Shown one piece after another: positions 1-64,000 of a stretch of 64,000 nt of DNA (positions within the stretch are counted from its first letter, which is position 1; the number at the start of each line of letters is the position of its first letter). Origin of the DNA: a bacterium (GTDB lineage: Bacteria > Patescibacteriota > Patescibacteriia > UBA1558 > GWA2-36-10); assembly GCA_018653315.1 (NCBI GenBank), contig JABIAL010000021.1:3029-67028 (forward strand). Reading direction: 5' to 3'. The position numbers and the translations under genes are program-made. The notes beneath the pieces were generated by a model. That model saw nothing but the letters and a program-made list of their open reading frames with translations, searched no databases and was not told the DNA's origin.

Positions 1-38
1 AAGCGTTGTCATTCTATGTAGAATTGAGCTTTTAATAC

Positions 39-1004
39 TTAATCATTTTCATCTTCAATCTCCCCTACTAATTCTTCCAATAAATCTTCCATGGTTATCA
101 GGCCAATTACCTGATCTTCATTTTTTCTCTTAACAATGGCCATGTGGCTCTTTTTTTGTCTCATCTTAGCAAAAAGCTTATCTATCTTCGTATCTTCTGT
201 TACTTCTAAAATCGCTTGAATAAAATTTTCTAAGGGCTCCTCTCTTTTGTCACTATTCAAAATCTTCATTACATCTATAACATGAACATAACCAATAATA
301 TTATCTTTGTTGTTGCTATATACTGGGTAACGACTAAGTCCTTCTTGAGCCATAAAATACGCTACCTGATCAATTGCCGCATCTTTATTTAAAACAGCTG
401 CCTTATAAAAAGAAGTCATTACTTCTTTAACTATCTTATCGTTAAAAGATAAAACATTCATAATCATCTCGTGTTCTTCAAAATCAATCACCCCTTCTTC
501 TACTGCTAAACGGCTAAGCGCCTTAAATTCTTTTTCTGATACTATTTCTGGTTGTGCTCCTTTGGTTAAAACATATAAAACCTTTTCCATTAAAAACACG
601 ATGGGGAAAAATAAAATTTGCAAAGAATAAACCAAAGGTGCAAATAATAAGGACATTTTAGCAGCATTTATTTGAAACCAAGCTTTAGGGTACATTTCAC
701 CAAAAACTAAAATCAAAACAGTCATTACGCCAGTAGCAATACCAACACCAGCTGAACCAAATCTTTCTATCGCCCACATAGTAGCCAAAGAAGCAGCTCC
801 AATATTAACCAGATTATTACCTAATAAAATAATAGCCAATAATCTCCGTTTATTATTTAATAATTTCTGTAATATTTGCGAATTTGTTTTATTGGCTAAA
901 ACTAGCGATCTTAGTTTAGCAGAGGAGAGTGAAAATAAGGCGATTTCCATTCCAGAAAACCAACCAGATAGTAATATGAGTATAACTAATATAATTAAGG
1001 TCAT
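39..1004 (-). CDS. CorC/TlyC-family (DUF21 + CBS pair) hemolysin-like / Mg-Co efflux-type membrane protein
   Basis: 321 aa. N-terminal 4-TM DUF21-like region, followed by CBS-pair-like segments and a CorC-type C-terminal domain. Confidence 0.75.
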   Translation of the reverse strand: MTLIILVILILLSGWFSGMEIALFSLSSAKLRSLVLANKTNSQILQKLLNNKRRLLAIILLGNNLVNIGAASLATMWAIERFGSAGVGIATGVMTVLILVFGEMYPKAWFQINAAKMSLLFAPLVYSLQILFFPIVFLMEKVLYVLTKGAQPEIVSEKEFKALSRLAVEEGVIDFEEHEMIMNVLSFNDKIVKEVMTSFYKAAVLNKDAAIDQVAYFMAQEGLSRYPVYSNNKDNIIGYVHVIDVMKILNSDKREEPLENFIQAILEVTEDTKIDKLFAKMRQKKSHMAIVKRKNEDQVIGLITMEDLLEELVGEIEDEND

Positions 1005-1251
1005 GTTTTTTTGTTATTAAAAAATACCCGCAAAAACAGGTATTACTATTTATTAAGTTGATTATTTTTTATCTTTGTAGGGTTTGGTTCTTCTAAACTA
1101 CTCATATCTATATGATAGCAAATTTTTTCTTTTAAGTCACTATCACTGATCAAGTTATTAATAAGCCATGAAGGATAAGCTGAGATTTTTAAAAATGATT
1201 GCGACGTGCCATCCGTAGCTTCGAGCGTAAATGAGAAGCGGAAGCGAAGGA

Positions 1252-1326
1252 TGGTGACCCCACCAGGAATCGAACCTGAATCTAGAACTTAGGAGGTTCT
1301 TGTTTTATCCGTTAAACTATGGGGTC
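1252..1326 (-). tRNA. tRNA-Arg (anticodon CCT)
   Basis: The reverse complement folds as a cloverleaf. Acceptor GACCCCA/TGGGGTC, anticodon stem AGAAC/GTTCT with loop CTCCTAA, T-loop TTCGATT, encoded CCA. Confidence 0.75.
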
Positions 1327-1697
1327 TAAAAATTCCCGAGAATTATGAAATTATGCTTTGATTTTACTTAATATTAAATAAAATAATGTGTCGTAAAATA
1401 TTGTTTATTAAGCTCTTTTTTTAGAATATTTTAGTTAAAAAATCAAACTTATTATCCAAAAAATACAAAACTACAAAAACAAACAATAAGCCTAAGGATA
1501 AAAACATTGACCTTCTAATATCGCTTTTCAAAGATACTATTTTGTCCATAATCTTTTTTATTTATTTATAAAGTATTAGTATTGTATTATAAGCAAATAA
1601 AAAAGTCTATCCCAAGCTATATTATTAATTAAATACGCTTTTGACTTTTTCATAGTTTTGCCCTAAGATAAACTAGCTTATAATTGATATTTAACTT

Positions 1698-2171
1698 ATG
1701 TTTAGCAAAAATCAACCTGTACATCAGGTAAAAAACATTGAAACTATTATCGGCCCATCAGTTAAAGTCGAGGGCGACTTCACAGGTGAAGGGGACTTAG
1801 TGATTGAAGGAATGCTAGTTGGTAATCTGTCCACCAAAAATAATTTAAAAGTTGGACAAAATGCTATTATTCAAGCAACAGTTAAAGCAAACAATGCTTT
1901 TATCTCTGGCAAAGTAAAAGGTGACATCACTGTTAAGGGTAAACTAGAGATCACCAGCACTGCTGTTATTTTGGGCGATATTAAGGCTCAAATTATCTCC
2001 ATCGAAAGCGGGGCTTTAATCAAGGGTTCTCTTGTGATGTCTGTTGGTGAAATAAAAATGGAAACCGAAGAGGTAATTGAAGAAAAAATAAAACCAACAA
2101 GCAAAGAAGAAAAGGTAGTAGAAAAAATAAAAGTCGCAGACCTCGAGCGAAGCCAAGAGGAAGATAAATAA
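1698..2171 (+). CDS. bactofilin (polymer-forming cytoskeletal protein) with acidic K/E-rich C-terminal tail
   Basis: 157 aa. The repetitive beta-helical bactofilin core (VKVEGDFTGEGDLVIEG...ISGKVKGDITVKGKLEI) is recognisable by eye. Confidence 0.8.
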   Translation: MFSKNQPVHQVKNIETIIGPSVKVEGDFTGEGDLVIEGMLVGNLSTKNNLKVGQNAIIQATVKANNAFISGKVKGDITVKGKLEITSTAVILGDIKAQIISIESGALIKGSLVMSVGEIKMETEEVIEEKIKPTSKEEKVVEKIKVADLERSQEEDK

Positions 2172-2180
2172 ACGGAGGGT

Positions 2181-2927
2181 ATGTATCTTTATATTTACGA
2201 TTCTTTTTTGAATCATAAAAAATATAACGATCTCTTAATTAAAATAGAAAAGCGAATTACTGACCTAGGGATCAAAGGCAAGGTAGCCAGATTGTCTGTA
2301 CTAAAAAACATGAAGGAACTTATTCTTGATGGAGTAAGAGATGGAGTACAGACGGTGGTGGTCATTGGTAACAACCAAAGCTTTGCTAAAGTCATCAACA
2401 TCGTAGCCGATCTTGATGTTACTTTGGGTTTTGTGCCAGTAGATAATAATAGCTCTATTGCTAAAATGTTAGGTGTGCCGCCTGGTGTATTGGCTTGTGA
2501 GATTTTAGCTTCTCGGATTATCAAAAAAATAGATCTTGGTAAAATAAACAATCACTACTTTATTGATCATGCTGAAATTATTAATGGTGATGTAGTAATT
2601 GAATATGCTAATTTCAAAATTACCCCAACCACTAATGAAAACAAAATTACTCTTTATAATTTTGCTGGACAAAATATAAGCGTCGGTTCAAAACCGGCCG
2701 ATGGTATCTTAGAGGCTGTTATTACTCCGGTGAAATCAACAATGTTTGGCAAAAAGACTATTCCTGAAACCGTTCTGCCGTTTACTAAAATTAAGATTGG
2801 TAGTAATTCCGAAGAACAAGTTTCTATTGTTACTGATGAACAAATAATAATGAAAACGCCAGCTGAAATTGTTGTGGCACCACAAAAATTAAAAATTATT
2901 GTTGGCTCAGACCGACACTTTGAATAA
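2181..2927 (+). CDS. DAGK/YegS-like lipid-kinase-fold protein with degenerate catalytic motifs
   Basis: 248 aa. VVVIGNNQSF and GFVPVDNNSSIAKMLGV align to the GGDGT and PxGTGNDxAR motifs of DAGK_cat, but the catalytic residues are replaced. Confidence 0.4.
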   Translation: MYLYIYDSFLNHKKYNDLLIKIEKRITDLGIKGKVARLSVLKNMKELILDGVRDGVQTVVVIGNNQSFAKVINIVADLDVTLGFVPVDNNSSIAKMLGVPPGVLACEILASRIIKKIDLGKINNHYFIDHAEIINGDVVIEYANFKITPTTNENKITLYNFAGQNISVGSKPADGILEAVITPVKSTMFGKKTIPETVLPFTKIKIGSNSEEQVSIVTDEQIIMKTPAEIVVAPQKLKIIVGSDRHFE

Positions 2928-3005
2928 TAAAAAATAACACCTCATAATTTGTCATTCTGAATTTATTTCAGAATCTAACAAACTTAATATTTAATACTAG
3001 CTAGA

Positions 3006-3034
3006 CCCTGAATCAAGTTCAGGGTGATTTTTTT
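3006..3034 (+). terminator. rho-independent terminator downstream of the 2181-2927 CDS
   Basis: Hairpin CCCTGAA-tcaag-TTCAGGG followed by TGATTTTTTT. Confidence 0.6.
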
Positions 3035-3070
3035 AAAAGGAATTTTTTTATTTGACGAAATTTATATAAA

Positions 3071-3110
3071 TAAAAAACCACCCCAAGTGTAGTCGAAGGG
3101 TGATTTTTTT
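3071..3110. terminator. bidirectional hairpin terminator (serves yidC on the minus strand)
   Basis: CACCC...GGGTG stem with a T-run on the plus strand and an A-run (T-run on minus) on the other flank. Shares the GGGTGATTTTTTT tail with the 3006 terminator. Confidence 0.45.
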
Positions 3111-3113
3111 AAT

Positions 3114-3836
3114 TTAAGATTTTGTTTCGACAACTTCTACTTCTGGTTTCTTTTTCTTAAACCCTAGTACCATATATTGTTGGAAAACTGAGAACAAAGT
3201 AGTTAGCAACCAATAAAAAGTAAGTCCAGCTGGAAAACTTGCTCCGATAACAATGGTAATTATTGGCAAGAAATACATCATCTGATTAGTCATGGCAGCC
3301 GCTGGATTTTTAGCCTTACTCTTACTCATCATCATCTTAGATTGCCAAAACTGAGCTGCGCCAGCTAACACTGCTAGCACGATGCTTTTATCACTTAAGT
3401 TCAAAAAACCAAAAGCCATAATATCCAAAGATTGTGGATTGGCTACAAAAGTATATAATGAACTGCTATCAAAAATCGCTCCGTCTTTTAACTCATTGAA
3501 AAATACCCGATAAATCGCGAACAAAAAAGGAAGTTGAACCAACATTGGTAAACAAGATCCAAAGGGATTAATTTTTCTTTCTTTATATAGTGCCATTATT
3601 TCCGGCCCCATCTTTTCTTTATTGTCTTTGTATTTTTCTTTGATCGCTTCTATCTCTGGTTGAATGGTTTGTAAAGATTTTTGTGATCTAATTGCTTGTT
3701 TGGACAGGGGATACAAAATCAAACGAACAATGATAGTCAAAAAGACTATTGCTAGACCAAGATCTTGCCAGGCAATAGTATTGTATAAAAAAACTAATAA
3801 ATTAAAGATTGGTTGGTAAAAAATGGTAAAAAACAT
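3114..3836 (-). CDS. yidC: membrane protein insertase YidC (short form)
   Basis: 240 aa polytopic protein. Sits in the conserved rpmH-rnpA-yidD-yidC order, with characteristic C-terminal TM pattern and a basic tail. Confidence 0.85.
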   Translation of the reverse strand: MFFTIFYQPIFNLLVFLYNTIAWQDLGLAIVFLTIIVRLILYPLSKQAIRSQKSLQTIQPEIEAIKEKYKDNKEKMGPEIMALYKERKINPFGSCLPMLVQLPFLFAIYRVFFNELKDGAIFDSSSLYTFVANPQSLDIMAFGFLNLSDKSIVLAVLAGAAQFWQSKMMMSKSKAKNPAAAMTNQMMYFLPIITIVIGASFPAGLTFYWLLTTLFSVFQQYMVLGFKKKKPEVEVVETKS

Positions 3837-3890
3837 TGTTATCTTTTTTTATTTAATAAATAATTACGTGTATTATACAGTATATATATT

Positions 3891-4163
3891 TTATAATAAA
3901 GGATCATCTCCACCCTTAGCCCAAGGATGACAACGAAAAATTCGTCGCATGCCCTTGAATCCTCCTTTAACTGCTCCATATTTTTCTATCGCTTGATAGG
4001 TATATTCAGAACAATGTGGTTTAAATCGGCAGTGCCCAAGTGGGTATTTATATTTAAACCAACCCATGTCTGGTGATAACGTGTGTTGGTATATCCGAAT
4101 CAGTACTAATAAAAAAATTCTTAGTGGTCTTTCTAAAAAATAATAAACCTCATTTACCCGCAT
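3891..4163 (-). CDS. yidD: membrane protein insertion efficiency factor YidD
   Basis: 90 aa. CRFxPxCSEY and HPWAKGGDDP motifs. Positioned between rnpA and yidC. Confidence 0.8.
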   Translation of the reverse strand: MRVNEVYYFLERPLRIFLLVLIRIYQHTLSPDMGWFKYKYPLGHCRFKPHCSEYTYQAIEKYGAVKGGFKGMRRIFRCHPWAKGGDDPLL

Positions 4164-4497
4164 AAACTCCTATTTTAGCTAATGCAAATTTAAACTGTTT
4201 AGTAATGGTAGCAAAGTCTAGTTCTAATGCCTTTTTTCTAGCAATAACCAAAATCGAATAACCATCCTTAATATCTGGTAATAAATCTTTAATTGCTTCT
4301 CGCATTTGTCTTTTAATGCGATTTCTAGCAACTGCTTTTTTATCTACCTTAGTAGAAACCACAAAAGCTATTTTACTTGGTTTTTCTTTGGTCTTTTGAT
4401 ATTTAATAATAAATTCAGGCAAAAAAAACGTCTGACCCTGACGGATCAAACTTTTTATTTCCGTTTCTTTATGTAATCTATAAGCTACTGGTAACAT
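4150..4497 (-). CDS. rnpA: ribonuclease P protein component
   Basis: 115 aa basic protein of RnpA type, located downstream of rpmH. Confidence 0.85.
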   Translation of the reverse strand: MLPVAYRLHKETEIKSLIRQGQTFFLPEFIIKYQKTKEKPSKIAFVVSTKVDKKAVARNRIKRQMREAIKDLLPDIKDGYSILVIARKKALELDFATITKQFKFALAKIGVYAGK

Positions 4498-4581
4498 AGC
4501 ACTTAAACTTAAAACCTTACTAACTAATAGCTTCGTAGTGAAGTTTTCATGTTTAGATAAATTTTATAATAAAAAACACCC

Positions 4582-4722
4582 TTAGACAGTAAGACTATCT
4601 CTCTTTTTGATACGACGTCTTTTTAGTATGTTGCGACCACCATTTGTTGCCATTCTTGCTCTAAAACCATGTGTTCTAGCTCTTTTTCTGGTTTTTGGTT
4701 GGTACGTTCTTTTAGTAGCCAT
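4582..4722 (-). CDS. rpmH: 50S ribosomal protein L34
   Basis: Not in the ORF track because it is under 60 aa. The minus strand translates to [46 protein letters not shown], a canonical L34. Confidence 0.85.
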
Positions 4723-4741
4723 GAATTTATTTATTATAATC

Positions 4742-4762
4742 CCTGCCTACCGGACAGGCAGG
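4742..4762. repeat. copy A of the palindromic repeat family (CCTGCCTaCCGGaCAGGCAGG)
   Basis: Inverted arms CCTGCCT/AGGCAGG around a CCGG core. Lies between the rpmH start and the dnaA upstream region. Confidence 0.6.
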
Positions 4763-4836
4763 CGCCTTCTAATGAGAAAAGTTAAATTGAACTGCTTTAA
4801 GATAACATGTTTTTATTATTTTGACAAGGCCAAACC

Positions 4837-4845
4837 TTGTCCACA
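4837..4845 (+). promoter_or_regulatory. DnaA-box-like 9-mer TTGTCCACA upstream of dnaA
   Basis: One mismatch to TTATCCACA. Lies in the AT-rich rpmH-dnaA spacer. Confidence 0.3.
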
Positions 4846-4955
4846 GTAACCCACATTTTATTAACACCTTATTAACTATTGACCCGTTTAAGTAAAACTA
4901 AATTTATGGTATATTGTATGATATTGATTAAAAAACTACCAAAAAATCATAAAAT

Positions 4956-6323
4956 ATGAGTAATCACGATAAAAATTGGCAAAGTGTGTTAGGAGAACTG
5001 GAGCTTTTAATTAGCCGGGCTAATTTTACAACCTGGTTCAAAAACACTTTTATTTTTGAAACCGGTGAAAAAGAAGTGATTATTGGTGTGCCAAATGCCT
5101 TTACTAAGGTTTGGCTGGAAAAGAAGTACCATAAAAACATCGTAAAAGCTTTAGGAAACGTGTTATCAAAAAGTAATCTACAGGTTATCTACAGGGTAGC
5201 AAACCAAGATAATTCAACTAATGTTAGCAAAAAAACAATAAATCCTGTTAAAATATCTGAGCCACCTGTGAATAACTTTAATGAAAACAGAAGCTCTAAT
5301 CGCTTTGGTCTAAACCCTAAATATACCTTTCAAAGCTTTATTGTTGGCCCCGGTAATGAACTGGCTCAGGCAGCCGCTCAGGCAGCCGCTAAAAAACCAG
5401 GTGAATTATACAACCCCTTATTTATTTACGGTGGTGTTGGCTTAGGTAAAACCCATTTAGTACAGGCTGTTGGAAACTATCTTTTAGCTAAGGATAGCAC
5501 AAAAAAAATATTATACATCAATAGTGAAAAGTTTACTAATGACTTTATTTATGCTATTAAAAATGGCCGTACCGAACAATTTAAACAAAATTATCGTGAA
5601 GTTGATGTCTTATTAATAGATGATATTCAATTTATCGCTGGAAAAGAGCAGACTCAGGAAGAATTTTTCCACACTTTTAATGCTTTACACCAAAATAACA
5701 AACAAATAGTCATTTCCTCAGATAGACCGCCAAAGGCTATTCCGGCTATTGAAAGTCGTTTAATTTCTCGTTTTGAGTGGGGAATGATAGCTGATATCTC
5801 TTTTCCTGATCTAGAAACAAGAATGGCTATTTTAGAGGTAAAGTGCCAAGAAAAAAACTGTGTTCTAGACGAAGATATCATTACTTATATTGCTAAAAGT
5901 ATTCAAGATAATATTAGAGAGCTAGAAGGGGCACTTAATAGAATTATTGCCTTTCATCAATTAAACAACACTAAACCAAGCCTTGAGAGCGTCCGTTCTA
6001 TTTTGGGTGGTATTTCTGCCAACCCAAAACGAGCCGGATTAACTGTTAAAAAATTACTGAGCATTGTAATTGACTTTTATGGTATTTCTTTAGATGATAT
6101 TTTAGGTAGCAGTAGAAAAAGAGAATTAGTCACCCCTCGTCAAATAGCGATGTTTTTAATGCGAGAAGAGCTTAAATCGTCTTATCCTAGCATTGGACAG
6201 GGTTTAGGGGGTAGAGACCACACCACGGCGATGCATGCTTGTATAAAAATAACAAAGATCATCGATGTTGATGAAAAAATAAAAAATGACGTGGCTGTTT
6301 TACGCCAAAAAATGTATGAATAA
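4956..6323 (+). CDS. dnaA: chromosomal replication initiator protein DnaA
   Basis: 455 aa. Walker A GGVGLGKTHL, AAA+ box, and the C-terminal DNA-binding domain signature. Confidence 0.95.
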   Translation: MSNHDKNWQSVLGELELLISRANFTTWFKNTFIFETGEKEVIIGVPNAFTKVWLEKKYHKNIVKALGNVLSKSNLQVIYRVANQDNSTNVSKKTINPVKISEPPVNNFNENRSSNRFGLNPKYTFQSFIVGPGNELAQAAAQAAAKKPGELYNPLFIYGGVGLGKTHLVQAVGNYLLAKDSTKKILYINSEKFTNDFIYAIKNGRTEQFKQNYREVDVLLIDDIQFIAGKEQTQEEFFHTFNALHQNNKQIVISSDRPPKAIPAIESRLISRFEWGMIADISFPDLETRMAILEVKCQEKNCVLDEDIITYIAKSIQDNIRELEGALNRIIAFHQLNNTKPSLESVRSILGGISANPKRAGLTVKKLLSIVIDFYGISLDDILGSSRKRELVTPRQIAMFLMREELKSSYPSIGQGLGGRDHTTAMHACIKITKIIDVDEKIKNDVAVLRQKMYE

Positions 6324-6593
6324 ATCCCCTTAATAAGCTGTTAATAAACACTGGATAGAAGCTAAGTGCTTTGTTAATAAATAACGACTTATCAACACAC
6401 TTTTTTCACAAAGCAAAACTTATTCACATTTTCAAAAACATAAACACCACTAATCAACCGTTTATCCCAAGTTAAAATTCATCGTTTTGAATAAAAAAGT
6501 TTAACAAAATTAAATAAAACCCCACACTTATTAACATATCAACAGGCCTTACTACTACTACTATTTATATATAAATAACTAATATATAATTAT

Positions 6594-7688
6594 ATGCACT
6601 TAAGTTGCACACAAGAAAATCTAAATAAAGGACTAGGACTGGTCTCACATATTGCCAATAAAAATAGCAACCTACCAATCTTAAATAATGTTCTCTTAAA
6701 AGCAGGTAAGAACGGCTTAACTTTAGTTACGACTGATCTAGAGATAGGGATTAAGGTTTTTGTTAGAAGCAAGGTAGAGGAAGAGGGTAGTTTTACAGTA
6801 GCTGCTAAACTATTAAATGAATTTATAGGTTTATTGCCAAGAGAAAATATAAATATAGCATTAAAAGAAGATAATCTTTATATTAAAAGCCAAAACCACA
6901 AAACCAATATTAAAGGATTAGAGGCCGAAGACTTTCCACTTATTCCAGAGATCGAAAAAGAAAATGAAGTTGAATTAAGTATTACAGAATTTAAAACAGC
7001 CCTAAGCCAAACCGTATTCGCCGCTTCTTTGGATGGTTCTCGAGCAGAAATCAACGCTGTTAACTTTTGTTTTTCCAAAGATGAACTAATAATGGCAGCC
7101 ACAGATAGTTATCGTTTAGCCGAAAAAAGATTAAGTATAAACAATAGTCAGGAGAAGTCGTTAATTATTCCACTGAAAACAATTCAGGAATTATTAAGAA
7201 TCCTAAACGACCAAGCAGAGCAGAAATTAAAGCTTTATTTTAATGAAAATCAAATCATGTTTGTTTTTGATGGGGTGGAATTAATTTCTCGTGTAGTAGA
7301 AGGGAAGTATCCAGACTATCAACAAATTATACCAAGTGATTTTAGCACTACTGCAAAATGTGAAACAAACAAGCTTATTCCTGCTATAAAATCCGCTGCT
7401 TTGTTTTGTAAACAGGGCATAAATGACGTTCGCTTAAGTTTTGCTAAAAATGAAATTGTAATTGCCTCTGCTTCTTCTGCTGTTGGTGAAAATGTTATTA
7501 AAGTGCCAGCTGAGGTTACCGGTGATGAGAACGACATTGTTTTTAACTTTAGATATTTATTAGATGGCCTAAGCAACATTGGCAAACAAGAGGTTGTGTT
7601 TAATATTAATAACAACGCCTCACCTGGTTTGTTACAAGGTAAAAATAATAAAAACTATCTTTATTTGATTATGCCAATTAGACAATAA
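6594..7688 (+). CDS. dnaN: DNA polymerase III beta sliding clamp
   Basis: 364 aa with three-domain clamp architecture. Located immediately downstream of dnaA. Confidence 0.9.
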   Translation: MHLSCTQENLNKGLGLVSHIANKNSNLPILNNVLLKAGKNGLTLVTTDLEIGIKVFVRSKVEEEGSFTVAAKLLNEFIGLLPRENINIALKEDNLYIKSQNHKTNIKGLEAEDFPLIPEIEKENEVELSITEFKTALSQTVFAASLDGSRAEINAVNFCFSKDELIMAATDSYRLAEKRLSINNSQEKSLIIPLKTIQELLRILNDQAEQKLKLYFNENQIMFVFDGVELISRVVEGKYPDYQQIIPSDFSTTAKCETNKLIPAIKSAALFCKQGINDVRLSFAKNEIVIASASSAVGENVIKVPAEVTGDENDIVFNFRYLLDGLSNIGKQEVVFNINNNASPGLLQGKNNKNYLYLIMPIRQ

Positions 7689-7693
7689 AATAA

Positions 7694-8257
7694 ATGATCT
7701 CTTTTTTACAAGGAAAAATTTTTCAGAAGAACGAAAGAAACATTACACTACTAGTAAACAACATTGGTTATAAGATTTTTTTAAACCAACTTTTTTTGAG
7801 CGAGCTTAAGTTAGAACAAGAGGCGCGGTTTTTTATTCACACGCATATTAAAGATGACGCCTTTGATTTGTATGGGTTTAGAAATACAGATGAGTTGGAA
7901 TTTTTTATACAATTACTATCTGTATCTGGTGTTGGTCCAAAAAGTGCGGTTAATATTTTGGGTTTAGCGAAACTAAATGATTTAAAAAAAGCCATTACCA
8001 GTGGTGATCCGAGTATTTTACAAAAAGTAGCAGGCATCGGTAAAAAAACAGCCGAAAGATTAGTGGTGGAGTTAAAAGAAAAAATAATTACCGACCTATC
8101 AGAGGCATTTATTCTTGGCGACGATGATAATCAAGTAGTAGAGGCTTTGGTATCCTTGGGTTATAAAGAAAAAGACATTAAAGTGCTAATTAAAGATTTA
8201 AAACTAGAGGGTAGTCTAGCTGATAAAGTTAAAATGACACTAAGGTCAATCAATTAA
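7694..8257 (+). CDS. ruvA: Holliday junction branch migration protein RuvA
   Basis: 187 aa with HhH motifs (SVSGVGPKSAVNIL, VAGIGKKTAERL) and an RuvA C-terminal domain. Confidence 0.85.
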   Translation: MISFLQGKIFQKNERNITLLVNNIGYKIFLNQLFLSELKLEQEARFFIHTHIKDDAFDLYGFRNTDELEFFIQLLSVSGVGPKSAVNILGLAKLNDLKKAITSGDPSILQKVAGIGKKTAERLVVELKEKIITDLSEAFILGDDDNQVVEALVSLGYKEKDIKVLIKDLKLEGSLADKVKMTLRSIN

Positions 8258-8267
8258 TAAATAAAAT

Positions 8268-9284
8268 ATGTTTATTTCTAGAAATATTTTAAACCACGAT
8301 AATTTTTTGGCCGAAGAATTTATTTCCGGAGCTTTTTTACAAGGCTCGATCTGGAAAGATTTTTTAGAGGCTCAAAAGAAAGAACTATGGCAACTAACAA
8401 TTACAAATCAAGAAAACAAGGTTTTAGCACTCTGTGTTTTTTATGAAAATAGACTGTGGTTTGGTAAGAGTTATTTATATGCGCCAAAGGGGCCAATTTT
8501 TAGTAATGAATTAAGCGAAGCAGAAAAACAAGAGGCCTTAAGCTTGATTCTTTCTCAAATTAGAGACATAACTATTGCCACACATCGTTACGAAGAGCTT
8601 TTTTGTAAACTAGAACCAAACACGACTGTTTTAGCACCACCTGAATTAAACAACGAAGACACAGTTCAACCAAAAGACACGCTTGTTTTAGAGCTAGATA
8701 AAACAGTGGAGCAATTATTAGCTGACATGCACCCAAAGACAAGGTATAACATTGCCTTGGCTAATAAAAAAGGAGTAAAAATAAGAGTAAGTCAAAAACA
8801 AGAAGATTTAAAACATTTTTTAAGTTTAATAAAAAAAACCGCCTCTAGACAACAGATAAATACACACTCAGAAAAATATTATCAGATTTTATGGCAAAGT
8901 CTATTAAAAAATAACACCGGCAAATTATACTTAGCAGAAATTAATGGAAAAATTGTAGCAGCTAATTTGTTAATAGAGTTTGGCAATGCCGTTACTTATC
9001 TACATGGTGCTTCTGATTATGAACATCGAAAATTTATGGCACCACACTTGTTACAATGGCAGGCCATTAAGGATGCTAAGGAAAATAATTTTGAGATTTA
9101 TGATTTTTGGGGAATTGCTCCAGCCGATGGCAGTAAACCAAAATGGGAGGGATTTACTAGATTTAAAAAAGGCTTTGGTGGTAGAATAATATCATACCCA
9201 GGAACAAAGATTTTTGTTTATAATAGACAGTGGTATAGTCTTTATTTATTAGCCAAAAAAATATTAAGTATTATAAAAAAATAA
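8268..9284 (+). CDS. FemAB-family peptidyl/aminoacyl transferase (peptidoglycan branch formation)
   Basis: 338 aa. FemABX-like segments (YLHGASDYEHRKFMAPHLLQWQAIKDAKENNFEIYDFWGI). Confidence 0.65.
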   Translation: MFISRNILNHDNFLAEEFISGAFLQGSIWKDFLEAQKKELWQLTITNQENKVLALCVFYENRLWFGKSYLYAPKGPIFSNELSEAEKQEALSLILSQIRDITIATHRYEELFCKLEPNTTVLAPPELNNEDTVQPKDTLVLELDKTVEQLLADMHPKTRYNIALANKKGVKIRVSQKQEDLKHFLSLIKKTASRQQINTHSEKYYQILWQSLLKNNTGKLYLAEINGKIVAANLLIEFGNAVTYLHGASDYEHRKFMAPHLLQWQAIKDAKENNFEIYDFWGIAPADGSKPKWEGFTRFKKGFGGRIISYPGTKIFVYNRQWYSLYLLAKKILSIIKK

Positions 9285-9285
9285 T

Positions 9286-9510
9286 ATGAAAGAAGTTTTG
9301 ATGCCAGAAATAAAAAGTGATCCAAGCACTGATTTTGTGGTAGATTCAAAATCAGATCCAGAACACGACATACACAAGGGTAATTGTTCTTCTTGTGGTA
9401 ATGAGTTTTCTATTTTTGTTCCTAAAAAAGACAAGGGCTGCAGTGTAGGCACTGCCGGAGAACTTGATAAAACATTAGAGACAAAACTTTGCCCTAATTG
9501 TAGAGATTAA
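9286..9510 (+). CDS. small zinc-ribbon protein (CxxC...CxxC), hypothetical
   Basis: 74 aa with CSSCGNEF...CPNCRD. Tightly packed between the FemAB-like gene and the Mur ligase. Confidence 0.35.
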   Translation: MKEVLMPEIKSDPSTDFVVDSKSDPEHDIHKGNCSSCGNEFSIFVPKKDKGCSVGTAGELDKTLETKLCPNCRD

Positions 9511-9511
9511 T

Positions 9512-10804
9512 ATGTTAAAAAAAGCCATCAAAAAAATATTACCAGTATTTTGTTTAAGTTGTTACCACTGGTCTTTAGCTAGATTGGCTGCTTTTTTATT
9601 TGGCCACCCAAGTGAAAAATTAATCGTGATTGGTGTGACTGGAACCAATGGAAAAACTACCACGGTTAACTTAATTGCTCAATTATTAGAGTGTTTAGGA
9701 AACAAGGTAGGATTGAGCTCTACTGTGAATTTTAAACTTGCTGAAAAAGAGTGGTTAAACAATAAGAAGATGACCATGCTTGGTCGTTTTCAAACTCAAG
9801 CCTTATTAAGACAAGCAGTCAATGCTAGTTGTTCTTATATGGTCATAGAAAGCTCATCACAGGGTGTAGCTCAGTTTCGCCACCTAGGAATCAACTATGA
9901 TTTAATGGTCTTTACAAACCTCTCTCCTGAGCACATTGAAGCTCATGGTGGTTTTGATAATTATCGAGCAGCCAAAGAAAAGCTTTTTAAACATTTAGTC
10001 AAAAATAAGAGAAAAAAAATAAATAATAACATAATTAATAAAATTATTATTAGCAACATTGATGATCAAGAAAATAAAAGATTAGAAAAAATAAAAGCAG
10101 ATAACTTTTTGACTTATGGTTTTAAAAATAAAGCAGACCTACAAGGACGCGATTTGGTTTTAGAAAATGCTTTAGCGAAATTCAAGGTTAATGAGCAAAA
10201 AATTACTACTAATTTTTTAGGTGAGTTTAGTGCTTATAATGTTTTAGCTAGCCTAGCTGTTATTAAGGCTTTGAATTTAGATTTTAAAAAAGCACTCACC
10301 TGTAAATTAAAAGGAGTACCAGGGCGACAGGAGCTTGTTGACTGTAAACAGAATTTTAAAGTGATGGTGGATTATGCACCAGAGCCAGAATCTTTAAAAC
10401 AACTTTATTCTGCCATTAAAGAATTAAAATATAATAAATTAATTCATGTCTTAGGTTCTTGTGGTGGTGGTCGCGACAAGGCTCGTCAATCAATTCTCGG
10501 TCAAACGGCAGATAAAATGGCTGATGTAATTATTATCACTAACGAAGATCCATACGACGACGATCCGCAGCAGATTATTGATAAGGTAGCTGTTGGTGCT
10601 AAAAGTAAAGAAATTAATAAAAACTTATTTAAAATATTAGATAGAAAAGAAGCGATTAACAAAGCTTTGTCGCTGGCTAGTGATGGCGACTTAGTTTTGA
10701 TTACCGGCAAAGGAGCCGAACAAGCTATTTGTGTGGCTAACAATAAAAAAATTCCCCACGATGATCGCGAGGTTGTAAAAAGATATTTTCAAAATTTAAA
10801 ATAA
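9512..10804 (+). CDS. Mur ligase family protein, MurE-like (UDP-MurNAc-dipeptide:diamino acid ligase) with short N-terminal domain
   Basis: 430 aa. P-loop VIGVTGTNGKTTT, FTNLSPEHIEAHG and ITNEDPYDDDP motifs typical of MurE. Confidence 0.7.
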   Translation: MLKKAIKKILPVFCLSCYHWSLARLAAFLFGHPSEKLIVIGVTGTNGKTTTVNLIAQLLECLGNKVGLSSTVNFKLAEKEWLNNKKMTMLGRFQTQALLRQAVNASCSYMVIESSSQGVAQFRHLGINYDLMVFTNLSPEHIEAHGGFDNYRAAKEKLFKHLVKNKRKKINNNIINKIIISNIDDQENKRLEKIKADNFLTYGFKNKADLQGRDLVLENALAKFKVNEQKITTNFLGEFSAYNVLASLAVIKALNLDFKKALTCKLKGVPGRQELVDCKQNFKVMVDYAPEPESLKQLYSAIKELKYNKLIHVLGSCGGGRDKARQSILGQTADKMADVIIITNEDPYDDDPQQIIDKVAVGAKSKEINKNLFKILDRKEAINKALSLASDGDLVLITGKGAEQAICVANNKKIPHDDREVVKRYFQNLK

Positions 10805-10826
10805 AAAACCACTAAAAAATAAATTT

Positions 10827-11045
10827 ATGTTTCATGAAAAACATTCCAGAACAATAGTTAAATCTATTACCTGGCGTTTATTAGCCTTTGGAGCAACCGT
10901 CATTGTTTTACAATTAATGATTAATGATTGGCAAACATCGTTATTACATTCAGTGATTATTCATTCTATCAAGACGGTCTTATACTACATTCATGAGAGA
11001 TTGTGGAATATGAGCAACTTTGGTCAGGAATTAAAAACTAGATAA
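10827..11045 (+). CDS. small membrane protein (DUF2061-like), hypothetical
   Basis: 72 aa with two hydrophobic helices. Confidence 0.4.
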   Translation: MFHEKHSRTIVKSITWRLLAFGATVIVLQLMINDWQTSLLHSVIIHSIKTVLYYIHERLWNMSNFGQELKTR

Positions 11046-11123
11046 CTTTAAACACTCGGTGATCCCGAGTGTTTTTTAGCAAAAAGAAAACCGGCGCGTG
11101 GAATGCGTCGGTTGAGTTACTTG

Positions 11124-11528
11124 TTAGTGGACCTCATTGCCCTTTCTGGTTGTCTCTGTTGCGTTGCCCAGAATAAGACCCAGAACAACACCCATGATAA
11201 AGCCCAGAATAAGACCCAGAATACCGCCTAGCATACCATCCAGAATAAGACCCAGAACCATACCTAGAGCGACACTTAGAATACCGCCTAGCATAATACT
11301 CAGAGCAGCACCTAGGGGGGCACCTGGAAACCTTATTAATATCCATAGGTTGGCATAGCTAAACCAGACTAAAAAGAAGAATGGTATAGTCATATGCTGA
11401 TGGAAGTTGATCATCCGAGCGGATACAGAGATGCTCTCAGGCAGGGGTAGCGAAAACATCAAATACGACCAGCTAGCCACTAGTAATCCAAAAACTACAC
11501 TACGCGGGGTCATTTTGTCCCAATTCAT
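11124..11528 (-). CDS. glycine-zipper (GxxxG-repeat) membrane protein, hypothetical
   Basis: 134 aa. C-terminal half is tandem GxxLG units (LGMVLGLILDGMLGGILGLILGFIMGVVLGLILG), encoded by ~12-nt periodic repeats. Confidence 0.45.
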   Translation of the reverse strand: MNWDKMTPRSVVFGLLVASWSYLMFSLPLPESISVSARMINFHQHMTIPFFFLVWFSYANLWILIRFPGAPLGAALSIMLGGILSVALGMVLGLILDGMLGGILGLILGFIMGVVLGLILGNATETTRKGNEVH

Positions 11529-11845
11529 GATGGGCTCCTAGAATTTAAACACACTAATGAAAATAACAATCAATATAGTAATATAGCACATAAAACATAT
11601 TTTGTCAATAGTATTTATGCTTATTTGTTAATTTTGTTAGTAAAAATAAGCTTTCTACGTGATTTTAGAGGATAAATGTGGATAACTTGAGGGTAAGTGA
11701 CTACTTTTGTGTATAAAAGAGCTGAAATTAGGGCAAAGTTTAAGATAATTTGACAAATAACAAAAAGTACATCTAGATTGTTTGCGCTAATGCTAGCTAA
11801 TAAGTTTAGAAAAATAAGAAAATTAGCAAATTTAGATACTTGTTA

Positions 11846-11874
11846 TTGACAAAGTCTATTTTTTCTTGTAATAT
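11846..11874 (+). promoter_or_regulatory. sigma70-like promoter ~160 bp upstream of rpoB
   Basis: TTGACA (11846-11851), 17-nt spacer, TAATAT (11869-11874). Confidence 0.45.
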
Positions 11875-12030
11875 ACACTCATGTTAATTTCCCTGACTAA
11901 CCAAGTTTAGTCTTAAATTAAACAAGCTGACCTCAAAAGTAAACGAGGTGAGTTTATTTTTTGCGCAAATTTTTTGTGATAAACAAAAAGTATCTCGAAA
12001 GTGCTTTTAAAAATTATTTTTTGAACTTCT

Positions 12031-15000
12031 ATGTCCCAAGTTAAAGCCCCAACTAAGACACGTCAATTTTTTACTAATTTACGAGAAGCTATCCCTCTAA
12101 CGGATTTAGTGGAAATCCAAAAAAAATCATACAACTGGTTTTTTAAAGAAGGCCTAAAGGAATTATTTGAGGAAATCTCTCCAATCACAGATTTTATTGG
12201 TCGTGATTTAGAATTATATTTATTAGATTATTATTTAGACGAGCCTAAGTTCGACGAACTTACTACTAAGTCTAAAAATATAACATATGAAGCACCACTT
12301 AGGGTAAAGGTGCGTTTGACTAACAAAAAAACCAACGAAGTTAAAGAGCAAGAAATTTATCTTGGTGATTTTCCAGTGATGACCGATCGTGGTACTTTTG
12401 TTATCAATGGTGTAGAGCGAGTAATTGTCTCACAATTAATTCGTAGCGCCGGTGTTTTCTTTACTTCACAAATTTTACGTGGTCGCCGTTATTACGGAGC
12501 CAAGATTATTCCTAATCGTGGAGCCTGGCTTGAAATTGAAACTGATGCCAATGGAATTATCTATGTAAAAATAGATCGTAAACGTAAAGTGCCCATCACA
12601 GCACTATTACGTGCTTTTGGTTATGATTCTGATGAAAAAATTACCGAATTATTCAAAGATATTGATACTCATCCAGAAGTAAGGTTTATTCAAAATACAC
12701 TTGCTAAAGATATTTCACACAATGAAGCAGAGGGTTTAAAAGAAGTTTATAAACGTGTCAGACCAGGAGACTTGGCTACGGTTGATAACGCTAGGTCTTT
12801 GATTCACTCGATGTTTTTTAATTTTGATCGTTATGATTTTAGTCGAGTTGGTCGTTATAAGATTAATGCTCGTTTTAGTTTAGATATTCCAAACAACAAA
12901 GAAACCAGGGTTTTACGTCGTGAGGATTTAATTTTGGTAATCGCTGAAATTGTTAAATTAAATTTATCTCAAGCAGATGCAGATGATATTGATCATTTGG
13001 GTAATCGTCGAGTACGGGCAGTTGGTGAATTAGTACAAAATAAATTTAGAGTTGGTTTAGCTAGAATGGAAAGAATCGTACGTGATCGTATGAGTACTTT
13101 GGATGTAAATAATATTAGTCCAAGTCAATTGATTAACGCCAGACCAGTTATTGGATCGATTAAAGAGTTTTTTATGAGCTCTCAATTATCTCAGTTCATG
13201 GATCAAGTAAATCCATTAGCCGAGTTGGAACATAAACGTCGTTTATCTGCCATGGGTCCCGGTGGTTTATCTCGTGAAAGAGCTGGCTTTGAAGTTCGTG
13301 ATGTACATCGTACTCACTATGGACGTATTTGTCCGATTGCTACTCCTGAAGGACCAAACATTGGTTTAGTTGGTCACCTAGCTGCTTACGCTAGAGTGAA
13401 TGATTTTGGTTTTATTGAAACTCCATTTAGAAAAGTTTTTCATGATGTAGACAATGATCCAAAGATGACTGCTGGTAAAATAGCCAGAGTAGGTATTAAA
13501 AATATTGTAAAAGCAGGTGAAGAAATTACAGATAAAATCGCTAAAGAATTAGCTAAAGATAAAGAGCTAGAAACAATTGCTATTAAACCAGTTGTTACTA
13601 ATGAAATTACTTACTTAGATGCTTTCGAAGAAGAGAGATATAATACCACCGCTGCTACTACACCAATTGATGAAAATGGGTATTTTATAAATGATTATGC
13701 AGAAATTAGAATCAATGGTGTACCTAGTTTTGATAAGGTAGAAAAAGTTGATTTATTTGACGTTGCGCCAAATCAAATTATTAGTATTGCTACTTCTTTG
13801 ATTCCGTTTTTAGAGCATGATGATGCGGTACGTGCTTTAATGGGAACAAACATGCAACGGCAAGCGGTGTCCCTGATTAGACCAGAGGCTCCTATTGTTG
13901 GTACCGGTATAGAAGCGCGGGCTGCCCAAGATTCTGGACAAGTGGTAGTAGCTAAAGAGGACGGAAAGGTTAGCTATGTTGATGGAAGTCGAGTAGAATT
14001 GACAGACAAAGACGGTGTGACAACTAATTATGATTTACAAAAGTTTTCTCGTTCCAATACCTCTACTAGTATGAATCAACATCCAATTGTAGATAAGGGT
14101 GATAAAATTAAAAAAAGTCAGCCAATTGCTGATGGAGCAGCTACCGATCAAGGAGAGTTAGCTCTTGGTCAAAATATGTTAGTAGCTTATATGACTTGGG
14201 ATGGTGGTAACTACGAAGATGCTATTTTGATTTCACAACGAGTAGTAAAAAGAGATAATTACACATCTATTAGTATTGAAGATTACTCTATTGATATTCG
14301 TGATACAAAACTTGGACCAGAACAAATTACCAGAGACATTCCAAACATCAGCGAAGAAAAATTAAAAGATTTAGATGAAGAAGGAGTTATTCGTATTGGT
14401 GCTAATGTTGGTTCTGGAGATATTTTAGTTGGTAAAATTACCCCAAAAGGTGAAACGGAATTATCAGCTGAAGAAAAACTATTAAGAGCCATCTTTGGTG
14501 AAAAGGCCAAAGATGTTCGTGATAGTTCACTTTATTTAAAACACGGAGAGCACGGTAAGGTTATTGATGTTAAGATTTTTTCTCGAGAAAATAGTGATCG
14601 ATTACCAGCTGGTGTAATTAAGAGCGTGCAGATAACCATTGCTCAATTACGTAAGATTCAAGTTGGCGATAAGATGGCCGGACGTCATGGTAATAAAGGT
14701 GTTATTTCTCGTGTCATTCCAGAAGCAGATATGCCATTTTTAGCAGACGGTACGCCAGTAGACATTGTTTTAAATCCACTTGGTGTTATTTCTCGTATGA
14801 ACTTAGGACAGTTGTTAGAAACTCATTTAGGTTTAGCAGCACGTACCTTGGGATACAAGGTAGCTAGCCCAGCCCTAAATGGTGTTAGTGAAGAAAAGAT
14901 TAGAGAAGAATTAGAAAAAGCAGGTTGGCCAGCCGACGGTAAGTTGCAACTTTATGATGGTCGTAATGGTGAAGCGTTCCACCATAAAACCACCACTGGT

Positions 15001-15456
15001 GTTGCTTATATGTTGAAATTAAATCATTTAGTGGAAGAAAAAATTCACCAAAGATCCATTGGTCCTTACTCATTGGTTACTCAACAACCTTTGGGTGGTA
15101 AAGCTCAATTTGGTGGCCAGAGATTTGGTGAGATGGAAGTCTGGGCCTTAGAGGCCTACGGAGCTGCTAATACCTTGCAAGAGATCTTAACTATCAAATC
15201 AGATGATGTTCCAGGCAGATCAAAGGCTTACGAAGCAATCATCAAAGGCGAGTCAATTGATCGTCTTAATGTACCGGAATCCTTTAATGTTTTAGTTAGA
15301 GAATTAAAAGGCTTGGGATTAGATGTTGAACTACTTGGTCAACGTGAGAAAAAAATTGAAAAAATAAACCCAGAGACAGCTAAGACTTTAGATGAACAAG
15401 CACCGGTGATAGTCGATCCAAAAGAGAAGTCTACCGATGAGCAAGCTAAAGAATAA
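12031..15456 (+). CDS. rpoB: DNA-directed RNA polymerase subunit beta
   Basis: 1141 aa, unmistakable RpoB blocks. Confidence 0.97.
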
Positions 15457-15506
15457 TCTTTAGTAGCATAAATAATTTAAAATTTTTCATAAATTAAAAT
15501 AACAAT

Positions 15507-18500
15507 ATGCCTACTCCTTCATCAACAAAAACCACATTCATGGTTCCAGAACAAAATGCTGTTTTGGAGTTTGATGCTGTTAAATTAAAACTAGCCTCTC
15601 CGGAAGATATTCATGGCTGGTCACATGGCGAAGTGGTAAAGCCAGAGACTATTAATTATCGTACTCAAAAACCAGAAAAAGATGGCTTGTTTTGTGAAAA
15701 GATTTTTGGACCCTCAAAAGATTGGGAGTGTTATTGTGGTAAATATAAAAGGATTCGTTACAAGGGTATTGTTTGTGATAAGTGTGGAGTAGAAGTAACC
15801 AGAGCAATTGTTCGTCGTGAACGCATGGGACACATTGATCTAGCCGCACCTGTTTCACATATTTGGTTTTTACGTGGTATTCCTTCCAAGATTGGTCTAG
15901 TGCTTGATCTTGGTGTGCAAGCTTTAGAAAAAGTTATTTACTTTGCTAGTTTTATTGTTAATCATATTGATGAAAGTGCTCGTAAAGAAACTATCGAACA
16001 AATTAAAGGTGAATTAAAGAGTAAACGTAAACAAATTGACAATGAATTTGATCAAAGAGCACAAGAGATAAATAATCGTAAAGTTAAATTATTAGCTGAT
16101 GGCGGATCAAAGGCAAAGATAGAAAAACAAATTACTCAAGAAATTACCGATTTGAATGTTGCTAAAATTGATAAACTAAAAAGTTTAGAAGAAGCGGCTG
16201 ACACAGCTACAAAAGAATTAAAAGAGTTACACGAATTACAGATTATTTCTGAAACTAAATACCAAGACCTAGCTTTGCGTTATGGACATGTGTTTGAAGC
16301 CGGTATTGGTGCAGAGGCAATTCGTAATTTATTAAAGAAAATCGATTTAAAAGCTTTGTCAAAACATTTAGATCAAGAAATTGAAAAAGCTATTGCTTCA
16401 AAACAAAAGAAATTAATTAGACGCTCTCGTTTAATTAAGAGTTTAGTAGTTAACGGCATTCGTCCCGAGTGGATGATCATGACTACTATTCCAGTTATCC
16501 CACCAGACTTAAGACCAATGGTTCAATTAGATGGTGGACGATTTGCTTCTTCAGATTTAAATGATTTATATCGTCGAGTTATCAATCGTAATAATCGTTT
16601 GAAGAGATTAAAAGAGTTAAATGCTCCAGAGGTAATTCAACGTAACGAAAAACGGATGTTGCAAGAGGCGGTTGATGCCTTAATTGATAATAATGCTCGT
16701 CATGGTAAGACCGTAACCTCTTCTACCGGACAAAAGAGAATGTTGAAGAGTATTGCTGACATGTTAAAAGGTAAACAAGGTCGTTTTAGACAAAATTTAC
16801 TTGGTAAACGTGTTGATTATTCTGGTCGTTCCGTTATTGTAGTTGGTCCCCACCTAAAGCTTCATCAATGTGGTTTACCAAAAACAATGGCTTTAGAATT
16901 ATTTAGACCATTTGTAATCTCTCAATTGATTAAAAGAGAACTAGTTCATAATGTTCGTTCAGCTAATCGTTATATCGAAGCTGGATACAGTGAGGTTTGG
17001 GGTATTTTAGAAGAAATTATCGCTGATGCTTATGTATTATTAAATCGTGCACCAACCTTGCATCGTTTAGGTATTCAAGCTTTCCAGCCAATCTTAATTG
17101 AGGGTAAGGCCATTCAGTTGCATCCATTGGTTTGTACAGCTTTTAACGCCGATTTTGATGGTGATCAAATGGCCGTACACGTTCCCTTAACAGAGGCAGC
17201 TAAAGACGAAGCAGCTAACCTTATGTTAGCTAGTAAAAATCTATTAAAACCAGCCACTGGTGATCCAGTAGTAGTGCCAAGTCAAGATATTGTTTGGGGC
17301 ACCTATTATTTGACTTATGTTGATGAAAAAACCGAGGTTAAGAAGATTTTTGCTGACGAAGATGAAGCGGAAAGAGCCTTTGCTTTAGGGCATATTAAAT
17401 TACAAGATTTAATTAAAGTCAGAATCACTAAAGAGGATGACAAAATAACAGAGACATCGGTTGGTCGTATTTTGTTTAATAAAGAATTACCAACTAACAT
17501 GTCTTTTGTTAATAAAGTTTTAGACAAAAAAGGCTTAGGTAATATTGTTGCTCAGATTTTTAGGGAATTTAGTCGAGAAGAAACCGTAGAGTCTTTAGAT
17601 AGGATTAAAGATATTGCTTTTAAATATATTACAGCTTCTGGTTTTTCTTGGGGCATGGGAGATATTCCAAAATTTCCCAAGAAAAAAGAAATGATCGAAG
17701 AGGGGGAGAAAAAAGTACAAGAAATCAGAGAGCAGTATAACCAAGGTTTGTTAACTGATCATGAAAGATATATTAAGGTTATTGAGGTTTGGACAGTTGT
17801 TAAAAATAAGATCAGTGAAGAGAGCGCTGGAATTTTTACGCCAGATAATTCTATTTCTACTATTATTAATTCCGGAGCACGTGGTTCTTGGTCACAGATG
17901 ATTCAAATCATGGGTGTTAAGGGTTTGGTTATTAATCCAGCTGGTGATATTATCGAGCTGCCGATTAAAGCAAACTTCCAAGAAGGTTTAGACGTATTGG
18001 AATATTTTATTTCAACTCATGGTACTCGTAAGGGTTTATCAGACACTGCCTTGCGTACAGCTAATGCTGGCTACTTAACTAGGCGTTTGGTAGATGTGTC
18101 GCAAGACTTGGTAATTTTGGAAAATGATTGTAAGGATACCGAAGGCATGATTCTTACTAGGGAGGAAAGTCAAAAATTACAAGAAACATTACCAGAAAGA
18201 GCTAAAGGGAGAACTTTGGCTGATGGTATTGTTGATCCAAAAACTAATAAAGTAGTGATTAAAAAAGGTACCTTGATTACCCAGGAACTAGCTAATAAAA
18301 TTAAAGAAATAGACCCAGAACAAATTAAGATTCGTTCCCTTTTATCTTGTCAGGCTGTTAGAGGTGTTTGTCAAAAATGTTATGGGCATGACTTAGGTTA
18401 CAATGAAGTAGTGAAGCTAGGTACAGCTGTTGGTGTGGTTGCTGCTCAAAGCATTGGTGAGCCAGGCACGCAGTTAACTATGAGAACTTTTCACACTGGT

Positions 18501-19400
18501 GGTGTGGCTAGTGAGGCTGATGTAACTCAAGGTTTACCACGAGTAGAAGAGTTGTTTGAGGCACGCACGCCAAAGAAAAATTCTATTTTAGCGCCGATAG
18601 CGGGACAGCTGGAAATTTCCGGTGTTGATCAATTGGTTAGTAAGGATAATCGCATTGTTAAAATTAAAACTACTGATACCAGAACAGAAGAATATCGGGT
18701 AGAAAAATCCGCTAAACTAAAAGTTGAAGATGGTGAAGAGGTAAAGCCAGGACAAACCTTATACATCATCAATCAAAAAGAAGAACGAACAGCCTTAGGT
18801 GGTTTAATTAAGATTAAAAATAGTAAATTAACAGTTCATGCTAAAGCTGGAGAAGAAGTAGAGGTAATTATTCCAGCTGGTTATAATCTTTGGGTTAAAG
18901 ATAAGGAATTTGTTAGCGAAGGCCAACAATTAACCGAAGGCAGTGTAGATCTACATGAGTTATATGAACATCGAGGACGTTTAGAAGTACAAAAATACAT
19001 TATTAATGAGATTAAACATATTTATGCTTCTCAGGGACAAAATTTAGATGATAAACATATTGAATTAATTGTTAGGCAGATGTTTTCTAGAATATTTGTT
19101 AGAGATGTTGGGTCAACAGAGTTATTACCAGGAGAGATTATTACTTATACTCAATTTAAAGAAGCAAACATAGCAACTAAAGGTGACAAGGCCACTGGAG
19201 ATGTATTATTACTAGGCATTACTAAGGCTTCTTTATCAGCTGACTCATTTTTATCTGCTGCATCTTTTCAAGAAACAGCTCGCGTATTAATTGACGCTGC
19301 TATTACTGGTAAAGTGGATCATTTAAGGGGCTTAAAAGAAAATGTCATTATTGGTCGTAAGATTCCAGCTGGTACTGGTTTTGTAGAAGATAAAAAATAA
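15507..19400 (+). CDS. rpoC: DNA-directed RNA polymerase subunit beta'
   Basis: 1297 aa with NADFDGD catalytic motif and zinc-binding cysteines. Confidence 0.97.
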
Positions 19401-19425
19401 GCTTTATTTCGTTAAAATTTTTTAA

Positions 19426-19460
19426 AAACAGCCTAAAATCACGGGCTGTTTTTGGTTTTC
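19426..19460 (+). terminator. rho-independent terminator after rpoC
   Basis: ACAGCC-taaaatcac-GGGCTGT followed by TTTTTGGTTTTC. Confidence 0.65.
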
Positions 19461-19558
19461 TTTTTTGCTATAAATATGTTAAAATATAGTATATTTAAGA
19501 CTTTTTCTGTTACTTATTAAGACAGAGTAGTTTTAGACTTAAATTCATTAATCGATTT

Positions 19559-21865
19559 ATGGCAAGAAGAAAAAAATACAAAAAACGAGGACGACCACAA
19601 ACTCGTCGTTATGAAGAGGAAGATTATCAGAGTGGTTGGTCGTTAGATTCTGAAACTAAAAAAGCAATTATTATAGTGATAATATTTTTAGCAGCCTTTT
19701 TGGGCTTGTTGTCTATGTTTGATGCTGCCGGTGCTTTTGGCGGTTTCTTGTCATCTGTTATGTCTTATGTTTTTGGTTGGGGTGATTGGTTATTTATTTT
19801 ATTATTATTATTTTTAGGTTATATATTATTAAATAGTGAAAAATATCTAGTACGAATTACTAACTACATTGGTTTAGTTTTAATTATCCTTGCTTATTCT
19901 GGTTTGTTTGATTTATTTATTGGAAACATTAATTATCAACAAGTAGTTGATACCGGTAAAGGAGGAGGAGCTTTGGGTTATGGAATTAGTGGGTTATTGG
20001 AAAACTTTTTGGGCTTTTGGGGAGCACTTTTAATTTTAATAGCTGCCTTATTAGTCGGCCTACTATTAGGTTTCAACACCTCCTTTAGGGCCATGGTAGA
20101 CAGAGCTAAGACGCTGGGCATTTTAAAAGAAAAATTATTACCAGAGGATAATGAAGAGGGCGAGTATGAAAATGATGACATTGAGGATGAAAATGCTTTT
20201 GTAGAAGAAGATGACACTGAAGAAGGTGGTGATTACGAAGAAGAAACCACTCAGGATGACGGAGACGAAGAAGAGGAAGACATTGAAGAAGAGGAGAAAT
20301 TGATTGCCACTACAACTACTGCTAAAAAAGTTCGTAAGATTATTATGCCGATGGAACTTTTAACTCACGCTCATTCTAAACCTAGCTCTGGTGACATTAA
20401 TGCTAATATGAGCAAAATTAAGGGCACCTTAGAAAACTTTGGTATTGAAGTTACTATGGGCGAAGTAAACGTGGGTCCGACTGTTACTCAATATACCTTA
20501 CGTCCAGCCGAAGGAGTTAAGTTGTCTCAAATACTAACTTTACAAAATGATTTAGCTCTATCTTTAGCAGCACATCCTTTACGTATTGAGGCACCGATTC
20601 CTGGTAAATCATTAGTAGGTGTTGAGGTGCCAAATCAGACCGTTTCCCTGGTTAAAATTAGAGAAATATTAGAAAGCGAAGCTTATTCCAAACGAAAAAA
20701 TAATCTACATATTTCTTTGGGACGTGATGTAGCAGGCACACCATTGATGGCCAATCTAGCTAAGATGCCCCATCTTTTGATTGCCGGAGCTACTGGTTCT
20801 GGTAAATCGGTTTGTATTAATAATGTTATTACTAGCTTAATTTATCAGAACTCTCCAGATGAATTAAAATTTATTATGGTCGATCCAAAGCGGGTAGAGT
20901 TAGCGGCGTATAATGATATTCCACACTTATTAACTCCAGTTGTTCATGAGACAGATAAGACTATCAATGCTTTGCGTTGGGCGGTCAAAGAAATGGACGA
21001 TCGTTATAAGCTCTTACAAGCGGCCGGTAAAAAAAATATCGAGTCATATAATAAATCAGTCATTGTTAATAAGATTCCTTATATTGTTATTATTATTGAT
21101 GAGTTAGCTGATTTAATGCAGACAGCAGCTAAAGAAGTAGAGGCGGCAATTATTCGTTTAGCACAAATGGCTAGAGCAATCGGTATTCATTTAGTTTTGG
21201 CTACCCAGCGCCCATCAACCAATGTAATAACTGGCTTAATTAAAGCTAACATTACCTCGAGGATTGCTTTTTCAGTTGCTTCAAATATTGACTCAAGGAC
21301 CATTATTGATTCAGCTGGGGCAGAAAAATTATTAGGCAATGGCGACATGTTATTTGTTACGGCTGAATCAAGTCACCCAAAACGTATTCAAGGAGCATTT
21401 ATTTCAGAAGAAGAGATAAATAGCGTAACAGATTATGTTAAGAGTCAAGCTGAGCCAGAGTACAAAGATGCGGTAGTAGAAAAAAGTAGTGGTTCATTTA
21501 CCGGTTTGTCATCTAACGGTGGTGATTATAATGATGAATTGACCTTAGACGCCAAAGAGATTGTTATTAAGGCTGGTAAAGCATCAGCTACATTATTGCA
21601 ACGTCGTTTGCGTGTTGGTTATGCTCGCGCGGCTAGATTACTGGATATTTTAGAAGAAATGGGCGTGGTTAGTCCAGCCGATGGCTCTAAACCAAGAGAG
21701 GTTTTTATTTCACAAGAAGAACTTGAAGAAAATTTTTCTTCTGATTTAGACGAAGAAGCCCTTCGACAAGCTCAGGATGACGAAGGTGGTCAAACAGAGC
21801 TTGAAGATTTTGAGGAGGAAGAAGATTCAGAAGGTGAACACGAAGACGAAGAGGAGGATAGATAA
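19559..21865 (+). CDS. ftsK: DNA translocase FtsK/SpoIIIE
   Basis: 768 aa. N-terminal TM segments, acidic linker, motor domain with Walker A GATGSGKS, and a gamma-like C-terminus followed by an extra acidic tail. Confidence 0.9.
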   Translation: MARRKKYKKRGRPQTRRYEEEDYQSGWSLDSETKKAIIIVIIFLAAFLGLLSMFDAAGAFGGFLSSVMSYVFGWGDWLFILLLLFLGYILLNSEKYLVRITNYIGLVLIILAYSGLFDLFIGNINYQQVVDTGKGGGALGYGISGLLENFLGFWGALLILIAALLVGLLLGFNTSFRAMVDRAKTLGILKEKLLPEDNEEGEYENDDIEDENAFVEEDDTEEGGDYEEETTQDDGDEEEEDIEEEEKLIATTTTAKKVRKIIMPMELLTHAHSKPSSGDINANMSKIKGTLENFGIEVTMGEVNVGPTVTQYTLRPAEGVKLSQILTLQNDLALSLAAHPLRIEAPIPGKSLVGVEVPNQTVSLVKIREILESEAYSKRKNNLHISLGRDVAGTPLMANLAKMPHLLIAGATGSGKSVCINNVITSLIYQNSPDELKFIMVDPKRVELAAYNDIPHLLTPVVHETDKTINALRWAVKEMDDRYKLLQAAGKKNIESYNKSVIVNKIPYIVIIIDELADLMQTAAKEVEAAIIRLAQMARAIGIHLVLATQRPSTNVITGLIKANITSRIAFSVASNIDSRTIIDSAGAEKLLGNGDMLFVTAESSHPKRIQGAFISEEEINSVTDYVKSQAEPEYKDAVVEKSSGSFTGLSSNGGDYNDELTLDAKEIVIKAGKASATLLQRRLRVGYARAARLLDILEEMGVVSPADGSKPREVFISQEELEENFSSDLDEEALRQAQDDEGGQTELEDFEEEEDSEGEHEDEEEDR

Positions 21866-21871
21866 TATTAA

Positions 21872-22576
21872 TTGTTTTTGATGGCAAGTTGGCAAAGAAA
21901 AAAAATTAGCAAAGGACAGACAATTGCGGATAGATTCAAAAAAACTCGTTTAGAACAAGACCTGAGTTTAACCGATGTTCATCAAGCTACTAAAATCCAA
22001 ATAAAATATTTGGAAGCATTAGAAGATGGTGATTATCAGGCCCTACCGGGAGAAATTTATATTAGAACCTGGATAAAAATTTATTCAGAGTTTTTAAATT
22101 TACCAAAGCACGAATTATTAGCTGATTATAAATTAGAAAAAATAATTAGAGCCAAAACAGATCAACCAGAAAAAGTAAGCAAACAAACAAGTTCGAAATT
22201 TTCTTTTAAAAAGCGTTTAATGAAAATTTTGAGACCATATTTTTTAAAAAGAGCGGCAATTGTTTTAATACTTTTAATTTTTTTGAGTTATTTAGCTTGG
22301 GAAATAAACAATATTGTTTCACCGCCGTTTATTAATATTACTGATCCGGCTAATAATATAAAAACTATAGACAGTAGCATTGATATTATCGGACAAACAG
22401 AACCGGAAGTTCAATTAATGATTAATAATGAATTAGTATTGTTAGATAAGCAGGGGTATTTCATTGAAAATATTAATTTATCACCTGGCTTGAATAAATT
22501 ACAGATAAGTGCTAAAAAGAAGCATAGCAGGGCTCAAGTAGTAGAATTGAAAATTTTACGTGAGACCGCAGAATAG
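21872..22576 (+). CDS. RodZ-like HTH (XRE-type) single-pass membrane protein
   Basis: 234 aa. N-terminal HTH, central TM helix and an extracytoplasmic C-terminal domain. Confidence 0.45.
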   Translation: MFLMASWQRKKISKGQTIADRFKKTRLEQDLSLTDVHQATKIQIKYLEALEDGDYQALPGEIYIRTWIKIYSEFLNLPKHELLADYKLEKIIRAKTDQPEKVSKQTSSKFSFKKRLMKILRPYFLKRAAIVLILLIFLSYLAWEINNIVSPPFINITDPANNIKTIDSSIDIIGQTEPEVQLMINNELVLLDKQGYFIENINLSPGLNKLQISAKKKHSRAQVVELKILRETAE

Positions 22577-22635
22577 TTTATATATTATTAAATGAGCAAG
22601 TAAACAGGCTGCTTGCTCTATAGAGGAAGAAACGT

Positions 22636-23649
22636 ATGAGTGAAAAAAAGAAAGTTACAGGCGTAAAATTTAGTCAGGAAACCGAAAATGCTATTGCCCA
22701 AATTCGTAGTCGTTTTGGCGATGGGTCTATTATGAAATTAGGCGAAGCTAGGGCAATGAACGTAGAAGCAGTTAGTACTGGATGTTTATCTTTAGACATG
22801 GCCTTGGGTGTTGGTGGAGTACCAAGAGGTAGAATTGTAGAGATTTATGGTCCAGAAGCTTCTGGTAAAACTACTCTAGCGCAACACATAGTAGCCGAGA
22901 TACAAAAACAAGGTGAAATAGCTGCTTTTGTTGACGCTGAGCACGCTTTAGATCCGGAATATGCTAAAAAAATTGGAGTAAACATTGATGAGTTGCTAAT
23001 TTCTCAGCCAGACACTGGAGAACAGGCCTTAGAAATTGTTGAAACCCTAGTTCGCTCTAATGGTGTAGCTGTGATAGTGGTTGATTCAGTGGCTGCTTTA
23101 GTACCCAAAAAAGAGATTGAAGGTGACATGGGTGATTCGCATATGGGGTTACAGGCTCGTTTGATGAGTCAGGCATTGAGAAAATTAGCCGGCATAGTAC
23201 ACAAAAGTAATACTACTATTATCTTCATCAATCAGATTCGCATGAAAATCGGAGTTTTCTTTGGTAACCCAGAGACGACTACTGGTGGTAATGCTTTGAA
23301 ATTTTATTCTTCAGTTAGAATTGAAGTTAGACGCTCAGCTCAAATCAAACAAGGAGAAAAAATCATTGGTAATCAAGTTAAAGCTAAGGTAGTAAAAAAT
23401 AAAGTAGCTGCACCATTTAAGAATACTACTTTTGACATTATGTATAACGAAGGTATTTCACTTGCTGGAGATATCTTAGATACTGGTTTAACATTTGAGG
23501 TTATTTCTAAATCTGGTAATTCATATAGTTACGGTGATGTTAAATTGGGAGTCGGTAGAGAAACCGTTAAAAGATATTTAAAAGAAAATCCAAAATTAAT
23601 CGCAGAAATTAGAAAAAAGATTTGGCAAGAATACAAAGCGGCTGAATAA
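22636..23649 (+). CDS. recA: recombinase RecA
   Basis: 337 aa. Walker [10 protein letters not shown] and the L1/L2 loops. Confidence 0.97.
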
Positions 23650-23736
23650 AAAATGTAAATAAAACTAAACATAATCCCCTGCTTCTTTAGAAAACAGGGG
23701 ATTGTTTTAAGCAATTATTTTCGCTATAATATCCTT

Positions 23737-25164
23737 ATGTCAACAGCTAATAAAATATTTACTAACACTATTTGGCAGGTAGCTATTAGGGCTATCAGTA
23801 TTTTGATTGGGATAATAAATCTAGGTTTTATTACTCGTATTTTAGGAGCTACAAACTTTGGATTTTATACTACAATTTTTGCCTTTGTCCAAATGTTCAT
23901 GATTCTAGCTGATCTTGGTTTGTATTTAACCCTTTTAAGAGAGGTCTCTAGTACGGATTCTAAAAAAGATGAAACTAAAATAGTTAATAATATTTTTACT
24001 ATTCGTCTTGTATCCTCACTTATTTTATTATCTGCTGCTCCATTTGTAGTTCAACTATTCCCCTATGCGCCAGAAGTCAAAACTAACTTGATTTATTTTT
24101 TAATAGCTTTCTTTTTCCAAAGCCTTACTTCTACCTTGTCTGCTGTTTTTGCCAAAAAATTTGCTATGCCTAAAGTGGCCTTAGCAGATTTAATAAATAA
24201 GCTACTCTATTTAGGTATTTTGGGGTATTTATTTATTATGGGTGGTAAGCTGTCAGCGGTTTTATTGGGTAACTCTATTACACAGGTAATTGCTTTTATT
24301 ATTTTCTTTATTTTTTTACGTAAATATATAAAATTACGTTTTGCTTGGGATTTTATTTATTGGCGACAAGTAATGATTCAAACTTGGCCCTTGGCCTTAA
24401 CTGTGGTTTTAAATTTAGTTTATTTTAAGGCTGACACTTTAATTTTGTCTATTTTTGCCAGTCCTAAAGATGTAGGTTTATATGGTGCTCCTTATCGTAT
24501 TTTAGAAGTACTAACAACCTTTCCGCATATGTTTATGGGTTTAATTTTGCCTTTGTTTACTGCAGCTTGGTTGAAAAAAGACTTGTTTAAGTTACGTCAA
24601 ATTTATCAAAATTCTTTTGATTTTTTTGTTATGTTGACTATTGGTTTTATGATAGTCATCTGGCTAGCTAGTAGTTCTATTATGTCTGTTTTAGCGGGTT
24701 CTGAATTTATTGCCTCTGGACCAATTTTAAATATTTTGATTATTGCTACAACAGCTATTTATTTTGGTACGCTATTTACCTATTTAGTTGTAGCGATGTC
24801 TTTACAAAAAAAGATGATAAAATATTTTTTAATATCAGCCATCGTTGGTTTAGTGGGGTATTTTATTTTAATTCCAAAGTTTGGTTATTTAGCAGCAGCT
24901 TGGATGACAGTAGTAGTTGAAGTGATTATTTGGATATTTGCTTATTGGGTAGTAAAAAAGCATGTTAATTTAAAAACAGACATGACAGTTGTTTGGAAGA
25001 GCGGTGAGGCAGCTTTTGCAGCCTTGTTCGTTGGTTGGTTATTACATAATTTTCATCCATTAATCATGTCGGCGGTAGCCTTATTAGTTTATACTGCTTT
25101 ATTATATTTTTTAAAAGCAATCGATAAACAAGCAATTAAGCAATTACTTAACAAAGAAAGTTAA
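23737..25164 (+). CDS. Wzx-like oligosaccharide flippase (polysaccharide biosynthesis / MOP superfamily)
   Basis: 475 aa with about 12-14 TM helices and a Polysacc_synt-like N-terminus. Confidence 0.6.
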   Translation: MSTANKIFTNTIWQVAIRAISILIGIINLGFITRILGATNFGFYTTIFAFVQMFMILADLGLYLTLLREVSSTDSKKDETKIVNNIFTIRLVSSLILLSAAPFVVQLFPYAPEVKTNLIYFLIAFFFQSLTSTLSAVFAKKFAMPKVALADLINKLLYLGILGYLFIMGGKLSAVLLGNSITQVIAFIIFFIFLRKYIKLRFAWDFIYWRQVMIQTWPLALTVVLNLVYFKADTLILSIFASPKDVGLYGAPYRILEVLTTFPHMFMGLILPLFTAAWLKKDLFKLRQIYQNSFDFFVMLTIGFMIVIWLASSSIMSVLAGSEFIASGPILNILIIATTAIYFGTLFTYLVVAMSLQKKMIKYFLISAIVGLVGYFILIPKFGYLAAAWMTVVVEVIIWIFAYWVVKKHVNLKTDMTVVWKSGEAAFAALFVGWLLHNFHPLIMSAVALLVYTALLYFLKAIDKQAIKQLLNKES

Positions 25165-26456
25165 TGTTAGAAATTTTAGCTATAATTTGTTTGGGAGGAT
25201 TTTTACTGATAGCCAAGCGTAGTGTTGTCTGGGCCTTGGCGTTAATAATTTTATTGTTGCCTAGTTATTTATGGCGCCTAGATTTCTTAGGCTGGCCAAC
25301 AACCTTTTTGGAATTAATGATTGTTGGATTATTTATTTTTTGGTTAATTAAACAACAGCGACGACAAAAAATTAATTGGCGCCTAAGTGGTTTTGCTAAT
25401 AGGATAGCTAAACCATGGCGTTATTTCATATTAACTTGGTTATTGGTCAGTGTTATTGCTTTGATTTTTAATTTTAATTTATCAGCTCTTGGTTTATGGC
25501 GAGCATATTTTTTGGAACCAATTTTATTTTTATTAATATTTTTATACTCTGTTAAAAATAAAGAAGATCGACAAATTATATTTTATGGCCTAGGTGGTTT
25601 GGTTGTGTGGTTAGCTTTTGTTGCTATCTGGCAGAGTTTTACGGCCTGGAATTTACCAGCTGCTTATAATGAGCCTAATATTAAAAGGCTAACTGCAGTT
25701 TTTGCTTATCCTAATGCTTTGAGTTTATTGATCGCGCCTATTACGGCCTGGTTTACTGGTCTATGGCTAAGCAGTAAACATAAAAGTAAAGAGCTGGCTT
25801 ATTTAGGAGTAATCTTTTTAGGAATTTTATTATTAGTTTCCACCAAGAGCGAAGGAGCACTGTTGGCTTTTGGCTTTAGTTTATTATTTTATTTTTTCTT
25901 TGCCAAAATAGCCAATAAAAAGAAGTTGGCATTAGTTATAATTTTAATTCTAGCCATATTTTTGACACCTGCTAAAAATTATATTACTCAAGCTACAAAC
26001 GATATTTTACAGCCAAACTCGAATCAACATACAAGCTCTTTAGCTGTACGTAGTTTGCAGTGGCAGGAAACTACAGAATTATTACAGGATCATTGGCTGG
26101 TCGGAGCGGGTATTAATGGTTACCAAAAAATGATGGTAAATTACCATCAAATTACTTGGTTGGAAATATTTTTATATCCCCACAATATATTTTTGAATTT
26201 TTGGGTAGAATTAGGCTTCTTAGGTTTGCTACTTTTTATTACTTTGATGTCTTATTTAGCTAGAACGTGCTATGGGCTAATTAAAAATCAACATTATCTA
26301 GCCTGGGCCCTGACCTTGGCTTGGTTAACTTGGTTTGTTCATGGCTTAGTCGATGTGCCGTATTTTAAGAATGATTTAAGCGTTTTATTTTTTATATTAT
26401 TAGGACTTACTATACTAGCTGTTCGTGATAATAAATCCAACTCACGATTGTTATAA
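25164..26456 (+). CDS. O-antigen ligase/polymerase-like (Wzy_C family) membrane protein
   Basis: 430 aa polytopic protein with a large loop region in the C-terminal third, typical of the WaaL/Wzy fold. Confidence 0.5.
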   Translation: MLEILAIICLGGFLLIAKRSVVWALALIILLLPSYLWRLDFLGWPTTFLELMIVGLFIFWLIKQQRRQKINWRLSGFANRIAKPWRYFILTWLLVSVIALIFNFNLSALGLWRAYFLEPILFLLIFLYSVKNKEDRQIIFYGLGGLVVWLAFVAIWQSFTAWNLPAAYNEPNIKRLTAVFAYPNALSLLIAPITAWFTGLWLSSKHKSKELAYLGVIFLGILLLVSTKSEGALLAFGFSLLFYFFFAKIANKKKLALVIILILAIFLTPAKNYITQATNDILQPNSNQHTSSLAVRSLQWQETTELLQDHWLVGAGINGYQKMMVNYHQITWLEIFLYPHNIFLNFWVELGFLGLLLFITLMSYLARTCYGLIKNQHYLAWALTLAWLTWFVHGLVDVPYFKNDLSVLFFILLGLTILAVRDNKSNSRLL

Positions 26457-27801
26457 AATACAAGATCCCAAAAATATGAAAGATAGCTGGCGTGGTAATG
26501 TTGATTAACATTATCGCTAAAACGCTAGCTAATAAACCGAGATATAATTCTTGGTTTTTTGTTTGTTCAAAAACACGTTTCATTAAAAAGCCTAGTAAAA
26601 TTAAAGTAAATAGTAATCCAGCTAGTCCCCACTTAATCCAAATTTCGAACCAACCCCAATCAAAATGACGAGTGTTTATTTCATCAGTAATTACGCTCTG
26701 TCCCAAGCCTTGTCCCAAGATAGGCGCATCTTTTATCATGTCTACAATAGGCGGCAATAGCTCCATTCGGCTTTGTGAACTGACCTCTGTTTGGGGTGCG
26801 GTAATGCCACTAAATTTTATACCTAAAATTCCCCAGCCATTATCTGCACCTTGGCTGCTGACAATATTTATTATCGTAAATATACTAAAAATAATTAGAA
26901 TATTTAAAATAAGTATTTTAAACCAGCTTCTCCAGCTATTTTTATATTTCAAAATTAATAAACCGAGTAGTAACCCCAAAATATAAGCGCGAGAAATATT
27001 TAAACTAAAAATTAAACCACTTAACAATAATAAAACTAAATAAAAATTATGTTTATACTTTAACCAAGCCGTAGAGATGATCAAAATCACGGGCACCAGT
27101 AACAATTGCTCAGGAAAAACTATGCGCCAGAAATAAATGCTAGAGGCAGTGATTTTAGCTAAGGCAAAATCGCGCAACCAATTATAATAAGGTTGATGAA
27201 GTACAGCTAGATCAGTAGTAAATAAAATAAAATTAAATAAAGTCCAGGAAGCACTACTTATTAACCAGACAAAAAGCAATCGCGCTAAAAAGATTTTGTT
27301 ATTTTTATTTTTCCAAAAGTGATAAAGAGGAAAGATTAAGAAAATAAAAATTATCGGAATCAAATCCTGAATGATTAGTGGCAGAGGATTATGATTTTGC
27401 CAACCAATCAATGCAGCGGCAAATATGATGACAAAAAATATTGATAAGCTATAAACTATTTTTTTTGGCAGCTGTAATAATTCTTTGTGTTTTAGACTAT
27501 AAGAAAAATATAAAATCAAGAAAACTATAGTTAATAAAGTTCTCAATGACATGTCAGTTAATTCAAAAAAATGTCCTACGCCACCAAGTAGATATTCAGC
27601 TAATAAAAACTGTAAGGCATAATGCCAATTTTTATTAAATAAGTAAATTAGTATTATTAAAGCACTAATAACAACTAGGCCTTGTAAAAAAACAGCATCT
27701 CTTAAAGTAAAAGATAATAGTCTAACAGAAAAAAAGGCTAAAATTAGCCAATAAACTTGAGTAGAAATTATCTTTGCTTTTATATTGGAAAATGCTAACA
27801 T
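26410..27801 (-). CDS. O-antigen ligase/polymerase-like (Wzy_C family) membrane protein, paralog
   Basis: 463 aa polytopic protein. Its 3' end overlaps that of the preceding gene by 47 nt (convergent). Confidence 0.5.
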   Translation of the reverse strand: MLAFSNIKAKIISTQVYWLILAFFSVRLLSFTLRDAVFLQGLVVISALIILIYLFNKNWHYALQFLLAEYLLGGVGHFFELTDMSLRTLLTIVFLILYFSYSLKHKELLQLPKKIVYSLSIFFVIIFAAALIGWQNHNPLPLIIQDLIPIIFIFLIFPLYHFWKNKNNKIFLARLLFVWLISSASWTLFNFILFTTDLAVLHQPYYNWLRDFALAKITASSIYFWRIVFPEQLLLVPVILIISTAWLKYKHNFYLVLLLLSGLIFSLNISRAYILGLLLGLLILKYKNSWRSWFKILILNILIIFSIFTIINIVSSQGADNGWGILGIKFSGITAPQTEVSSQSRMELLPPIVDMIKDAPILGQGLGQSVITDEINTRHFDWGWFEIWIKWGLAGLLFTLILLGFLMKRVFEQTKNQELYLGLLASVLAIMLINITTPAIFHIFGILYFITIVSWIYYHEQLV

Positions 27802-27828
27802 AACATAGATATTGTAACATTATTTTAT

Positions 27829-27848
27829 GGAGGCGTGCTAGAGTGGTT
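27829..27848 (+). pseudogene. truncated 5' fragment of tRNA-Ser (first 20 nt) fused to a palindromic repeat
   Basis: GGAGGCGTGCTAGAGTGGTT matches the 5' end of the intact tRNA-Ser 88 nt downstream at 18 of 20 positions. It lacks anticodon and T arms. Confidence 0.5.
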
Positions 27849-27868
27849 CCTGCCTGCCGGCAGGCAGG
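27849..27868. repeat. copy B (perfect 20-bp palindrome CCTGCCTGCCGGCAGGCAGG) of the repeat family
   Basis: Perfectly self-complementary. Immediately follows the truncated tRNA-Ser fragment. Confidence 0.7.
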
Positions 27869-27916
27869 TAATAAGGCGATCCCGCCAGAGGCGGAAATAA
27901 TGATAATTTATATTTT

Positions 27917-28004
27917 GGAGGCGTGGCAGAGTGGTTTAATGCGTTGCTTTCGAAAAGCAATGTCTCGCAAGGGACCGAGGGTTCGAATCCTTCCGCCTCC
28001 GCCA
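27917..28004 (+). tRNA. tRNA-Ser (anticodon CGA)
   Basis: Acceptor GGAGGCG/CGCCTCC, anticodon stem TTGCT/AGCAA with loop TTCGAAA, long variable arm, T-loop TTCGAAT, encoded CCA. Confidence 0.8.
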
Positions 28005-28032
28005 ATGTTTATTTTAAATTAATTTAAATCAT

Positions 28033-29148
28033 ATGAAAAACGCAAAAAAAATCATTGACTCTTTATTGACCGGTACCGGCATTACTATCAATGGATCAAA
28101 TGTTTATGATCCGCAAGTACACAACGATAAGTTTTATAGCCGAGTTTTAAGAGGTGGTTCTTTAGCGCTTGGCGAGTCTTATATGGATGGTTGGTGGGAC
28201 TGTGAAAAACTTGATCAGTTTTTTCATAAGGTTCTCAAAGCAAATTTAGATGAACGCATTAAGAAAAATTTAGACTTAATGCTTAGAATTGCCTGGAATT
28301 TTGTTTTAAATCCAGGTAGAGAATCCAAGGCTTTTGAAGTAGGTGAAAAGCATTATGATATTGGTAATGCTTTATATCGTCAGATGCTTGATAAACGCCT
28401 TACCTATACTTGTGGTTATTGGAAAGACGTACAAGATTTAGATGAGGCAGAAGAAGCAAAATTAGACTTAGTTTGTAGAAAGATTGGACTTAATACTGGA
28501 CAGAGTATATTAGATATTGGTTCTGGTTGGGGCAGTTTCATTGGCTATGCTGCTGAAAAATATGATGCTCATACAGTTGGCTATACTATTTCCAGAGAAC
28601 AAAAAGAACTAGCCGACGAGATGTATAAAAAATATTCCGCTGAAACCAGGTTACAAGATTATCGTAATATTAATGAAAAATTTGACCATGTTGTTTCAAT
28701 CGGGATGTTTGAACATGTGGGCTATAAAAACCACCGTACTTTTATGAAGGTTGCTAGTAAGTCATTAAAAGATGATGGTTTATTTTTGTTACATACTATA
28801 GCTGGTAATAAGTCAGTCAAAGCGACTGATTCCTGGATTAATAAACATATTTTTCCAAATAGCATGTTGCCATCTATGACTCAGATCGGCAAAGCAATTG
28901 AGGGATTATTTGTGATAGAGGACGTGCATAATTTTGGTCCTGATTATGATAAGACATTGATGGCTTGGTTTGCTAATTTTGATAAGGCTTGGCCAGGGAT
29001 AAAACAAAATTATTCCGAACGTTTTTATCGTATGTGGAAATATTATCTTTTGTCCTGTGCTGGTAGTTTTCGAGCTAGACGTATTCAATTATGGCAAATT
29101 GTTTTGTCTAAACATGGAGTCGCTAATGGATATAAATCAGTTAGATAA
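28033..29148 (+). CDS. cfa: cyclopropane-fatty-acyl-phospholipid synthase family SAM-dependent methyltransferase
   Basis: 371 aa. CMAS-family blocks (YDIGNALYRQML, LDIGSGWGS SAM-binding motif, conserved C-terminal region). Confidence 0.8.
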   Translation: MKNAKKIIDSLLTGTGITINGSNVYDPQVHNDKFYSRVLRGGSLALGESYMDGWWDCEKLDQFFHKVLKANLDERIKKNLDLMLRIAWNFVLNPGRESKAFEVGEKHYDIGNALYRQMLDKRLTYTCGYWKDVQDLDEAEEAKLDLVCRKIGLNTGQSILDIGSGWGSFIGYAAEKYDAHTVGYTISREQKELADEMYKKYSAETRLQDYRNINEKFDHVVSIGMFEHVGYKNHRTFMKVASKSLKDDGLFLLHTIAGNKSVKATDSWINKHIFPNSMLPSMTQIGKAIEGLFVIEDVHNFGPDYDKTLMAWFANFDKAWPGIKQNYSERFYRMWKYYLLSCAGSFRARRIQLWQIVLSKHGVANGYKSVR

Positions 29149-29227
29149 TAGCTCGTAATTATTGATATTTTATACATAATCAGTAACACATCTATTGGGT
29201 TGCCGGTTTTTTTGTTATAATGAAAAT

Positions 29228-29818
29228 ATGAAAAAAATACAGACAACGATGAGTACGCGTATACTATTATTGGTTAATATATTTCCGATTATTGGGATTA
29301 TATTTTTTGATTGGAATATTTTCAGTATCTTTTTTCTATATTGGGCAGAATCAGCAGCAATAGGTATTTTTAATATTTTCAAGATGTTTAAAATTGGTGG
29401 TCCACTTTCTGTGCCATTGGTAATATTTTTTATATTCCATTACTCGGTTTTTATGATGGCTCATTTGATGTTTATCATGGTCTTATTTAATCCAGGAGGC
29501 ATGTTGATGGTAATGAATCAATCAGATTTAATAATTTATTTCAAAGATATTTATATTGTTTTGGCATTTATATTTATTAGTCATGGTTTTTCATTTGTAG
29601 TTAATTTTTATCAAAAAAAAGAATACAGCAAAACAACCTTAGGTAAACAAATGGGTGCTCCGTATGCTCGCATCATAATAATGCAACTAGCTATTATATT
29701 TGGTGGTTTTTTACTGATGTTATTGCATAGTCAAATATTAGTGGCTATATTGTTAGTTGCTCTTAAGATATTCTTTGATCTTAAGGCACATAATAAAGAA
29801 CATTTAATAAAAACATGA
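29228..29818 (+). CDS. polytopic membrane protein, hypothetical
   Basis: About 5-6 TM helices. Start chosen at MKKIQTT rather than the upstream ORF start. No recognisable motif. Confidence 0.35.
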   Translation: MKKIQTTMSTRILLLVNIFPIIGIIFFDWNIFSIFFLYWAESAAIGIFNIFKMFKIGGPLSVPLVIFFIFHYSVFMMAHLMFIMVLFNPGGMLMVMNQSDLIIYFKDIYIVLAFIFISHGFSFVVNFYQKKEYSKTTLGKQMGAPYARIIIMQLAIIFGGFLLMLLHSQILVAILLVALKIFFDLKAHNKEHLIKT

Positions 29819-30411
29819 AAAAAATAGTTCTCACTGGCGGTCCATGTGGAGGAAAGACTACTTTTCTCGAGGCTCTAGAAAAAGAGCTTGGTGCAAATAT
29901 TATTATTGTGCCAGAAGCAGCGACTATTTTGTTGAGTGGTGGTTTTTTGGAACCGAACAAAGACATTTCTTGGTCTGAAGATTGGCAAACAGCATTTGAA
30001 TACGCTGTTTTTCATTTGCAAAAATCTCTTGAAGAAACAGCTATACTACAGGCTAAAGAAAAGGGAATCTCTGTGTTAGTTTGTGATCGAGGCTCTTTGG
30101 ACGCGGCGGTTTTTTTACCTGGAGGCTTGGGGCAAGCACAATTATTACTTAATCTTGATGTGACCAGTGAAAGATTACGATACCACGCAGTACTTCATTT
30201 AGAGTCTTTGGCAACAGCTGATTCAGATAAATATAGCTCAGCAGGTAACGGGCATCGTATTGAGTCATTAGAGCAAGCAAAGAAAATGGAATTACTCTCG
30301 CAAGAGGTTTGGTCGCAGCACAAAAATTATTTTTTTATTGACGGGCAAAGAAGTGTAGATAGTAAAATTGGAGAAGCTCTAGATTTAGTAAGAAAGATTT
30401 TAGACACGTAG
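29815..30411 (+). CDS. P-loop ATPase of the AAA_28 / NadR-like predicted ATPase family
   Basis: 198 aa with Walker A GGPCGGKTT. A 4-nt overlap with the upstream membrane gene suggests co-translation. Confidence 0.55.
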   Translation: MKKIVLTGGPCGGKTTFLEALEKELGANIIIVPEAATILLSGGFLEPNKDISWSEDWQTAFEYAVFHLQKSLEETAILQAKEKGISVLVCDRGSLDAAVFLPGGLGQAQLLLNLDVTSERLRYHAVLHLESLATADSDKYSSAGNGHRIESLEQAKKMELLSQEVWSQHKNYFFIDGQRSVDSKIGEALDLVRKILDT

Positions 30412-30476
30412 TAAGGATATAAAAGAAGATAAGTTTTTTAGTTTACATATTTTGCTATTTTTAGTATAATATAGTC

Positions 30477-31337
30477 ATGAAAAAAGTTCGTAAAGCAATT
30501 ATTGCTGTGGCTGGTTCCGGAACAAGATTGTTGCCAGCTACTAAATCAATGCCAAAAGAAATGTTGCCCATTGTTGATAAACCAATTATTCAACTTGTAG
30601 TTGAAGAGCTGGTTGCTGGAGGGATAGAAGATATAATTTTGGTTACAAAATGGGACAAAAAACCACTCGAAGACCATTTTGATTATTCATGGGCTTTAGA
30701 ACACGATTTAGCTGAATCGGGTAAGATGGCCAAGCTAAAAGAGATTAGAAAAATTTCTGAAATGGCAAATTTTATCTATATCCGCCAAAAAGGACCCTAT
30801 GGCAATGGTACCCCTGTTTTATCTGCAGCCAGTTTAGTTCAAGATGAGCCATTTATGTATGTTTGGGGAGATGATTTAGTTAAATCAAAAACATCATTTG
30901 CCAAACAAATGATTGATGACTATAACGAAACAGGCCATTTAATGATCGGGGTACAAAAAGTGCCACGTAATCAAGTTGATAGGTATGGAATCGTTAGTAT
31001 TAAAGATAGAAAAACCATGCAATTAGACGGCATCATTGAGAAGCCAAGTATAAAAGAAGCACCTTCTCAGCTAGCTGATTTTGGTCGGATGATTTTGAAT
31101 CAAGACATCATAGAAATACTTAAGAAGACAAGATTAGGAAAAGGCAATGAATTATGGATTGTTGATGCTATCCGTGACTACATTAAAGCGGGCGGAGAGT
31201 TTTACGCTAAAGAAGTACAAGATGGAGAATGGCTAACTACTGGGGATCCATGGAATTTGTTAAAAGCGAATTTAGAATATGCAAGTGACAGAAAAGATTT
31301 AAAGACTTTATTAAAGAGGTATTTAAAAAATTTATAA
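30477..31337 (+). CDS. galU: UTP--glucose-1-phosphate uridylyltransferase
   Basis: 286 aa. AGSGTRLLPATKSMPKEMLPIVDKP N-terminal signature. Confidence 0.85.
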   Translation: MKKVRKAIIAVAGSGTRLLPATKSMPKEMLPIVDKPIIQLVVEELVAGGIEDIILVTKWDKKPLEDHFDYSWALEHDLAESGKMAKLKEIRKISEMANFIYIRQKGPYGNGTPVLSAASLVQDEPFMYVWGDDLVKSKTSFAKQMIDDYNETGHLMIGVQKVPRNQVDRYGIVSIKDRKTMQLDGIIEKPSIKEAPSQLADFGRMILNQDIIEILKKTRLGKGNELWIVDAIRDYIKAGGEFYAKEVQDGEWLTTGDPWNLLKANLEYASDRKDLKTLLKRYLKNL

Positions 31338-31340
31338 GCT

Positions 31341-32702
31341 ATGCCTAGACTGCGAATTCTTACTATTATTTTATTTGGAGTGTTCATCATGACCACTGGT
31401 TTTGGTTGTAAGCAAAGCATTACCAATAAAGAAGAGTTTAAGCCAATTTCTTTAGAGTATTGGGGAGTTTGGGATACGCCGGGGCAGATGGCTAGTGTAA
31501 TCAATGCTTATCAGGACACCCATCCAACTATTAAGGTGAGATACAAAAATTTTCGTTATGATGAGTATGAACAAAAATTATTAGAAGCAGCCTGGGAAGA
31601 CAGAGTGCCTGATTTGTTCATGATCCCTGTTTCTTGGTTACCAAAATATCAAGAGCGTTTACAGGCAATTCCAAAAAGCGTTAAAATTCCTATTTTAGAA
31701 ATGCAGGGCACTATTAAAAAAGAAGCCGTGCCAGTGTTAAAAACTATTAATAGTTTATCTTTGCGTGATATTAAAGATCGTTATGTTAGTGTTGTTTATG
31801 ATAATGTAATTAGAGAAGGAGAAATTTACGGCTTACCATATTCTGTTGATTCATTGGTTACTTTTTATAATTCAGATTTATTAACAGCTTCAAATATTCC
31901 CGAACCAATAGAAGATTTTCATGATTTAGTTGAACAGATTCAAAAAGATGGTCTTTCTAAGATAGGGACTGGCAATAGAATTATACAGGCTGGTGTAGCC
32001 ATGGGTGGCACAGATAACATTCCTCGTTTTTTTGATATCTTGTCCAGTATTATGATGCAAAATGATGTTGAGCTGAAAGGGAGTAATTTTAATCCCTTAC
32101 AAAGTAAGGACTCAACACGGTACATGGCAGAGGCAATTGGTTTTTATACAGATTTTGCTAATCCTAATAAGTCAGTATTTTCTTGGGATGATAGTTTACC
32201 AGACGCCTTTGAAATATTTACACAAGGTAAGTTAGCTTATTTTTTTGGTTATAGTTATCATGCTGACGAATTACGTAAACGAGGCGTCCAGTTTGATTGG
32301 GATATAACTAATTTTCCTAAAACCAGAGGTGCAGAGGGTGATAAATATTATAGCAATTATTGGATAAACGTTGTTCCGAAAAAATCAAAAAATAAAGACG
32401 CAGCTTGGAATTTTATTCAAAGTGCAACTAGTAAAGATTTGGTGGTTAATTATTTAGATACTAATAAAAAACCAACAGCCTTAAGAGCCTTAATAAAAGA
32501 TCAGTTAGAAGATGATGAGGTGAGAGTTTTTGCTTCACAAGTTTTAGCCGCAGATAATTGGTACAAGGGTTATGATCTTACAGCAGCAGAAATGTATATG
32601 GCAGATTTTATAGAAGACCTATTATCAGGAGAGCTTAATCTTGATGAAAGTGGTTTAGGGTTTTTGGTTCAGCGCATTCGCCGTACCTATCAAGCACGAT
32701 AA
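31341..32702 (+). CDS. ABC-type extracellular solute-binding lipoprotein (family 1, sugar/oligosaccharide type), orphan
   Basis: 453 aa. Lipobox-like TTGFGC after a signal peptide. No permease or ATPase genes are adjacent. Confidence 0.55.
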   Translation: MPRLRILTIILFGVFIMTTGFGCKQSITNKEEFKPISLEYWGVWDTPGQMASVINAYQDTHPTIKVRYKNFRYDEYEQKLLEAAWEDRVPDLFMIPVSWLPKYQERLQAIPKSVKIPILEMQGTIKKEAVPVLKTINSLSLRDIKDRYVSVVYDNVIREGEIYGLPYSVDSLVTFYNSDLLTASNIPEPIEDFHDLVEQIQKDGLSKIGTGNRIIQAGVAMGGTDNIPRFFDILSSIMMQNDVELKGSNFNPLQSKDSTRYMAEAIGFYTDFANPNKSVFSWDDSLPDAFEIFTQGKLAYFFGYSYHADELRKRGVQFDWDITNFPKTRGAEGDKYYSNYWINVVPKKSKNKDAAWNFIQSATSKDLVVNYLDTNKKPTALRALIKDQLEDDEVRVFASQVLAADNWYKGYDLTAAEMYMADFIEDLLSGELNLDESGLGFLVQRIRRTYQAR

Positions 32703-32714
32703 TTTTTTAATAAT

Positions 32715-33677
32715 ATGAAAAAAGTATTAAACTTAGCAATTTTATTTTCTTTGTTAGCTATGCCAAGTATGGCTAGTGCTGGATTTTTGGATAAGTTAAG
32801 TTGCGTAAAAGGGGGGCTAAATTGTAGTCTTGATGAAGTAGCAACTAGTTTTGTTTTACTTACAAAATTTTTAATTAGCGCAATTGGTGTGGCAGCTCTA
32901 TTGTATTTTATTTGGGGTGGCGTCCAATTACTTACCTCTTATGGTAACATGGAAAGGATAAAGCGCGGACAACAAATAATGTGGCACACTATGTTTGCCA
33001 TGGTAATTACTTTTAGTAGTTTTTTATTAGTTGAATTTTTTATTAATGATATTTTAAATGCTGATGACCAGGTAGTTGCTATGTGCGGTACCGAGCCAAT
33101 ACACAAACAATGTAATGAGCATGAAAAAAATTATGTTTGCACTGGGCATCAATTTCCAATAGAGCAAGATGCTTACAATGGTTTATGTGTGCCAAAATGC
33201 CAATTACAAAATTGGCTAGAAGAAGATACTTGGTTGTGTCTTGATAAAAGTATCGCTGAAGATGTTGTTGGAGATGGTAAATTTGATGGTTGTTCAAATC
33301 CAAATGACCTATGTGTTAATGCAAATAAACTACCCATTAAAGAGTTAATTCAAGAGACTAATTCTTTAAATATTGATATTAATATAACTGAGTACGTTGG
33401 TTGTTGTGTGAATGGCATACAATCATGTATTACTAAAGAATCAGAAGTGGCTTGTCATAATCTTGATCCTAATGCTGCTTGGTTTAATGTTTCTTGTGAC
33501 GAGGTGGGAATGTGCCAAGATGGTTATCATGCTGATCCTGGTTGTTGCCTTGGTATTCAAGATGGTAATGTTGTAGAGTGTTTGGAAATAGAAATAGGGG
33601 TGTGTGCATGGGATGATGGTATAACAGCAGAATTTTATGCTGACACCACTTGTCCACCTGAACCGCCATGTTTATAA
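32715..33677 (+). CDS. VirB2/TrbC-like two-TM pilin-type domain fused to a ~200-aa Cys-rich extracytoplasmic domain
   Basis: 320 aa. Signal peptide and two TM helices with a GG-x-x-LL-TS-x-G loop resembling the four downstream paralogs, then more than 20 cysteines in the C-terminal 200 aa. Confidence 0.45.
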   Translation: MKKVLNLAILFSLLAMPSMASAGFLDKLSCVKGGLNCSLDEVATSFVLLTKFLISAIGVAALLYFIWGGVQLLTSYGNMERIKRGQQIMWHTMFAMVITFSSFLLVEFFINDILNADDQVVAMCGTEPIHKQCNEHEKNYVCTGHQFPIEQDAYNGLCVPKCQLQNWLEEDTWLCLDKSIAEDVVGDGKFDGCSNPNDLCVNANKLPIKELIQETNSLNIDINITEYVGCCVNGIQSCITKESEVACHNLDPNAAWFNVSCDEVGMCQDGYHADPGCCLGIQDGNVVECLEIEIGVCAWDDGITAEFYADTTCPPEPPCL

Positions 33678-33692
33678 TTTAATTCTTATAAT

Positions 33693-34043
33693 ATGTTAAA
33701 CAAAAAGAAAAATATTTTATTTACCTTGTTTTTATTGAGCGTACCTTGGTGTGTCCAAGCGGGCACGGCACTACATAATCCATTAGAGGGTAGTGCTAGT
33801 GATTTTCCAACATTAATTGGTGGTGTTATTAGAGGAATGTTGGGTGTAGTGGGGGCAGTAGCCTTAATTATGATTGTTATCGGAGGTATTACTTGGATGA
33901 CTTCATCTGGTAATGCTGATAGGGTACGCCGTGGCAAAGACACATTGGTTTGGGCGGTCATTGGTTTAACTGCTATATTTTTAAGTTACGCAGTTGTTAA
34001 TTTTATATTTGATGCCGTTGTTAGAGGTGGCTCAGGATCTTAG
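33693..34043 (+). CDS. VirB2/TrbC-like (T4SS-pilin-like) small two-TM protein, paralog 2
   Basis: 116 aa. Signal peptide, TM1, loop GGITWMTSSGNADRV, TM2. Confidence 0.5.
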   Translation: MLNKKKNILFTLFLLSVPWCVQAGTALHNPLEGSASDFPTLIGGVIRGMLGVVGAVALIMIVIGGITWMTSSGNADRVRRGKDTLVWAVIGLTAIFLSYAVVNFIFDAVVRGGSGS

Positions 34044-34044
34044 G

Positions 34045-34073
34045 TTGAATAAATGACATTTTTGTTTTATAAT
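34045..34073 (+). promoter_or_regulatory. sigma70-like promoter for paralog 3
   Basis: TTGAAT, 17-nt spacer, TATAAT (34068-34073). A strong AAGGGGGTGA Shine-Dalgarno sits before the ATG at 34115. Confidence 0.45.
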
Positions 34074-34114
34074 AATTGTATGAAATTATGTTTTTATAGA
34101 AAGGGGGTGAAAAA

Positions 34115-34462
34115 ATGAACAAAATAATTACAAGTTTATTATTGTTAGCTCCAATGGCCGCTTCAGCTGCTACCAATCCGTTTGGTGTTGATGATTTAAC
34201 ATCTACAGGCTTGGGTACACAAGATTTAAAGACAACCATTGCTAGTATTATTAATGTTGTTTTAGGATTCTTAGGAATCATCGCTACTTTAATTATTCTT
34301 TTAGGTGGTTTTAAATGGATGACCTCTCAAGGTAGTTCTGAAAAAGTAGATGAGGCTAAAAAACTTATCGGTGCTGGTGTTGTAGGATTAGTCATAGTAT
34401 TAGCAGCTTATGCTATTGCTAGATTTGTTTTGACAAATGTTTATGAGGCAACAACCGCATAA
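34115..34462 (+). CDS. VirB2/TrbC-like small two-TM protein, paralog 3
   Basis: 115 aa. Loop GGFKWMTSQGSSEKV. Confidence 0.5.
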   Translation: MNKIITSLLLLAPMAASAATNPFGVDDLTSTGLGTQDLKTTIASIINVVLGFLGIIATLIILLGGFKWMTSQGSSEKVDEAKKLIGAGVVGLVIVLAAYAIARFVLTNVYEATTA

Positions 34463-34559
34463 CAGGCTTATTATAGTCTAGACTATAGTAGGTCATGCAA
34501 GTGACCTACTAAAGTGTAGATTAAAATAGTACCGGTATAATAAATCAAAAAACAAACAG

Positions 34560-34904
34560 ATGAACAAAATAATTACAAGTTTATTATTACTAGCTCCGAT
34601 GGCCGCTTCAGCTGATCTTAGTGATCTTGGTTATGATGATTTAGATTCTGTACATTTGGGTACGCAAGATCTAAAGACAACTATTGCTAGTATTATTAAT
34701 GTAGTTTTAGGATTCTTAGGAATCATCGCTACTTTAATTATTCTTTTAGGTGGTTTTAAATGGATGACCTCTCAAGGTAGTACTGAAAAAGTAAGCGAAG
34801 CTAAAAATCTGATCGGCGCTGGTGTTGTAGGATTAGTCATAGTATTAGCAGCTTATGCTATTGCTAGATTTGTTTTACGAGAAGTTTATCAAGCAACTTA
34901 TTGA
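34560..34904 (+). CDS. VirB2/TrbC-like small two-TM protein, paralog 4 (near-identical recent duplicate of paralog 3)
   Basis: 114 aa, about 95 percent nucleotide identity to paralog 3 except for a ~50-nt segment encoding the mature N-terminus. Confidence 0.5.
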   Translation: MNKIITSLLLLAPMAASADLSDLGYDDLDSVHLGTQDLKTTIASIINVVLGFLGIIATLIILLGGFKWMTSQGSTEKVSEAKNLIGAGVVGLVIVLAAYAIARFVLREVYQATY

Positions 34905-34949
34905 TATATTTTAGCATAGTTTATATTAAGTATTTTTAACAAAATAAAC

Positions 34950-35324
34950 ATGAAACATAAAATATTTTTTACATTTTTGTTATTATTACCAATGCAAGCA
35001 GCTGCGTCAGCAGCGCAGGATGGATTAGATGCTGCCGCTGCCCAGGCTGGACTTAATACTGATCGTAGTGTTATTGATATGATTGCCATTGTGATTAATG
35101 CAATTTTGAGCTTGTTAGCAATGATTTTTATTGTGTTGATTATCTTAGGTGGTTTTCGTTGGATGACTTCAGCTGGAAATGCTACAAAGGTAGATTCTGC
35201 TAAACAGACTATATCAAATGCAGTTATTGGTTTAGTAATAGTTGTGGCTGCTTATGCTATTGCTACATTTGTATTAGGAGCAGTAGTTGGTAGTACTAGT
35301 GGCGGTGGAGTTACACAACCTTAA
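34950..35324 (+). CDS. VirB2/TrbC-like small two-TM protein, paralog 5
   Basis: 124 aa. Loop GGFRWMTSAGNATKV and a Gly/Ser-rich C-terminus. Confidence 0.5.
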   Translation: MKHKIFFTFLLLLPMQAAASAAQDGLDAAAAQAGLNTDRSVIDMIAIVINAILSLLAMIFIVLIILGGFRWMTSAGNATKVDSAKQTISNAVIGLVIVVAAYAIATFVLGAVVGSTSGGGVTQP

Positions 35325-35344
35325 TTTATTTTAAGTATAAAAAG

Positions 35345-35376
35345 AACCCGCGTTTGTTTTCAAACGCGGGTTTTTG
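35345..35376. terminator. bidirectional rho-independent terminator
   Basis: AACCCGCGTTTG-tttt-CAAACGCGGGTT flanked by an A-run and a T-run. Separates the pilin-like array from the convergent lipoprotein gene. Confidence 0.7.
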
Positions 35377-35390
35377 ATTCTTAGAGACGA

Positions 35391-36038
35391 TTACTCGATG
35401 CTAATCACCCAATCAACGAGCCGCCCGTTTAACTCGGCATCCTTTTTAATGTTATTGATGCGAGTTACATATTTCATCTTCCGGTTTTGGGAAGCATTGA
35501 TTGGCTGGTAATAAATGGTGATATTACCAGGTGTCATAGCGGTCATCTCGCTAACCTGGCCGACATTCAGAACACCATATTGATGTCCTTTACTGTCCCA
35601 GATACGACACTTCCAGCGTGTCGAATTGATGATTACACCACTTTGCAACACTATGTTGCGTAATAGCATCTCATCAATCCTGACGACCTGTACACCACCC
35701 CATCTGGCGGTGCGCTTGATCGGTGCCACAATTTCTTCGCTACTCCAACCATTTTCCTCCCACGTTTTGACCAGAATAGTGATCTGATCTCTTCTGGCGA
35801 TTGATTCACTGTGAGAGCATCCTGTGTTGAGTTCCATATAATGCATTCCTGGTTCTTGTTTGATGCGCACCATATAGCGTTCATCTTCGCTGGTGTTTTC
35901 AAATCTCCACTCAGATTTTTTTTCATCATAGTCTTCTCCACCATGATAGGCGGGTCGGACTGTTCCGGCGCAATTACTCAAAATCAGCATCATTGCTAAT
36001 AATGAACAAAAAGCCACCATTTTTTTCAGCGTTTTCAT
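35391..36038 (-). CDS. lipoprotein, hypothetical (GC-richer than surroundings)
   Basis: 215 aa. Signal peptide with lipobox LSNCAG. No recognisable domain. The gene looks about 10 points GC-richer than its neighbours by eye. Confidence 0.45.
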   Translation of the reverse strand: MKTLKKMVAFCSLLAMMLILSNCAGTVRPAYHGGEDYDEKKSEWRFENTSEDERYMVRIKQEPGMHYMELNTGCSHSESIARRDQITILVKTWEENGWSSEEIVAPIKRTARWGGVQVVRIDEMLLRNIVLQSGVIINSTRWKCRIWDSKGHQYGVLNVGQVSEMTAMTPGNITIYYQPINASQNRKMKYVTRINNIKKDAELNGRLVDWVISIE

Positions 36039-36152
36039 CTTGAACTCCTCTTCGTTGTTTTGTTATTATAGAACTTTATATTGTCTATATATTACCATAT
36101 TTTATAGATTTTGTCAATAGGTATCATTTTTTAGCTATGTTATAATTTAAAC

Positions 36153-38009
36153 ATGCTTTTTTTGTCTAAAATTCGCTTATTTATCGATAAATATAGTAAA
36201 CAACTACTATGGCTATTAATTATCGCCTACGGGCTATTTTTTGGCTATTTAAGCCTCTTAAAGCTTGATTATTTCATCTATAACAATTTTGATCTTAGTA
36301 TTTTTAACCAGGTTTTCTACAACACCCTAAATGGTAATTGGCTGGAGATGACTATTAATTTACACACTTATTTAGCTGATCATTTTACGCCAATTATTTT
36401 TTTACTATTACCAATCTATGCTTTAAAAATTGGCCCAGAAAATTTGTTAATCATCCAGTCTTTTTCTTTGGCTCTGGCTGCTTGGCCACTATATTTAATT
36501 ACTCACAAAGTTTCACGTAATAATTTATTAGCTTTAAGCGTGGCTATATTTTGGCTGTTAAATCCTTTTGTGCATTATGCTAATATCTATGAGTTTCATT
36601 TATTAACCCTTGCTCCATTTTTCTTTTTTTGGTGTTTTTATTTTTATCAAGAAAATAAATTTAAACCATTTATAGTTTTATTTGCCATAGCGTTATTAAT
36701 CAGAGAAGATGTTTCTTTATTCTTGTTAGGTTTTTCTATTTTAGCATTTTTAGATAAAAAAGATTGGCGTTGGAAGTATTTAGTACCCATCATTTCGTTG
36801 ATTTATTTTTTTGTCGCCTTACGAATAATAGATTATTTCTCTCCTGACGGAGCTTATAAATTTTTAGCTTATTATGGTTGGCTGGGAGGTTCGGATGTTT
36901 TATCCATTGCTTGGTCATTTGTTTCTCATCCTATTAAAGTCTTATTGCATGTCTTTAGTTGGCAAAATATAAGCAGTGCTTTAATTGTTTTATGGCCATT
37001 TTTATTTTTACCACTCTTAAAATCAAAGTACTTACTTTTATCTCTAGTGTCATTTTCAGCTACTCTTTTAACGGCTACTAGTTTTGCGTCAATTATATTT
37101 TATACGCACTACAGTTTATTTATTTTACCAAGTATCTTTATTTGCTTTATTTTTTCTTTGCACAGTTTGAAATTTTCTAAGCATAAAAGTTTTATTTATT
37201 TATTATTAGCTACCACGGTAATTTATCTAGCTATTTTCTTATCCCCTATAAAAAGTTTATTAACTTACCCATTTGATAAACAAGGGCTTGATTATCGACA
37301 AGAGGTCTTAGAACAAATTGGAGACCAAGCTACTATTGCGGCTAGCACATCATTTTTACCAGACTTAAGTAGCAGAGAAACAGTGTACCCTGTTAGTTAT
37401 AGTTATTTTGGTGGTGGTCAGTTTTTGATAGAAGATTTTGACTTACCACTAGTTGATTATATTTTAATAGATTATAAAAACTTTTTTGTAGATATGGCAG
37501 CTACTAATGCAACATTTTTTTCAACCGAAAGAAAGGTCATGATGAATAGTCGTTGGGGCGATAAACTACAAAAATATTCTTTAATTTGGGCCAAAAACGA
37601 TATTTTATTATTCCAGAATAAAGAACAGGTTGCAGAAGGTTTGTTTTTAACAGAAGTATTATCAGAACAAGAAGAACAGTTTAAAGACAATTATAATTTA
37701 ATTTTTGACAGTTATTTTGATAATCAAAATAATATTTTAGAGCTAAAGTTAAACTCCAACTTATTGTCAGATAAACATTTAATTCGTTTTTATCGTGATG
37801 ATTATTATTTTGATTTACCGCTAGCCTACTCTTTATTTTCGGCTGAGTCAGATGTTATTGATAAGACAATAATGGTGAAATATTATCTAAGTTCAGATGT
37901 TAAATCTTACCAGGTATTTACTTGGCAGGCTGAAAATATACTAGGGCTAGTTGGCGAGGCTTTATCTGATTTTAAATTGCAGTCAATAATTGATCAGACA
38001 TCATTATAA
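36153..38009 (+). CDS. large polytopic membrane protein with C-terminal extracytoplasmic domain (GT-C-fold/DUF2079-like), hypothetical
   Basis: 618 aa. About 12 TM helices in the first 400 aa, then a soluble ~200-aa tail. Confidence 0.4.
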   Translation: MLFLSKIRLFIDKYSKQLLWLLIIAYGLFFGYLSLLKLDYFIYNNFDLSIFNQVFYNTLNGNWLEMTINLHTYLADHFTPIIFLLLPIYALKIGPENLLIIQSFSLALAAWPLYLITHKVSRNNLLALSVAIFWLLNPFVHYANIYEFHLLTLAPFFFFWCFYFYQENKFKPFIVLFAIALLIREDVSLFLLGFSILAFLDKKDWRWKYLVPIISLIYFFVALRIIDYFSPDGAYKFLAYYGWLGGSDVLSIAWSFVSHPIKVLLHVFSWQNISSALIVLWPFLFLPLLKSKYLLLSLVSFSATLLTATSFASIIFYTHYSLFILPSIFICFIFSLHSLKFSKHKSFIYLLLATTVIYLAIFLSPIKSLLTYPFDKQGLDYRQEVLEQIGDQATIAASTSFLPDLSSRETVYPVSYSYFGGGQFLIEDFDLPLVDYILIDYKNFFVDMAATNATFFSTERKVMMNSRWGDKLQKYSLIWAKNDILLFQNKEQVAEGLFLTEVLSEQEEQFKDNYNLIFDSYFDNQNNILELKLNSNLLSDKHLIRFYRDDYYFDLPLAYSLFSAESDVIDKTIMVKYYLSSDVKSYQVFTWQAENILGLVGEALSDFKLQSIIDQTSL

Positions 38010-38045
38010 GTAGTATATTAATATATTTATTTAAATCAAAGAAAA

Positions 38046-38120
38046 AATCCCCACCGTTTCGGCTTTGCTCAAGATGGGGATTAAAAAATCCCCACCAGGC
38101 ATGGATGCGGGGATTATTAT
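38046..38120 (+). terminator. two tandem hairpins with identical ATCCCCA/TGGGGAT stems
   Basis: AAAAAATCCCCACC...GGGGATT repeated twice after the 36153-38009 CDS. Confidence 0.45.
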
Positions 38121-38323
38121 ATCAAAATTTGATTTTTTTGACTGATTAATTAATGTAAATTACTATAGCAAACTTATCTTATTACGGATCATCATTTTCG
38201 TCAAGAAGCTTTTTCTATGTTTTATTAATGATTGATTTTTTCAGGGTTTTTTGCTAAGATGATAATAATGTACAGGCATAAATAGATAATATTTATGCTT
38301 TTAAATTGTTAAGCTTCCAATTT

Positions 38324-39031
38324 ATGAGCGGACATTCTAAATGGTCAACAATTAAACGCGCTAAAGATATTAAAGATGCCAAGCGTAGTAATTTATTTAC
38401 CAAGCTTTCTAAAAATATTGCTGTGGCGGCTCGTGGTAATCCTGATGTAGATACTAATTTTAAATTACGCATGGCCATTGATAAGGCTAAGGGCTTAAGT
38501 ATGCCCAGGGATAATATTGAGCGAGCTGTAAAAAAAGCTGCTGGTGTTAGCGGCGAAGGCGCAATTGATAGTTTATTATATGAAGCTTATGGTCCAGAAG
38601 GAGTGGCAATTATCATTGATGTTTTAACAGATAATAAAAACCGCACAGTTTCTAATATTAAACACATCATCACTAAGTGTGGTGGTAATTTAGGTAATAG
38701 TGGCAGTGTATTATGGATGTTTGAAATGAAGGGTGAAATTGCATTACTTAAGCCAGAGCTAGATGATGATCAAGAATTGGCTATTATAGAAGCCGGAGCA
38801 GAAGATATCATTAGGCATGATCAGCAAATAATAATAATTACCAATAAAGATGAGCTGTCTAAGCTTAAAGATAAATTGCAAACCTTAGATCTAGAAACTA
38901 GTAGTGCTGACATTGTTTATTTAGCCAAAGAAAAAGTACCAGTAAAAGATGAAGAAAGGCTTTTGAAGATTTTAGAGGCACTAGACGATGACGATGACGT
39001 TAATAATGTGTATACTAATGCTGACATCTAA
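38324..39031 (+). CDS. yebC: YebC/PmpR family DNA-binding transcriptional regulator
   Basis: Start placed at the conserved MSGHSKWSTIKRAKD N-terminus. The track ORF starts 18 nt upstream. Confidence 0.85.
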   Translation: MSGHSKWSTIKRAKDIKDAKRSNLFTKLSKNIAVAARGNPDVDTNFKLRMAIDKAKGLSMPRDNIERAVKKAAGVSGEGAIDSLLYEAYGPEGVAIIIDVLTDNKNRTVSNIKHIITKCGGNLGNSGSVLWMFEMKGEIALLKPELDDDQELAIIEAGAEDIIRHDQQIIIITNKDELSKLKDKLQTLDLETSSADIVYLAKEKVPVKDEERLLKILEALDDDDDVNNVYTNADI

Positions 39032-39546
39032 TGAGTATTTCGGCAACAAAATTAAATACAGATGAAATTATTCTCGGTATAGACCCAGGTGTAGCTGACA
39101 CTGGTTTTGGAGTAATTAAAAAAAATGGCAATAAGCTTACTTTTATAGAAGCTGGTAGCATTCAAACAGCTAAAACAGAAGACCTACCGACTCGTCTGGA
39201 AATTATTTATCAGACCATGCAAGAATTATTGTTTAAACACAAGCCAGACTTAGTAGCAGTAGAAAAATTATATTTTGCTCGTAATGTGACTACTGCCTTA
39301 GATGTTGGTCAAGCACGTGGTGTGGTTATCCTAGCTATTAAAAAACATAAAATAGATATTTTAGAATTTACGCCTTTACAGATAAAACAAGCAGTGACCG
39401 GTAGTGGTAATGCAGACAAAAGACAAGTTGGTCTGATGGTTAAGGCGATTTTACATATAGCAGAGGTTCCCAAGCCAGATGATGCGGCTGATGCGGTGGC
39501 AGCGGCTATCTGTGGGGCCTTCTTTAATAAGAAATTAGTAAAATAA
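39031..39546 (+). CDS. ruvC: crossover junction endodeoxyribonuclease RuvC
   Basis: 171 aa with ILGIDPG N-terminus and RuvC catalytic acidic residues. Sits in the classic yebC-ruvC pairing. Confidence 0.9.
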   Translation: MSISATKLNTDEIILGIDPGVADTGFGVIKKNGNKLTFIEAGSIQTAKTEDLPTRLEIIYQTMQELLFKHKPDLVAVEKLYFARNVTTALDVGQARGVVILAIKKHKIDILEFTPLQIKQAVTGSGNADKRQVGLMVKAILHIAEVPKPDDAADAVAAAICGAFFNKKLVK

Positions 39547-39549
39547 AAT

Positions 39550-41034
39550 ATGAAACCATTAAAAATTGTTTCAGTTTCAGCTGAGCTAGATCCTTTTTCT
39601 AAAACAGGTGGATTAGGTGATGTAGCTCGTTCATTGCCTAAAAGTTTACATCGTTTAGGGCACAATGTTATTGCTATTACGCCTTTGTATAGCAAGCTTA
39701 TTGATAGAAAGAAGCATAAGCTAGAAAAAATTTATAGTGACGTAAAATTACAAATTGATAAAGAAAATACCGTAAGCGTTAGTTACTACCGTGGTCAATT
39801 AATGCCTGGATTGTCTGTTTATTTTGTGCGTTGCGATAAATATTTTGGTCGTAAAAAGTGGCCGTATGTATCAGACAATGAGGGTGCTAGGTTTTATTTA
39901 TTCGATGTAGCTGCTCTTAAATTAATATCTTTATTAAAATTTAAAGCTGACATTATTCATTGTCATGATTGGCACACGGGGCTTATTCCTTATTTAAAGA
40001 AAAAGCGTTTTAATCGTAGTAAAACCTTGGCTAATACAGCGACTGTTTTTACTATTCATAATTTAACTTTTCAGGCTGGTATAAATTGGTGGGAGATTCC
40101 AGTAAAATATCGAGACAAAGGAAAGGGTTCTTTACCTTTATTTAAAGATCGAAAAATAAATTATACCAATTTTGCTAAACGAGGTATTTTATATGCTGAT
40201 ATTATCAATACTGTATCTGAAACTTATGCTGATGAGATAATCAAAAAGAATTTTGGTCAAGATTTACATCGTATTCTAGTTAATCGTAAACATAAACTTT
40301 TTGGTGTGGTAAATGGTATTGATTATAATAATTATAATCCTCAGACTGACCCAGGATTAAAGAAAAGATACTCAGTAGATACCATACATCGTAAGATTGT
40401 TAACAAGCGTCATTTACAAAAAGTATTTAAGTTGCCAGTTGATGATCGTATGCCGATTATAGGTTTTACTTCTCGTATTGCCGAACAAAAAGGGTTTGAT
40501 TTATTGCTGGATATTTTGTCTACAGTTTTATTACGTGATGTGCAGGTAATTATTATGGGCGATGGAGACAAAAATCTAATTGAGCGGATTAATAAGATGA
40601 AAAAGAAATTTCCTGGTAAAATATGTCAGTTACCATTTTATGTAAATCGTAAATTAGAATCTTTGGTTTATGCGGGTGGTGATTTTTTATTATTACCGTC
40701 TAGATTCGAACCCTGTGGTACTACTCAGATGATTGCTTTTCGTTATGGTTGTGTGCCAATTGTGCGTTCTACTGGTGGTCTGTCAGACACAGTGGTTAAT
40801 TTTGATCCTATAGATTACAAAAAAGGCAATGGCTTCACTTTTAAAAATTATAATTCCCAAGAATTATTAGTAGCCATTACTCGGGCTCTAGAAACATATA
40901 AATATAAAAACACTTGGAAAGATTTAATGCGTCGGGGGATGAGGGTTTCATTTTCTTGGGATTTACCGGCTCAAAGATATTTGGATTTATACAAAAAAGC
41001 TAAAAAATTTAAACATGAAGAAGAAAAGTCATGA
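39550..41034 (+). CDS. glgA: glycogen/starch synthase (GT5, ADP-glucose type)
   Basis: 494 aa. KTGGLGDV N-terminal motif and GT-B C-terminal E-x7-E region. Confidence 0.85.
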   Translation: MKPLKIVSVSAELDPFSKTGGLGDVARSLPKSLHRLGHNVIAITPLYSKLIDRKKHKLEKIYSDVKLQIDKENTVSVSYYRGQLMPGLSVYFVRCDKYFGRKKWPYVSDNEGARFYLFDVAALKLISLLKFKADIIHCHDWHTGLIPYLKKKRFNRSKTLANTATVFTIHNLTFQAGINWWEIPVKYRDKGKGSLPLFKDRKINYTNFAKRGILYADIINTVSETYADEIIKKNFGQDLHRILVNRKHKLFGVVNGIDYNNYNPQTDPGLKKRYSVDTIHRKIVNKRHLQKVFKLPVDDRMPIIGFTSRIAEQKGFDLLLDILSTVLLRDVQVIIMGDGDKNLIERINKMKKKFPGKICQLPFYVNRKLESLVYAGGDFLLLPSRFEPCGTTQMIAFRYGCVPIVRSTGGLSDTVVNFDPIDYKKGNGFTFKNYNSQELLVAITRALETYKYKNTWKDLMRRGMRVSFSWDLPAQRYLDLYKKAKKFKHEEEKS

Positions 41035-42188
41035 AAAAAATAAATTGGGTTAATTTTTTACACATCTATCAGCCACCTTGGCAGGACAAGGGGGTTATCG
41101 AACAGGCTTCTAGTGAAAGCTATGAGTATTTATTTGGTTTATTAGATAAGTACCCAAAGTTTATAACCACCTTAAACATTACTGGATCTTTAGTGGAGCA
41201 ATTAGAGGAATTTCGTCCGGACTTGTTAAAGCTTTTGCAGGCTTTGATAAAAAAAGGAAAAGTAGAATTAACCGGTTCAGCTAAATATCACGCTTTATTA
41301 CCATTGTTACCAACGGAAGAGATTAAAAGGCAAATTTTACTTAACGAAGAAATTTTAAGTAAATATTTTTTTAAAAAACCAGTTGGTTTTTATATGCCAG
41401 AAATGGCTTATAGTAAAAAGGTAGCCGAGATTGTAAAAGACTTTGGTTATCAATGGATCGTTTTAGATGCTATCAACCTTGATTCAAAAAAAGAAGATGA
41501 TATTTTATATGAAATCAAAAATGTTGGTTTAAAAGTTATTTTTAGAGATCGTAAGATTTCTAAAAGCTACCCAGCTGAAGTAATTTATAAAAAATTAAAA
41601 CAAAAAAACAAAAAAACAGAGACAATCATCACAGGAACAGACGGCGAAATGTATGGACATTTTCATAAAGACTGGCAAGGACATTTAGAAAAGATTTTAC
41701 AAGATGATCACTTAAGCATTCAAAGCGTCAGTCAATATATTAATAATTTAACAGATAATAAAGTTAAAAAAGTTAAATTATTAACAGCTTCTTGGGAAAC
41801 CACAGCAAAAGAGTTAAAAAAAGGCGTAGCCTTTGCTTTATGGCAAGACCCAAAAAATAAAATTCATCGAGATTTATGGAAGCTAACAAAATTAGCTATT
41901 AAAATAGTAAATCAAAATACTAAAGATTCAAGTTGGAAATGGGCTCGTTGGCATTTAGACAGGGGGCTAGCTTCTTGTACTTTTTGGTGGGCTTCAGCCA
42001 CTAAGCCCTCAGATTTTTCTCCTTTGACTTGGAATCCAGATATGATAGATAATGGTAGTGAGGAGTTAGTGCGTAGTGTTAGGTCTTTACATAAAATAAA
42101 GACCAGTCAAAGATTAAAAGCGGAGCGTCTGTATATTCAAATCAAGAAAAACACCTGGGAAACACATTGGCGTAAATATCATAAATAA
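41031..42188 (+). CDS. glycoside hydrolase family 57-like protein
   Basis: 385 aa. N-terminal NFLHIYQPP, resembling the GH57 HQP block. Shorter than typical GH57 branching enzymes. Confidence 0.45.
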   Translation: MKKINWVNFLHIYQPPWQDKGVIEQASSESYEYLFGLLDKYPKFITTLNITGSLVEQLEEFRPDLLKLLQALIKKGKVELTGSAKYHALLPLLPTEEIKRQILLNEEILSKYFFKKPVGFYMPEMAYSKKVAEIVKDFGYQWIVLDAINLDSKKEDDILYEIKNVGLKVIFRDRKISKSYPAEVIYKKLKQKNKKTETIITGTDGEMYGHFHKDWQGHLEKILQDDHLSIQSVSQYINNLTDNKVKKVKLLTASWETTAKELKKGVAFALWQDPKNKIHRDLWKLTKLAIKIVNQNTKDSSWKWARWHLDRGLASCTFWWASATKPSDFSPLTWNPDMIDNGSEELVRSVRSLHKIKTSQRLKAERLYIQIKKNTWETHWRKYHK

Positions 42189-42207
42189 ATTTTTAATATA
42201 AAATACC

Positions 42208-43278
42208 ATGCAGAAATCAGAAGTTTCAAAGAAGGATAAAGAACAAATTGTTAAATTAGCCGACCAAGATTTTGTTACTAGAATATTGAATAAAAGGTTA
42301 GCAGAGTATTATCCAGATTTTAGTAAAATTAAGAAAATTAAATTAACGCCTTATAAACATCATATTGGTAAGACTGGCGTTGTTTTTGTGGTTGGCTATG
42401 AAATAGATTATCTTAGTACAGAGGCTAAAAATAAATCTTTACACGTTTTTGCCACCGGTCATTCAGATAATTCTCGAAAGGCAGCTTTTGAAAAGTTAAC
42501 ATTTTTGTATAACAATGGTTTTAATCAAGGAAAGTTTCAAGTTACTCGCCCTTTATTTTTTGTAGATGAGCAAAAAGGTTTTTTTTATGAAGCATCAGAA
42601 GGGAAGAGTTTATTTGCTCATTTTCAAGAAGATGATAGTTTAGATTTAAATAATGCACTCAAATTAACAGCGGGCTGGGCGCATGAGCTACATCATTTGC
42701 CAGTTGATCATAACTTTGCTTGGCCAAAATTTTCAGTTGCTAACATGATCCCATCGCCAAAACATTTTTTGCCAGATCTAATGAAGCATGATAAAGATTT
42801 TGGGCAGCAAGTAAAAAAAGTTGTGTCTGATATAAAAAATTGGGAAAAAGAGTTTAATAAATCACTAGAGCCTCATTTGATTTATGGTGATTATCATCCA
42901 GAAAACGTAATTATAGAAAGTTTAGTCACCGACCATTTGCGGATGATTGATTTTACCGATGTGGCTATAGGCGATCCAATGACAGATTTGGGTACATTTT
43001 TGCAACAGGTAGATTTTATGGGTCATCGGTTTTTTTCTCGTGATAAAATAAACCAAATAAAAAAATATTTTGTAGAAGCGTATTTTAATAAAGAGTTATC
43101 TGAGATTGAGGCAAATTTTTTTCAAAGAATGAATCTCTATCAAGCATGGACAGCATTACGCACGGCAGTATTTTTATTTTATATGCACAAAGATGATTCA
43201 GTGCATGCTTTATTTAAGGAAGTTGAAAAGTATTTAGAATTGATTAAAGAAGAAAAGAAAGAAATAAATTTACAATAA
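42208..43278 (+). CDS. APH/CotS-fold phosphotransferase (kinase), substrate unknown
   Basis: 356 aa with Brenner-like YGDYHPENVI and DFTDVAIGDP (DxD) motifs. Confidence 0.5.
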   Translation: MQKSEVSKKDKEQIVKLADQDFVTRILNKRLAEYYPDFSKIKKIKLTPYKHHIGKTGVVFVVGYEIDYLSTEAKNKSLHVFATGHSDNSRKAAFEKLTFLYNNGFNQGKFQVTRPLFFVDEQKGFFYEASEGKSLFAHFQEDDSLDLNNALKLTAGWAHELHHLPVDHNFAWPKFSVANMIPSPKHFLPDLMKHDKDFGQQVKKVVSDIKNWEKEFNKSLEPHLIYGDYHPENVIIESLVTDHLRMIDFTDVAIGDPMTDLGTFLQQVDFMGHRFFSRDKINQIKKYFVEAYFNKELSEIEANFFQRMNLYQAWTALRTAVFLFYMHKDDSVHALFKEVEKYLELIKEEKKEINLQ

Positions 43279-43281
43279 GAT

Positions 43282-43872
43282 ATGTCACACAAAATAATTT
43301 TTGAAGGAGCAGAATTAACTGGTAAGAGTTGGCTAATGAGTCAGGTCTATGACCACATTGAGCCAAAATATAACAGTGGCAATAAAATTTTAGATGGTTG
43401 TCATTGGTTTAATTGCGATGTCGGTATTTTTGGTACAAAATATGGTCAAGTAGCTTTGCAAAAGTATCTAGAATTGACCGAAGAATTAAAAGAGGCCAAT
43501 GTAATGCTAGAAAAGTTTCATCTTAGCGAAGCAGTTTACCAAAAATTATACAATAATCAAAATTTCCTGCCTGCCGGCAGACAAGGTGATTTTTCAGCTA
43601 TAGAAAATCGTTTACAAAAATTAAACACTAAAATAATCTTGGTTACTTTTCCAGAAGATGAAAAAATTATACAGGCTCGTTTACAAGATCGGCTAAATCT
43701 TTACCCCCATTATGAAAAAATAGCTCAAGCTCCAACAGACTACATAAAACAGCAACGGCTATTTAAAGAACTAATAAAGCAAAGTAAGCTAGAATATCTA
43801 ATTATAGAAACAAATAAATTACCAGATGAGAGTCTGGTTGATAAAATATTGCAATTTATTGGTGAAAAATAA
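43282..43872 (+). CDS. small P-loop protein, possible nucleoside/nucleotide-kinase fold, hypothetical
   Basis: 196 aa with Walker A-like GAELTGKS. Carries an in-frame copy of the palindromic repeat (encoding FLPAGRQ). Confidence 0.35.
   Translation: MSHKIIFEGAELTGKSWLMSQVYDHIEPKYNSGNKILDGCHWFNCDVGIFGTKYGQVALQKYLELTEELKEANVMLEKFHLSEAVYQKLYNNQNFLPAGRQGDFSAIENRLQKLNTKIILVTFPEDEKIIQARLQDRLNLYPHYEKIAQAPTDYIKQQRLFKELIKQSKLEYLIIETNKLPDESLVDKILQFIGEK
43566..43586. repeat. copy C of the palindromic repeat family (CCTGCCTGCCGGCAGaCAaGG), inside a CDS
   Basis: Left arm and core are perfect; the right arm is degenerate. It is in frame within the 43282-43872 CDS. Confidence 0.55.
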
Positions 43873-43984
43873 TAGCTATTTATAAAAACGATTCTTCTTT
43901 AATAAGGGTCGTTTTTTGATTTTTTAATGTTTTTGATATGTGATATAATACTAGTGTTTAGTTAATATTTGAATATAAATAAAA

Positions 43985-45466
43985 ATGCAAAATAAAAATA
44001 AATTGTCCGTATTATTCGTTGGTGCAGAGTTGGCTCCGCTAGTTAAAGTAGGCGGTCTAGGTGATGTCATGGGCGCTTTACCAAAAAGTCTAGTTAAACA
44101 AGGTGTAAATGTTAGTATGATTATACCTTTTTATGGAGTTATTGATGCAAAGAAATTTAAAACCAAATTAGTTAAAAAAAATATTAAGTTTAACATTGAT
44201 GGCCAACCAGCTAAATTTGATTTATACCAGACTTTTTTGCCGGGTACCAAAATCATAATTTTTTTAGTTAAACATAAATTATTTATAAATAAGGATATTT
44301 ATGTCGGGGGACGAAGGTATATGAAAGGCAGAGTTTATTCTCGATCCATTGGTGATATTGAAAGATTTGTTTTTTTCAGCAAGGCTGTCGCTGAAACTAT
44401 TAGATCAATGAAATGGAAAATAGATGTAGTTCATGCCCATGATTGGCATACCGCTTTGTTACCAACTTTTATTGATGAATATAGTTTGGAAGATAAAAAT
44501 TTTTCTAACATCAAAACTTTATTTACGATTCATAATTTAGCTAATCAAGGAATTTCTAGTTTAGACATAGTAGATTATGGAGGCCTACATCATGATTTAA
44601 CTCCAGCCTTAATGGAGGATTATTATGATAAAGATGGTGATAAAATTGATATGATGAAAATAGGTATTTTATCAGCTGATCTGATAAATACTGTTAGCCC
44701 AAGTTATGCCAAAGAAATTTTAACTAAAGAATACGGAGAAAAATTGGAAACTTATTTACTACGTCGTAAAAAGCATTTATTTGGCATTGTAAACGGTATT
44801 GATTTGGATCTATTTAATCCTAACAAGGATAAGTTTATCTATAAAAAGTATAATGCCAAAAATAGAAAAATAAATAAGCAATTTAATAAACAAGCTTTGC
44901 AGGCTGAAATGAAATTACCAAAAGAGGATGTGCCAGTGTTAGGTTTAGTGAGTCGCTTGGTTAATCAAAAAGGTTTAGATATTTTAGTGCCGGCTTTAGA
45001 TAAATTATTAGCTAAACAAGATGTGCAGGTTATTATATTAGGTACTGGACAGCCTGAGCATGAACAGGCTTTCAAAAAATTGGCTAAAAAATATCCTACA
45101 AAATTATCTGCAAATATTACTTTTAATATTGCCATGGCTCAAAAAATATACGCTGGGAGTGATTTTTTCTTAATGCCATCTGCATTTGAGCCTTGTGGTT
45201 TAGGACAGATGATGGCTATGCGCTACGGTACATTACCATTAGTCAGGGCCACTGGTGGTCTTAAGGATACAGTGAAACATAGTATTACTGGAATAGTTTT
45301 TAAAAAATATACTCAAACAGCCATGAGAAAAGCACTTGAGCAAGCGATTAGACTTTATAAAAATAAAGTGAAGTTTAATAAGATGGTGTCCACTGCTATG
45401 CGACAAGATTTTTCTTGGGACCAGTCAGCCAAAGAGTATATTAAGCTTTACAAAAAATTAATTTAA
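43985..45466 (+). CDS. glgA: glycogen/starch synthase paralog (GT5)
   Basis: 493 aa. KVGGLGDV motif. Divergent from the first copy. Confidence 0.85.
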   Translation: MQNKNKLSVLFVGAELAPLVKVGGLGDVMGALPKSLVKQGVNVSMIIPFYGVIDAKKFKTKLVKKNIKFNIDGQPAKFDLYQTFLPGTKIIIFLVKHKLFINKDIYVGGRRYMKGRVYSRSIGDIERFVFFSKAVAETIRSMKWKIDVVHAHDWHTALLPTFIDEYSLEDKNFSNIKTLFTIHNLANQGISSLDIVDYGGLHHDLTPALMEDYYDKDGDKIDMMKIGILSADLINTVSPSYAKEILTKEYGEKLETYLLRRKKHLFGIVNGIDLDLFNPNKDKFIYKKYNAKNRKINKQFNKQALQAEMKLPKEDVPVLGLVSRLVNQKGLDILVPALDKLLAKQDVQVIILGTGQPEHEQAFKKLAKKYPTKLSANITFNIAMAQKIYAGSDFFLMPSAFEPCGLGQMMAMRYGTLPLVRATGGLKDTVKHSITGIVFKKYTQTAMRKALEQAIRLYKNKVKFNKMVSTAMRQDFSWDQSAKEYIKLYKKLI

Positions 45467-45470
45467 ATAT

Positions 45471-46397
45471 ATGCCAAAATCAGAAATTAGAAAAGATTAT
45501 ATTCAGGAGAAGTATGTTATTATTGCTCCAAAACGTGGTAAAAGACCACATGATACAATCAAACCCAAGAAATATCATAAACCTTTGACAACTTGTGTTT
45601 TTTGTCCAGAATCTCTGCAAAAGACCAAGAGCTTATACCGGGTAGGTGGTAAGAATAATTGGAGTTTAAATGTTATTCCTAATAAATTTCCAGCCGTATC
45701 TTTAGATAATCCTAAAGCCTACGGACAACAAGAAGTAGTTGTTGAATCATCTGATCATACTAAGGAACTAGAGGATTTGTCGGTGACTCATATTGCTAAT
45801 TTATTGACAGCTTATCAAGAAAGAACGCGAGCTATTTCTCGTAATAAGAAAATTGAATATATTTTAATTTTTAAAAATGATGGTGGTGTAGCTGGGGCTA
45901 GTTTACAGCATGCTCATTCCCAAATTTTTGCTACTAAATTTTTACCACCTCATTTATTTGATAAATCACAACGACAGCAGGCATATAAATTAGAGCATGG
46001 TCACTGTGTTTACTGTGACGTGATTGCTAAAGAGTCTAAAAGTCCACGTTTAGTGTATAAAGATAAAAACATCATTGCTTTTACGCCATATGCTTCAACA
46101 TTTAATTATGAGATTTGGATCATGCCATTGAAACACAGAGATAATATTACAGAGTTAACTGTGGCTGAAAAGAAATCTTGGGCTAAAATTTTAAAACATG
46201 TTTTAATTAAGATTGGCTTGTTAGATTTACCTTATAATTTTTATTTTCATCAAGTGATTAATGATAATGACCAGCATTTATATATGAAGGTAGTGCCACG
46301 GGGTTCTGTTTGGGCTGGAGTAGAGATCGGATCAGGATTAATTATCAATCCAATTTTACCAGAAGACGCGGCTGAATTTTATAGGCAAGGATTGTAA
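45471..46397 (+). CDS. GalT-like HIT-family nucleotidyltransferase (hexose-1-phosphate uridylyl/adenylyl-transferase or NDP-glucose phosphorylase-like)
   Basis: 308 aa. CVFCPE zinc-knuckle-like N-terminus and HAHSQ (HxHxQ) active-site motif. Confidence 0.6.
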   Translation: MPKSEIRKDYIQEKYVIIAPKRGKRPHDTIKPKKYHKPLTTCVFCPESLQKTKSLYRVGGKNNWSLNVIPNKFPAVSLDNPKAYGQQEVVVESSDHTKELEDLSVTHIANLLTAYQERTRAISRNKKIEYILIFKNDGGVAGASLQHAHSQIFATKFLPPHLFDKSQRQQAYKLEHGHCVYCDVIAKESKSPRLVYKDKNIIAFTPYASTFNYEIWIMPLKHRDNITELTVAEKKSWAKILKHVLIKIGLLDLPYNFYFHQVINDNDQHLYMKVVPRGSVWAGVEIGSGLIINPILPEDAAEFYRQGL

Positions 46398-46426
46398 TTA
46401 ACACTTAAGACATTTTGTAAAAATAA

Positions 46427-46449
46427 AAACCCAGCTTTAAAGCTGGGTT
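46427..46449. terminator. bidirectional terminator between the glucan cluster and tyrS
   Basis: AAAACCCAGCTTTAAAGCTGGGTTTTTA, a perfect palindrome flanked by an A-run and a T-run. Confidence 0.7.
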
Positions 46450-46462
46450 TTTATAGTTTGGA

Positions 46463-47668
46463 TTATTTTATTTTAGCAAATTTTCTTTTGCCAGCTTGGA
46501 TAATATCTCCAGATTTTATATTTATATCGTCTTTCCAAGAAGCTATTTTTTCTTTATTCAGTCTCATTCCTCCGCCGTCAATCAATCTTCTGGCCTCACC
46601 TTTTGAACTAATAAATTTTAGTTTAATTAGTAAATCAATAGGACTGATTTTTCCTATTTGCACATTGAATTCTGGCATCTCATCTGGATTTTCTTTTTTA
46701 GAAAATACTTTAGTAAAATTATCAGCAGCTAGTTGGGCTTTTTTTTCGCTATGAAATATTTTTGTTATCTCTAAGGCTAATCTTAATTTAGCATCTTTTG
46801 GATTAGCTGCTTGGATTATTTTTTTAATTTCATTTAAAGACAAATGAGTATTGTGAATAAATAATATTTCTATCATTTCATCTGGTTGAGACATAATTTG
46901 TCCGTACATGTCGTTAGCAGAAACATCTAAAAATACACCAGTGCCTTTGCTCTTAGACATTAGCTCGCCTGTCTTTGGATTTTCCATCAAAGTTACAGCA
47001 ACTACAAATTTTTCTTTGTTGTTTATTTTTCTTTGTAATGTGCGACCAGCCAAGGCATTGAAGATTTGATCTGTTCCACATATTTCTACATCTACATCCA
47101 TGGCTACACTGTCATAGCCTTGTAACATTGGGTAAAGGAATTCATGTAAATGGATAGGTTTGTTTTCTTTAAGGCGTTTTTGAAACATATCCCTTTCAAT
47201 TGTTTGTTGAACAGTAAAATTACTAGCCAACTTCATTAAATCTTCTAACTTTAGTTTAGCTAACCAGTCATTGTTGTACATTATCTTTGGCGGATTTATT
47301 TTATCTGAAAAACCCATTAATGGCCGGATTAATTTCTTCCATTTTTTTACATTATTCAATACATCTTTGCGCGTTAATTGTTTACGCGTTTTTGATTCGC
47401 CGGTTGGATCACCGATACGAGCCGTAAAGTCACCAAATAAAATTATAACCTCATGACCTAGCTTTCTAAATTTTTCTAAGAGTATAAAATTTTTGGCGTG
47501 GCTTAAATGTAAGGTTGGTGCAGTAGCATCAAAACCAATGTAAAGCTTTAATTTTTCACCGCTTAATAATTTTTTTTCAAAGTCTTCTTTTTTAGGTAAA
47601 ATTTCAACAATAGTACCCCGATCTAGCAGCTCTTGTATTTGTTTCGGATCTGTATTAACTTTAGGCAT
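46463..47668 (-). CDS. tyrS: tyrosine--tRNA ligase
   Basis: 401 aa. KMSKS motif (LMSKSKG) and a C-terminal S4 domain. Confidence 0.9.
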   Translation of the reverse strand: MPKVNTDPKQIQELLDRGTIVEILPKKEDFEKKLLSGEKLKLYIGFDATAPTLHLSHAKNFILLEKFRKLGHEVIILFGDFTARIGDPTGESKTRKQLTRKDVLNNVKKWKKLIRPLMGFSDKINPPKIMYNNDWLAKLKLEDLMKLASNFTVQQTIERDMFQKRLKENKPIHLHEFLYPMLQGYDSVAMDVDVEICGTDQIFNALAGRTLQRKINNKEKFVVAVTLMENPKTGELMSKSKGTGVFLDVSANDMYGQIMSQPDEMIEILFIHNTHLSLNEIKKIIQAANPKDAKLRLALEITKIFHSEKKAQLAADNFTKVFSKKENPDEMPEFNVQIGKISPIDLLIKLKFISSKGEARRLIDGGGMRLNKEKIASWKDDINIKSGDIIQAGKRKFAKIK

Positions 47669-47783
47669 AATAATGGAATTTTTAATTAATTATATTTAAA
47701 TTATAGCTTATTTCTGGTATAATTTAAATACCTTGAATCAGGGTTAATAATAACACTCTATTATAGTATAATTTTAATGAAAT

Positions 47784-50696
47784 ATGTCTAATTTTCACAA
47801 ACGACAACTTAAGAACGATAATGGCTGGCAGCATCATAAAATACATGATATTAAGCCAATTAAAATCAAGAAAAAATCTCGGTTTTTTAAATTTAGATGG
47901 CCTAACTTCAAAAGAAAAAAGCTTAGAAATAGTAGCTTGGCTAAAAGATTAGCACGGCGTTTATGGCCTTATGCTTTGGGAGTCTTTTTTATTGGTGGTA
48001 TATTTTTTGTAGGTCTTGTTGCCTGGTATTCCAAAGATCTTCCAGATCCGAACAAAATTATGGATCGTTCAGTGCCTTTGAGCACCAAAATTTTTGATCG
48101 CACCGGTGAAGTTTTATTGTATGAAATTCATGGACCAGAAAAAAGAACTCTGATTACCCTGGACCAAATACCTCAATATGCTATTGATGCTACCATTGCC
48201 ATTGAAGATAAAAATTTCTATGAACATGGTGGTATTTCTGTTTGGGGAATATTGCGTGGACAAATTATGCCTCGTTTGCAAGGTAAGAGAGCACAGGGCG
48301 GATCTACTTTGACCCAACAATTTGTAAAGAATGCTATTTTGACCAACGAACGGGCCTTGTCTAGAAAAATAAAAGAATGGATATTATCTTTTCGTTTAGA
48401 ACAAAAGTTTTCTAAGGAAGAAATTTTACAATTATATTTTAATGAGATTCCTTATGGTAGTTCTGCTTATGGCATAGAGTCAGCGGCTGGATATTATTTT
48501 GATAAGCCAGCTAAAGATTTGACCTTAGCCGAAAGTGCTATTTTAGCAGCCTTACCACAGGCGCCATCTTATTTTTCACCTTATGGAAATAACAAAGAAG
48601 GCTTAATTGCTCGTCAGCATGTAATCTTGGACTTAATGACTAAGCAGGGACTTATCACTGACTTAGAAGCGGAAAATGCCAAGAGTGAAGAATTGCAATT
48701 TAAAAAACGCCAAGAAAATATTAAAGCGCCTCATTTTGTGATGTATATCAGGCAGTTGTTAGCAGAAGAATATGGTGAAGCAGTTATAGAGCAAAGTGGC
48801 TGGAAAATTATTACGACACTAGACTGGGAATTACAACAAAAAGCTGAAGAAATTATTGATGAGTTAGCCGAAAGTAATCAAGAAAGATTTAATGCTTCTA
48901 ATGCTGGCTTGGTGGCACTAAACGTTGAGAACAGTGAGATCTTAGCGATGATTGGTTCTCGTGATTATTTTAATGATGAAATAGACGGACAAGTAAATGT
49001 CACCTTAGCTGAACGTCAACCAGGTAGTTCTTTAAAGCCCTTGGTTTATCTAACTGCTTTTGAGCAAGGTTATCGTCCAGATACAATGTTGTTTGATTTA
49101 ACAACAAATTTTGCTTCGGCTGGTGATGATTACAGGCCATTAAATTATGATTTAGAAGAACGTGGGCCAGTAACCATTCGGCAGGCTTTAGCTGGGTCAT
49201 TAAACATACCGGCTGTGAAAACTTTATACTTAGCTGGTCTAGATAATGTAGTAAAATTAGCTAAAGATTTTGGTTATACCACCTTAGGAGATAGAGATCG
49301 TTATGGCTTGTCTTTAGTGTTAGGTGGTGGCGAGGTAAAATTATTAGAACATGTAAATGCTTACGCGTCTTTTGCCAGAGAGGGTGTTTATAAAGATTCT
49401 TTGCCAATTTTAGCTATTGAAGATTCTGAAGGTAAAGAGATAGAGGATAATAAAGACAATAAAGGCAGAAGAATTTTAGATAAAGATAAAGTCAGATTAC
49501 TAAATGATATTTTATCAGACAATGCGGCTAGGTCTTATGTGTTTGGAGAGAGTAATTATTTGACTTTACCAGATCGTCCGGTAGCTGCTAAAACAGGTAC
49601 TACAAATGATTATCGAGATTCATGGACTATTGGTTTTACGCCACAAATAGCACTCGGTGTTTGGGCTGGTAATAATGATAACTCTGCTATGTCTAATGGA
49701 GCTAGTGGTTCACAAGTAGCTGGGCCCATTTGGAATAAAGTAATGCGTGAATTGACTAAAAATTTACCGGTGGCAGGTTTTGCTAAGACAGAATTAAATA
49801 GTTGCCGAAAACCAATGGTTTGTGGGGAATTGTCAGATGAAGAAATTATCAAGATAGATAAGATGTCTGGATTATTAGCTACAGAATATACTCCTTATAC
49901 TCAAATTGAAGAAAGAAAATATTTACAAGTACATAATATTTTGCAATATGTAAATCGTAATGATCCATTAGGAGCGCCTTTAGATGACCCAAGTCATGAT
50001 TCGCAATATGGTTTATGGGAAGAGCCCGTGCAGGCTTGGGCAGACGAACAAGGTTATTTAACAGAAGAGCCGCCAACGGAATATGATGATATTCATTTAG
50101 CACATTTACGTCCTAGTGTTGATATTAGTTATCCAAGTAATAATCAAACGGTTAAAAATAACACTTTCACCTTGCAGGTAAATTCAAGTGCGCCACTTGG
50201 TGTAGGGCGAGTAGAATATTTTATTGATGGTCAAAAAGTTGGACAATCTACTAACTCACCTTTTAGTTTCAATTATCAGGTTAATCCATTGTTAAGTAAT
50301 GGCAAACATCAGTTAAAGGCTATGGCTTTTGATGGTTTAGAAAATTGGCAAGAAGATATTATTGAGTTTAATTTACAGAGTGATCGTTCTTCCGATGAAT
50401 TTAGTTTATTATGGTTAGCGCCAGATAATGGAATGAACATTGCTCAAGCTGATTTACCCTATACTGCGCATTTAAAAATAACTAACCCAGATAAAATTAA
50501 AAAGATAGATTTTTATTATCTAGACCCATCTGATCATTCTCATTGGTTTGCTTTTATCGAACATCCAGGAGAAGATATTATAACTAACTGGGGCAATAGC
50601 GATTATGAGCCAGGGGTGTATAAATTATATTTAATGATCAAGGATATAAATGATCGTTTCATAAGTTCACCACCAATTGTTGTTAATATTCAATAG
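47784..50696 (+). CDS. class A penicillin-binding protein (PBP1A; GT51 transglycosylase + transpeptidase) with ~300-aa C-terminal Ig-like extension
   Basis: 970 aa. GT51 block (IAIEDKNFYEHGG), and SSLK / SLN / KTGTT transpeptidase motifs. Confidence 0.9.
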   Translation: MSNFHKRQLKNDNGWQHHKIHDIKPIKIKKKSRFFKFRWPNFKRKKLRNSSLAKRLARRLWPYALGVFFIGGIFFVGLVAWYSKDLPDPNKIMDRSVPLSTKIFDRTGEVLLYEIHGPEKRTLITLDQIPQYAIDATIAIEDKNFYEHGGISVWGILRGQIMPRLQGKRAQGGSTLTQQFVKNAILTNERALSRKIKEWILSFRLEQKFSKEEILQLYFNEIPYGSSAYGIESAAGYYFDKPAKDLTLAESAILAALPQAPSYFSPYGNNKEGLIARQHVILDLMTKQGLITDLEAENAKSEELQFKKRQENIKAPHFVMYIRQLLAEEYGEAVIEQSGWKIITTLDWELQQKAEEIIDELAESNQERFNASNAGLVALNVENSEILAMIGSRDYFNDEIDGQVNVTLAERQPGSSLKPLVYLTAFEQGYRPDTMLFDLTTNFASAGDDYRPLNYDLEERGPVTIRQALAGSLNIPAVKTLYLAGLDNVVKLAKDFGYTTLGDRDRYGLSLVLGGGEVKLLEHVNAYASFAREGVYKDSLPILAIEDSEGKEIEDNKDNKGRRILDKDKVRLLNDILSDNAARSYVFGESNYLTLPDRPVAAKTGTTNDYRDSWTIGFTPQIALGVWAGNNDNSAMSNGASGSQVAGPIWNKVMRELTKNLPVAGFAKTELNSCRKPMVCGELSDEEIIKIDKMSGLLATEYTPYTQIEERKYLQVHNILQYVNRNDPLGAPLDDPSHDSQYGLWEEPVQAWADEQGYLTEEPPTEYDDIHLAHLRPSVDISYPSNNQTVKNNTFTLQVNSSAPLGVGRVEYFIDGQKVGQSTNSPFSFNYQVNPLLSNGKHQLKAMAFDGLENWQEDIIEFNLQSDRSSDEFSLLWLAPDNGMNIAQADLPYTAHLKITNPDKIKKIDFYYLDPSDHSHWFAFIEHPGEDIITNWGNSDYEPGVYKLYLMIKDINDRFISSPPIVVNIQ

Positions 50697-50774
50697 TTAC
50701 GATAAAAAAACACCCCTTGACGACTCGGCTGAGCTCGCCGTAGCCTATGCTTAGGGTGTTTTTAATACTTGTTA

Positions 50775-51026
50775 TTAATAACCTTCATTAGCGTGCATTT
50801 TATTTATTTGTTCAATGTCTAGATTGTTAGCGTTAACATAAGAGTTGTTAATAGAGTTTAAAATGATCATTAGTAGCCCTAAAATTAAAATGATCATTGA
50901 TAGCCATAACGGTAGCAAAACATCAAATAGGTTAATAAAACCAATGATTGCTAAGGCTATTAAAAATAGTCCAACAAAAATATTAAAATATATAGGACAA
51001 GTACAGTATTTACCCATATCTATCAC
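50775..51026 (-). CDS. small two-TM membrane protein, hypothetical
   Basis: 83 aa, hydrophobic core. Isolated between terminators. Confidence 0.3.
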   Translation of the reverse strand: MIDMGKYCTCPIYFNIFVGLFLIALAIIGFINLFDVLLPLWLSMIILILGLLMIILNSINNSYVNANNLDIEQINKMHANEGY

Positions 51027-51150
51027 CCCCTTATTTTACTCTCTAATAGTTTTATAGTAGCTATTTTTACTTTATTTGGCAATTATTGGATTATTTAGTA
51101 TAGTAGATCAGTTAAGATAGTTTTTGTTTATTATATAAGTTTTCAAAATA

Positions 51151-51906
51151 ATGAGACCAAAATTAAGTGAACAACAGTGGCTAAATATGTTTGATGATAA
51201 TCAAGCTGGTGTTTATCTGATCGATAAATTAAAAGGCGATAACTCTTTTCGGGCTGTTTCAGTTTTGCGTAAATTATTAGACATCAAAAAAGTAGGTTTT
51301 GCTGGTACATTAGATCCGTTAGCTTCTGGTTTGTTAATTTTAGCGTCAGGTAAGGCAACGCGGATGCTAGATTGGTTTCATGTTTTACCAAAAACTTATC
51401 AGGCAGATATTAAATTTGGCTTTACCTCGCCTACTTACGACTTAGAAGGTGACTTGACCACAACCACTTCAGCTAAGGAATTTAATTTAGCAGAATTAGA
51501 AAATAAGCTTGCGGAGTTTATTGGTAAGCAAGAACAAACAGCACCAATATTTTCTGCTAAAAAAGTGGACGGCAAAAAATTATATCAGTCGGCTCGCCAA
51601 GGTAAAAAAATAACCCCACCAAAAAGTAGAGTGACTATACATGGATTAAAAATAGTAAATTTTAATTATCCAAATTTAGTATTAGAAGCTAGAGTATCTA
51701 CGGGCACTTATATTCGTAGCTTGGCACATGATCTTGGAGAGACATTGAGCACGGGAGCGGTGCTTACAGACTTAAGACGAACGGCTATTGGAGATTTTTT
51801 AGTAGAACAAGCGATTAGTCTAGCTGATTTAGATAAGATTAAATTAGCTCAATACAAAATAAAACCAGTTGATGCTAAAAAGTATCTAGATCAATATCCT
51901 GTTTAG
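51151..51906 (+). CDS. truB: tRNA pseudouridine(55) synthase
   Basis: 251 aa. GTLDPLASGLLIL catalytic Asp motif. Confidence 0.85.
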   Translation: MRPKLSEQQWLNMFDDNQAGVYLIDKLKGDNSFRAVSVLRKLLDIKKVGFAGTLDPLASGLLILASGKATRMLDWFHVLPKTYQADIKFGFTSPTYDLEGDLTTTTSAKEFNLAELENKLAEFIGKQEQTAPIFSAKKVDGKKLYQSARQGKKITPPKSRVTIHGLKIVNFNYPNLVLEARVSTGTYIRSLAHDLGETLSTGAVLTDLRRTAIGDFLVEQAISLADLDKIKLAQYKIKPVDAKKYLDQYPV

Positions 51907-52120
51907 TAACATCTTTAATGTATCTTTCGATATATACTTCTGAAAAATGAGTTTGTCGCATTTTACGGGCAAAGTCAGAAATAGCCATTTGGCCAACGCC
52001 CATTTTACCTAATTTGTTAGCGTATTTTTCATTAAATTTTTTGGTGCTAGTAACAGAGTCAGTGGAATTGTACAGTTTTTCTATTACCAGCATTTGATCC
52101 CTATAAGAGATATAATACAT
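51875..52120 (-). CDS. hypothetical small protein
   Basis: 81 aa ORF in the truB-rpsT gap, overlapping the truB 3' end by 32 nt. No motif recognised. Confidence 0.2.
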   Translation of the reverse strand: MYYISYRDQMLVIEKLYNSTDSVTSTKKFNEKYANKLGKMGVGQMAISDFARKMRQTHFSEVYIERYIKDVTKQDIDLDTF

Positions 52121-52265
52121 AATATCTTAGCTTAATAGCCCTTTTAAATCATAATTTATTGTTAGTATATCATCGATTATAATTATTGACAAAAAATAGG
52201 GTTTATGTTAACATAGTCAGGTCTTTTATTTCTAAAGATATTATTACTTTAAAGGAAAAGAATTT

Positions 52266-52574
52266 ATGCCAAATAAGAAATCTGCTATTAAATATTTGAG
52301 AAAGAGTAGCAAAAGAAATGAACAGAGCTCTCTAGTTAAACGTAACATCAAAGAGGTTATTAAGCGTGGTAAAAAAGCCATTGCTGATGATACTATCAAA
52401 GATAGTGCCAAAGAAATATCTCATGATTTACAAAAAGCTATTGATAAAGCTGTAAAATCTGGAATCATGAAATCTAATACTGGAGATCGTAAAAAGTCTC
52501 GTTTTATGGATAAAATGAACAATGCTTTAAAAACTACTTCAGAAGTTAAAGAACAAGTTGCAGATAAAAAATAA
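52266..52574 (+). CDS. rpsT: 30S ribosomal protein S20
   Basis: 102 aa, basic, with MPNKKSAIKYLRKSSKRNEQ N-terminus. A TTGACA...TAACAT promoter-like pair lies about 40-75 bp upstream. Confidence 0.75.
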   Translation: MPNKKSAIKYLRKSSKRNEQSSLVKRNIKEVIKRGKKAIADDTIKDSAKEISHDLQKAIDKAVKSGIMKSNTGDRKKSRFMDKMNNALKTTSEVKEQVADKK

Positions 52575-52640
52575 ACTAGATTAAATTTAAAAACATCCCC
52601 CATCTTTTTAGAGAATAGAGGATGTTTTTTATTTGCATTT

Positions 52641-53624
52641 TTATAATTTTTCAATCATTTGGGCGAATAGCAATCTTTCTTTACCCTGCCCAGTTTTAAG
52701 CTTGGCATCTATTGTTAATAATTGTTGATAGATTTTTTTGAGTTCCGCTAAAGTATATAATTTGCTCATGGCTAGTGTTTTGCTAGCTACAAAAGTATGT
52801 ATTTTTAGTGTTTGCGAAATAGCAAAGCTGTTATTGATTTTTTCACTTAATATTTTTACTTTAATCAAAGTTCTAAATTGACTAGTAATCATGGTCAAGA
52901 TATATAGGCCATTAACGCCGCTATTTAGTTGATCTTCTAATAATTTCAAAGCCCTAGCTTTGTCTTTTTTACCCAGAGCATCGATAAAATTAAAAATATT
53001 ATCATCAGCCTTAGCTTGAACTAATTCTTTAACTTCGTCTATTATAATTTCGGGATTTTGACTAAAGTGGATTAGCTTATTTATTTCTTGATCAAGTTGC
53101 CAAAGATTATTACCAACAGAAGCTAGTAATAATTGTCTGGCTATTGGCTGAATAGTTTTATTATTAGCTTGGCATTTTTTATTTATCCAAGCATTTATTT
53201 TGTCAGGAGATAGTGCATTAAATTCTTCGGTATATTTGAATTTTTTTAAAGTCTTATAAAGTTTTTTTCTTAGATCCGGTTTTGAAGCTTGCCAAAAAAT
53301 AAGATAATTTTCTTCAGGACTATCGCTTTGCTTAGCTAAATATTTTATTAGTTCATCTTGAAAAGAAGCTAGCTTTTTGTTATCAAAAATATTTTTGATA
53401 ACAATTAATTTTTTAGGAGCCAAAAATCCAGTAGCCGTGACTGATCTAAAAAAATCATCAATAGCCATAGTGTCACCATCCAGGCTTTCGATATTGTGCC
53501 CACCTTGGTCAACCGTCGTTTGAAATTTAGCCTTGATGGCATCTATTTTATTTTTAGCACGGAAAGAATCCTCGCCGTAAAAGAAAAATATCATTTGATT
53601 TATAAGCTTTCTAATTTGTTCCAA
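52641..53624 (-). CDS. holA: DNA polymerase III delta subunit
   Basis: 327 aa, HolA-like N-terminus (FFYGEDSF). Confidence 0.75.
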   Translation of the reverse strand: MEQIRKLINQMIFFFYGEDSFRAKNKIDAIKAKFQTTVDQGGHNIESLDGDTMAIDDFFRSVTATGFLAPKKLIVIKNIFDNKKLASFQDELIKYLAKQSDSPEENYLIFWQASKPDLRKKLYKTLKKFKYTEEFNALSPDKINAWINKKCQANNKTIQPIARQLLLASVGNNLWQLDQEINKLIHFSQNPEIIIDEVKELVQAKADDNIFNFIDALGKKDKARALKLLEDQLNSGVNGLYILTMITSQFRTLIKVKILSEKINNSFAISQTLKIHTFVASKTLAMSKLYTLAELKKIYQQLLTIDAKLKTGQGKERLLFAQMIEKL

Positions 53625-56314
53625 TTAGGGCCAACTTCTACCTCGGCTATTAAAGGAACAGATAATTTATAAATTTCTTCCATTGTTTGTTTAATGAATT
53701 TGGCTACTTTTTTTACTTCTGATTTCGGAACCTCTAGTACTAGTTCATCATGTACTTGTGAAATCATTTTAGACTTCTTGCTTATTTTTGGCAAGCCTTG
53801 GTGAACTTTGATCATAGCCAATTTCATCAAGTCAGCAGCTGTACCTTGCAAAGGCATATTTGTGGCCATACGTTCAGCAGAGGCTCGTAACATTGGCATA
53901 GAGGAGTTTATGTCTGGTAAGTATCTACGTCGACCAAAGATAGTCTGTACATAGCCTTTATCATGAGCGAAATCTTTTGTTTGATCAATAAATTCTTTAA
54001 TTTTTTTATAGATAGAAAAATATTTTTCAATAAATTCTTTAGCCTCAGTACGATTCATATCTGTCCGTTGAGCTAGTCCTAGTGAGCCTAAACCATAAAG
54101 CACGCCAAAGTTAACCTCTTTAGCCGTACGACGGATATCCTTAGTAACATCTTTTAGTGATATTTTGTGTATTTCAGCTGCTGTACGGGCATGAATATCT
54201 TCACCTTGTTTAAAACTAGTGGTCATTTTCGGATCCCTGGATAAAGCAGCTGCTAGTCTTAGTTCGATTTGAGAATAATCAGCTGCTAGTAACATATAAT
54301 CACGAGGAGCTACAAAAGCTTGGCGTATTCTACGACCCAAGGCAGTGCGGATAGGAATATTTTGTAAATTTGGGTCAGAAGAAGATAATCTGCCGGTAGC
54401 TGTCACTGCCTGGTTAAAGCTAGTATGAATTCGTTTGGTTTTTGGGTTAACAAGTTCGGGCAGGGCTTTAATATAAGTAGATTGTAACTTTGTTAGTTCA
54501 CGATATTGGATGATTAGTGGAATTATTTCATGACGATCCAGCATTTTTTCTAATTCTGAAGCAGCAGTAGATAATCCGGTTTTAGTTTTTTTAATTCTAT
54601 CTGTAGATATTTCTAAATCTTCAAATAATATTTTTTTAAGTTGCAGAGGAGAAGATATATTAAATTCAGATCCAGCTAGCTTAAAAATTTGTTTGCTAGT
54701 TTTTTTAATTTCAATAGCAAATTCTTTTTCCATGGTTTTTAAGAATTTTACATCCAAAGAAATGCCATTAAGCTCCATTTCAGCTAAGACAGGCACTAGC
54801 GGTAGCTCCATTTTGATAAGCAAATCATAATTTTTTTTATCTTTAGTTTCTGGTAATAGTTTTTGATACAAACGCCAAGTTATATCTGCATCTTCTGCGC
54901 CATACCAAGCTAGTTTATCTGGATTTATTTTAGTAACATCAATATCTTTTTTATTTTTTGGTTTTTCTTCAAACAGATCGACTAGTTTTAGTTTGTTGTA
55001 GCCTAAATATGAAAAAGCTAGCTCTTCTAATTTTAGACCACGGTTTGAGTTAGACAGAAAAGCGGCTATTAGTGTATCAAAAGCAATCCCAGCTACAGTA
55101 ATATCTAAAGTTTTTAAAACCTTGTAATCGAATTTTATATTATGTCCGATTTTACCAATAGTTTGATCTTCAAAAATTGGCTTTAGTTTTAGCAAAGCGT
55201 ATTCTTGAAATTTTTTGTCTTTCAAATCAATATAATAAGCAGTCTTGGCTTGCCAAGAAAAAGATAAACCTAAAATATCGGCGGTAATTACATCAAGGCC
55301 AGTTGTCTCTGAGTCAAAGGCAAATATTTCTTGCTGTTTTAATTTTTCTAAGAAGTTATCAAATTGTTTTTCGTCTTTAATAATATGGTAGTTAGCATCT
55401 TTTCGACTTATATCTACAATAGGTTCATTAACAATAGCTTGAGTGGTTGGAATTTTATTTATTAAAGTCTTAAATTCAAATTTTTGGAATATTTGATAAA
55501 CCTCTTCTGGATCAAAGTCACCAAATTCAGTATCTTTTAGTTGCCAATCAAGTTTCATGTCAGTGACAATGGTAGCTAGTTCCTTACTTAAGAAAGCGGC
55601 TTCTTTATCGTCTATTAATAATTGCCTAGTACGGTCTTTTATTTTATCGCTATCAATATTCTTATAAACCCCTTCTAGGCTATTGAAATTTTTTAGTAGG
55701 TCAGTCGCTCCTTTTAGTCCAATACCACGGACGCCAGCAATATTATCTGATGCATCACCTTGAATAGCTTTAAGATCAATGATTTGTTTTGGCTCTAAGC
55801 CGTATTTTTCTATTACCGCCTGGGTATCATAAATAATAATATCATTAAAGCCACGTTTGAGAGTAACTACTTTCACACGGTCATTAACCAGTTGTAAGGC
55901 ATCATGATCACCGGTGACAATGTATACTTCTATGTCTTTATATTTATTATAGATTTCATTAGCGATGGTGCCTAAGATATCATCTGCTTCAAAACCAGCC
56001 TTAGATAGTGTTGGTATTTTTAAAGCAGCCAAGACATTTTCAGCCAAAGGTATTTGATCATAAAATTCATCAACTTGTTTTACCCGGTGAGCTTTATAGC
56101 TGGCAGATTTTTCATGTCTAAAAGTTGGCTCTGGTAAGTCAAAAGCAGCTAAGACATAGTCCGGTTTTGTTTGTTTGATAATATTCAAAACTAAAGAAGT
56201 AAAGCCATAAACAGCGTTTACCATTAGATTGTCTTTGGTGTGTAATGGTGGTATTGCATGCCAGGCTCGATGGAGTAAGGCATGGGAGTCAATAATGATG
56301 AATTTCTTAGCCAT
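53600..56314 (-). CDS. polA: DNA polymerase I (5'-3' exonuclease + 3'-5' exo-like + polymerase domains)
   Basis: 904 aa. Pol A motifs A (DYSQIELR), B (RRxAKxxNFGxxYG) and C (QVHDELV). Confidence 0.95.
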   Translation of the reverse strand: MAKKFIIIDSHALLHRAWHAIPPLHTKDNLMVNAVYGFTSLVLNIIKQTKPDYVLAAFDLPEPTFRHEKSASYKAHRVKQVDEFYDQIPLAENVLAALKIPTLSKAGFEADDILGTIANEIYNKYKDIEVYIVTGDHDALQLVNDRVKVVTLKRGFNDIIIYDTQAVIEKYGLEPKQIIDLKAIQGDASDNIAGVRGIGLKGATDLLKNFNSLEGVYKNIDSDKIKDRTRQLLIDDKEAAFLSKELATIVTDMKLDWQLKDTEFGDFDPEEVYQIFQKFEFKTLINKIPTTQAIVNEPIVDISRKDANYHIIKDEKQFDNFLEKLKQQEIFAFDSETTGLDVITADILGLSFSWQAKTAYYIDLKDKKFQEYALLKLKPIFEDQTIGKIGHNIKFDYKVLKTLDITVAGIAFDTLIAAFLSNSNRGLKLEELAFSYLGYNKLKLVDLFEEKPKNKKDIDVTKINPDKLAWYGAEDADITWRLYQKLLPETKDKKNYDLLIKMELPLVPVLAEMELNGISLDVKFLKTMEKEFAIEIKKTSKQIFKLAGSEFNISSPLQLKKILFEDLEISTDRIKKTKTGLSTAASELEKMLDRHEIIPLIIQYRELTKLQSTYIKALPELVNPKTKRIHTSFNQAVTATGRLSSSDPNLQNIPIRTALGRRIRQAFVAPRDYMLLAADYSQIELRLAAALSRDPKMTTSFKQGEDIHARTAAEIHKISLKDVTKDIRRTAKEVNFGVLYGLGSLGLAQRTDMNRTEAKEFIEKYFSIYKKIKEFIDQTKDFAHDKGYVQTIFGRRRYLPDINSSMPMLRASAERMATNMPLQGTAADLMKLAMIKVHQGLPKISKKSKMISQVHDELVLEVPKSEVKKVAKFIKQTMEEIYKLSVPLIAEVEVGPNWNKLESL

Positions 56315-56440
56315 AATAGGTATATAATTAACTGATTTCTATGTTGATTTTAGCATTTTTAAGGTAGAAAAGAAACCCAATAATATTAAATTAAAACGAA
56401 CAAAAAACAAGCTCTTTGCTTGTTTAGATATCATTTTTTA

Positions 56441-56514
<74 letters not shown>

Positions 56515-56565
56515 TTAAATTAAGACTATTACAATCTACCAGATTTTGATATATTTTTCAAGGTA

Positions 56566-56596
56566 ATAAAAAACCCTGTCTTTTTTTGACAGAGCC
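56566..56596 (-). terminator. rho-independent terminator on the minus strand downstream of the tRNA-Gly/Leu unit
   Basis: On the minus strand: CTCTGTC-aaaaaaa-GACAGGG followed by TTTTTTATT. Confidence 0.45.
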
Positions 56597-56880
56597 TAGA
56601 ATTATAGTCCGTACTTATTTAGATTGGTGTTGTGCTTCCTAATCATTTTATATATTAGTGGATAGCTAATTACAGAATTTGGTAATAAATAACCAGTTAA
56701 TACACCAAGCATCATCGGACTAAAACTAATCATATCGTGTAACATTGGGTATTATAAATTTTAATGATTAATTCTTATATTTAAAAGTGCAAGACAATTA
56801 TTTTAGCATACTTCGACAATATCATCTAGGGTATAAGTGTGGATAAAATAAAAAACAGCTACTGAAAGCTGAGTTTTATA

Positions 56881-56966
56881 TGGTACCGGCGATCGGACTT
56901 GAACCGATACGGCCAAAGGCCACAGGATTTTAAGTCCTGCGTGTCTACCAATTCCACCACGCCGGC
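56881..56966 (-). tRNA. tRNA-Leu (anticodon TAA)
   Basis: Acceptor GCCGGCG/CGCCGGT, anticodon stem CAGGA/TCCTG with loop CTTAAAA, long variable arm, T-loop TTCAAGT, CCA. Confidence 0.8.
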
Positions 56967-57101
56967 ATAGACACCAAAATTTTTGTTTTAAATTTACACT
57001 TTCCGAGTTTGTACAATTCTCGAAGCGAAGCGTAGACCCTGAGTAAAATCGAAGGGCACCACGCCGGCTTATAAATAACAATCCCGTATCAACGGGATCT
57101 T

Positions 57102-57178
57102 TGGAGCGAGTGACCGGATTCGAACCGGCGACCTTTTCCTTGGCAAGGAAACGTTCTAGCCAACTGAACTACACTCGC
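57102..57178 (-). tRNA. tRNA-Gly (anticodon GCC)
   Basis: Acceptor GCGAGTG/CACTCGC, anticodon stem TTTCC/GGAAA with loop TTGCCAA, T-loop TTCGAAT, CCA. Confidence 0.8.
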
Positions 57179-57246
57179 AAATTAAAAATGATCGTTTTGC
57201 TAAAATATTTTCCGACAGTAACAATCCTAAGATAATCTACCTGTCC

Positions 57247-57283
57247 TGAGCGAGTGAAAGGAGTCGAAGGAAACTACACTCGC
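57247..57283 (-). pseudogene. decayed, internally deleted tRNA-Gly copy
   Basis: GAGCGAGTGA...GTCGAAGG...AACTACACTCGC retains both acceptor-stem halves and part of the T-arm of the adjacent tRNA-Gly. The D and anticodon arms are missing. Confidence 0.4.
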
Positions 57284-57336
57284 AATAAATAAAGAGCATA
57301 AATATTATACTGGAAAACAGCTAAAAGTCAATAGTT

Positions 57337-58134
57337 TTATGCTCTATTTAATAAATTGATTTTTTTGAGATTTTGACGAATTATAGTGTGTATTTTATGA
57401 TTTGTAGCTAGTAATGAAGTAGCTTTTTGTTCCCATTGCTTGTTCTGAAAATCTGTTGTTTTACCACCAGCTTCACGGATTAAAATTATACCAGCGGCTA
57501 TATCCCAAAGCTTTGGTTTAGAGACAATAAGTGCATCAGTGTGTCCGGCGGCTACCATAGCTAGCTCTAAGGTGGTACTGCCAAAATGACGACAGTCACG
57601 AGCATTTTCATGAAGGTGGTGATATATTTTGTAGGCCTGACGATGACTAGCTAAGTCTTGTCCATGACAATAAGTACAAAAAGCCTTTTTTAGTTTGTCG
57701 ATTTTGGAAACTGTTATTTTTTTATTATTACGATAAGCTCCTTGTCCTTTTACTGCCCAATACATTTCATCCAAGATAGGCATATAAGTAACGCCTAAGA
57801 CAACTTTATTTTTGTAAAATAAGCTAACTGAAACAGTAAAGAGAGGATTATGAATTGTAAAATTACTAGTGCCATCTAATGGATCAATGGTCCAAAAATA
57901 ATCACTTATTTTATTATTCAGACCGCTTTCTTCAGACAATAAAGCATAGTCTGGGAAATGTTTATTAAGATGTTTTAAAATAATATCTTCAGATTTTTTG
58001 TCACACCAAGTGACGATTTCATCGGCTGCTTTATACTTAGCTTGACCCCTGGTCCATTTAATAAATTCTTTTTCTAACCAAACGCCAGCTTCTTTAGTGG
58101 CTTTTTTTACAATTTTTAATTCTTTATTATACAT
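57337..58134 (-). CDS. inositol monophosphatase / FBPase-like family phosphatase
   Basis: WTIDPLDGTSNF metal-binding motif. Start placed at MYNKELKIV, an internal Met of the longer track ORF, to avoid overlapping the upstream pilin gene. Confidence 0.7.
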   Translation of the reverse strand: MYNKELKIVKKATKEAGVWLEKEFIKWTRGQAKYKAADEIVTWCDKKSEDIILKHLNKHFPDYALLSEESGLNNKISDYFWTIDPLDGTSNFTIHNPLFTVSVSLFYKNKVVLGVTYMPILDEMYWAVKGQGAYRNNKKITVSKIDKLKKAFCTYCHGQDLASHRQAYKIYHHLHENARDCRHFGSTTLELAMVAAGHTDALIVSKPKLWDIAAGIILIREAGGKTTDFQNKQWEQKATSLLATNHKIHTIIRQNLKKINLLNRA

Positions 58135-58189
58135 AATATCCAGATTAAAATGGCGGCGGCGTAAAATTAATAAATAGAAAGACAAAAAA

Positions 58190-58645
58190 TTAAAATACAG
58201 GAAGTACAATGTCACCGCAACCTGTGGATGGAGCACAAAGAATAAATTCACCAGGAGAGCTGTCTATGAGGTGAATTGACAGTACGTAATCTTGATTGGC
58301 GCTAGTTCCTACATTATTCCATTCCCAGCCATCGGCTGGTGGAGGCCAATTTTGCTCGCCACTGCAAATGGATTTATCAATTGCTGGTATTTTTGCTGGA
58401 CCACCGTCATACAAATCACAATCTGGGCAAAGCGCTTTGTCATCATATGCACATAAGATCAGAATAGGCTTAATGACGCTTACGATTTGTTTCATGGCTC
58501 CTCGTCTAGCTTTAGCTCTAGCTGAATTAACACCAATCACACCGACACTAGTAATAATACCAATGATAGCTATAACCACTAATAACTCAACCAGAGTGAA
58601 TCCTAATAAGTTTTTCTTTTTATTTTTATATTTCATATTAAGCAC
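58190..58645 (-). CDS. type IV pilin / pseudopilin with Cys-rich C-terminal domain
   Basis: 151 aa. Class III prepilin leader with cleavage motif LLGFTLVELLVVIAIIGI. Confidence 0.7.
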   Translation of the reverse strand: MLNMKYKNKKKNLLGFTLVELLVVIAIIGIITSVGVIGVNSARAKARRGAMKQIVSVIKPILILCAYDDKALCPDCDLYDGGPAKIPAIDKSICSGEQNWPPPADGWEWNNVGTSANQDYVLSIHLIDSSPGEFILCAPSTGCGDIVLPVF

Positions 58646-59153
58646 ATGTTCCAGTTACCTTACAGTTATTATTGCAGCAATCAAAATCTATTGAGCAAGC
58701 CTTGGTTGATCCAGCGCAAGCACAAGTTACATCTATTCCTTCTCCGCAATTAGATTCAGTGCAATATATATATTCGTCTGCGTCTGATTTTTTAATTTCA
58801 TAACAAAATTGACCAGTTTGATAAGTTGATTTTGATTTTTGATAAATATAATCATCAAAACTCGCCCAACGCCAACTGTTTAAAAAGTTCCAACACAAAT
58901 ATTCAGGAGGACCTGGTGTATTCGTGCCATTGCATTGTGTTCCAGCGCATTGTAATTCTGAATTACTATCTAAACAAAGCATGGCCATGGTCTGCATGTC
59001 TTTCATTTGAGTTACCACCTTGGTCTTTTCTGCTTTATCGATAGCTGAACGGACATTTATAACACTAACACTGGTCAGAATGCCAATAATGGCAATAACA
59101 ACTAGTAATTCTACTAGAGTGAAACCTAATAAGTTTGTATTTTTATTTTTCAT
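58638..59153 (-). CDS. type IV pilin with Cys-rich C-terminal domain
   Basis: 171 aa. Prepilin motif LLGFTLVELLVVIAIIGIL, and at least 15 Cys in the globular head. Confidence 0.7.
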   Translation of the reverse strand: MKNKNTNLLGFTLVELLVVIAIIGILTSVSVINVRSAIDKAEKTKVVTQMKDMQTMAMLCLDSNSELQCAGTQCNGTNTPGPPEYLCWNFLNSWRWASFDDYIYQKSKSTYQTGQFCYEIKKSDADEYIYCTESNCGEGIDVTCACAGSTKACSIDFDCCNNNCKVTGTCA

Positions 59154-59667
59154 TTAATAAGATCAATTGTGCTTTTAAGTTGTCTAGGTTTACTATAGCA
59201 AAAGTAGGCATAAAATAAATATTAGCTATGTTTCCTGGGCATAATATTTTTGTATTTCTCCATTTTTCTTCCCATGGTTTATGAGTATGACCGTATAGCG
59301 CTAAATCATATTGTTTTTTTGATTTAGGTAAAGCCTTATTTACTACTTGCGGATAATGAGCAAAAAAAATTTGCTTATTTTCAATCTCAGCTGTGCCAAC
59401 ATTAGGGAACAGGGTAATATTTTTAATTTGTTTTCTGATATTTTCTTCACCTAAAATATCATGATCAACATTACCCATTACAGCCCAACTAGGAATATTT
59501 AGATTATCTATAATTTGCCAAGCCTCTATACTTTGAACATCACCAGTACAAATAAGATAATCAATCTTTTCTTCTTTGATAATACTTAAGGCTTTTTCCA
59601 GATTGGGAATGTTATCATGGATATCAGAAATAACAGCTAGTTTTGACATAGCTATATTATAACACAT
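59143..59667 (-). CDS. metallophosphoesterase (YfcE/MJ0936-like)
   Basis: 174 aa. The DIHDN, GDV and GHTHKP motif set. Confidence 0.75.
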   Translation of the reverse strand: MCYNIAMSKLAVISDIHDNIPNLEKALSIIKEEKIDYLICTGDVQSIEAWQIIDNLNIPSWAVMGNVDHDILGEENIRKQIKNITLFPNVGTAEIENKQIFFAHYPQVVNKALPKSKKQYDLALYGHTHKPWEEKWRNTKILCPGNIANIYFMPTFAIVNLDNLKAQLILLNEK

Positions 59668-59715
59668 TATCTAAGTAAAAACCCTATTAAGATAGACTCA
59701 ATAGGGTTTTAGTAG

Positions 59716-60141
59716 TCATGATACAGTGACATGTTGGATCTCCGGTCCATGTACTAGCATCGCAGTGATGCATCGTTCAGCATCGCCTTGATGAGGACCA
59801 AGTAATGGAAAAAAAGCTCGGCAAAAACGTGTCTGATTGTTTGACCACCAATTTCTAATAAAACTAGGTAGATTGTCTTTTACACCCATTCGGTCACGAC
59901 AATCGCATGAGTCTAGAAAAATTAGCACTTCTAATAGCAGTAGATTGGCGATCTCATTAGTAGTAAGACATACGGGTATTCCTTGTAAATCACTGGCTGA
60001 TTTAAAGTATACCGCCATATGTAAATCACTTACTAATGATTCATGGTGAATTAGCTTCCATCTAAAGTGGCATCTATATTGCTCTAATAGTTCCTGTGAA
60101 AGTGGATTTGTTAGGTCAAGGGTATGTTCTCCTATTTGCAT
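59716..60141 (-). CDS. hypothetical protein (GC-richer than surroundings)
   Basis: 141 aa with no recognisable motif. Several Cys/His residues. Composition is noticeably less AT-rich than neighbours. Confidence 0.3.
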   Translation of the reverse strand: MQIGEHTLDLTNPLSQELLEQYRCHFRWKLIHHESLVSDLHMAVYFKSASDLQGIPVCLTTNEIANLLLLEVLIFLDSCDCRDRMGVKDNLPSFIRNWWSNNQTRFCRAFFPLLGPHQGDAERCITAMLVHGPEIQHVTVS

Positions 60142-60243
60142 GACTCCTCCTAGTGTTAGTTTTTTTGAAAAAGAGCGGGCTTAAGGGCAAGAATAAGCTT
60201 ATCACTAAAATAATGAATCGTAAAGACTTTGTTTGAGCTAATA

Positions 60244-61473
60244 TTAGAGGTATTTTTTTGCTTTAAATTTATCTGGCCAGTGTTGTTGAGCGGATATTTC
60301 TTCTTTGGTGGCATTAGGAGCATATTTATAGCCCTTGCCATAATTAAGGTTTTTCATTAGCTTGGTCGGAGCATTACGCAAAACCAATGGCACGCCCATA
60401 TGACTAGTTTCAGAGGCATCTTTGGCTGCTTGAGTATAGGCAGTATATAGTTTGTTAGATTTTTTTGTTTTAGCTAGATACACTACTGCTTCAGCTAGAG
60501 CTAATTTACACTCTGGTAAGCCAACAAAATGAACAGATTCTTTAGCAGCAATAGTTATCAATAAAGCATGGCTATCAGCAATGCCAACATCCTCTGAAGC
60601 AAAGCGAATTAAACGACGAGCAATATATAGAGGGTCTTCTCCACCTTCTAGCATACGAGCCAGCCAATATAAGGCGGCGTCAGGGTCTGAGTCTCGTAAG
60701 CATTTATGTAAAGCCGAAATAATATTGTAATGCTCATCAGCATTTTTGTCATAGTACAAAACGGAGCTCTGAATAGCTTCTTTAATATCACTTTCATTTA
60801 AAGTAACTTCTTTTTTACCATGACTGGCAATCTCTAGGGCAGTTAATAGACTACGGGCGTCTCCCATAGAAAAATCTAGTAGAATATTTGTTGCTTTTTT
60901 ATTTAATTTTAATTTTAATTCACCCAAGCCAATTTTTTTGTCAGCCAAAGCCTTTTTTAAAATTTGTTTTAAATCTTTTTCTTCTAAATGTTTTAATGTT
61001 AACACTCGACAGCGAGATAATAGAGCAGAGTTAACAGAAAAAGATGGATTTTCAGTAGTGGCACCAATCAAGGTTAAAATTCCCTGCTCAACATGAGGCA
61101 ATAAGACATCTTGTTGAGCTTTATTAAAGCGATGAATTTCATCTAAAAATAAGATAGTTTTAGTTTGGAAAAAGTTTAGATCTTCCTCGGCTTGTTTAGC
61201 TAATTTTTTGATATCTGCTACCCCAATCAACGTAGCGCTAGAAGCAATAAAGTTTGCTTTGGTATTTTCGGCTATTATTTTAGCTAATGTTGTTTTACCG
61301 ACACCTGGTGGCCCCCAAAAAATTATAGAACTCAAAGAATTATTTTCAAGCATTTGAGTTAAGATTTTCCCAGTTCCCAAAATATGCTCTTGACCAAAAT
61401 AGTGTTTAAGCTCTTTCGGGCGTATTTTATCGGCTAACGGTTTATGATCTATCATAAGTTTACCCAGCACCAC
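60244..61473 (-). CDS. rarA: replication-associated recombination protein A (AAA+ ATPase RarA/MgsA)
   Basis: 409 aa. Walker A GPPGVGKTTLA and MgsA-like C-terminal domains. Confidence 0.9.
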   Translation of the reverse strand: MVLGKLMIDHKPLADKIRPKELKHYFGQEHILGTGKILTQMLENNSLSSIIFWGPPGVGKTTLAKIIAENTKANFIASSATLIGVADIKKLAKQAEEDLNFFQTKTILFLDEIHRFNKAQQDVLLPHVEQGILTLIGATTENPSFSVNSALLSRCRVLTLKHLEEKDLKQILKKALADKKIGLGELKLKLNKKATNILLDFSMGDARSLLTALEIASHGKKEVTLNESDIKEAIQSSVLYYDKNADEHYNIISALHKCLRDSDPDAALYWLARMLEGGEDPLYIARRLIRFASEDVGIADSHALLITIAAKESVHFVGLPECKLALAEAVVYLAKTKKSNKLYTAYTQAAKDASETSHMGVPLVLRNAPTKLMKNLNYGKGYKYAPNATKEEISAQQHWPDKFKAKKYL

Positions 61474-61596
61474 TTTATTAATGATGACTGATTAATATTT
61501 AAAAAATTAATAAGAAATAATTTTAATAATTGGCTTAGCACCGATTTTCTTAAAAGTGGTGCTGGGTTTATCTTAGCAAGTTTTAGTTATAATAAA

Positions 61597-61622
61597 AAGT
61601 CCCCCTGTTAAGGGGGATTTAG
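61597..61622 (-). terminator. rho-independent terminator downstream of tig
   Basis: On the minus strand: TCCCCC-ttaaca-GGGGGA followed by CTTTTTATT. Confidence 0.5.
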
Positions 61623-61646
61623 GGGGTTGGAGTATATCTTTGAGTT

Positions 61647-62948
61647 TTATTTCCTGCCTGCCGGTAGGCTAGGTACTATTTTTTTGCTAATAAATTCAAT
61701 GATTTTACGGTTGGTCAAAGCATTGGCTAAGTATTGACGATAGTGTGGAGTTTTCAGATCTTTTAAAGCTTGTTCATTGCCTTGGTAGCCAACTTCTTGT
61801 TTTTTTAGCTCATCATCTACTTCTTTAGCTTCTACTTTGATTTTTTCGGTTTCTGCTAATTTACGTAGAACCAAAGCAGCGTTAACTCGTTCCATGGCTT
61901 GAGGTCGGAAATCTTTTTCTAAATCTTCTTGAGTTTTTTTAATAGATTTCAAATAGCCAGCCATTTCCATTCCTTGTTGTTGGATATTGTGTTGCAATTC
62001 ATGAGTCATTTTATGTACCTCTGATTTTATCAATGTCTCTGGTAACGCTTCAATTTTTGCAGCAGACACTACAGTTTCAATTGCTTCTTTTTCTATGCGT
62101 TGTTGTTCTTTTTGTTTTTTTTCTTTGACAATATTTTCTTCAAGTTGTTTTAGTAATGCTTCTTTAGTTTCAAAACCAATACCCTTAGCAAAGTCATCAT
62201 TGACTTCTGGCATGTTTCTTTCGTAAATGCCCAAAACTTTTACTTTGAAGTTAGTTAGTTTGCCAGCTAAATTTTCTTGGAAATATTTATCTGGAAATTT
62301 AAGATCAAAGTTTAATTCATCACCAGCTTTAGTGCCAACAATTTTTTCTTCAAAACCAGGAATCATTTGTCCTTGTCCTAAAATAATTGGATGCTTGCTA
62401 CTTTTACCGCCTTCAATAACAACTTTGTTTATAGAAGCCTCAAAGTCAACTTCTACTTTGTCACCTTGATTGGCTACGCGCTCAACTAATTTTTCTTCTA
62501 CACGCATGTTTGTTAATTGCTCTAAAGTTTTTTTGATATCATCCTCTTCAGCCTTAACTTCTTTTTTCTTCAATTCTTTATTTTGCCATTCACCAAGAGT
62601 AACCTCTGGTAACAAAGAAACTATCGCAGTATAAACAACGGGATTACCAGGAGCTAATTTTTCTACTTTTATTTCTGGCTGGCCAATTGTTTCTATTTTT
62701 TCTTTAGTCACAGCATTATAGAAAGATTCATTTATAATTCCTTCTAAAGCTTCTTGCCAGATATTCATTTCACCGACTTTAGCCTTCACTAAATCATAAG
62801 GAGCCTTTCCAGGACGAAAGCCAGGAATTTTAGTTTGTTGAGCTAATTTAGTAGCTGCTCGATCTAAGTGAGGCTTGATTTCTTCTAAACTAACCTCAAT
62901 TTTTAGTTCAATTTGTTTTTTTTCTAGATCTTTTTTATCAATTTTCAT
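61647..62948 (-). CDS. tig: trigger factor (ribosome-associated PPIase chaperone)
   Basis: Ribosome-binding N-domain, FKBP-like middle and C-terminal arm. Start placed at MKIDKKDLEKKQIELKIEV, but the track ORF extends to 63104, so the start is uncertain. The last 6-7 codons (LPAGRK-stop) are encoded by a copy of the palindromic repeat. Confidence 0.8.
   Translation of the reverse strand: MKIDKKDLEKKQIELKIEVSLEEIKPHLDRAATKLAQQTKIPGFRPGKAPYDLVKAKVGEMNIWQEALEGIINESFYNAVTKEKIETIGQPEIKVEKLAPGNPVVYTAIVSLLPEVTLGEWQNKELKKKEVKAEEDDIKKTLEQLTNMRVEEKLVERVANQGDKVEVDFEASINKVVIEGGKSSKHPIILGQGQMIPGFEEKIVGTKAGDELNFDLKFPDKYFQENLAGKLTNFKVKVLGIYERNMPEVNDDFAKGIGFETKEALLKQLEENIVKEKKQKEQQRIEKEAIETVVSAAKIEALPETLIKSEVHKMTHELQHNIQQQGMEMAGYLKSIKKTQEDLEKDFRPQAMERVNAALVLRKLAETEKIKVEAKEVDDELKKQEVGYQGNEQALKDLKTPHYRQYLANALTNRKIIEFISKKIVPSLPAGRK
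61653..61673. repeat. copy D of the palindromic repeat family (CCTGCCTGCCGGtAGGCtAGG) overlapping the tig stop codon
   Basis: Left arm and core are perfect, right arm degenerate. Encodes the terminal LPAGRK of tig. Confidence 0.55.
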
Positions 62949-63063
62949 TAGGTTTTTATCAATTTTAAGTAGGCTGAGTATAGCCAAAATCGTCTTTTTT
63001 GTCAATAAAAAAGACCTACCACGTGGTTGTGATAGGTTCTTTGCTAATGTAAGGTGCATAGGC

Positions 63064-63990
63064 TCAGTCAGGCCATTCTTCTTCTTTATTACCGAAACGA
63101 TCATCGAACAACTTGCCAGCTAAGAGCATTAGATAAGCCAGGAGTTTTCCGCAAGCGATGTAGATGATCAGAAGCAAGTTGAAGTGGAAGTAGCTAAAGT
63201 TTGTTTCCGGTAGCAACATATCTACATAAATAGTGACGTAAACAAGAGCAAGGAGCAATCCATGAACAATGAACATTAGTCCACCCGTATCACCTGAGGA
63301 TTCTAGTGGAGAAAAGAATGCGAATATAAATGATCCCATGATTCCGATGACAGTGAACATCAAGAACCATCCACTGCCTTGATAGGTAACCATCAGATTG
63401 ATGAATATCAAAGCACATAGGTAATAGATAATACTGACCCAACCAAGGGGATGGAAATGTTTTTCTTTGGCTTTGTTGCGAATTATCCAGAATAAGGAAA
63501 AACCCAGTAAAGCTAGCAAGCCAAATAGATAGATTGAGTCGACCTCTTTGTTTGCCGGTAAGTTGTAAGCTGAATATGCGAACGATTCGTTTTTTGGATT
63601 AAAGGTCAGTAAACAAATTATATATTCGCCACTAAGCACTGGTGCCCTCCAAGGAGGTAGTAGTTTGGCGGAGTGCCACTCATATGATTCCAGCTTGTTG
63701 GTGTCAGGCTCCTCACCAATCATTCGACGTAATTGCCAAAGTCTTCGTAGGTCTTGGTGAGTGTTCTCAGGGATGGCATAGGCGGCCTTGAGTTCAACTG
63801 GACGAGTAAGATTGATCTGAATGGTTTCCTGACGATAGAACATCAGAGAGTCGCCAATGATTTGTGAACTCTCTTTAATATTTGATGTGTATGTGCTGTC
63901 TGGTTCTGGCATCGGATCAGCCGATGCACCGACATTAATTAGTAACATTGCCAGGTAAATAAGGTAAAAAAATGACGACTTCATAATCAT
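63064..63990 (-). CDS. signal-peptide-bearing polytopic membrane protein, hypothetical
   Basis: 308 aa. N-terminal signal peptide, ~150-aa extracytoplasmic domain, then 4-5 TM helices. Somewhat GC-richer than the genome background. Confidence 0.35.
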   Translation of the reverse strand: MIMKSSFFYLIYLAMLLINVGASADPMPEPDSTYTSNIKESSQIIGDSLMFYRQETIQINLTRPVELKAAYAIPENTHQDLRRLWQLRRMIGEEPDTNKLESYEWHSAKLLPPWRAPVLSGEYIICLLTFNPKNESFAYSAYNLPANKEVDSIYLFGLLALLGFSLFWIIRNKAKEKHFHPLGWVSIIYYLCALIFINLMVTYQGSGWFLMFTVIGIMGSFIFAFFSPLESSGDTGGLMFIVHGLLLALVYVTIYVDMLLPETNFSYFHFNLLLIIYIACGKLLAYLMLLAGKLFDDRFGNKEEEWPD

Positions 63991-64000
63991 CCTCCTTGTC

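Follow-up and report, generated by a model that had tools for sequence, protein, structure and literature searches.

The locus described here raises the question of how a glycogen-like polymer can be made or reworked by a gene cluster that encodes two glycogen synthases but has neither an ADP-glucose pyrophosphorylase (GlgC) nor a GH13 branching enzyme in its surroundings. The cluster occupies positions 39550-46397 of the window, which is the whole 64-kb stretch of DNA analysed. It consists of six closely spaced open reading frames (ORFs) on the forward strand, all of which were confirmed at their coordinates. These genes and the elements around them are as follows.

30477..31337, forward strand: GalU-like UTP--glucose-1-phosphate uridylyltransferase (PF00483)
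38306..39031, forward strand: yebC, TACO1/YebC family (ORF; PF20772/PF01709 on an identical contig)
39031..39546, forward strand: ruvC (ORF; PF02075)
39550..41034, forward strand: glgA1, GT5 synthase of 494 aa (PF08323, PF00534, TIGR02095)
41031..42188, forward strand: GH57 enzyme of 385 aa (PF03065), overlapping glgA1 by 4 nt
42208..43278, forward strand: APH/ELK-fold kinase of 356 aa (PF01636)
43282..43872, forward strand: P-loop kinase-like protein of 196 aa (Walker A motif, AF2 fold)
43884..43916, forward strand: terminator-like hairpin and T-run (folding energy)
43941..43949, forward strand: extended -10 promoter-like element TGATATAAT (consensus match only)
43985..45466, forward strand: glgA2, GT5 synthase of 493 aa (PF08323, TIGR02095)
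45471..46397, forward strand: GalT-like HIT enzyme of 308 aa (PF01087, PF02744, PF16285), 4 nt after glgA2
46423..46454, unstranded: palindromic hairpin, perfect 14-bp stem with an A-run and a T-run at its flanks

An earlier description made from the letters alone (the sequence-only reading) presented the six genes as a consecutive same-strand unit directly downstream of yebC and ruvC, and this picture holds. The junctions between the genes are, in order, -4, +19, +3, +112 and +4 nt, and the ruvC stop codon lies 3 nt before glgA1. The Pfam and NCBIfam matches of the cluster proteins agree with the families named in that reading. YebC is a context gene and not an α-glucan enzyme, and is probably co-transcribed with the cluster; ruvC is a syntenic context gene. 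Two elements lie in the 112-nt spacer: the terminator-like hairpin, with a folding energy of -11 kcal/mol (z = -3.3), and, 35 nt before the start codon of glgA2, an extended -10 element that is perfect but a consensus match only. Because of these two elements, the six-gene unit probably comprises two transcripts. Unit 1 would run from yebC and ruvC through glgA1, the GH57 gene and the APH kinase gene to the P-loop kinase gene, and unit 2 would consist of glgA2 and the gene of the GalT-like enzyme. The palindrome that had been proposed to end the cluster has a folding energy of -19.6 kcal/mol (z = -4.6; none of 200 shuffled sequences was equally stable). It separates the GalT-like gene from tyrS, which runs convergently, and is likely a bidirectional terminator for both.

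The two synthases are 39% identical to each other and 33-34% identical to E. coli GlgA. GlgA1 matches PF08323 (4.8e-62) and PF00534 and scores 480 bits with TIGR02095, which has a cut-off of 328; GlgA2 matches PF08323 (2.6e-64) and scores 526 bits with the same model. The motif SKTGGLGDV of GlgA1 reads VKVGGLGDV in GlgA2. Of 77 GlgA1 orthologs, 75-77 keep the counterparts of E. coli K15, H161, R300, K305 and E377, and among 51 GlgA2 orthologs the catalytic residues do not vary. Both GT5 synthases retain every catalytic residue and are catalytically intact. The donor specificity of GT5 enzymes is not readable from sequence.

Like the E. coli glgBXCAP operon (GlgC-GlgA-GlgB), the cluster is operon-like and encodes GT5 synthases of the ADP-glucose type. 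However, it has two divergent synthases, and its additional genes encode a short GH57 enzyme, the two kinases (APH and P-loop) and the GalT-like HIT enzyme; GlgC, GH13 GlgB, GlgX and GlgP are missing from the window and from 1.3 Mb of related flanks. The search for missing genes covered the 64-kb window and the 10-kb flanks of related loci (1.3 Mb). Tblastn with E. coli GlgC, GlgB, GlgP/MalP, GlgX and MalQ found none of them in the window and 1.30 Mb of related loci, and the 30 other long ORFs scanned in the window contain no candidate for glgC, glgB, glgP, pgm, galK or galE. The earlier remark that glgC and a GH13 branching enzyme are missing is thus borne out over this range. The GalU-like gene, also noticed before, is 8.2 kb upstream of the cluster and encodes the only NDP-sugar pyrophosphorylase found within the window. 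The protein matches PF00483 (1e-29) and scores 279 bits with TIGR01099, just below the cut-off of 326.8, and only 25-42 bits with glgC models. Its gene has the same relative position in two related loci, L004 and L008, where it is 85-88% identical. The GalU-like enzyme is a possible source of UDP-glucose, and given its presence UDP-glucose could feed the synthases directly.

Another answer to the question is that the cluster belongs to an ordinary glycogen locus embedded in a syntenic housekeeping region, and that other parts of the genome encode GlgC, the branching enzyme and the phosphorylase. The GH57 enzyme would then be an amylase, and the kinases and the GalT-like protein would be peripheral, e.g. 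an ADP-glucose scavenger. Indeed, the genome should have roughly 0.8-1 Mb (relatives' contigs are 842 kb and 1.04 Mb), of which the window shows only 64 kb. The comparison of related loci, for which 79 kinase-bearing loci were analysed out of 80 kept, bears on this explanation in both directions. The yebC-ruvC-glgA1-GH57-APH core is syntenic in about 80 species of Patescibacteria, and the kinase is present in at least 256 species according to a genome scan. In the window's clade an upstream yebC, ruvC, and glgA1 and GH57 genes 5' of the kinase are found in all 22 loci. Besides, tyrS and a PBP gene are also syntenic there, although these two genes, as well as yebC and ruvC, are clearly unrelated to glucan metabolism. 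Since the entire neighbourhood is syntenic, gene adjacency within this clade is partly phylogenetic inertia. The P-loop gene is present in 14 of 20 window-clade loci and absent from the other six, which also fits an ordinary locus. In the distant clade, however, downstream synteny is lost, tyrS being kept in one of 29 loci, whereas yebC, ruvC, glgA1 and GH57 are found in 37, 38, 39 and 38 of 40 loci, respectively, so that the glgA1-GH57-APH order survives in 38-39 of them. Such an arrangement is far more than chance would produce, given that the gene order repeats in about 80 species-level genomes. The tight junctions, where genes overlap or are 3-19 nt apart, argue in the same direction.

GlgA2 is encoded in 20 of 20 window-clade loci, each time adjoined by the GalT-like gene, and in 20 of 29 distant-clade loci. 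The GalT-like gene is within 10 kb in only four of the 29 distant-clade loci. Other lineages contain the variant clusters GlgA-GH57-GH57-APH-PHP-GlgA2-GalT-ROK, GH15-GlgA-GH57-APH-GT4-GT4-GalT-ROK and GT4 x3-APH-GT4-x-GalT-ROK. In these lineages the GalT-like gene follows a GT5 or, mostly, a GT4 gene, often together with a ROK kinase, and loci L033, L035 and L072 also keep the connection with a glycosyltransferase. Thus the GalT/glycosyltransferase link survives rearrangement. Furthermore, no other product of the cluster is as conserved as the GalT-like protein, whose median identity across the clade is 78% compared to 51% for tyrS and 64% for ruvC, so it exceeds its housekeeping neighbours. 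Both observations count against a peripheral role, and the ordinary-locus explanation is quite unlikely. Related clusters also contain degradative genes, namely for GH15, for an additional GH57 enzyme and for a hydrolase of the GDE_C type, and these support a role of the cluster in turnover plus synthesis. The cluster serves for making and reworking a glycogen-like polymer and is conserved in many very small bacteria of the candidate phyla radiation (CPR), rather than being specific to one genome.

The GH57 protein matches PF03065 (1.4e-36). Its closest match in the Protein Data Bank (PDB) is the 4-α-glucanotransferase of Thermococcus litoralis (1K1W; 6.7e-15), which aligns over residues 1-245 and corresponds to the catalytic (β/α)7 domain. 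The nucleophile and the acid/base of the latter, E123 and D214, align with E124 and D204 at a similar spacing, and both residues are invariant in 77 orthologs, so the enzyme is predicted to be active. At 385 aa compared to 659 aa in 1K1W, the CPR protein lacks the C-terminal domains or has in their place a short helical stretch with many invariant tryptophans. The possibility of a branching enzyme, raised in the sequence-only reading, failed. The GH57 branching enzymes of T. kodakarensis, T. thermophilus and P. horikoshii share the family and the context of glycogen synthesis, but they span 418-1184 aa and only about 70 of their residues align. The catalytic residues are 80 positions apart in the CPR enzyme and 191 in the one published branching-enzyme pair compared (E191/D382). 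A Pfam search found no DUF1957 domain, and the NCBIfam branching-enzyme models give 40-44 bits against cut-offs of 920-1000. Branching is not assigned to the protein for these reasons, and its architecture is of the short amylase/4-α-glucanotransferase type.

The APH kinase matches PF01636 (1.5e-9), and all 120 of its 120 homologs are from CPR bacteria. The invariant residues are D228, H230, P231 and N233 of the GDxHPEN loop and D248 of the IDFTD motif; the AF2 model has a pLDDT of 95, and the enzyme is predicted to be active. Foldseek gives TM scores of only 0.5-0.65 to Rv3168, APH(2''), ethanolamine kinase and PsiK, and a profile search of the PDB matched the ACAD11 kinase domain and APHs. 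An antibiotic phosphotransferase, which had been named as a case against the glucan reading, is not what was found: the NCBIfam resistance APHs score 17-18 against cut-offs of 600-640. The protein represents a Patescibacteria-restricted APH/ELK-fold family that is a universal member of the core. Maltokinase (Pep2/Mak) of the TreS-Pep2-GlgE pathway has an APH fold as well and likewise works in an α-glucan context. One could imagine, therefore, a route resembling that of actinobacteria, in which the kinase makes maltose-1-phosphate and the GH57 enzyme or one of the GlgA proteins uses this compound as a maltosyl donor; in the CPR loci the kinase always lies beside a retaining, α-glucan-active GH57 enzyme. 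This route is highly improbable. The suggested identity with Pep2 found no support, as no Mak chain was matched in a single-sequence search of the PDB, in the profile search at E<=1 (which matched neither NahK nor MtnK) or among the top 50 Foldseek matches. When E. coli GlgB and GlgX served as tblastn queries, no GH13-type gene, TreS- or GlgE-like, appeared in any flank. Sugar-phosphate donors are not known to be used by any GH57 enzyme.

The P-loop protein has the Walker A sequence GAELTGKS and no Pfam or NCBIfam match even at E<=10. The family, which has only 102 clusters among 1.84 billion representatives, has an invariant Walker A (FEGxELxGKS), the sequence DGCHWFNCDVGxxGT and residues R133, D136 and R137. 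According to the AF2 model (pLDDT 92.7), the protein has the dNK/thymidylate-kinase/adenylate-kinase fold. Its top structural matches are YorR (3kb2/2axp; TM 0.64-0.72), dTMP kinases and archaeal adenylate kinases, and its remote relatives match Thymidylate_kin, dNK, CPT and ADK. This small, highly conserved, CPR-restricted family is predicted to be active.

The GalT-like protein bears most directly on the source of the donor. With its three Pfam matches, an HAHSQ motif and a CxxC zinc site, it is a class I GalT-type HIT nucleotidyltransferase. The top-scoring solved homolog is At5g18200 of Arabidopsis (EC 2.7.7.36; PDB 1Z84, 2H39), matched over its full length at 1.2e-45, followed by P. aerophilum GalT (PaGalT; 6K5Z) at 1.8e-33 and E. 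coli GalT at 8.6e-20; in bits, At5g18200 scores 159 and E. coli GalT 74. The Arabidopsis protein acts as an ADP-glucose phosphorylase rather than as a GalT, and its Km for ADP-glucose is 7 uM (PMC6329318, PMC4136846). The plant and CPR proteins share the HxHxQ nucleotidyl-histidine motif, the zinc site, an AGAS motif before the catalytic histidines and a C-terminal GxEIGxGxxINPxxPED loop. The latter is GVEIGSGLIINPxxPED in CPR proteins and GFEIGTGCYINPVFPED in the plant enzyme, whereas PaGalT and E. coli GalT, which have the same fold and catalytic motif, differ in this sugar/acceptor loop. Residues conserved in CPR are common only with At5g18200 at 25 positions and only with PaGalT at 19. On the other hand, the plant enzyme has two insertions, is cytosolic, and lacks both a known physiological role and linkage to a synthase gene. 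The proposal of an ADP-glucose phosphorylase therefore stands as far as the top-scoring homolog is concerned, but is not decisive because the archaeal GalT is equally identical (35.0% compared to 34.8% for At5g18200; 26.2% for E. coli GalT). The protein is a candidate ADP-glucose:phosphate adenylyltransferase.

The same ambiguity would allow a Leloir-like salvage of hexoses beside glycogen synthesis. The APH kinase would then phosphorylate hexoses at the anomeric position, as a hexose 1-kinase that replaces GalK without being homologous to it, and the released glucose-1-phosphate or UDP-sugars would feed the synthases and the cell envelope. The GalT-like protein passes the galT model TIGR00209, albeit marginally (106.5 bits, cut-off 102.1), PaGalT is an active enzyme, the GalU-like gene is near, and the kinase and GalT-like genes occur together in every variant cluster seen. 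A precedent is the bifidobacterial GNB/LNB operon, where the anomeric kinase NahK, an APH-like protein, acts together with a GalT-type enzyme (bioRxiv 10.64898/2026.09.13.751320). That enzyme, GalT2, is monomeric and of class II, however, and the CPR cluster lacks a phosphorylase or epimerase partner. The cycle needs an epimerase, yet tblastn with E. coli GalK, GalE and GalM found none in 1.36 Mb (window and related flanks), so the Leloir enzyme with galK or galE nearby, the other case named against the glucan reading, did not materialize. The kinase does not specifically resemble NahK, Mak or MtnK, the GalT-like gene is tied to a glucan synthase or GT4 gene and not to the kinase, and the substrate loop is of the At5g18200 type. 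Such salvage is unlikely.

The reading that we favour, and to which we give about an even chance, is that the cluster is a vertically conserved α-glucan (glycogen-type) storage and turnover module whose HIT enzyme connects NDP-glucose with glucose-1-phosphate. GlgA1 and GlgA2 would extend α-1,4 chains with NDP-glucose as the donor, and the GH57 enzyme would remodel the chains, either cleaving them or acting by transglycosylation. The GalT-like enzyme, working through a covalent nucleotidyl-histidine intermediate, would interconvert NDP-glucose and glucose-1-phosphate without ATP or pyrophosphate. Like the plant homolog, it would most probably catalyse ADP-glucose + Pi <-> glucose-1-phosphate + ADP. 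Coupled to GlgA2, ADP would be catalytic and the sum would be the reversible α-glucan phosphorylase reaction; the pair could therefore stand in for GlgC in supply and/or for GlgP in mobilisation. Unless another driving force acts, the ratios of Pi to glucose-1-phosphate in cells shift glucose-1-phosphate + glucan <-> glucan + Pi towards breakdown. Net synthesis by this route therefore needs a high supply of glucose-1-phosphate. The assignments of the two kinases are the weakest. The APH-fold enzyme is most likely a sugar kinase that would feed the glucose-1-phosphate/NDP-glucose pool, possibly by acting at the anomeric carbon, and for the P-loop protein the most likely role is that of a nucleotide kinase which would adjust the AMP/ADP pool. 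With a GalT-like enzyme in place of ADP-glucose pyrophosphorylase, and with two additional kinases, these bacteria may possess a cheaper, non-canonical pathway of glucan storage.

The six genes of the cluster, which directly follow yebC and ruvC, were all found where the sequence-only reading had placed them, and all on the same strand:

39550-41034, + strand, open reading frame of GlgA1, a GT5 synthase
41031-42188, + strand, open reading frame of the GH57 protein, 385 residues
42208-43278, + strand, open reading frame of the APH-fold kinase
43282-43872, + strand, open reading frame of the Walker-A (P-loop) protein, 196 residues
43985-45466, + strand, open reading frame of GlgA2, a GT5 synthase
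45471-46397, + strand, open reading frame of the GalT-like protein, a class I GalT-type HIT enzyme

The gap between the end of ruvC and glgA1 is 3 nt, and the successive junctions between the six open reading frames are -4, +19, +3, +112 and +4 nt. The tyrS gene lies downstream of the GalT-like gene in convergent orientation. The palindromic terminator noted at the end of the unit is a perfect 14-bp palindrome at positions 46423-46454 (-19.6 kcal/mol, z = -4.6). The 112-nt spacer 5' of glgA2 contains a second hairpin (43884-43916, z = -3.3), followed by a T-run, as well as a sequence at positions 43941-43949, TGATATAAT, that perfectly matches the extended -10 element. Because of these signals the locus is read as two predicted transcription units, one extending from yebC to the P-loop gene and the other comprising glgA2 and the GalT-like gene. 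The G+C content of the window is about 33%. An Rfam search for riboswitches or other RNA elements returned tRNAs only.

The kinase alignment was used to scan one genome per species and recovered at least 256 species, from which 80 loci were kept. The loci with a kinase at least 40% identical to that of the window (26 loci) constitute the window's clade, and 53 loci form a distant clade; the counts that follow refer to loci with enough flanking sequence. Every such locus of the window's clade has yebC, ruvC, glgA1 and the GH57 gene (22/22) as well as glgA2 and the GalT-like gene (20/20), and 14/20 have the P-loop gene. The core of the distant clade consists of glgA1 (39/40) and the GH57 gene (38/40). 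Downstream the gene content varies. In 16 of 29 loci the next gene after that of the kinase codes for a TrpH-like PHP phosphoesterase, and glgA2 is found in 20, the P-loop gene in 6, the GalT-like gene in 4 and a GDE_C-type hydrolase gene in 3 of the 29. The PHP-domain protein (288 residues, TrpH/pAp-phosphatase-like) is encoded directly after the APH kinase in, for example, loci L003, L032, L036, L040 and L048 (11111-11977 in the latter), the slot that the P-loop gene occupies in the window's clade. Such a pairing of kinase and phosphatase could hint at a phosphorylated intermediate. Another distant-clade locus, L072, has a second APH-like gene and two GT4 genes, with a further GT4 gene separating the GalT-like gene from glgA2.

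Median identity to the window proteins in the window's clade
GalT-like protein: 78%
GlgA1: 68%
GlgA2, P-loop protein, YebC and RuvC: 64%
GH57 protein: 60%
TyrS: 51%
APH kinase: 49%

By these values the GalT-like enzyme is under stronger constraint than its housekeeping neighbors. All homologs of the lineage-specific cluster genes come from Patescibacteria/CPR MAGs, and the kinase family is, as judged from its homologs, CPR-restricted. Many of the loci (L004, L007, L010 and others) have a kinase, a synthase and neighboring genes typical of Patescibacteria, and the MAG records they come from bear the title 'uncultured Gammaproteobacteria bacterium' (binchicken/SRP co-assemblies), which looks like a placeholder or an incorrect taxonomic label. 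The MAG records annotate the cluster piecemeal, as glycogen synthase, phosphotransferase, hypothetical protein and galactose-1-phosphate uridylyltransferase.

Rearranged clusters were found in other CPR lineages by way of GalT-like homologs with 66-70% identity. Three variants have the gene orders ruvC-GH15-GlgA-GH57-APH-GT4-GT4-GalT-ROK kinase, GT4-GT4-GT4-APH-GT4-x-GalT-ROK and GlgA-GH57-GH57-APH-PHP-GlgA2-GalT-ROK. Since all three retain it, the persistent module consists of one or more glycosyltransferases, the APH kinase and the GalT-like enzyme, often accompanied by a ROK sugar kinase. Degradative genes (GH15, GDE_C-type, an extra GH57) are sometimes added. The persistence of the module in rearranged clusters, together with these additions, argues for a functional link between the members that goes beyond mere inertia, and for a role in turnover as well as synthesis.

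In the variants of the GH15-GlgA-GH57-APH and GlgA-GH57-GH57-APH types, dnaN-dnaA lies just downstream of the glucan cluster. In the window dnaA (4956-6323) and dnaN (6594-7688) are adjacent, and the GC skew starts at -0.11 over the first 2 kb, averages out near zero between 2 and 8 kb, and is positive from about 8 to about 50 kb. The adjacency and the skew suggest a replication origin near the start of the window. Four tandem small open reading frames (114-124 residues) at positions 33693-35324 of the + strand have PF18895 T4SS_pilin / TrbC matches on the identical contig, and relatives carry the same array of paralogs upstream of the DUF2079 gene (L002).

The sequence-only reading had noted that glgC and a GH13 branching enzyme are missing from the neighborhood, and this was borne out: E. 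coli GlgC and GlgB gave no tblastn match in the window and 83 related loci (1.30 Mb). Neither did E. coli GlgP, MalP, GlgX or MalQ match the window or the 1.30 Mb of related loci; GlgA was the only glycogen query that did. A rival reading takes this for an ordinary glycogen locus whose neighboring genes are unrelated to the synthases and whose partners glgC, glgB and glgP are encoded away from it. The local scope of these searches leaves room for such genes at other sites, and the retention of kinase and GalT-like genes in rearranged clusters argues against unrelated neighbors; we consider this reading unlikely.

Among 30 other open reading frames of the window, a Pfam/NCBIfam scan identified one GalU-like nucleotidyltransferase (30477-31337; TIGR01099 279 bits, cut-off 327) and no other sugar-nucleotide enzymes. 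The GalU-like protein is 85-88% identical in L004 and L008, the two window-clade loci that reach it, which are the top identities of any window protein; in the distant-clade locus L072 it is 45% identical. Three nucleotides after its gene (region 30477-32702) is a gene for a carbohydrate ABC transporter solute-binding protein with weak similarity to MalE/GanS, and no permease gene is evident beside it. Upstream of galU (28033-30411) are genes for a methyltransferase that resembles cyclopropane-fatty-acyl-phospholipid synthase (PF02353, 5.7e-84), for a membrane protein with DUF6498 and for a P-loop protein of the AAA_28 type.

Both synthases match PF08323 (Glyco_transf_5 N-domain) and PF00534 (Glycos_transf_1 C-domain), and their GT5 classification is upheld by TIGR02095, with 480 bits for GlgA1 and 526 bits for GlgA2 against a cut-off of 328.45. 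The two share 39% identity, and with E. coli GlgA each shares 33-34%. Both paralogs have the K-x-G-G-L motif and are identical at the positions that correspond to E. coli K15, H161, R300, K305 and E377, which we take to have catalytic roles; these positions are kept in 75-77 of 77 GlgA1 orthologs and in every one of the 51 GlgA2 orthologs. Activity is expected of both enzymes. At the position of E. coli GlgA Y355, 49 of 51 GlgA2 proteins have F, and GlgA1 proteins have H, F or Y, a pattern that does not discriminate between ADP-glucose and UDP-glucose as donor.

The GH57 protein is a genuine family member (PF03065, 1.4e-36). Its presumed nucleophile E124 (CSR3) and acid/base D204 (CSR4) align to E123/D214, the catalytic pair of the T. 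litoralis 4-alpha-glucanotransferase, and both are invariant in 77 orthologs. The branching-enzyme side of the family, which had also been considered, failed every test. GH57 branching enzymes have three domains, including a DUF1957 C-domain, and 418-1184 residues, with strands beta5-beta6 and a flexible loop between CSR III and CSR IV; the one catalytic pair quoted, E191/D382, is 191 residues apart (PMC9291813). The cluster protein, in contrast, has 385 residues and a spacing of 80, no DUF1957 match even at E<=10, and an alignment to branching-enzyme structures of no more than about 70 residues. The branching-enzyme equivalogs NF041133 and NF041566 score 44 bits (cut-off 1000) and 40 bits (920). 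Membership in the branching-enzyme family was therefore rejected for lack of DUF1957, short length, wrong residue spacing and tiny equivalog scores, which leaves the cluster with no gene assigned to branching; that the protein branches glucans with another architecture is conceivable. The GH57 gene is missing between glgA1 and the kinase gene in three loci (L033, L037 and L072), and hence is dispensable in some lineages.

The kinase has the APH/ELK fold, and an alignment of 52 homologs shows its catalytic loop (GDxHPEN, IDFTD) to be intact. Its AF2 model has a pLDDT of 95, yet Foldseek gave a TM of just 0.5-0.65 to PDB entries (Rv3168, APH(2''), ethanolamine kinase, PsiK). A profile search of the PDB at E<=1 produced 57 matches, to the ACAD11 kinase domain and APHs; maltokinase, NahK and MTR kinase were not among them. 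The suggestion that the kinase is a maltokinase (Pep2/Mak) did not hold up: no Mak appeared in phmmer (E<=1), in the 57 profile matches or in the Foldseek top 50. As a specific identity it was rejected, generic APH/ELK relatives alone being recovered in the PDB sequence, profile and Foldseek searches. An antibiotic-resistance APH, the counter-case to a sugar kinase, was rejected as well, the NCBIfam resistance models giving 17-18 bits against 600-640 (APH(2'')-Ie/IVa, 18.4 bits vs 600; APH(7'')-Ia, 17.5 bits vs 640). A maltose-1-phosphate (GlgE-like) route would fit the APH fold of the kinase and would need a maltokinase, which these searches did not find. GH13-type genes, the class of the maltokinase partners TreS and GlgE, gave no tblastn match to E. 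coli GlgB and GlgX in the window and 83 related loci. We regard that route as highly improbable.

The GalT-like protein is assigned to the class I GalT-type HIT enzymes by its sequence signatures. It matches both PF01087 and PF02744, has HAHSQ at residues 147-151 (the HxHxQ active site), and shares the CxxC zinc site, C42 and C45, with all three reference enzymes: At5g18200 of Arabidopsis, PaGalT of P. aerophilum and E. coli GalT. The best 120 of 4393 matches in a homolog search are all from CPR, at 66% identity or higher. At5g18200 acts as an ADP-glucose phosphorylase rather than as a GalT (PMC6329318, PMC4136846). It is the top match in the PDB (1.2e-45, full length; PaGalT 1.8e-33, E. coli GalT 8.6e-20) and in HMMER bits (159, compared to 119 and 74). 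Identity is 34.8% to At5g18200, 35.0% to PaGalT and 26.2% to E. coli GalT, the first two being tied. The counts of residues conserved in CPR, 25 common to At5g18200 alone and 19 to PaGalT alone, are too close to separate the two. The C-terminal loop reads GVEIGSGLIINPxxPED in CPR and GFEIGTGCYINPVFPED in At5g18200, and is different in both PaGalT and E. coli GalT; in the latter it contacts the sugar or acceptor. Thus of the check proposed earlier, GalT versus ADP-glucose phosphorylase, the score and the loop point to the phosphorylase and the identities and residue counts do not discriminate; the assignment as an ADP-glucose phosphorylase, although suggested by these comparisons, is not decisive.

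A Leloir class I GalT has the same active-site motif, zinc site and N- and C-terminal domains, but the cluster enzyme lacks galK and galE in its neighborhood. GalK, GalE and GalM, whose proximity would have favored a galactose enzyme, were not found with E. coli tblastn queries in the window and 83 loci (about 1.36 Mb). The galT equivalog TIGR00209 is narrowly exceeded (106.5 bits vs 102.1), and NF008724 is far from reached (118.8 bits vs 448). A Leloir-like salvage pair, in which a true GalT acting on GalU-derived UDP-glucose works with the APH kinase, would accommodate the first of these scores and the GalU-like gene; given the lack of galE in these flanks and the At5g18200-type loop, it seems an unlikely explanation.

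The P-loop protein has no Pfam or NCBIfam match, even at E<=10. Its Walker A motif is GAELTGKS, and its AF2 model (pLDDT 92.7) has a dNK/thymidylate-kinase/adenylate-kinase-like fold. Foldseek matched it to B. subtilis YorR (top match, TM 0.64-0.72), dTMP kinases and adenylate kinases, with probability 1.00 and TM 0.5-0.72 overall; YorR was also the sole match of a profile search (E = 0.0014). The family comprises 102 clusters among 1.84 billion representatives, is conserved at 54-86% identity, and has remote relatives that bear Thymidylate_kin, dNK, CPT or ADK signatures. The model places the protein in the NMP/deoxynucleoside kinase superfamily, as a predicted member outside the curated thymidylate kinase, dNK and adenylate kinase families. 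The window protein contains a seven-residue insertion, LPAGRQG, at residues ~95-101 (43566-43585), absent in 41/41 aligned homologs. It coincides with a G+C-rich palindrome, CTTGTCTGCCGGCAGGCAGG (- strand), flagged by the terminator scan, and there the confidence of the model is lowest (pLDDT 69-82). Paralogy with the AAA_28 protein (29815-30411) was rejected, as no similarity was found.

The mechanism favored here is markedly uncertain. As read from sequence, GlgA1 and GlgA2 would elongate alpha-1,4 chains from an NDP-glucose donor. From its family, the GH57 protein would remodel the chains by a retaining double displacement, and the HIT enzyme would interconvert NDP-glucose and glucose-1-phosphate via a nucleotidyl-histidine intermediate. 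The most probable reaction of the HIT enzyme is ADP-glucose + Pi <-> glucose-1-phosphate + ADP. Four observations suggest it: the closest match is At5g18200, the loop is of the At5g18200 type, the gene constantly adjoins those of glucan synthases, and Leloir partners are lacking nearby. Coupled to GlgA2, ADP would be catalytic and the sum would be glucose-1-phosphate + glucan(n) <-> glucan(n+1) + Pi, the reaction of a phosphorylase. The phosphorylase equilibrium is near unity, and at normal Pi/glucose-1-phosphate ratios the reaction runs in the direction of breakdown. A substitute for GlgP is for this reason at least as plausible a role for the GlgA2-HIT pair as a substitute for GlgC.

Net synthesis through the pair would need a strong supply of glucose-1-phosphate, which an anomeric sugar kinase would provide. 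Several APH-fold sugar kinases, namely NahK, maltokinase and MTR kinase, phosphorylate C1. In bifidobacteria the NahK gene adjoins that of a GalT-type enzyme (bioRxiv 10.64898/2026.09.13.751320). By analogy to these enzymes and this arrangement, the CPR kinase is an attractive but unproven candidate for an anomeric sugar kinase. A role in adjusting adenine nucleotides is conceivable for the P-loop protein and is the least secure part of the mechanism.

Put together, these steps would constitute a minimal storage-glucan cycle of Patescibacteria which, at an expense of one ATP per glucose, dispenses with GlgC, PGM, a GH13 branching enzyme and glycogen phosphorylase. The kinase would phosphorylate glucose (or maltose) at C1, the HIT enzyme would convert glucose-1-phosphate and ADP to ADP-glucose and Pi, and GlgA would polymerize the glucose and return ADP. 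Run backwards, GlgA2 and the HIT enzyme would be a two-protein alpha-glucan phosphorylase with catalytic ADP, and the short GH57 protein would represent a new chain-remodeling or branching activity. In its entirety this cycle is tentative and rather unlikely to be correct, and a route through the HIT enzyme that needs neither GlgC nor GlgP is an inference that presumes their absence from the whole genome.

The cluster itself is real, widespread and unusual in composition, although its parts belong to known superfamilies. In the literature searched no paper was found that describes it, or that links ADP-glucose phosphorylase or a GalT-like enzyme to bacterial glycogen synthases, and glycogen genes of Patescibacteria were found only in passing mention; a 2024 review on the alpha-glucan enzymes of prokaryotes is, in the part covered, silent on that link and on those genes. 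The cluster provides a defined genomic context for three uncharacterized families, the short GH57, the APH-fold kinase and the P-loop kinase, whose substrates are directly testable. We know of no function assigned to ADP-glucose phosphorylase, an activity known since the 1960s. If the HIT enzyme links glucose-1-phosphate and ADP-glucose without the spending of ATP and pyrophosphate, this would be the first physiological role for that enzyme, and would give a GlgC-independent entry into, or a GlgP-independent exit from, glycogen. A large fraction of the diversity of bacteria belongs to Patescibacteria, which have genomes of around 1 Mb and are believed to have very little energy to spare. That the storage-glucan module has remained syntenic over at least dozens of species-level lineages indicates that polymer storage matters to them.
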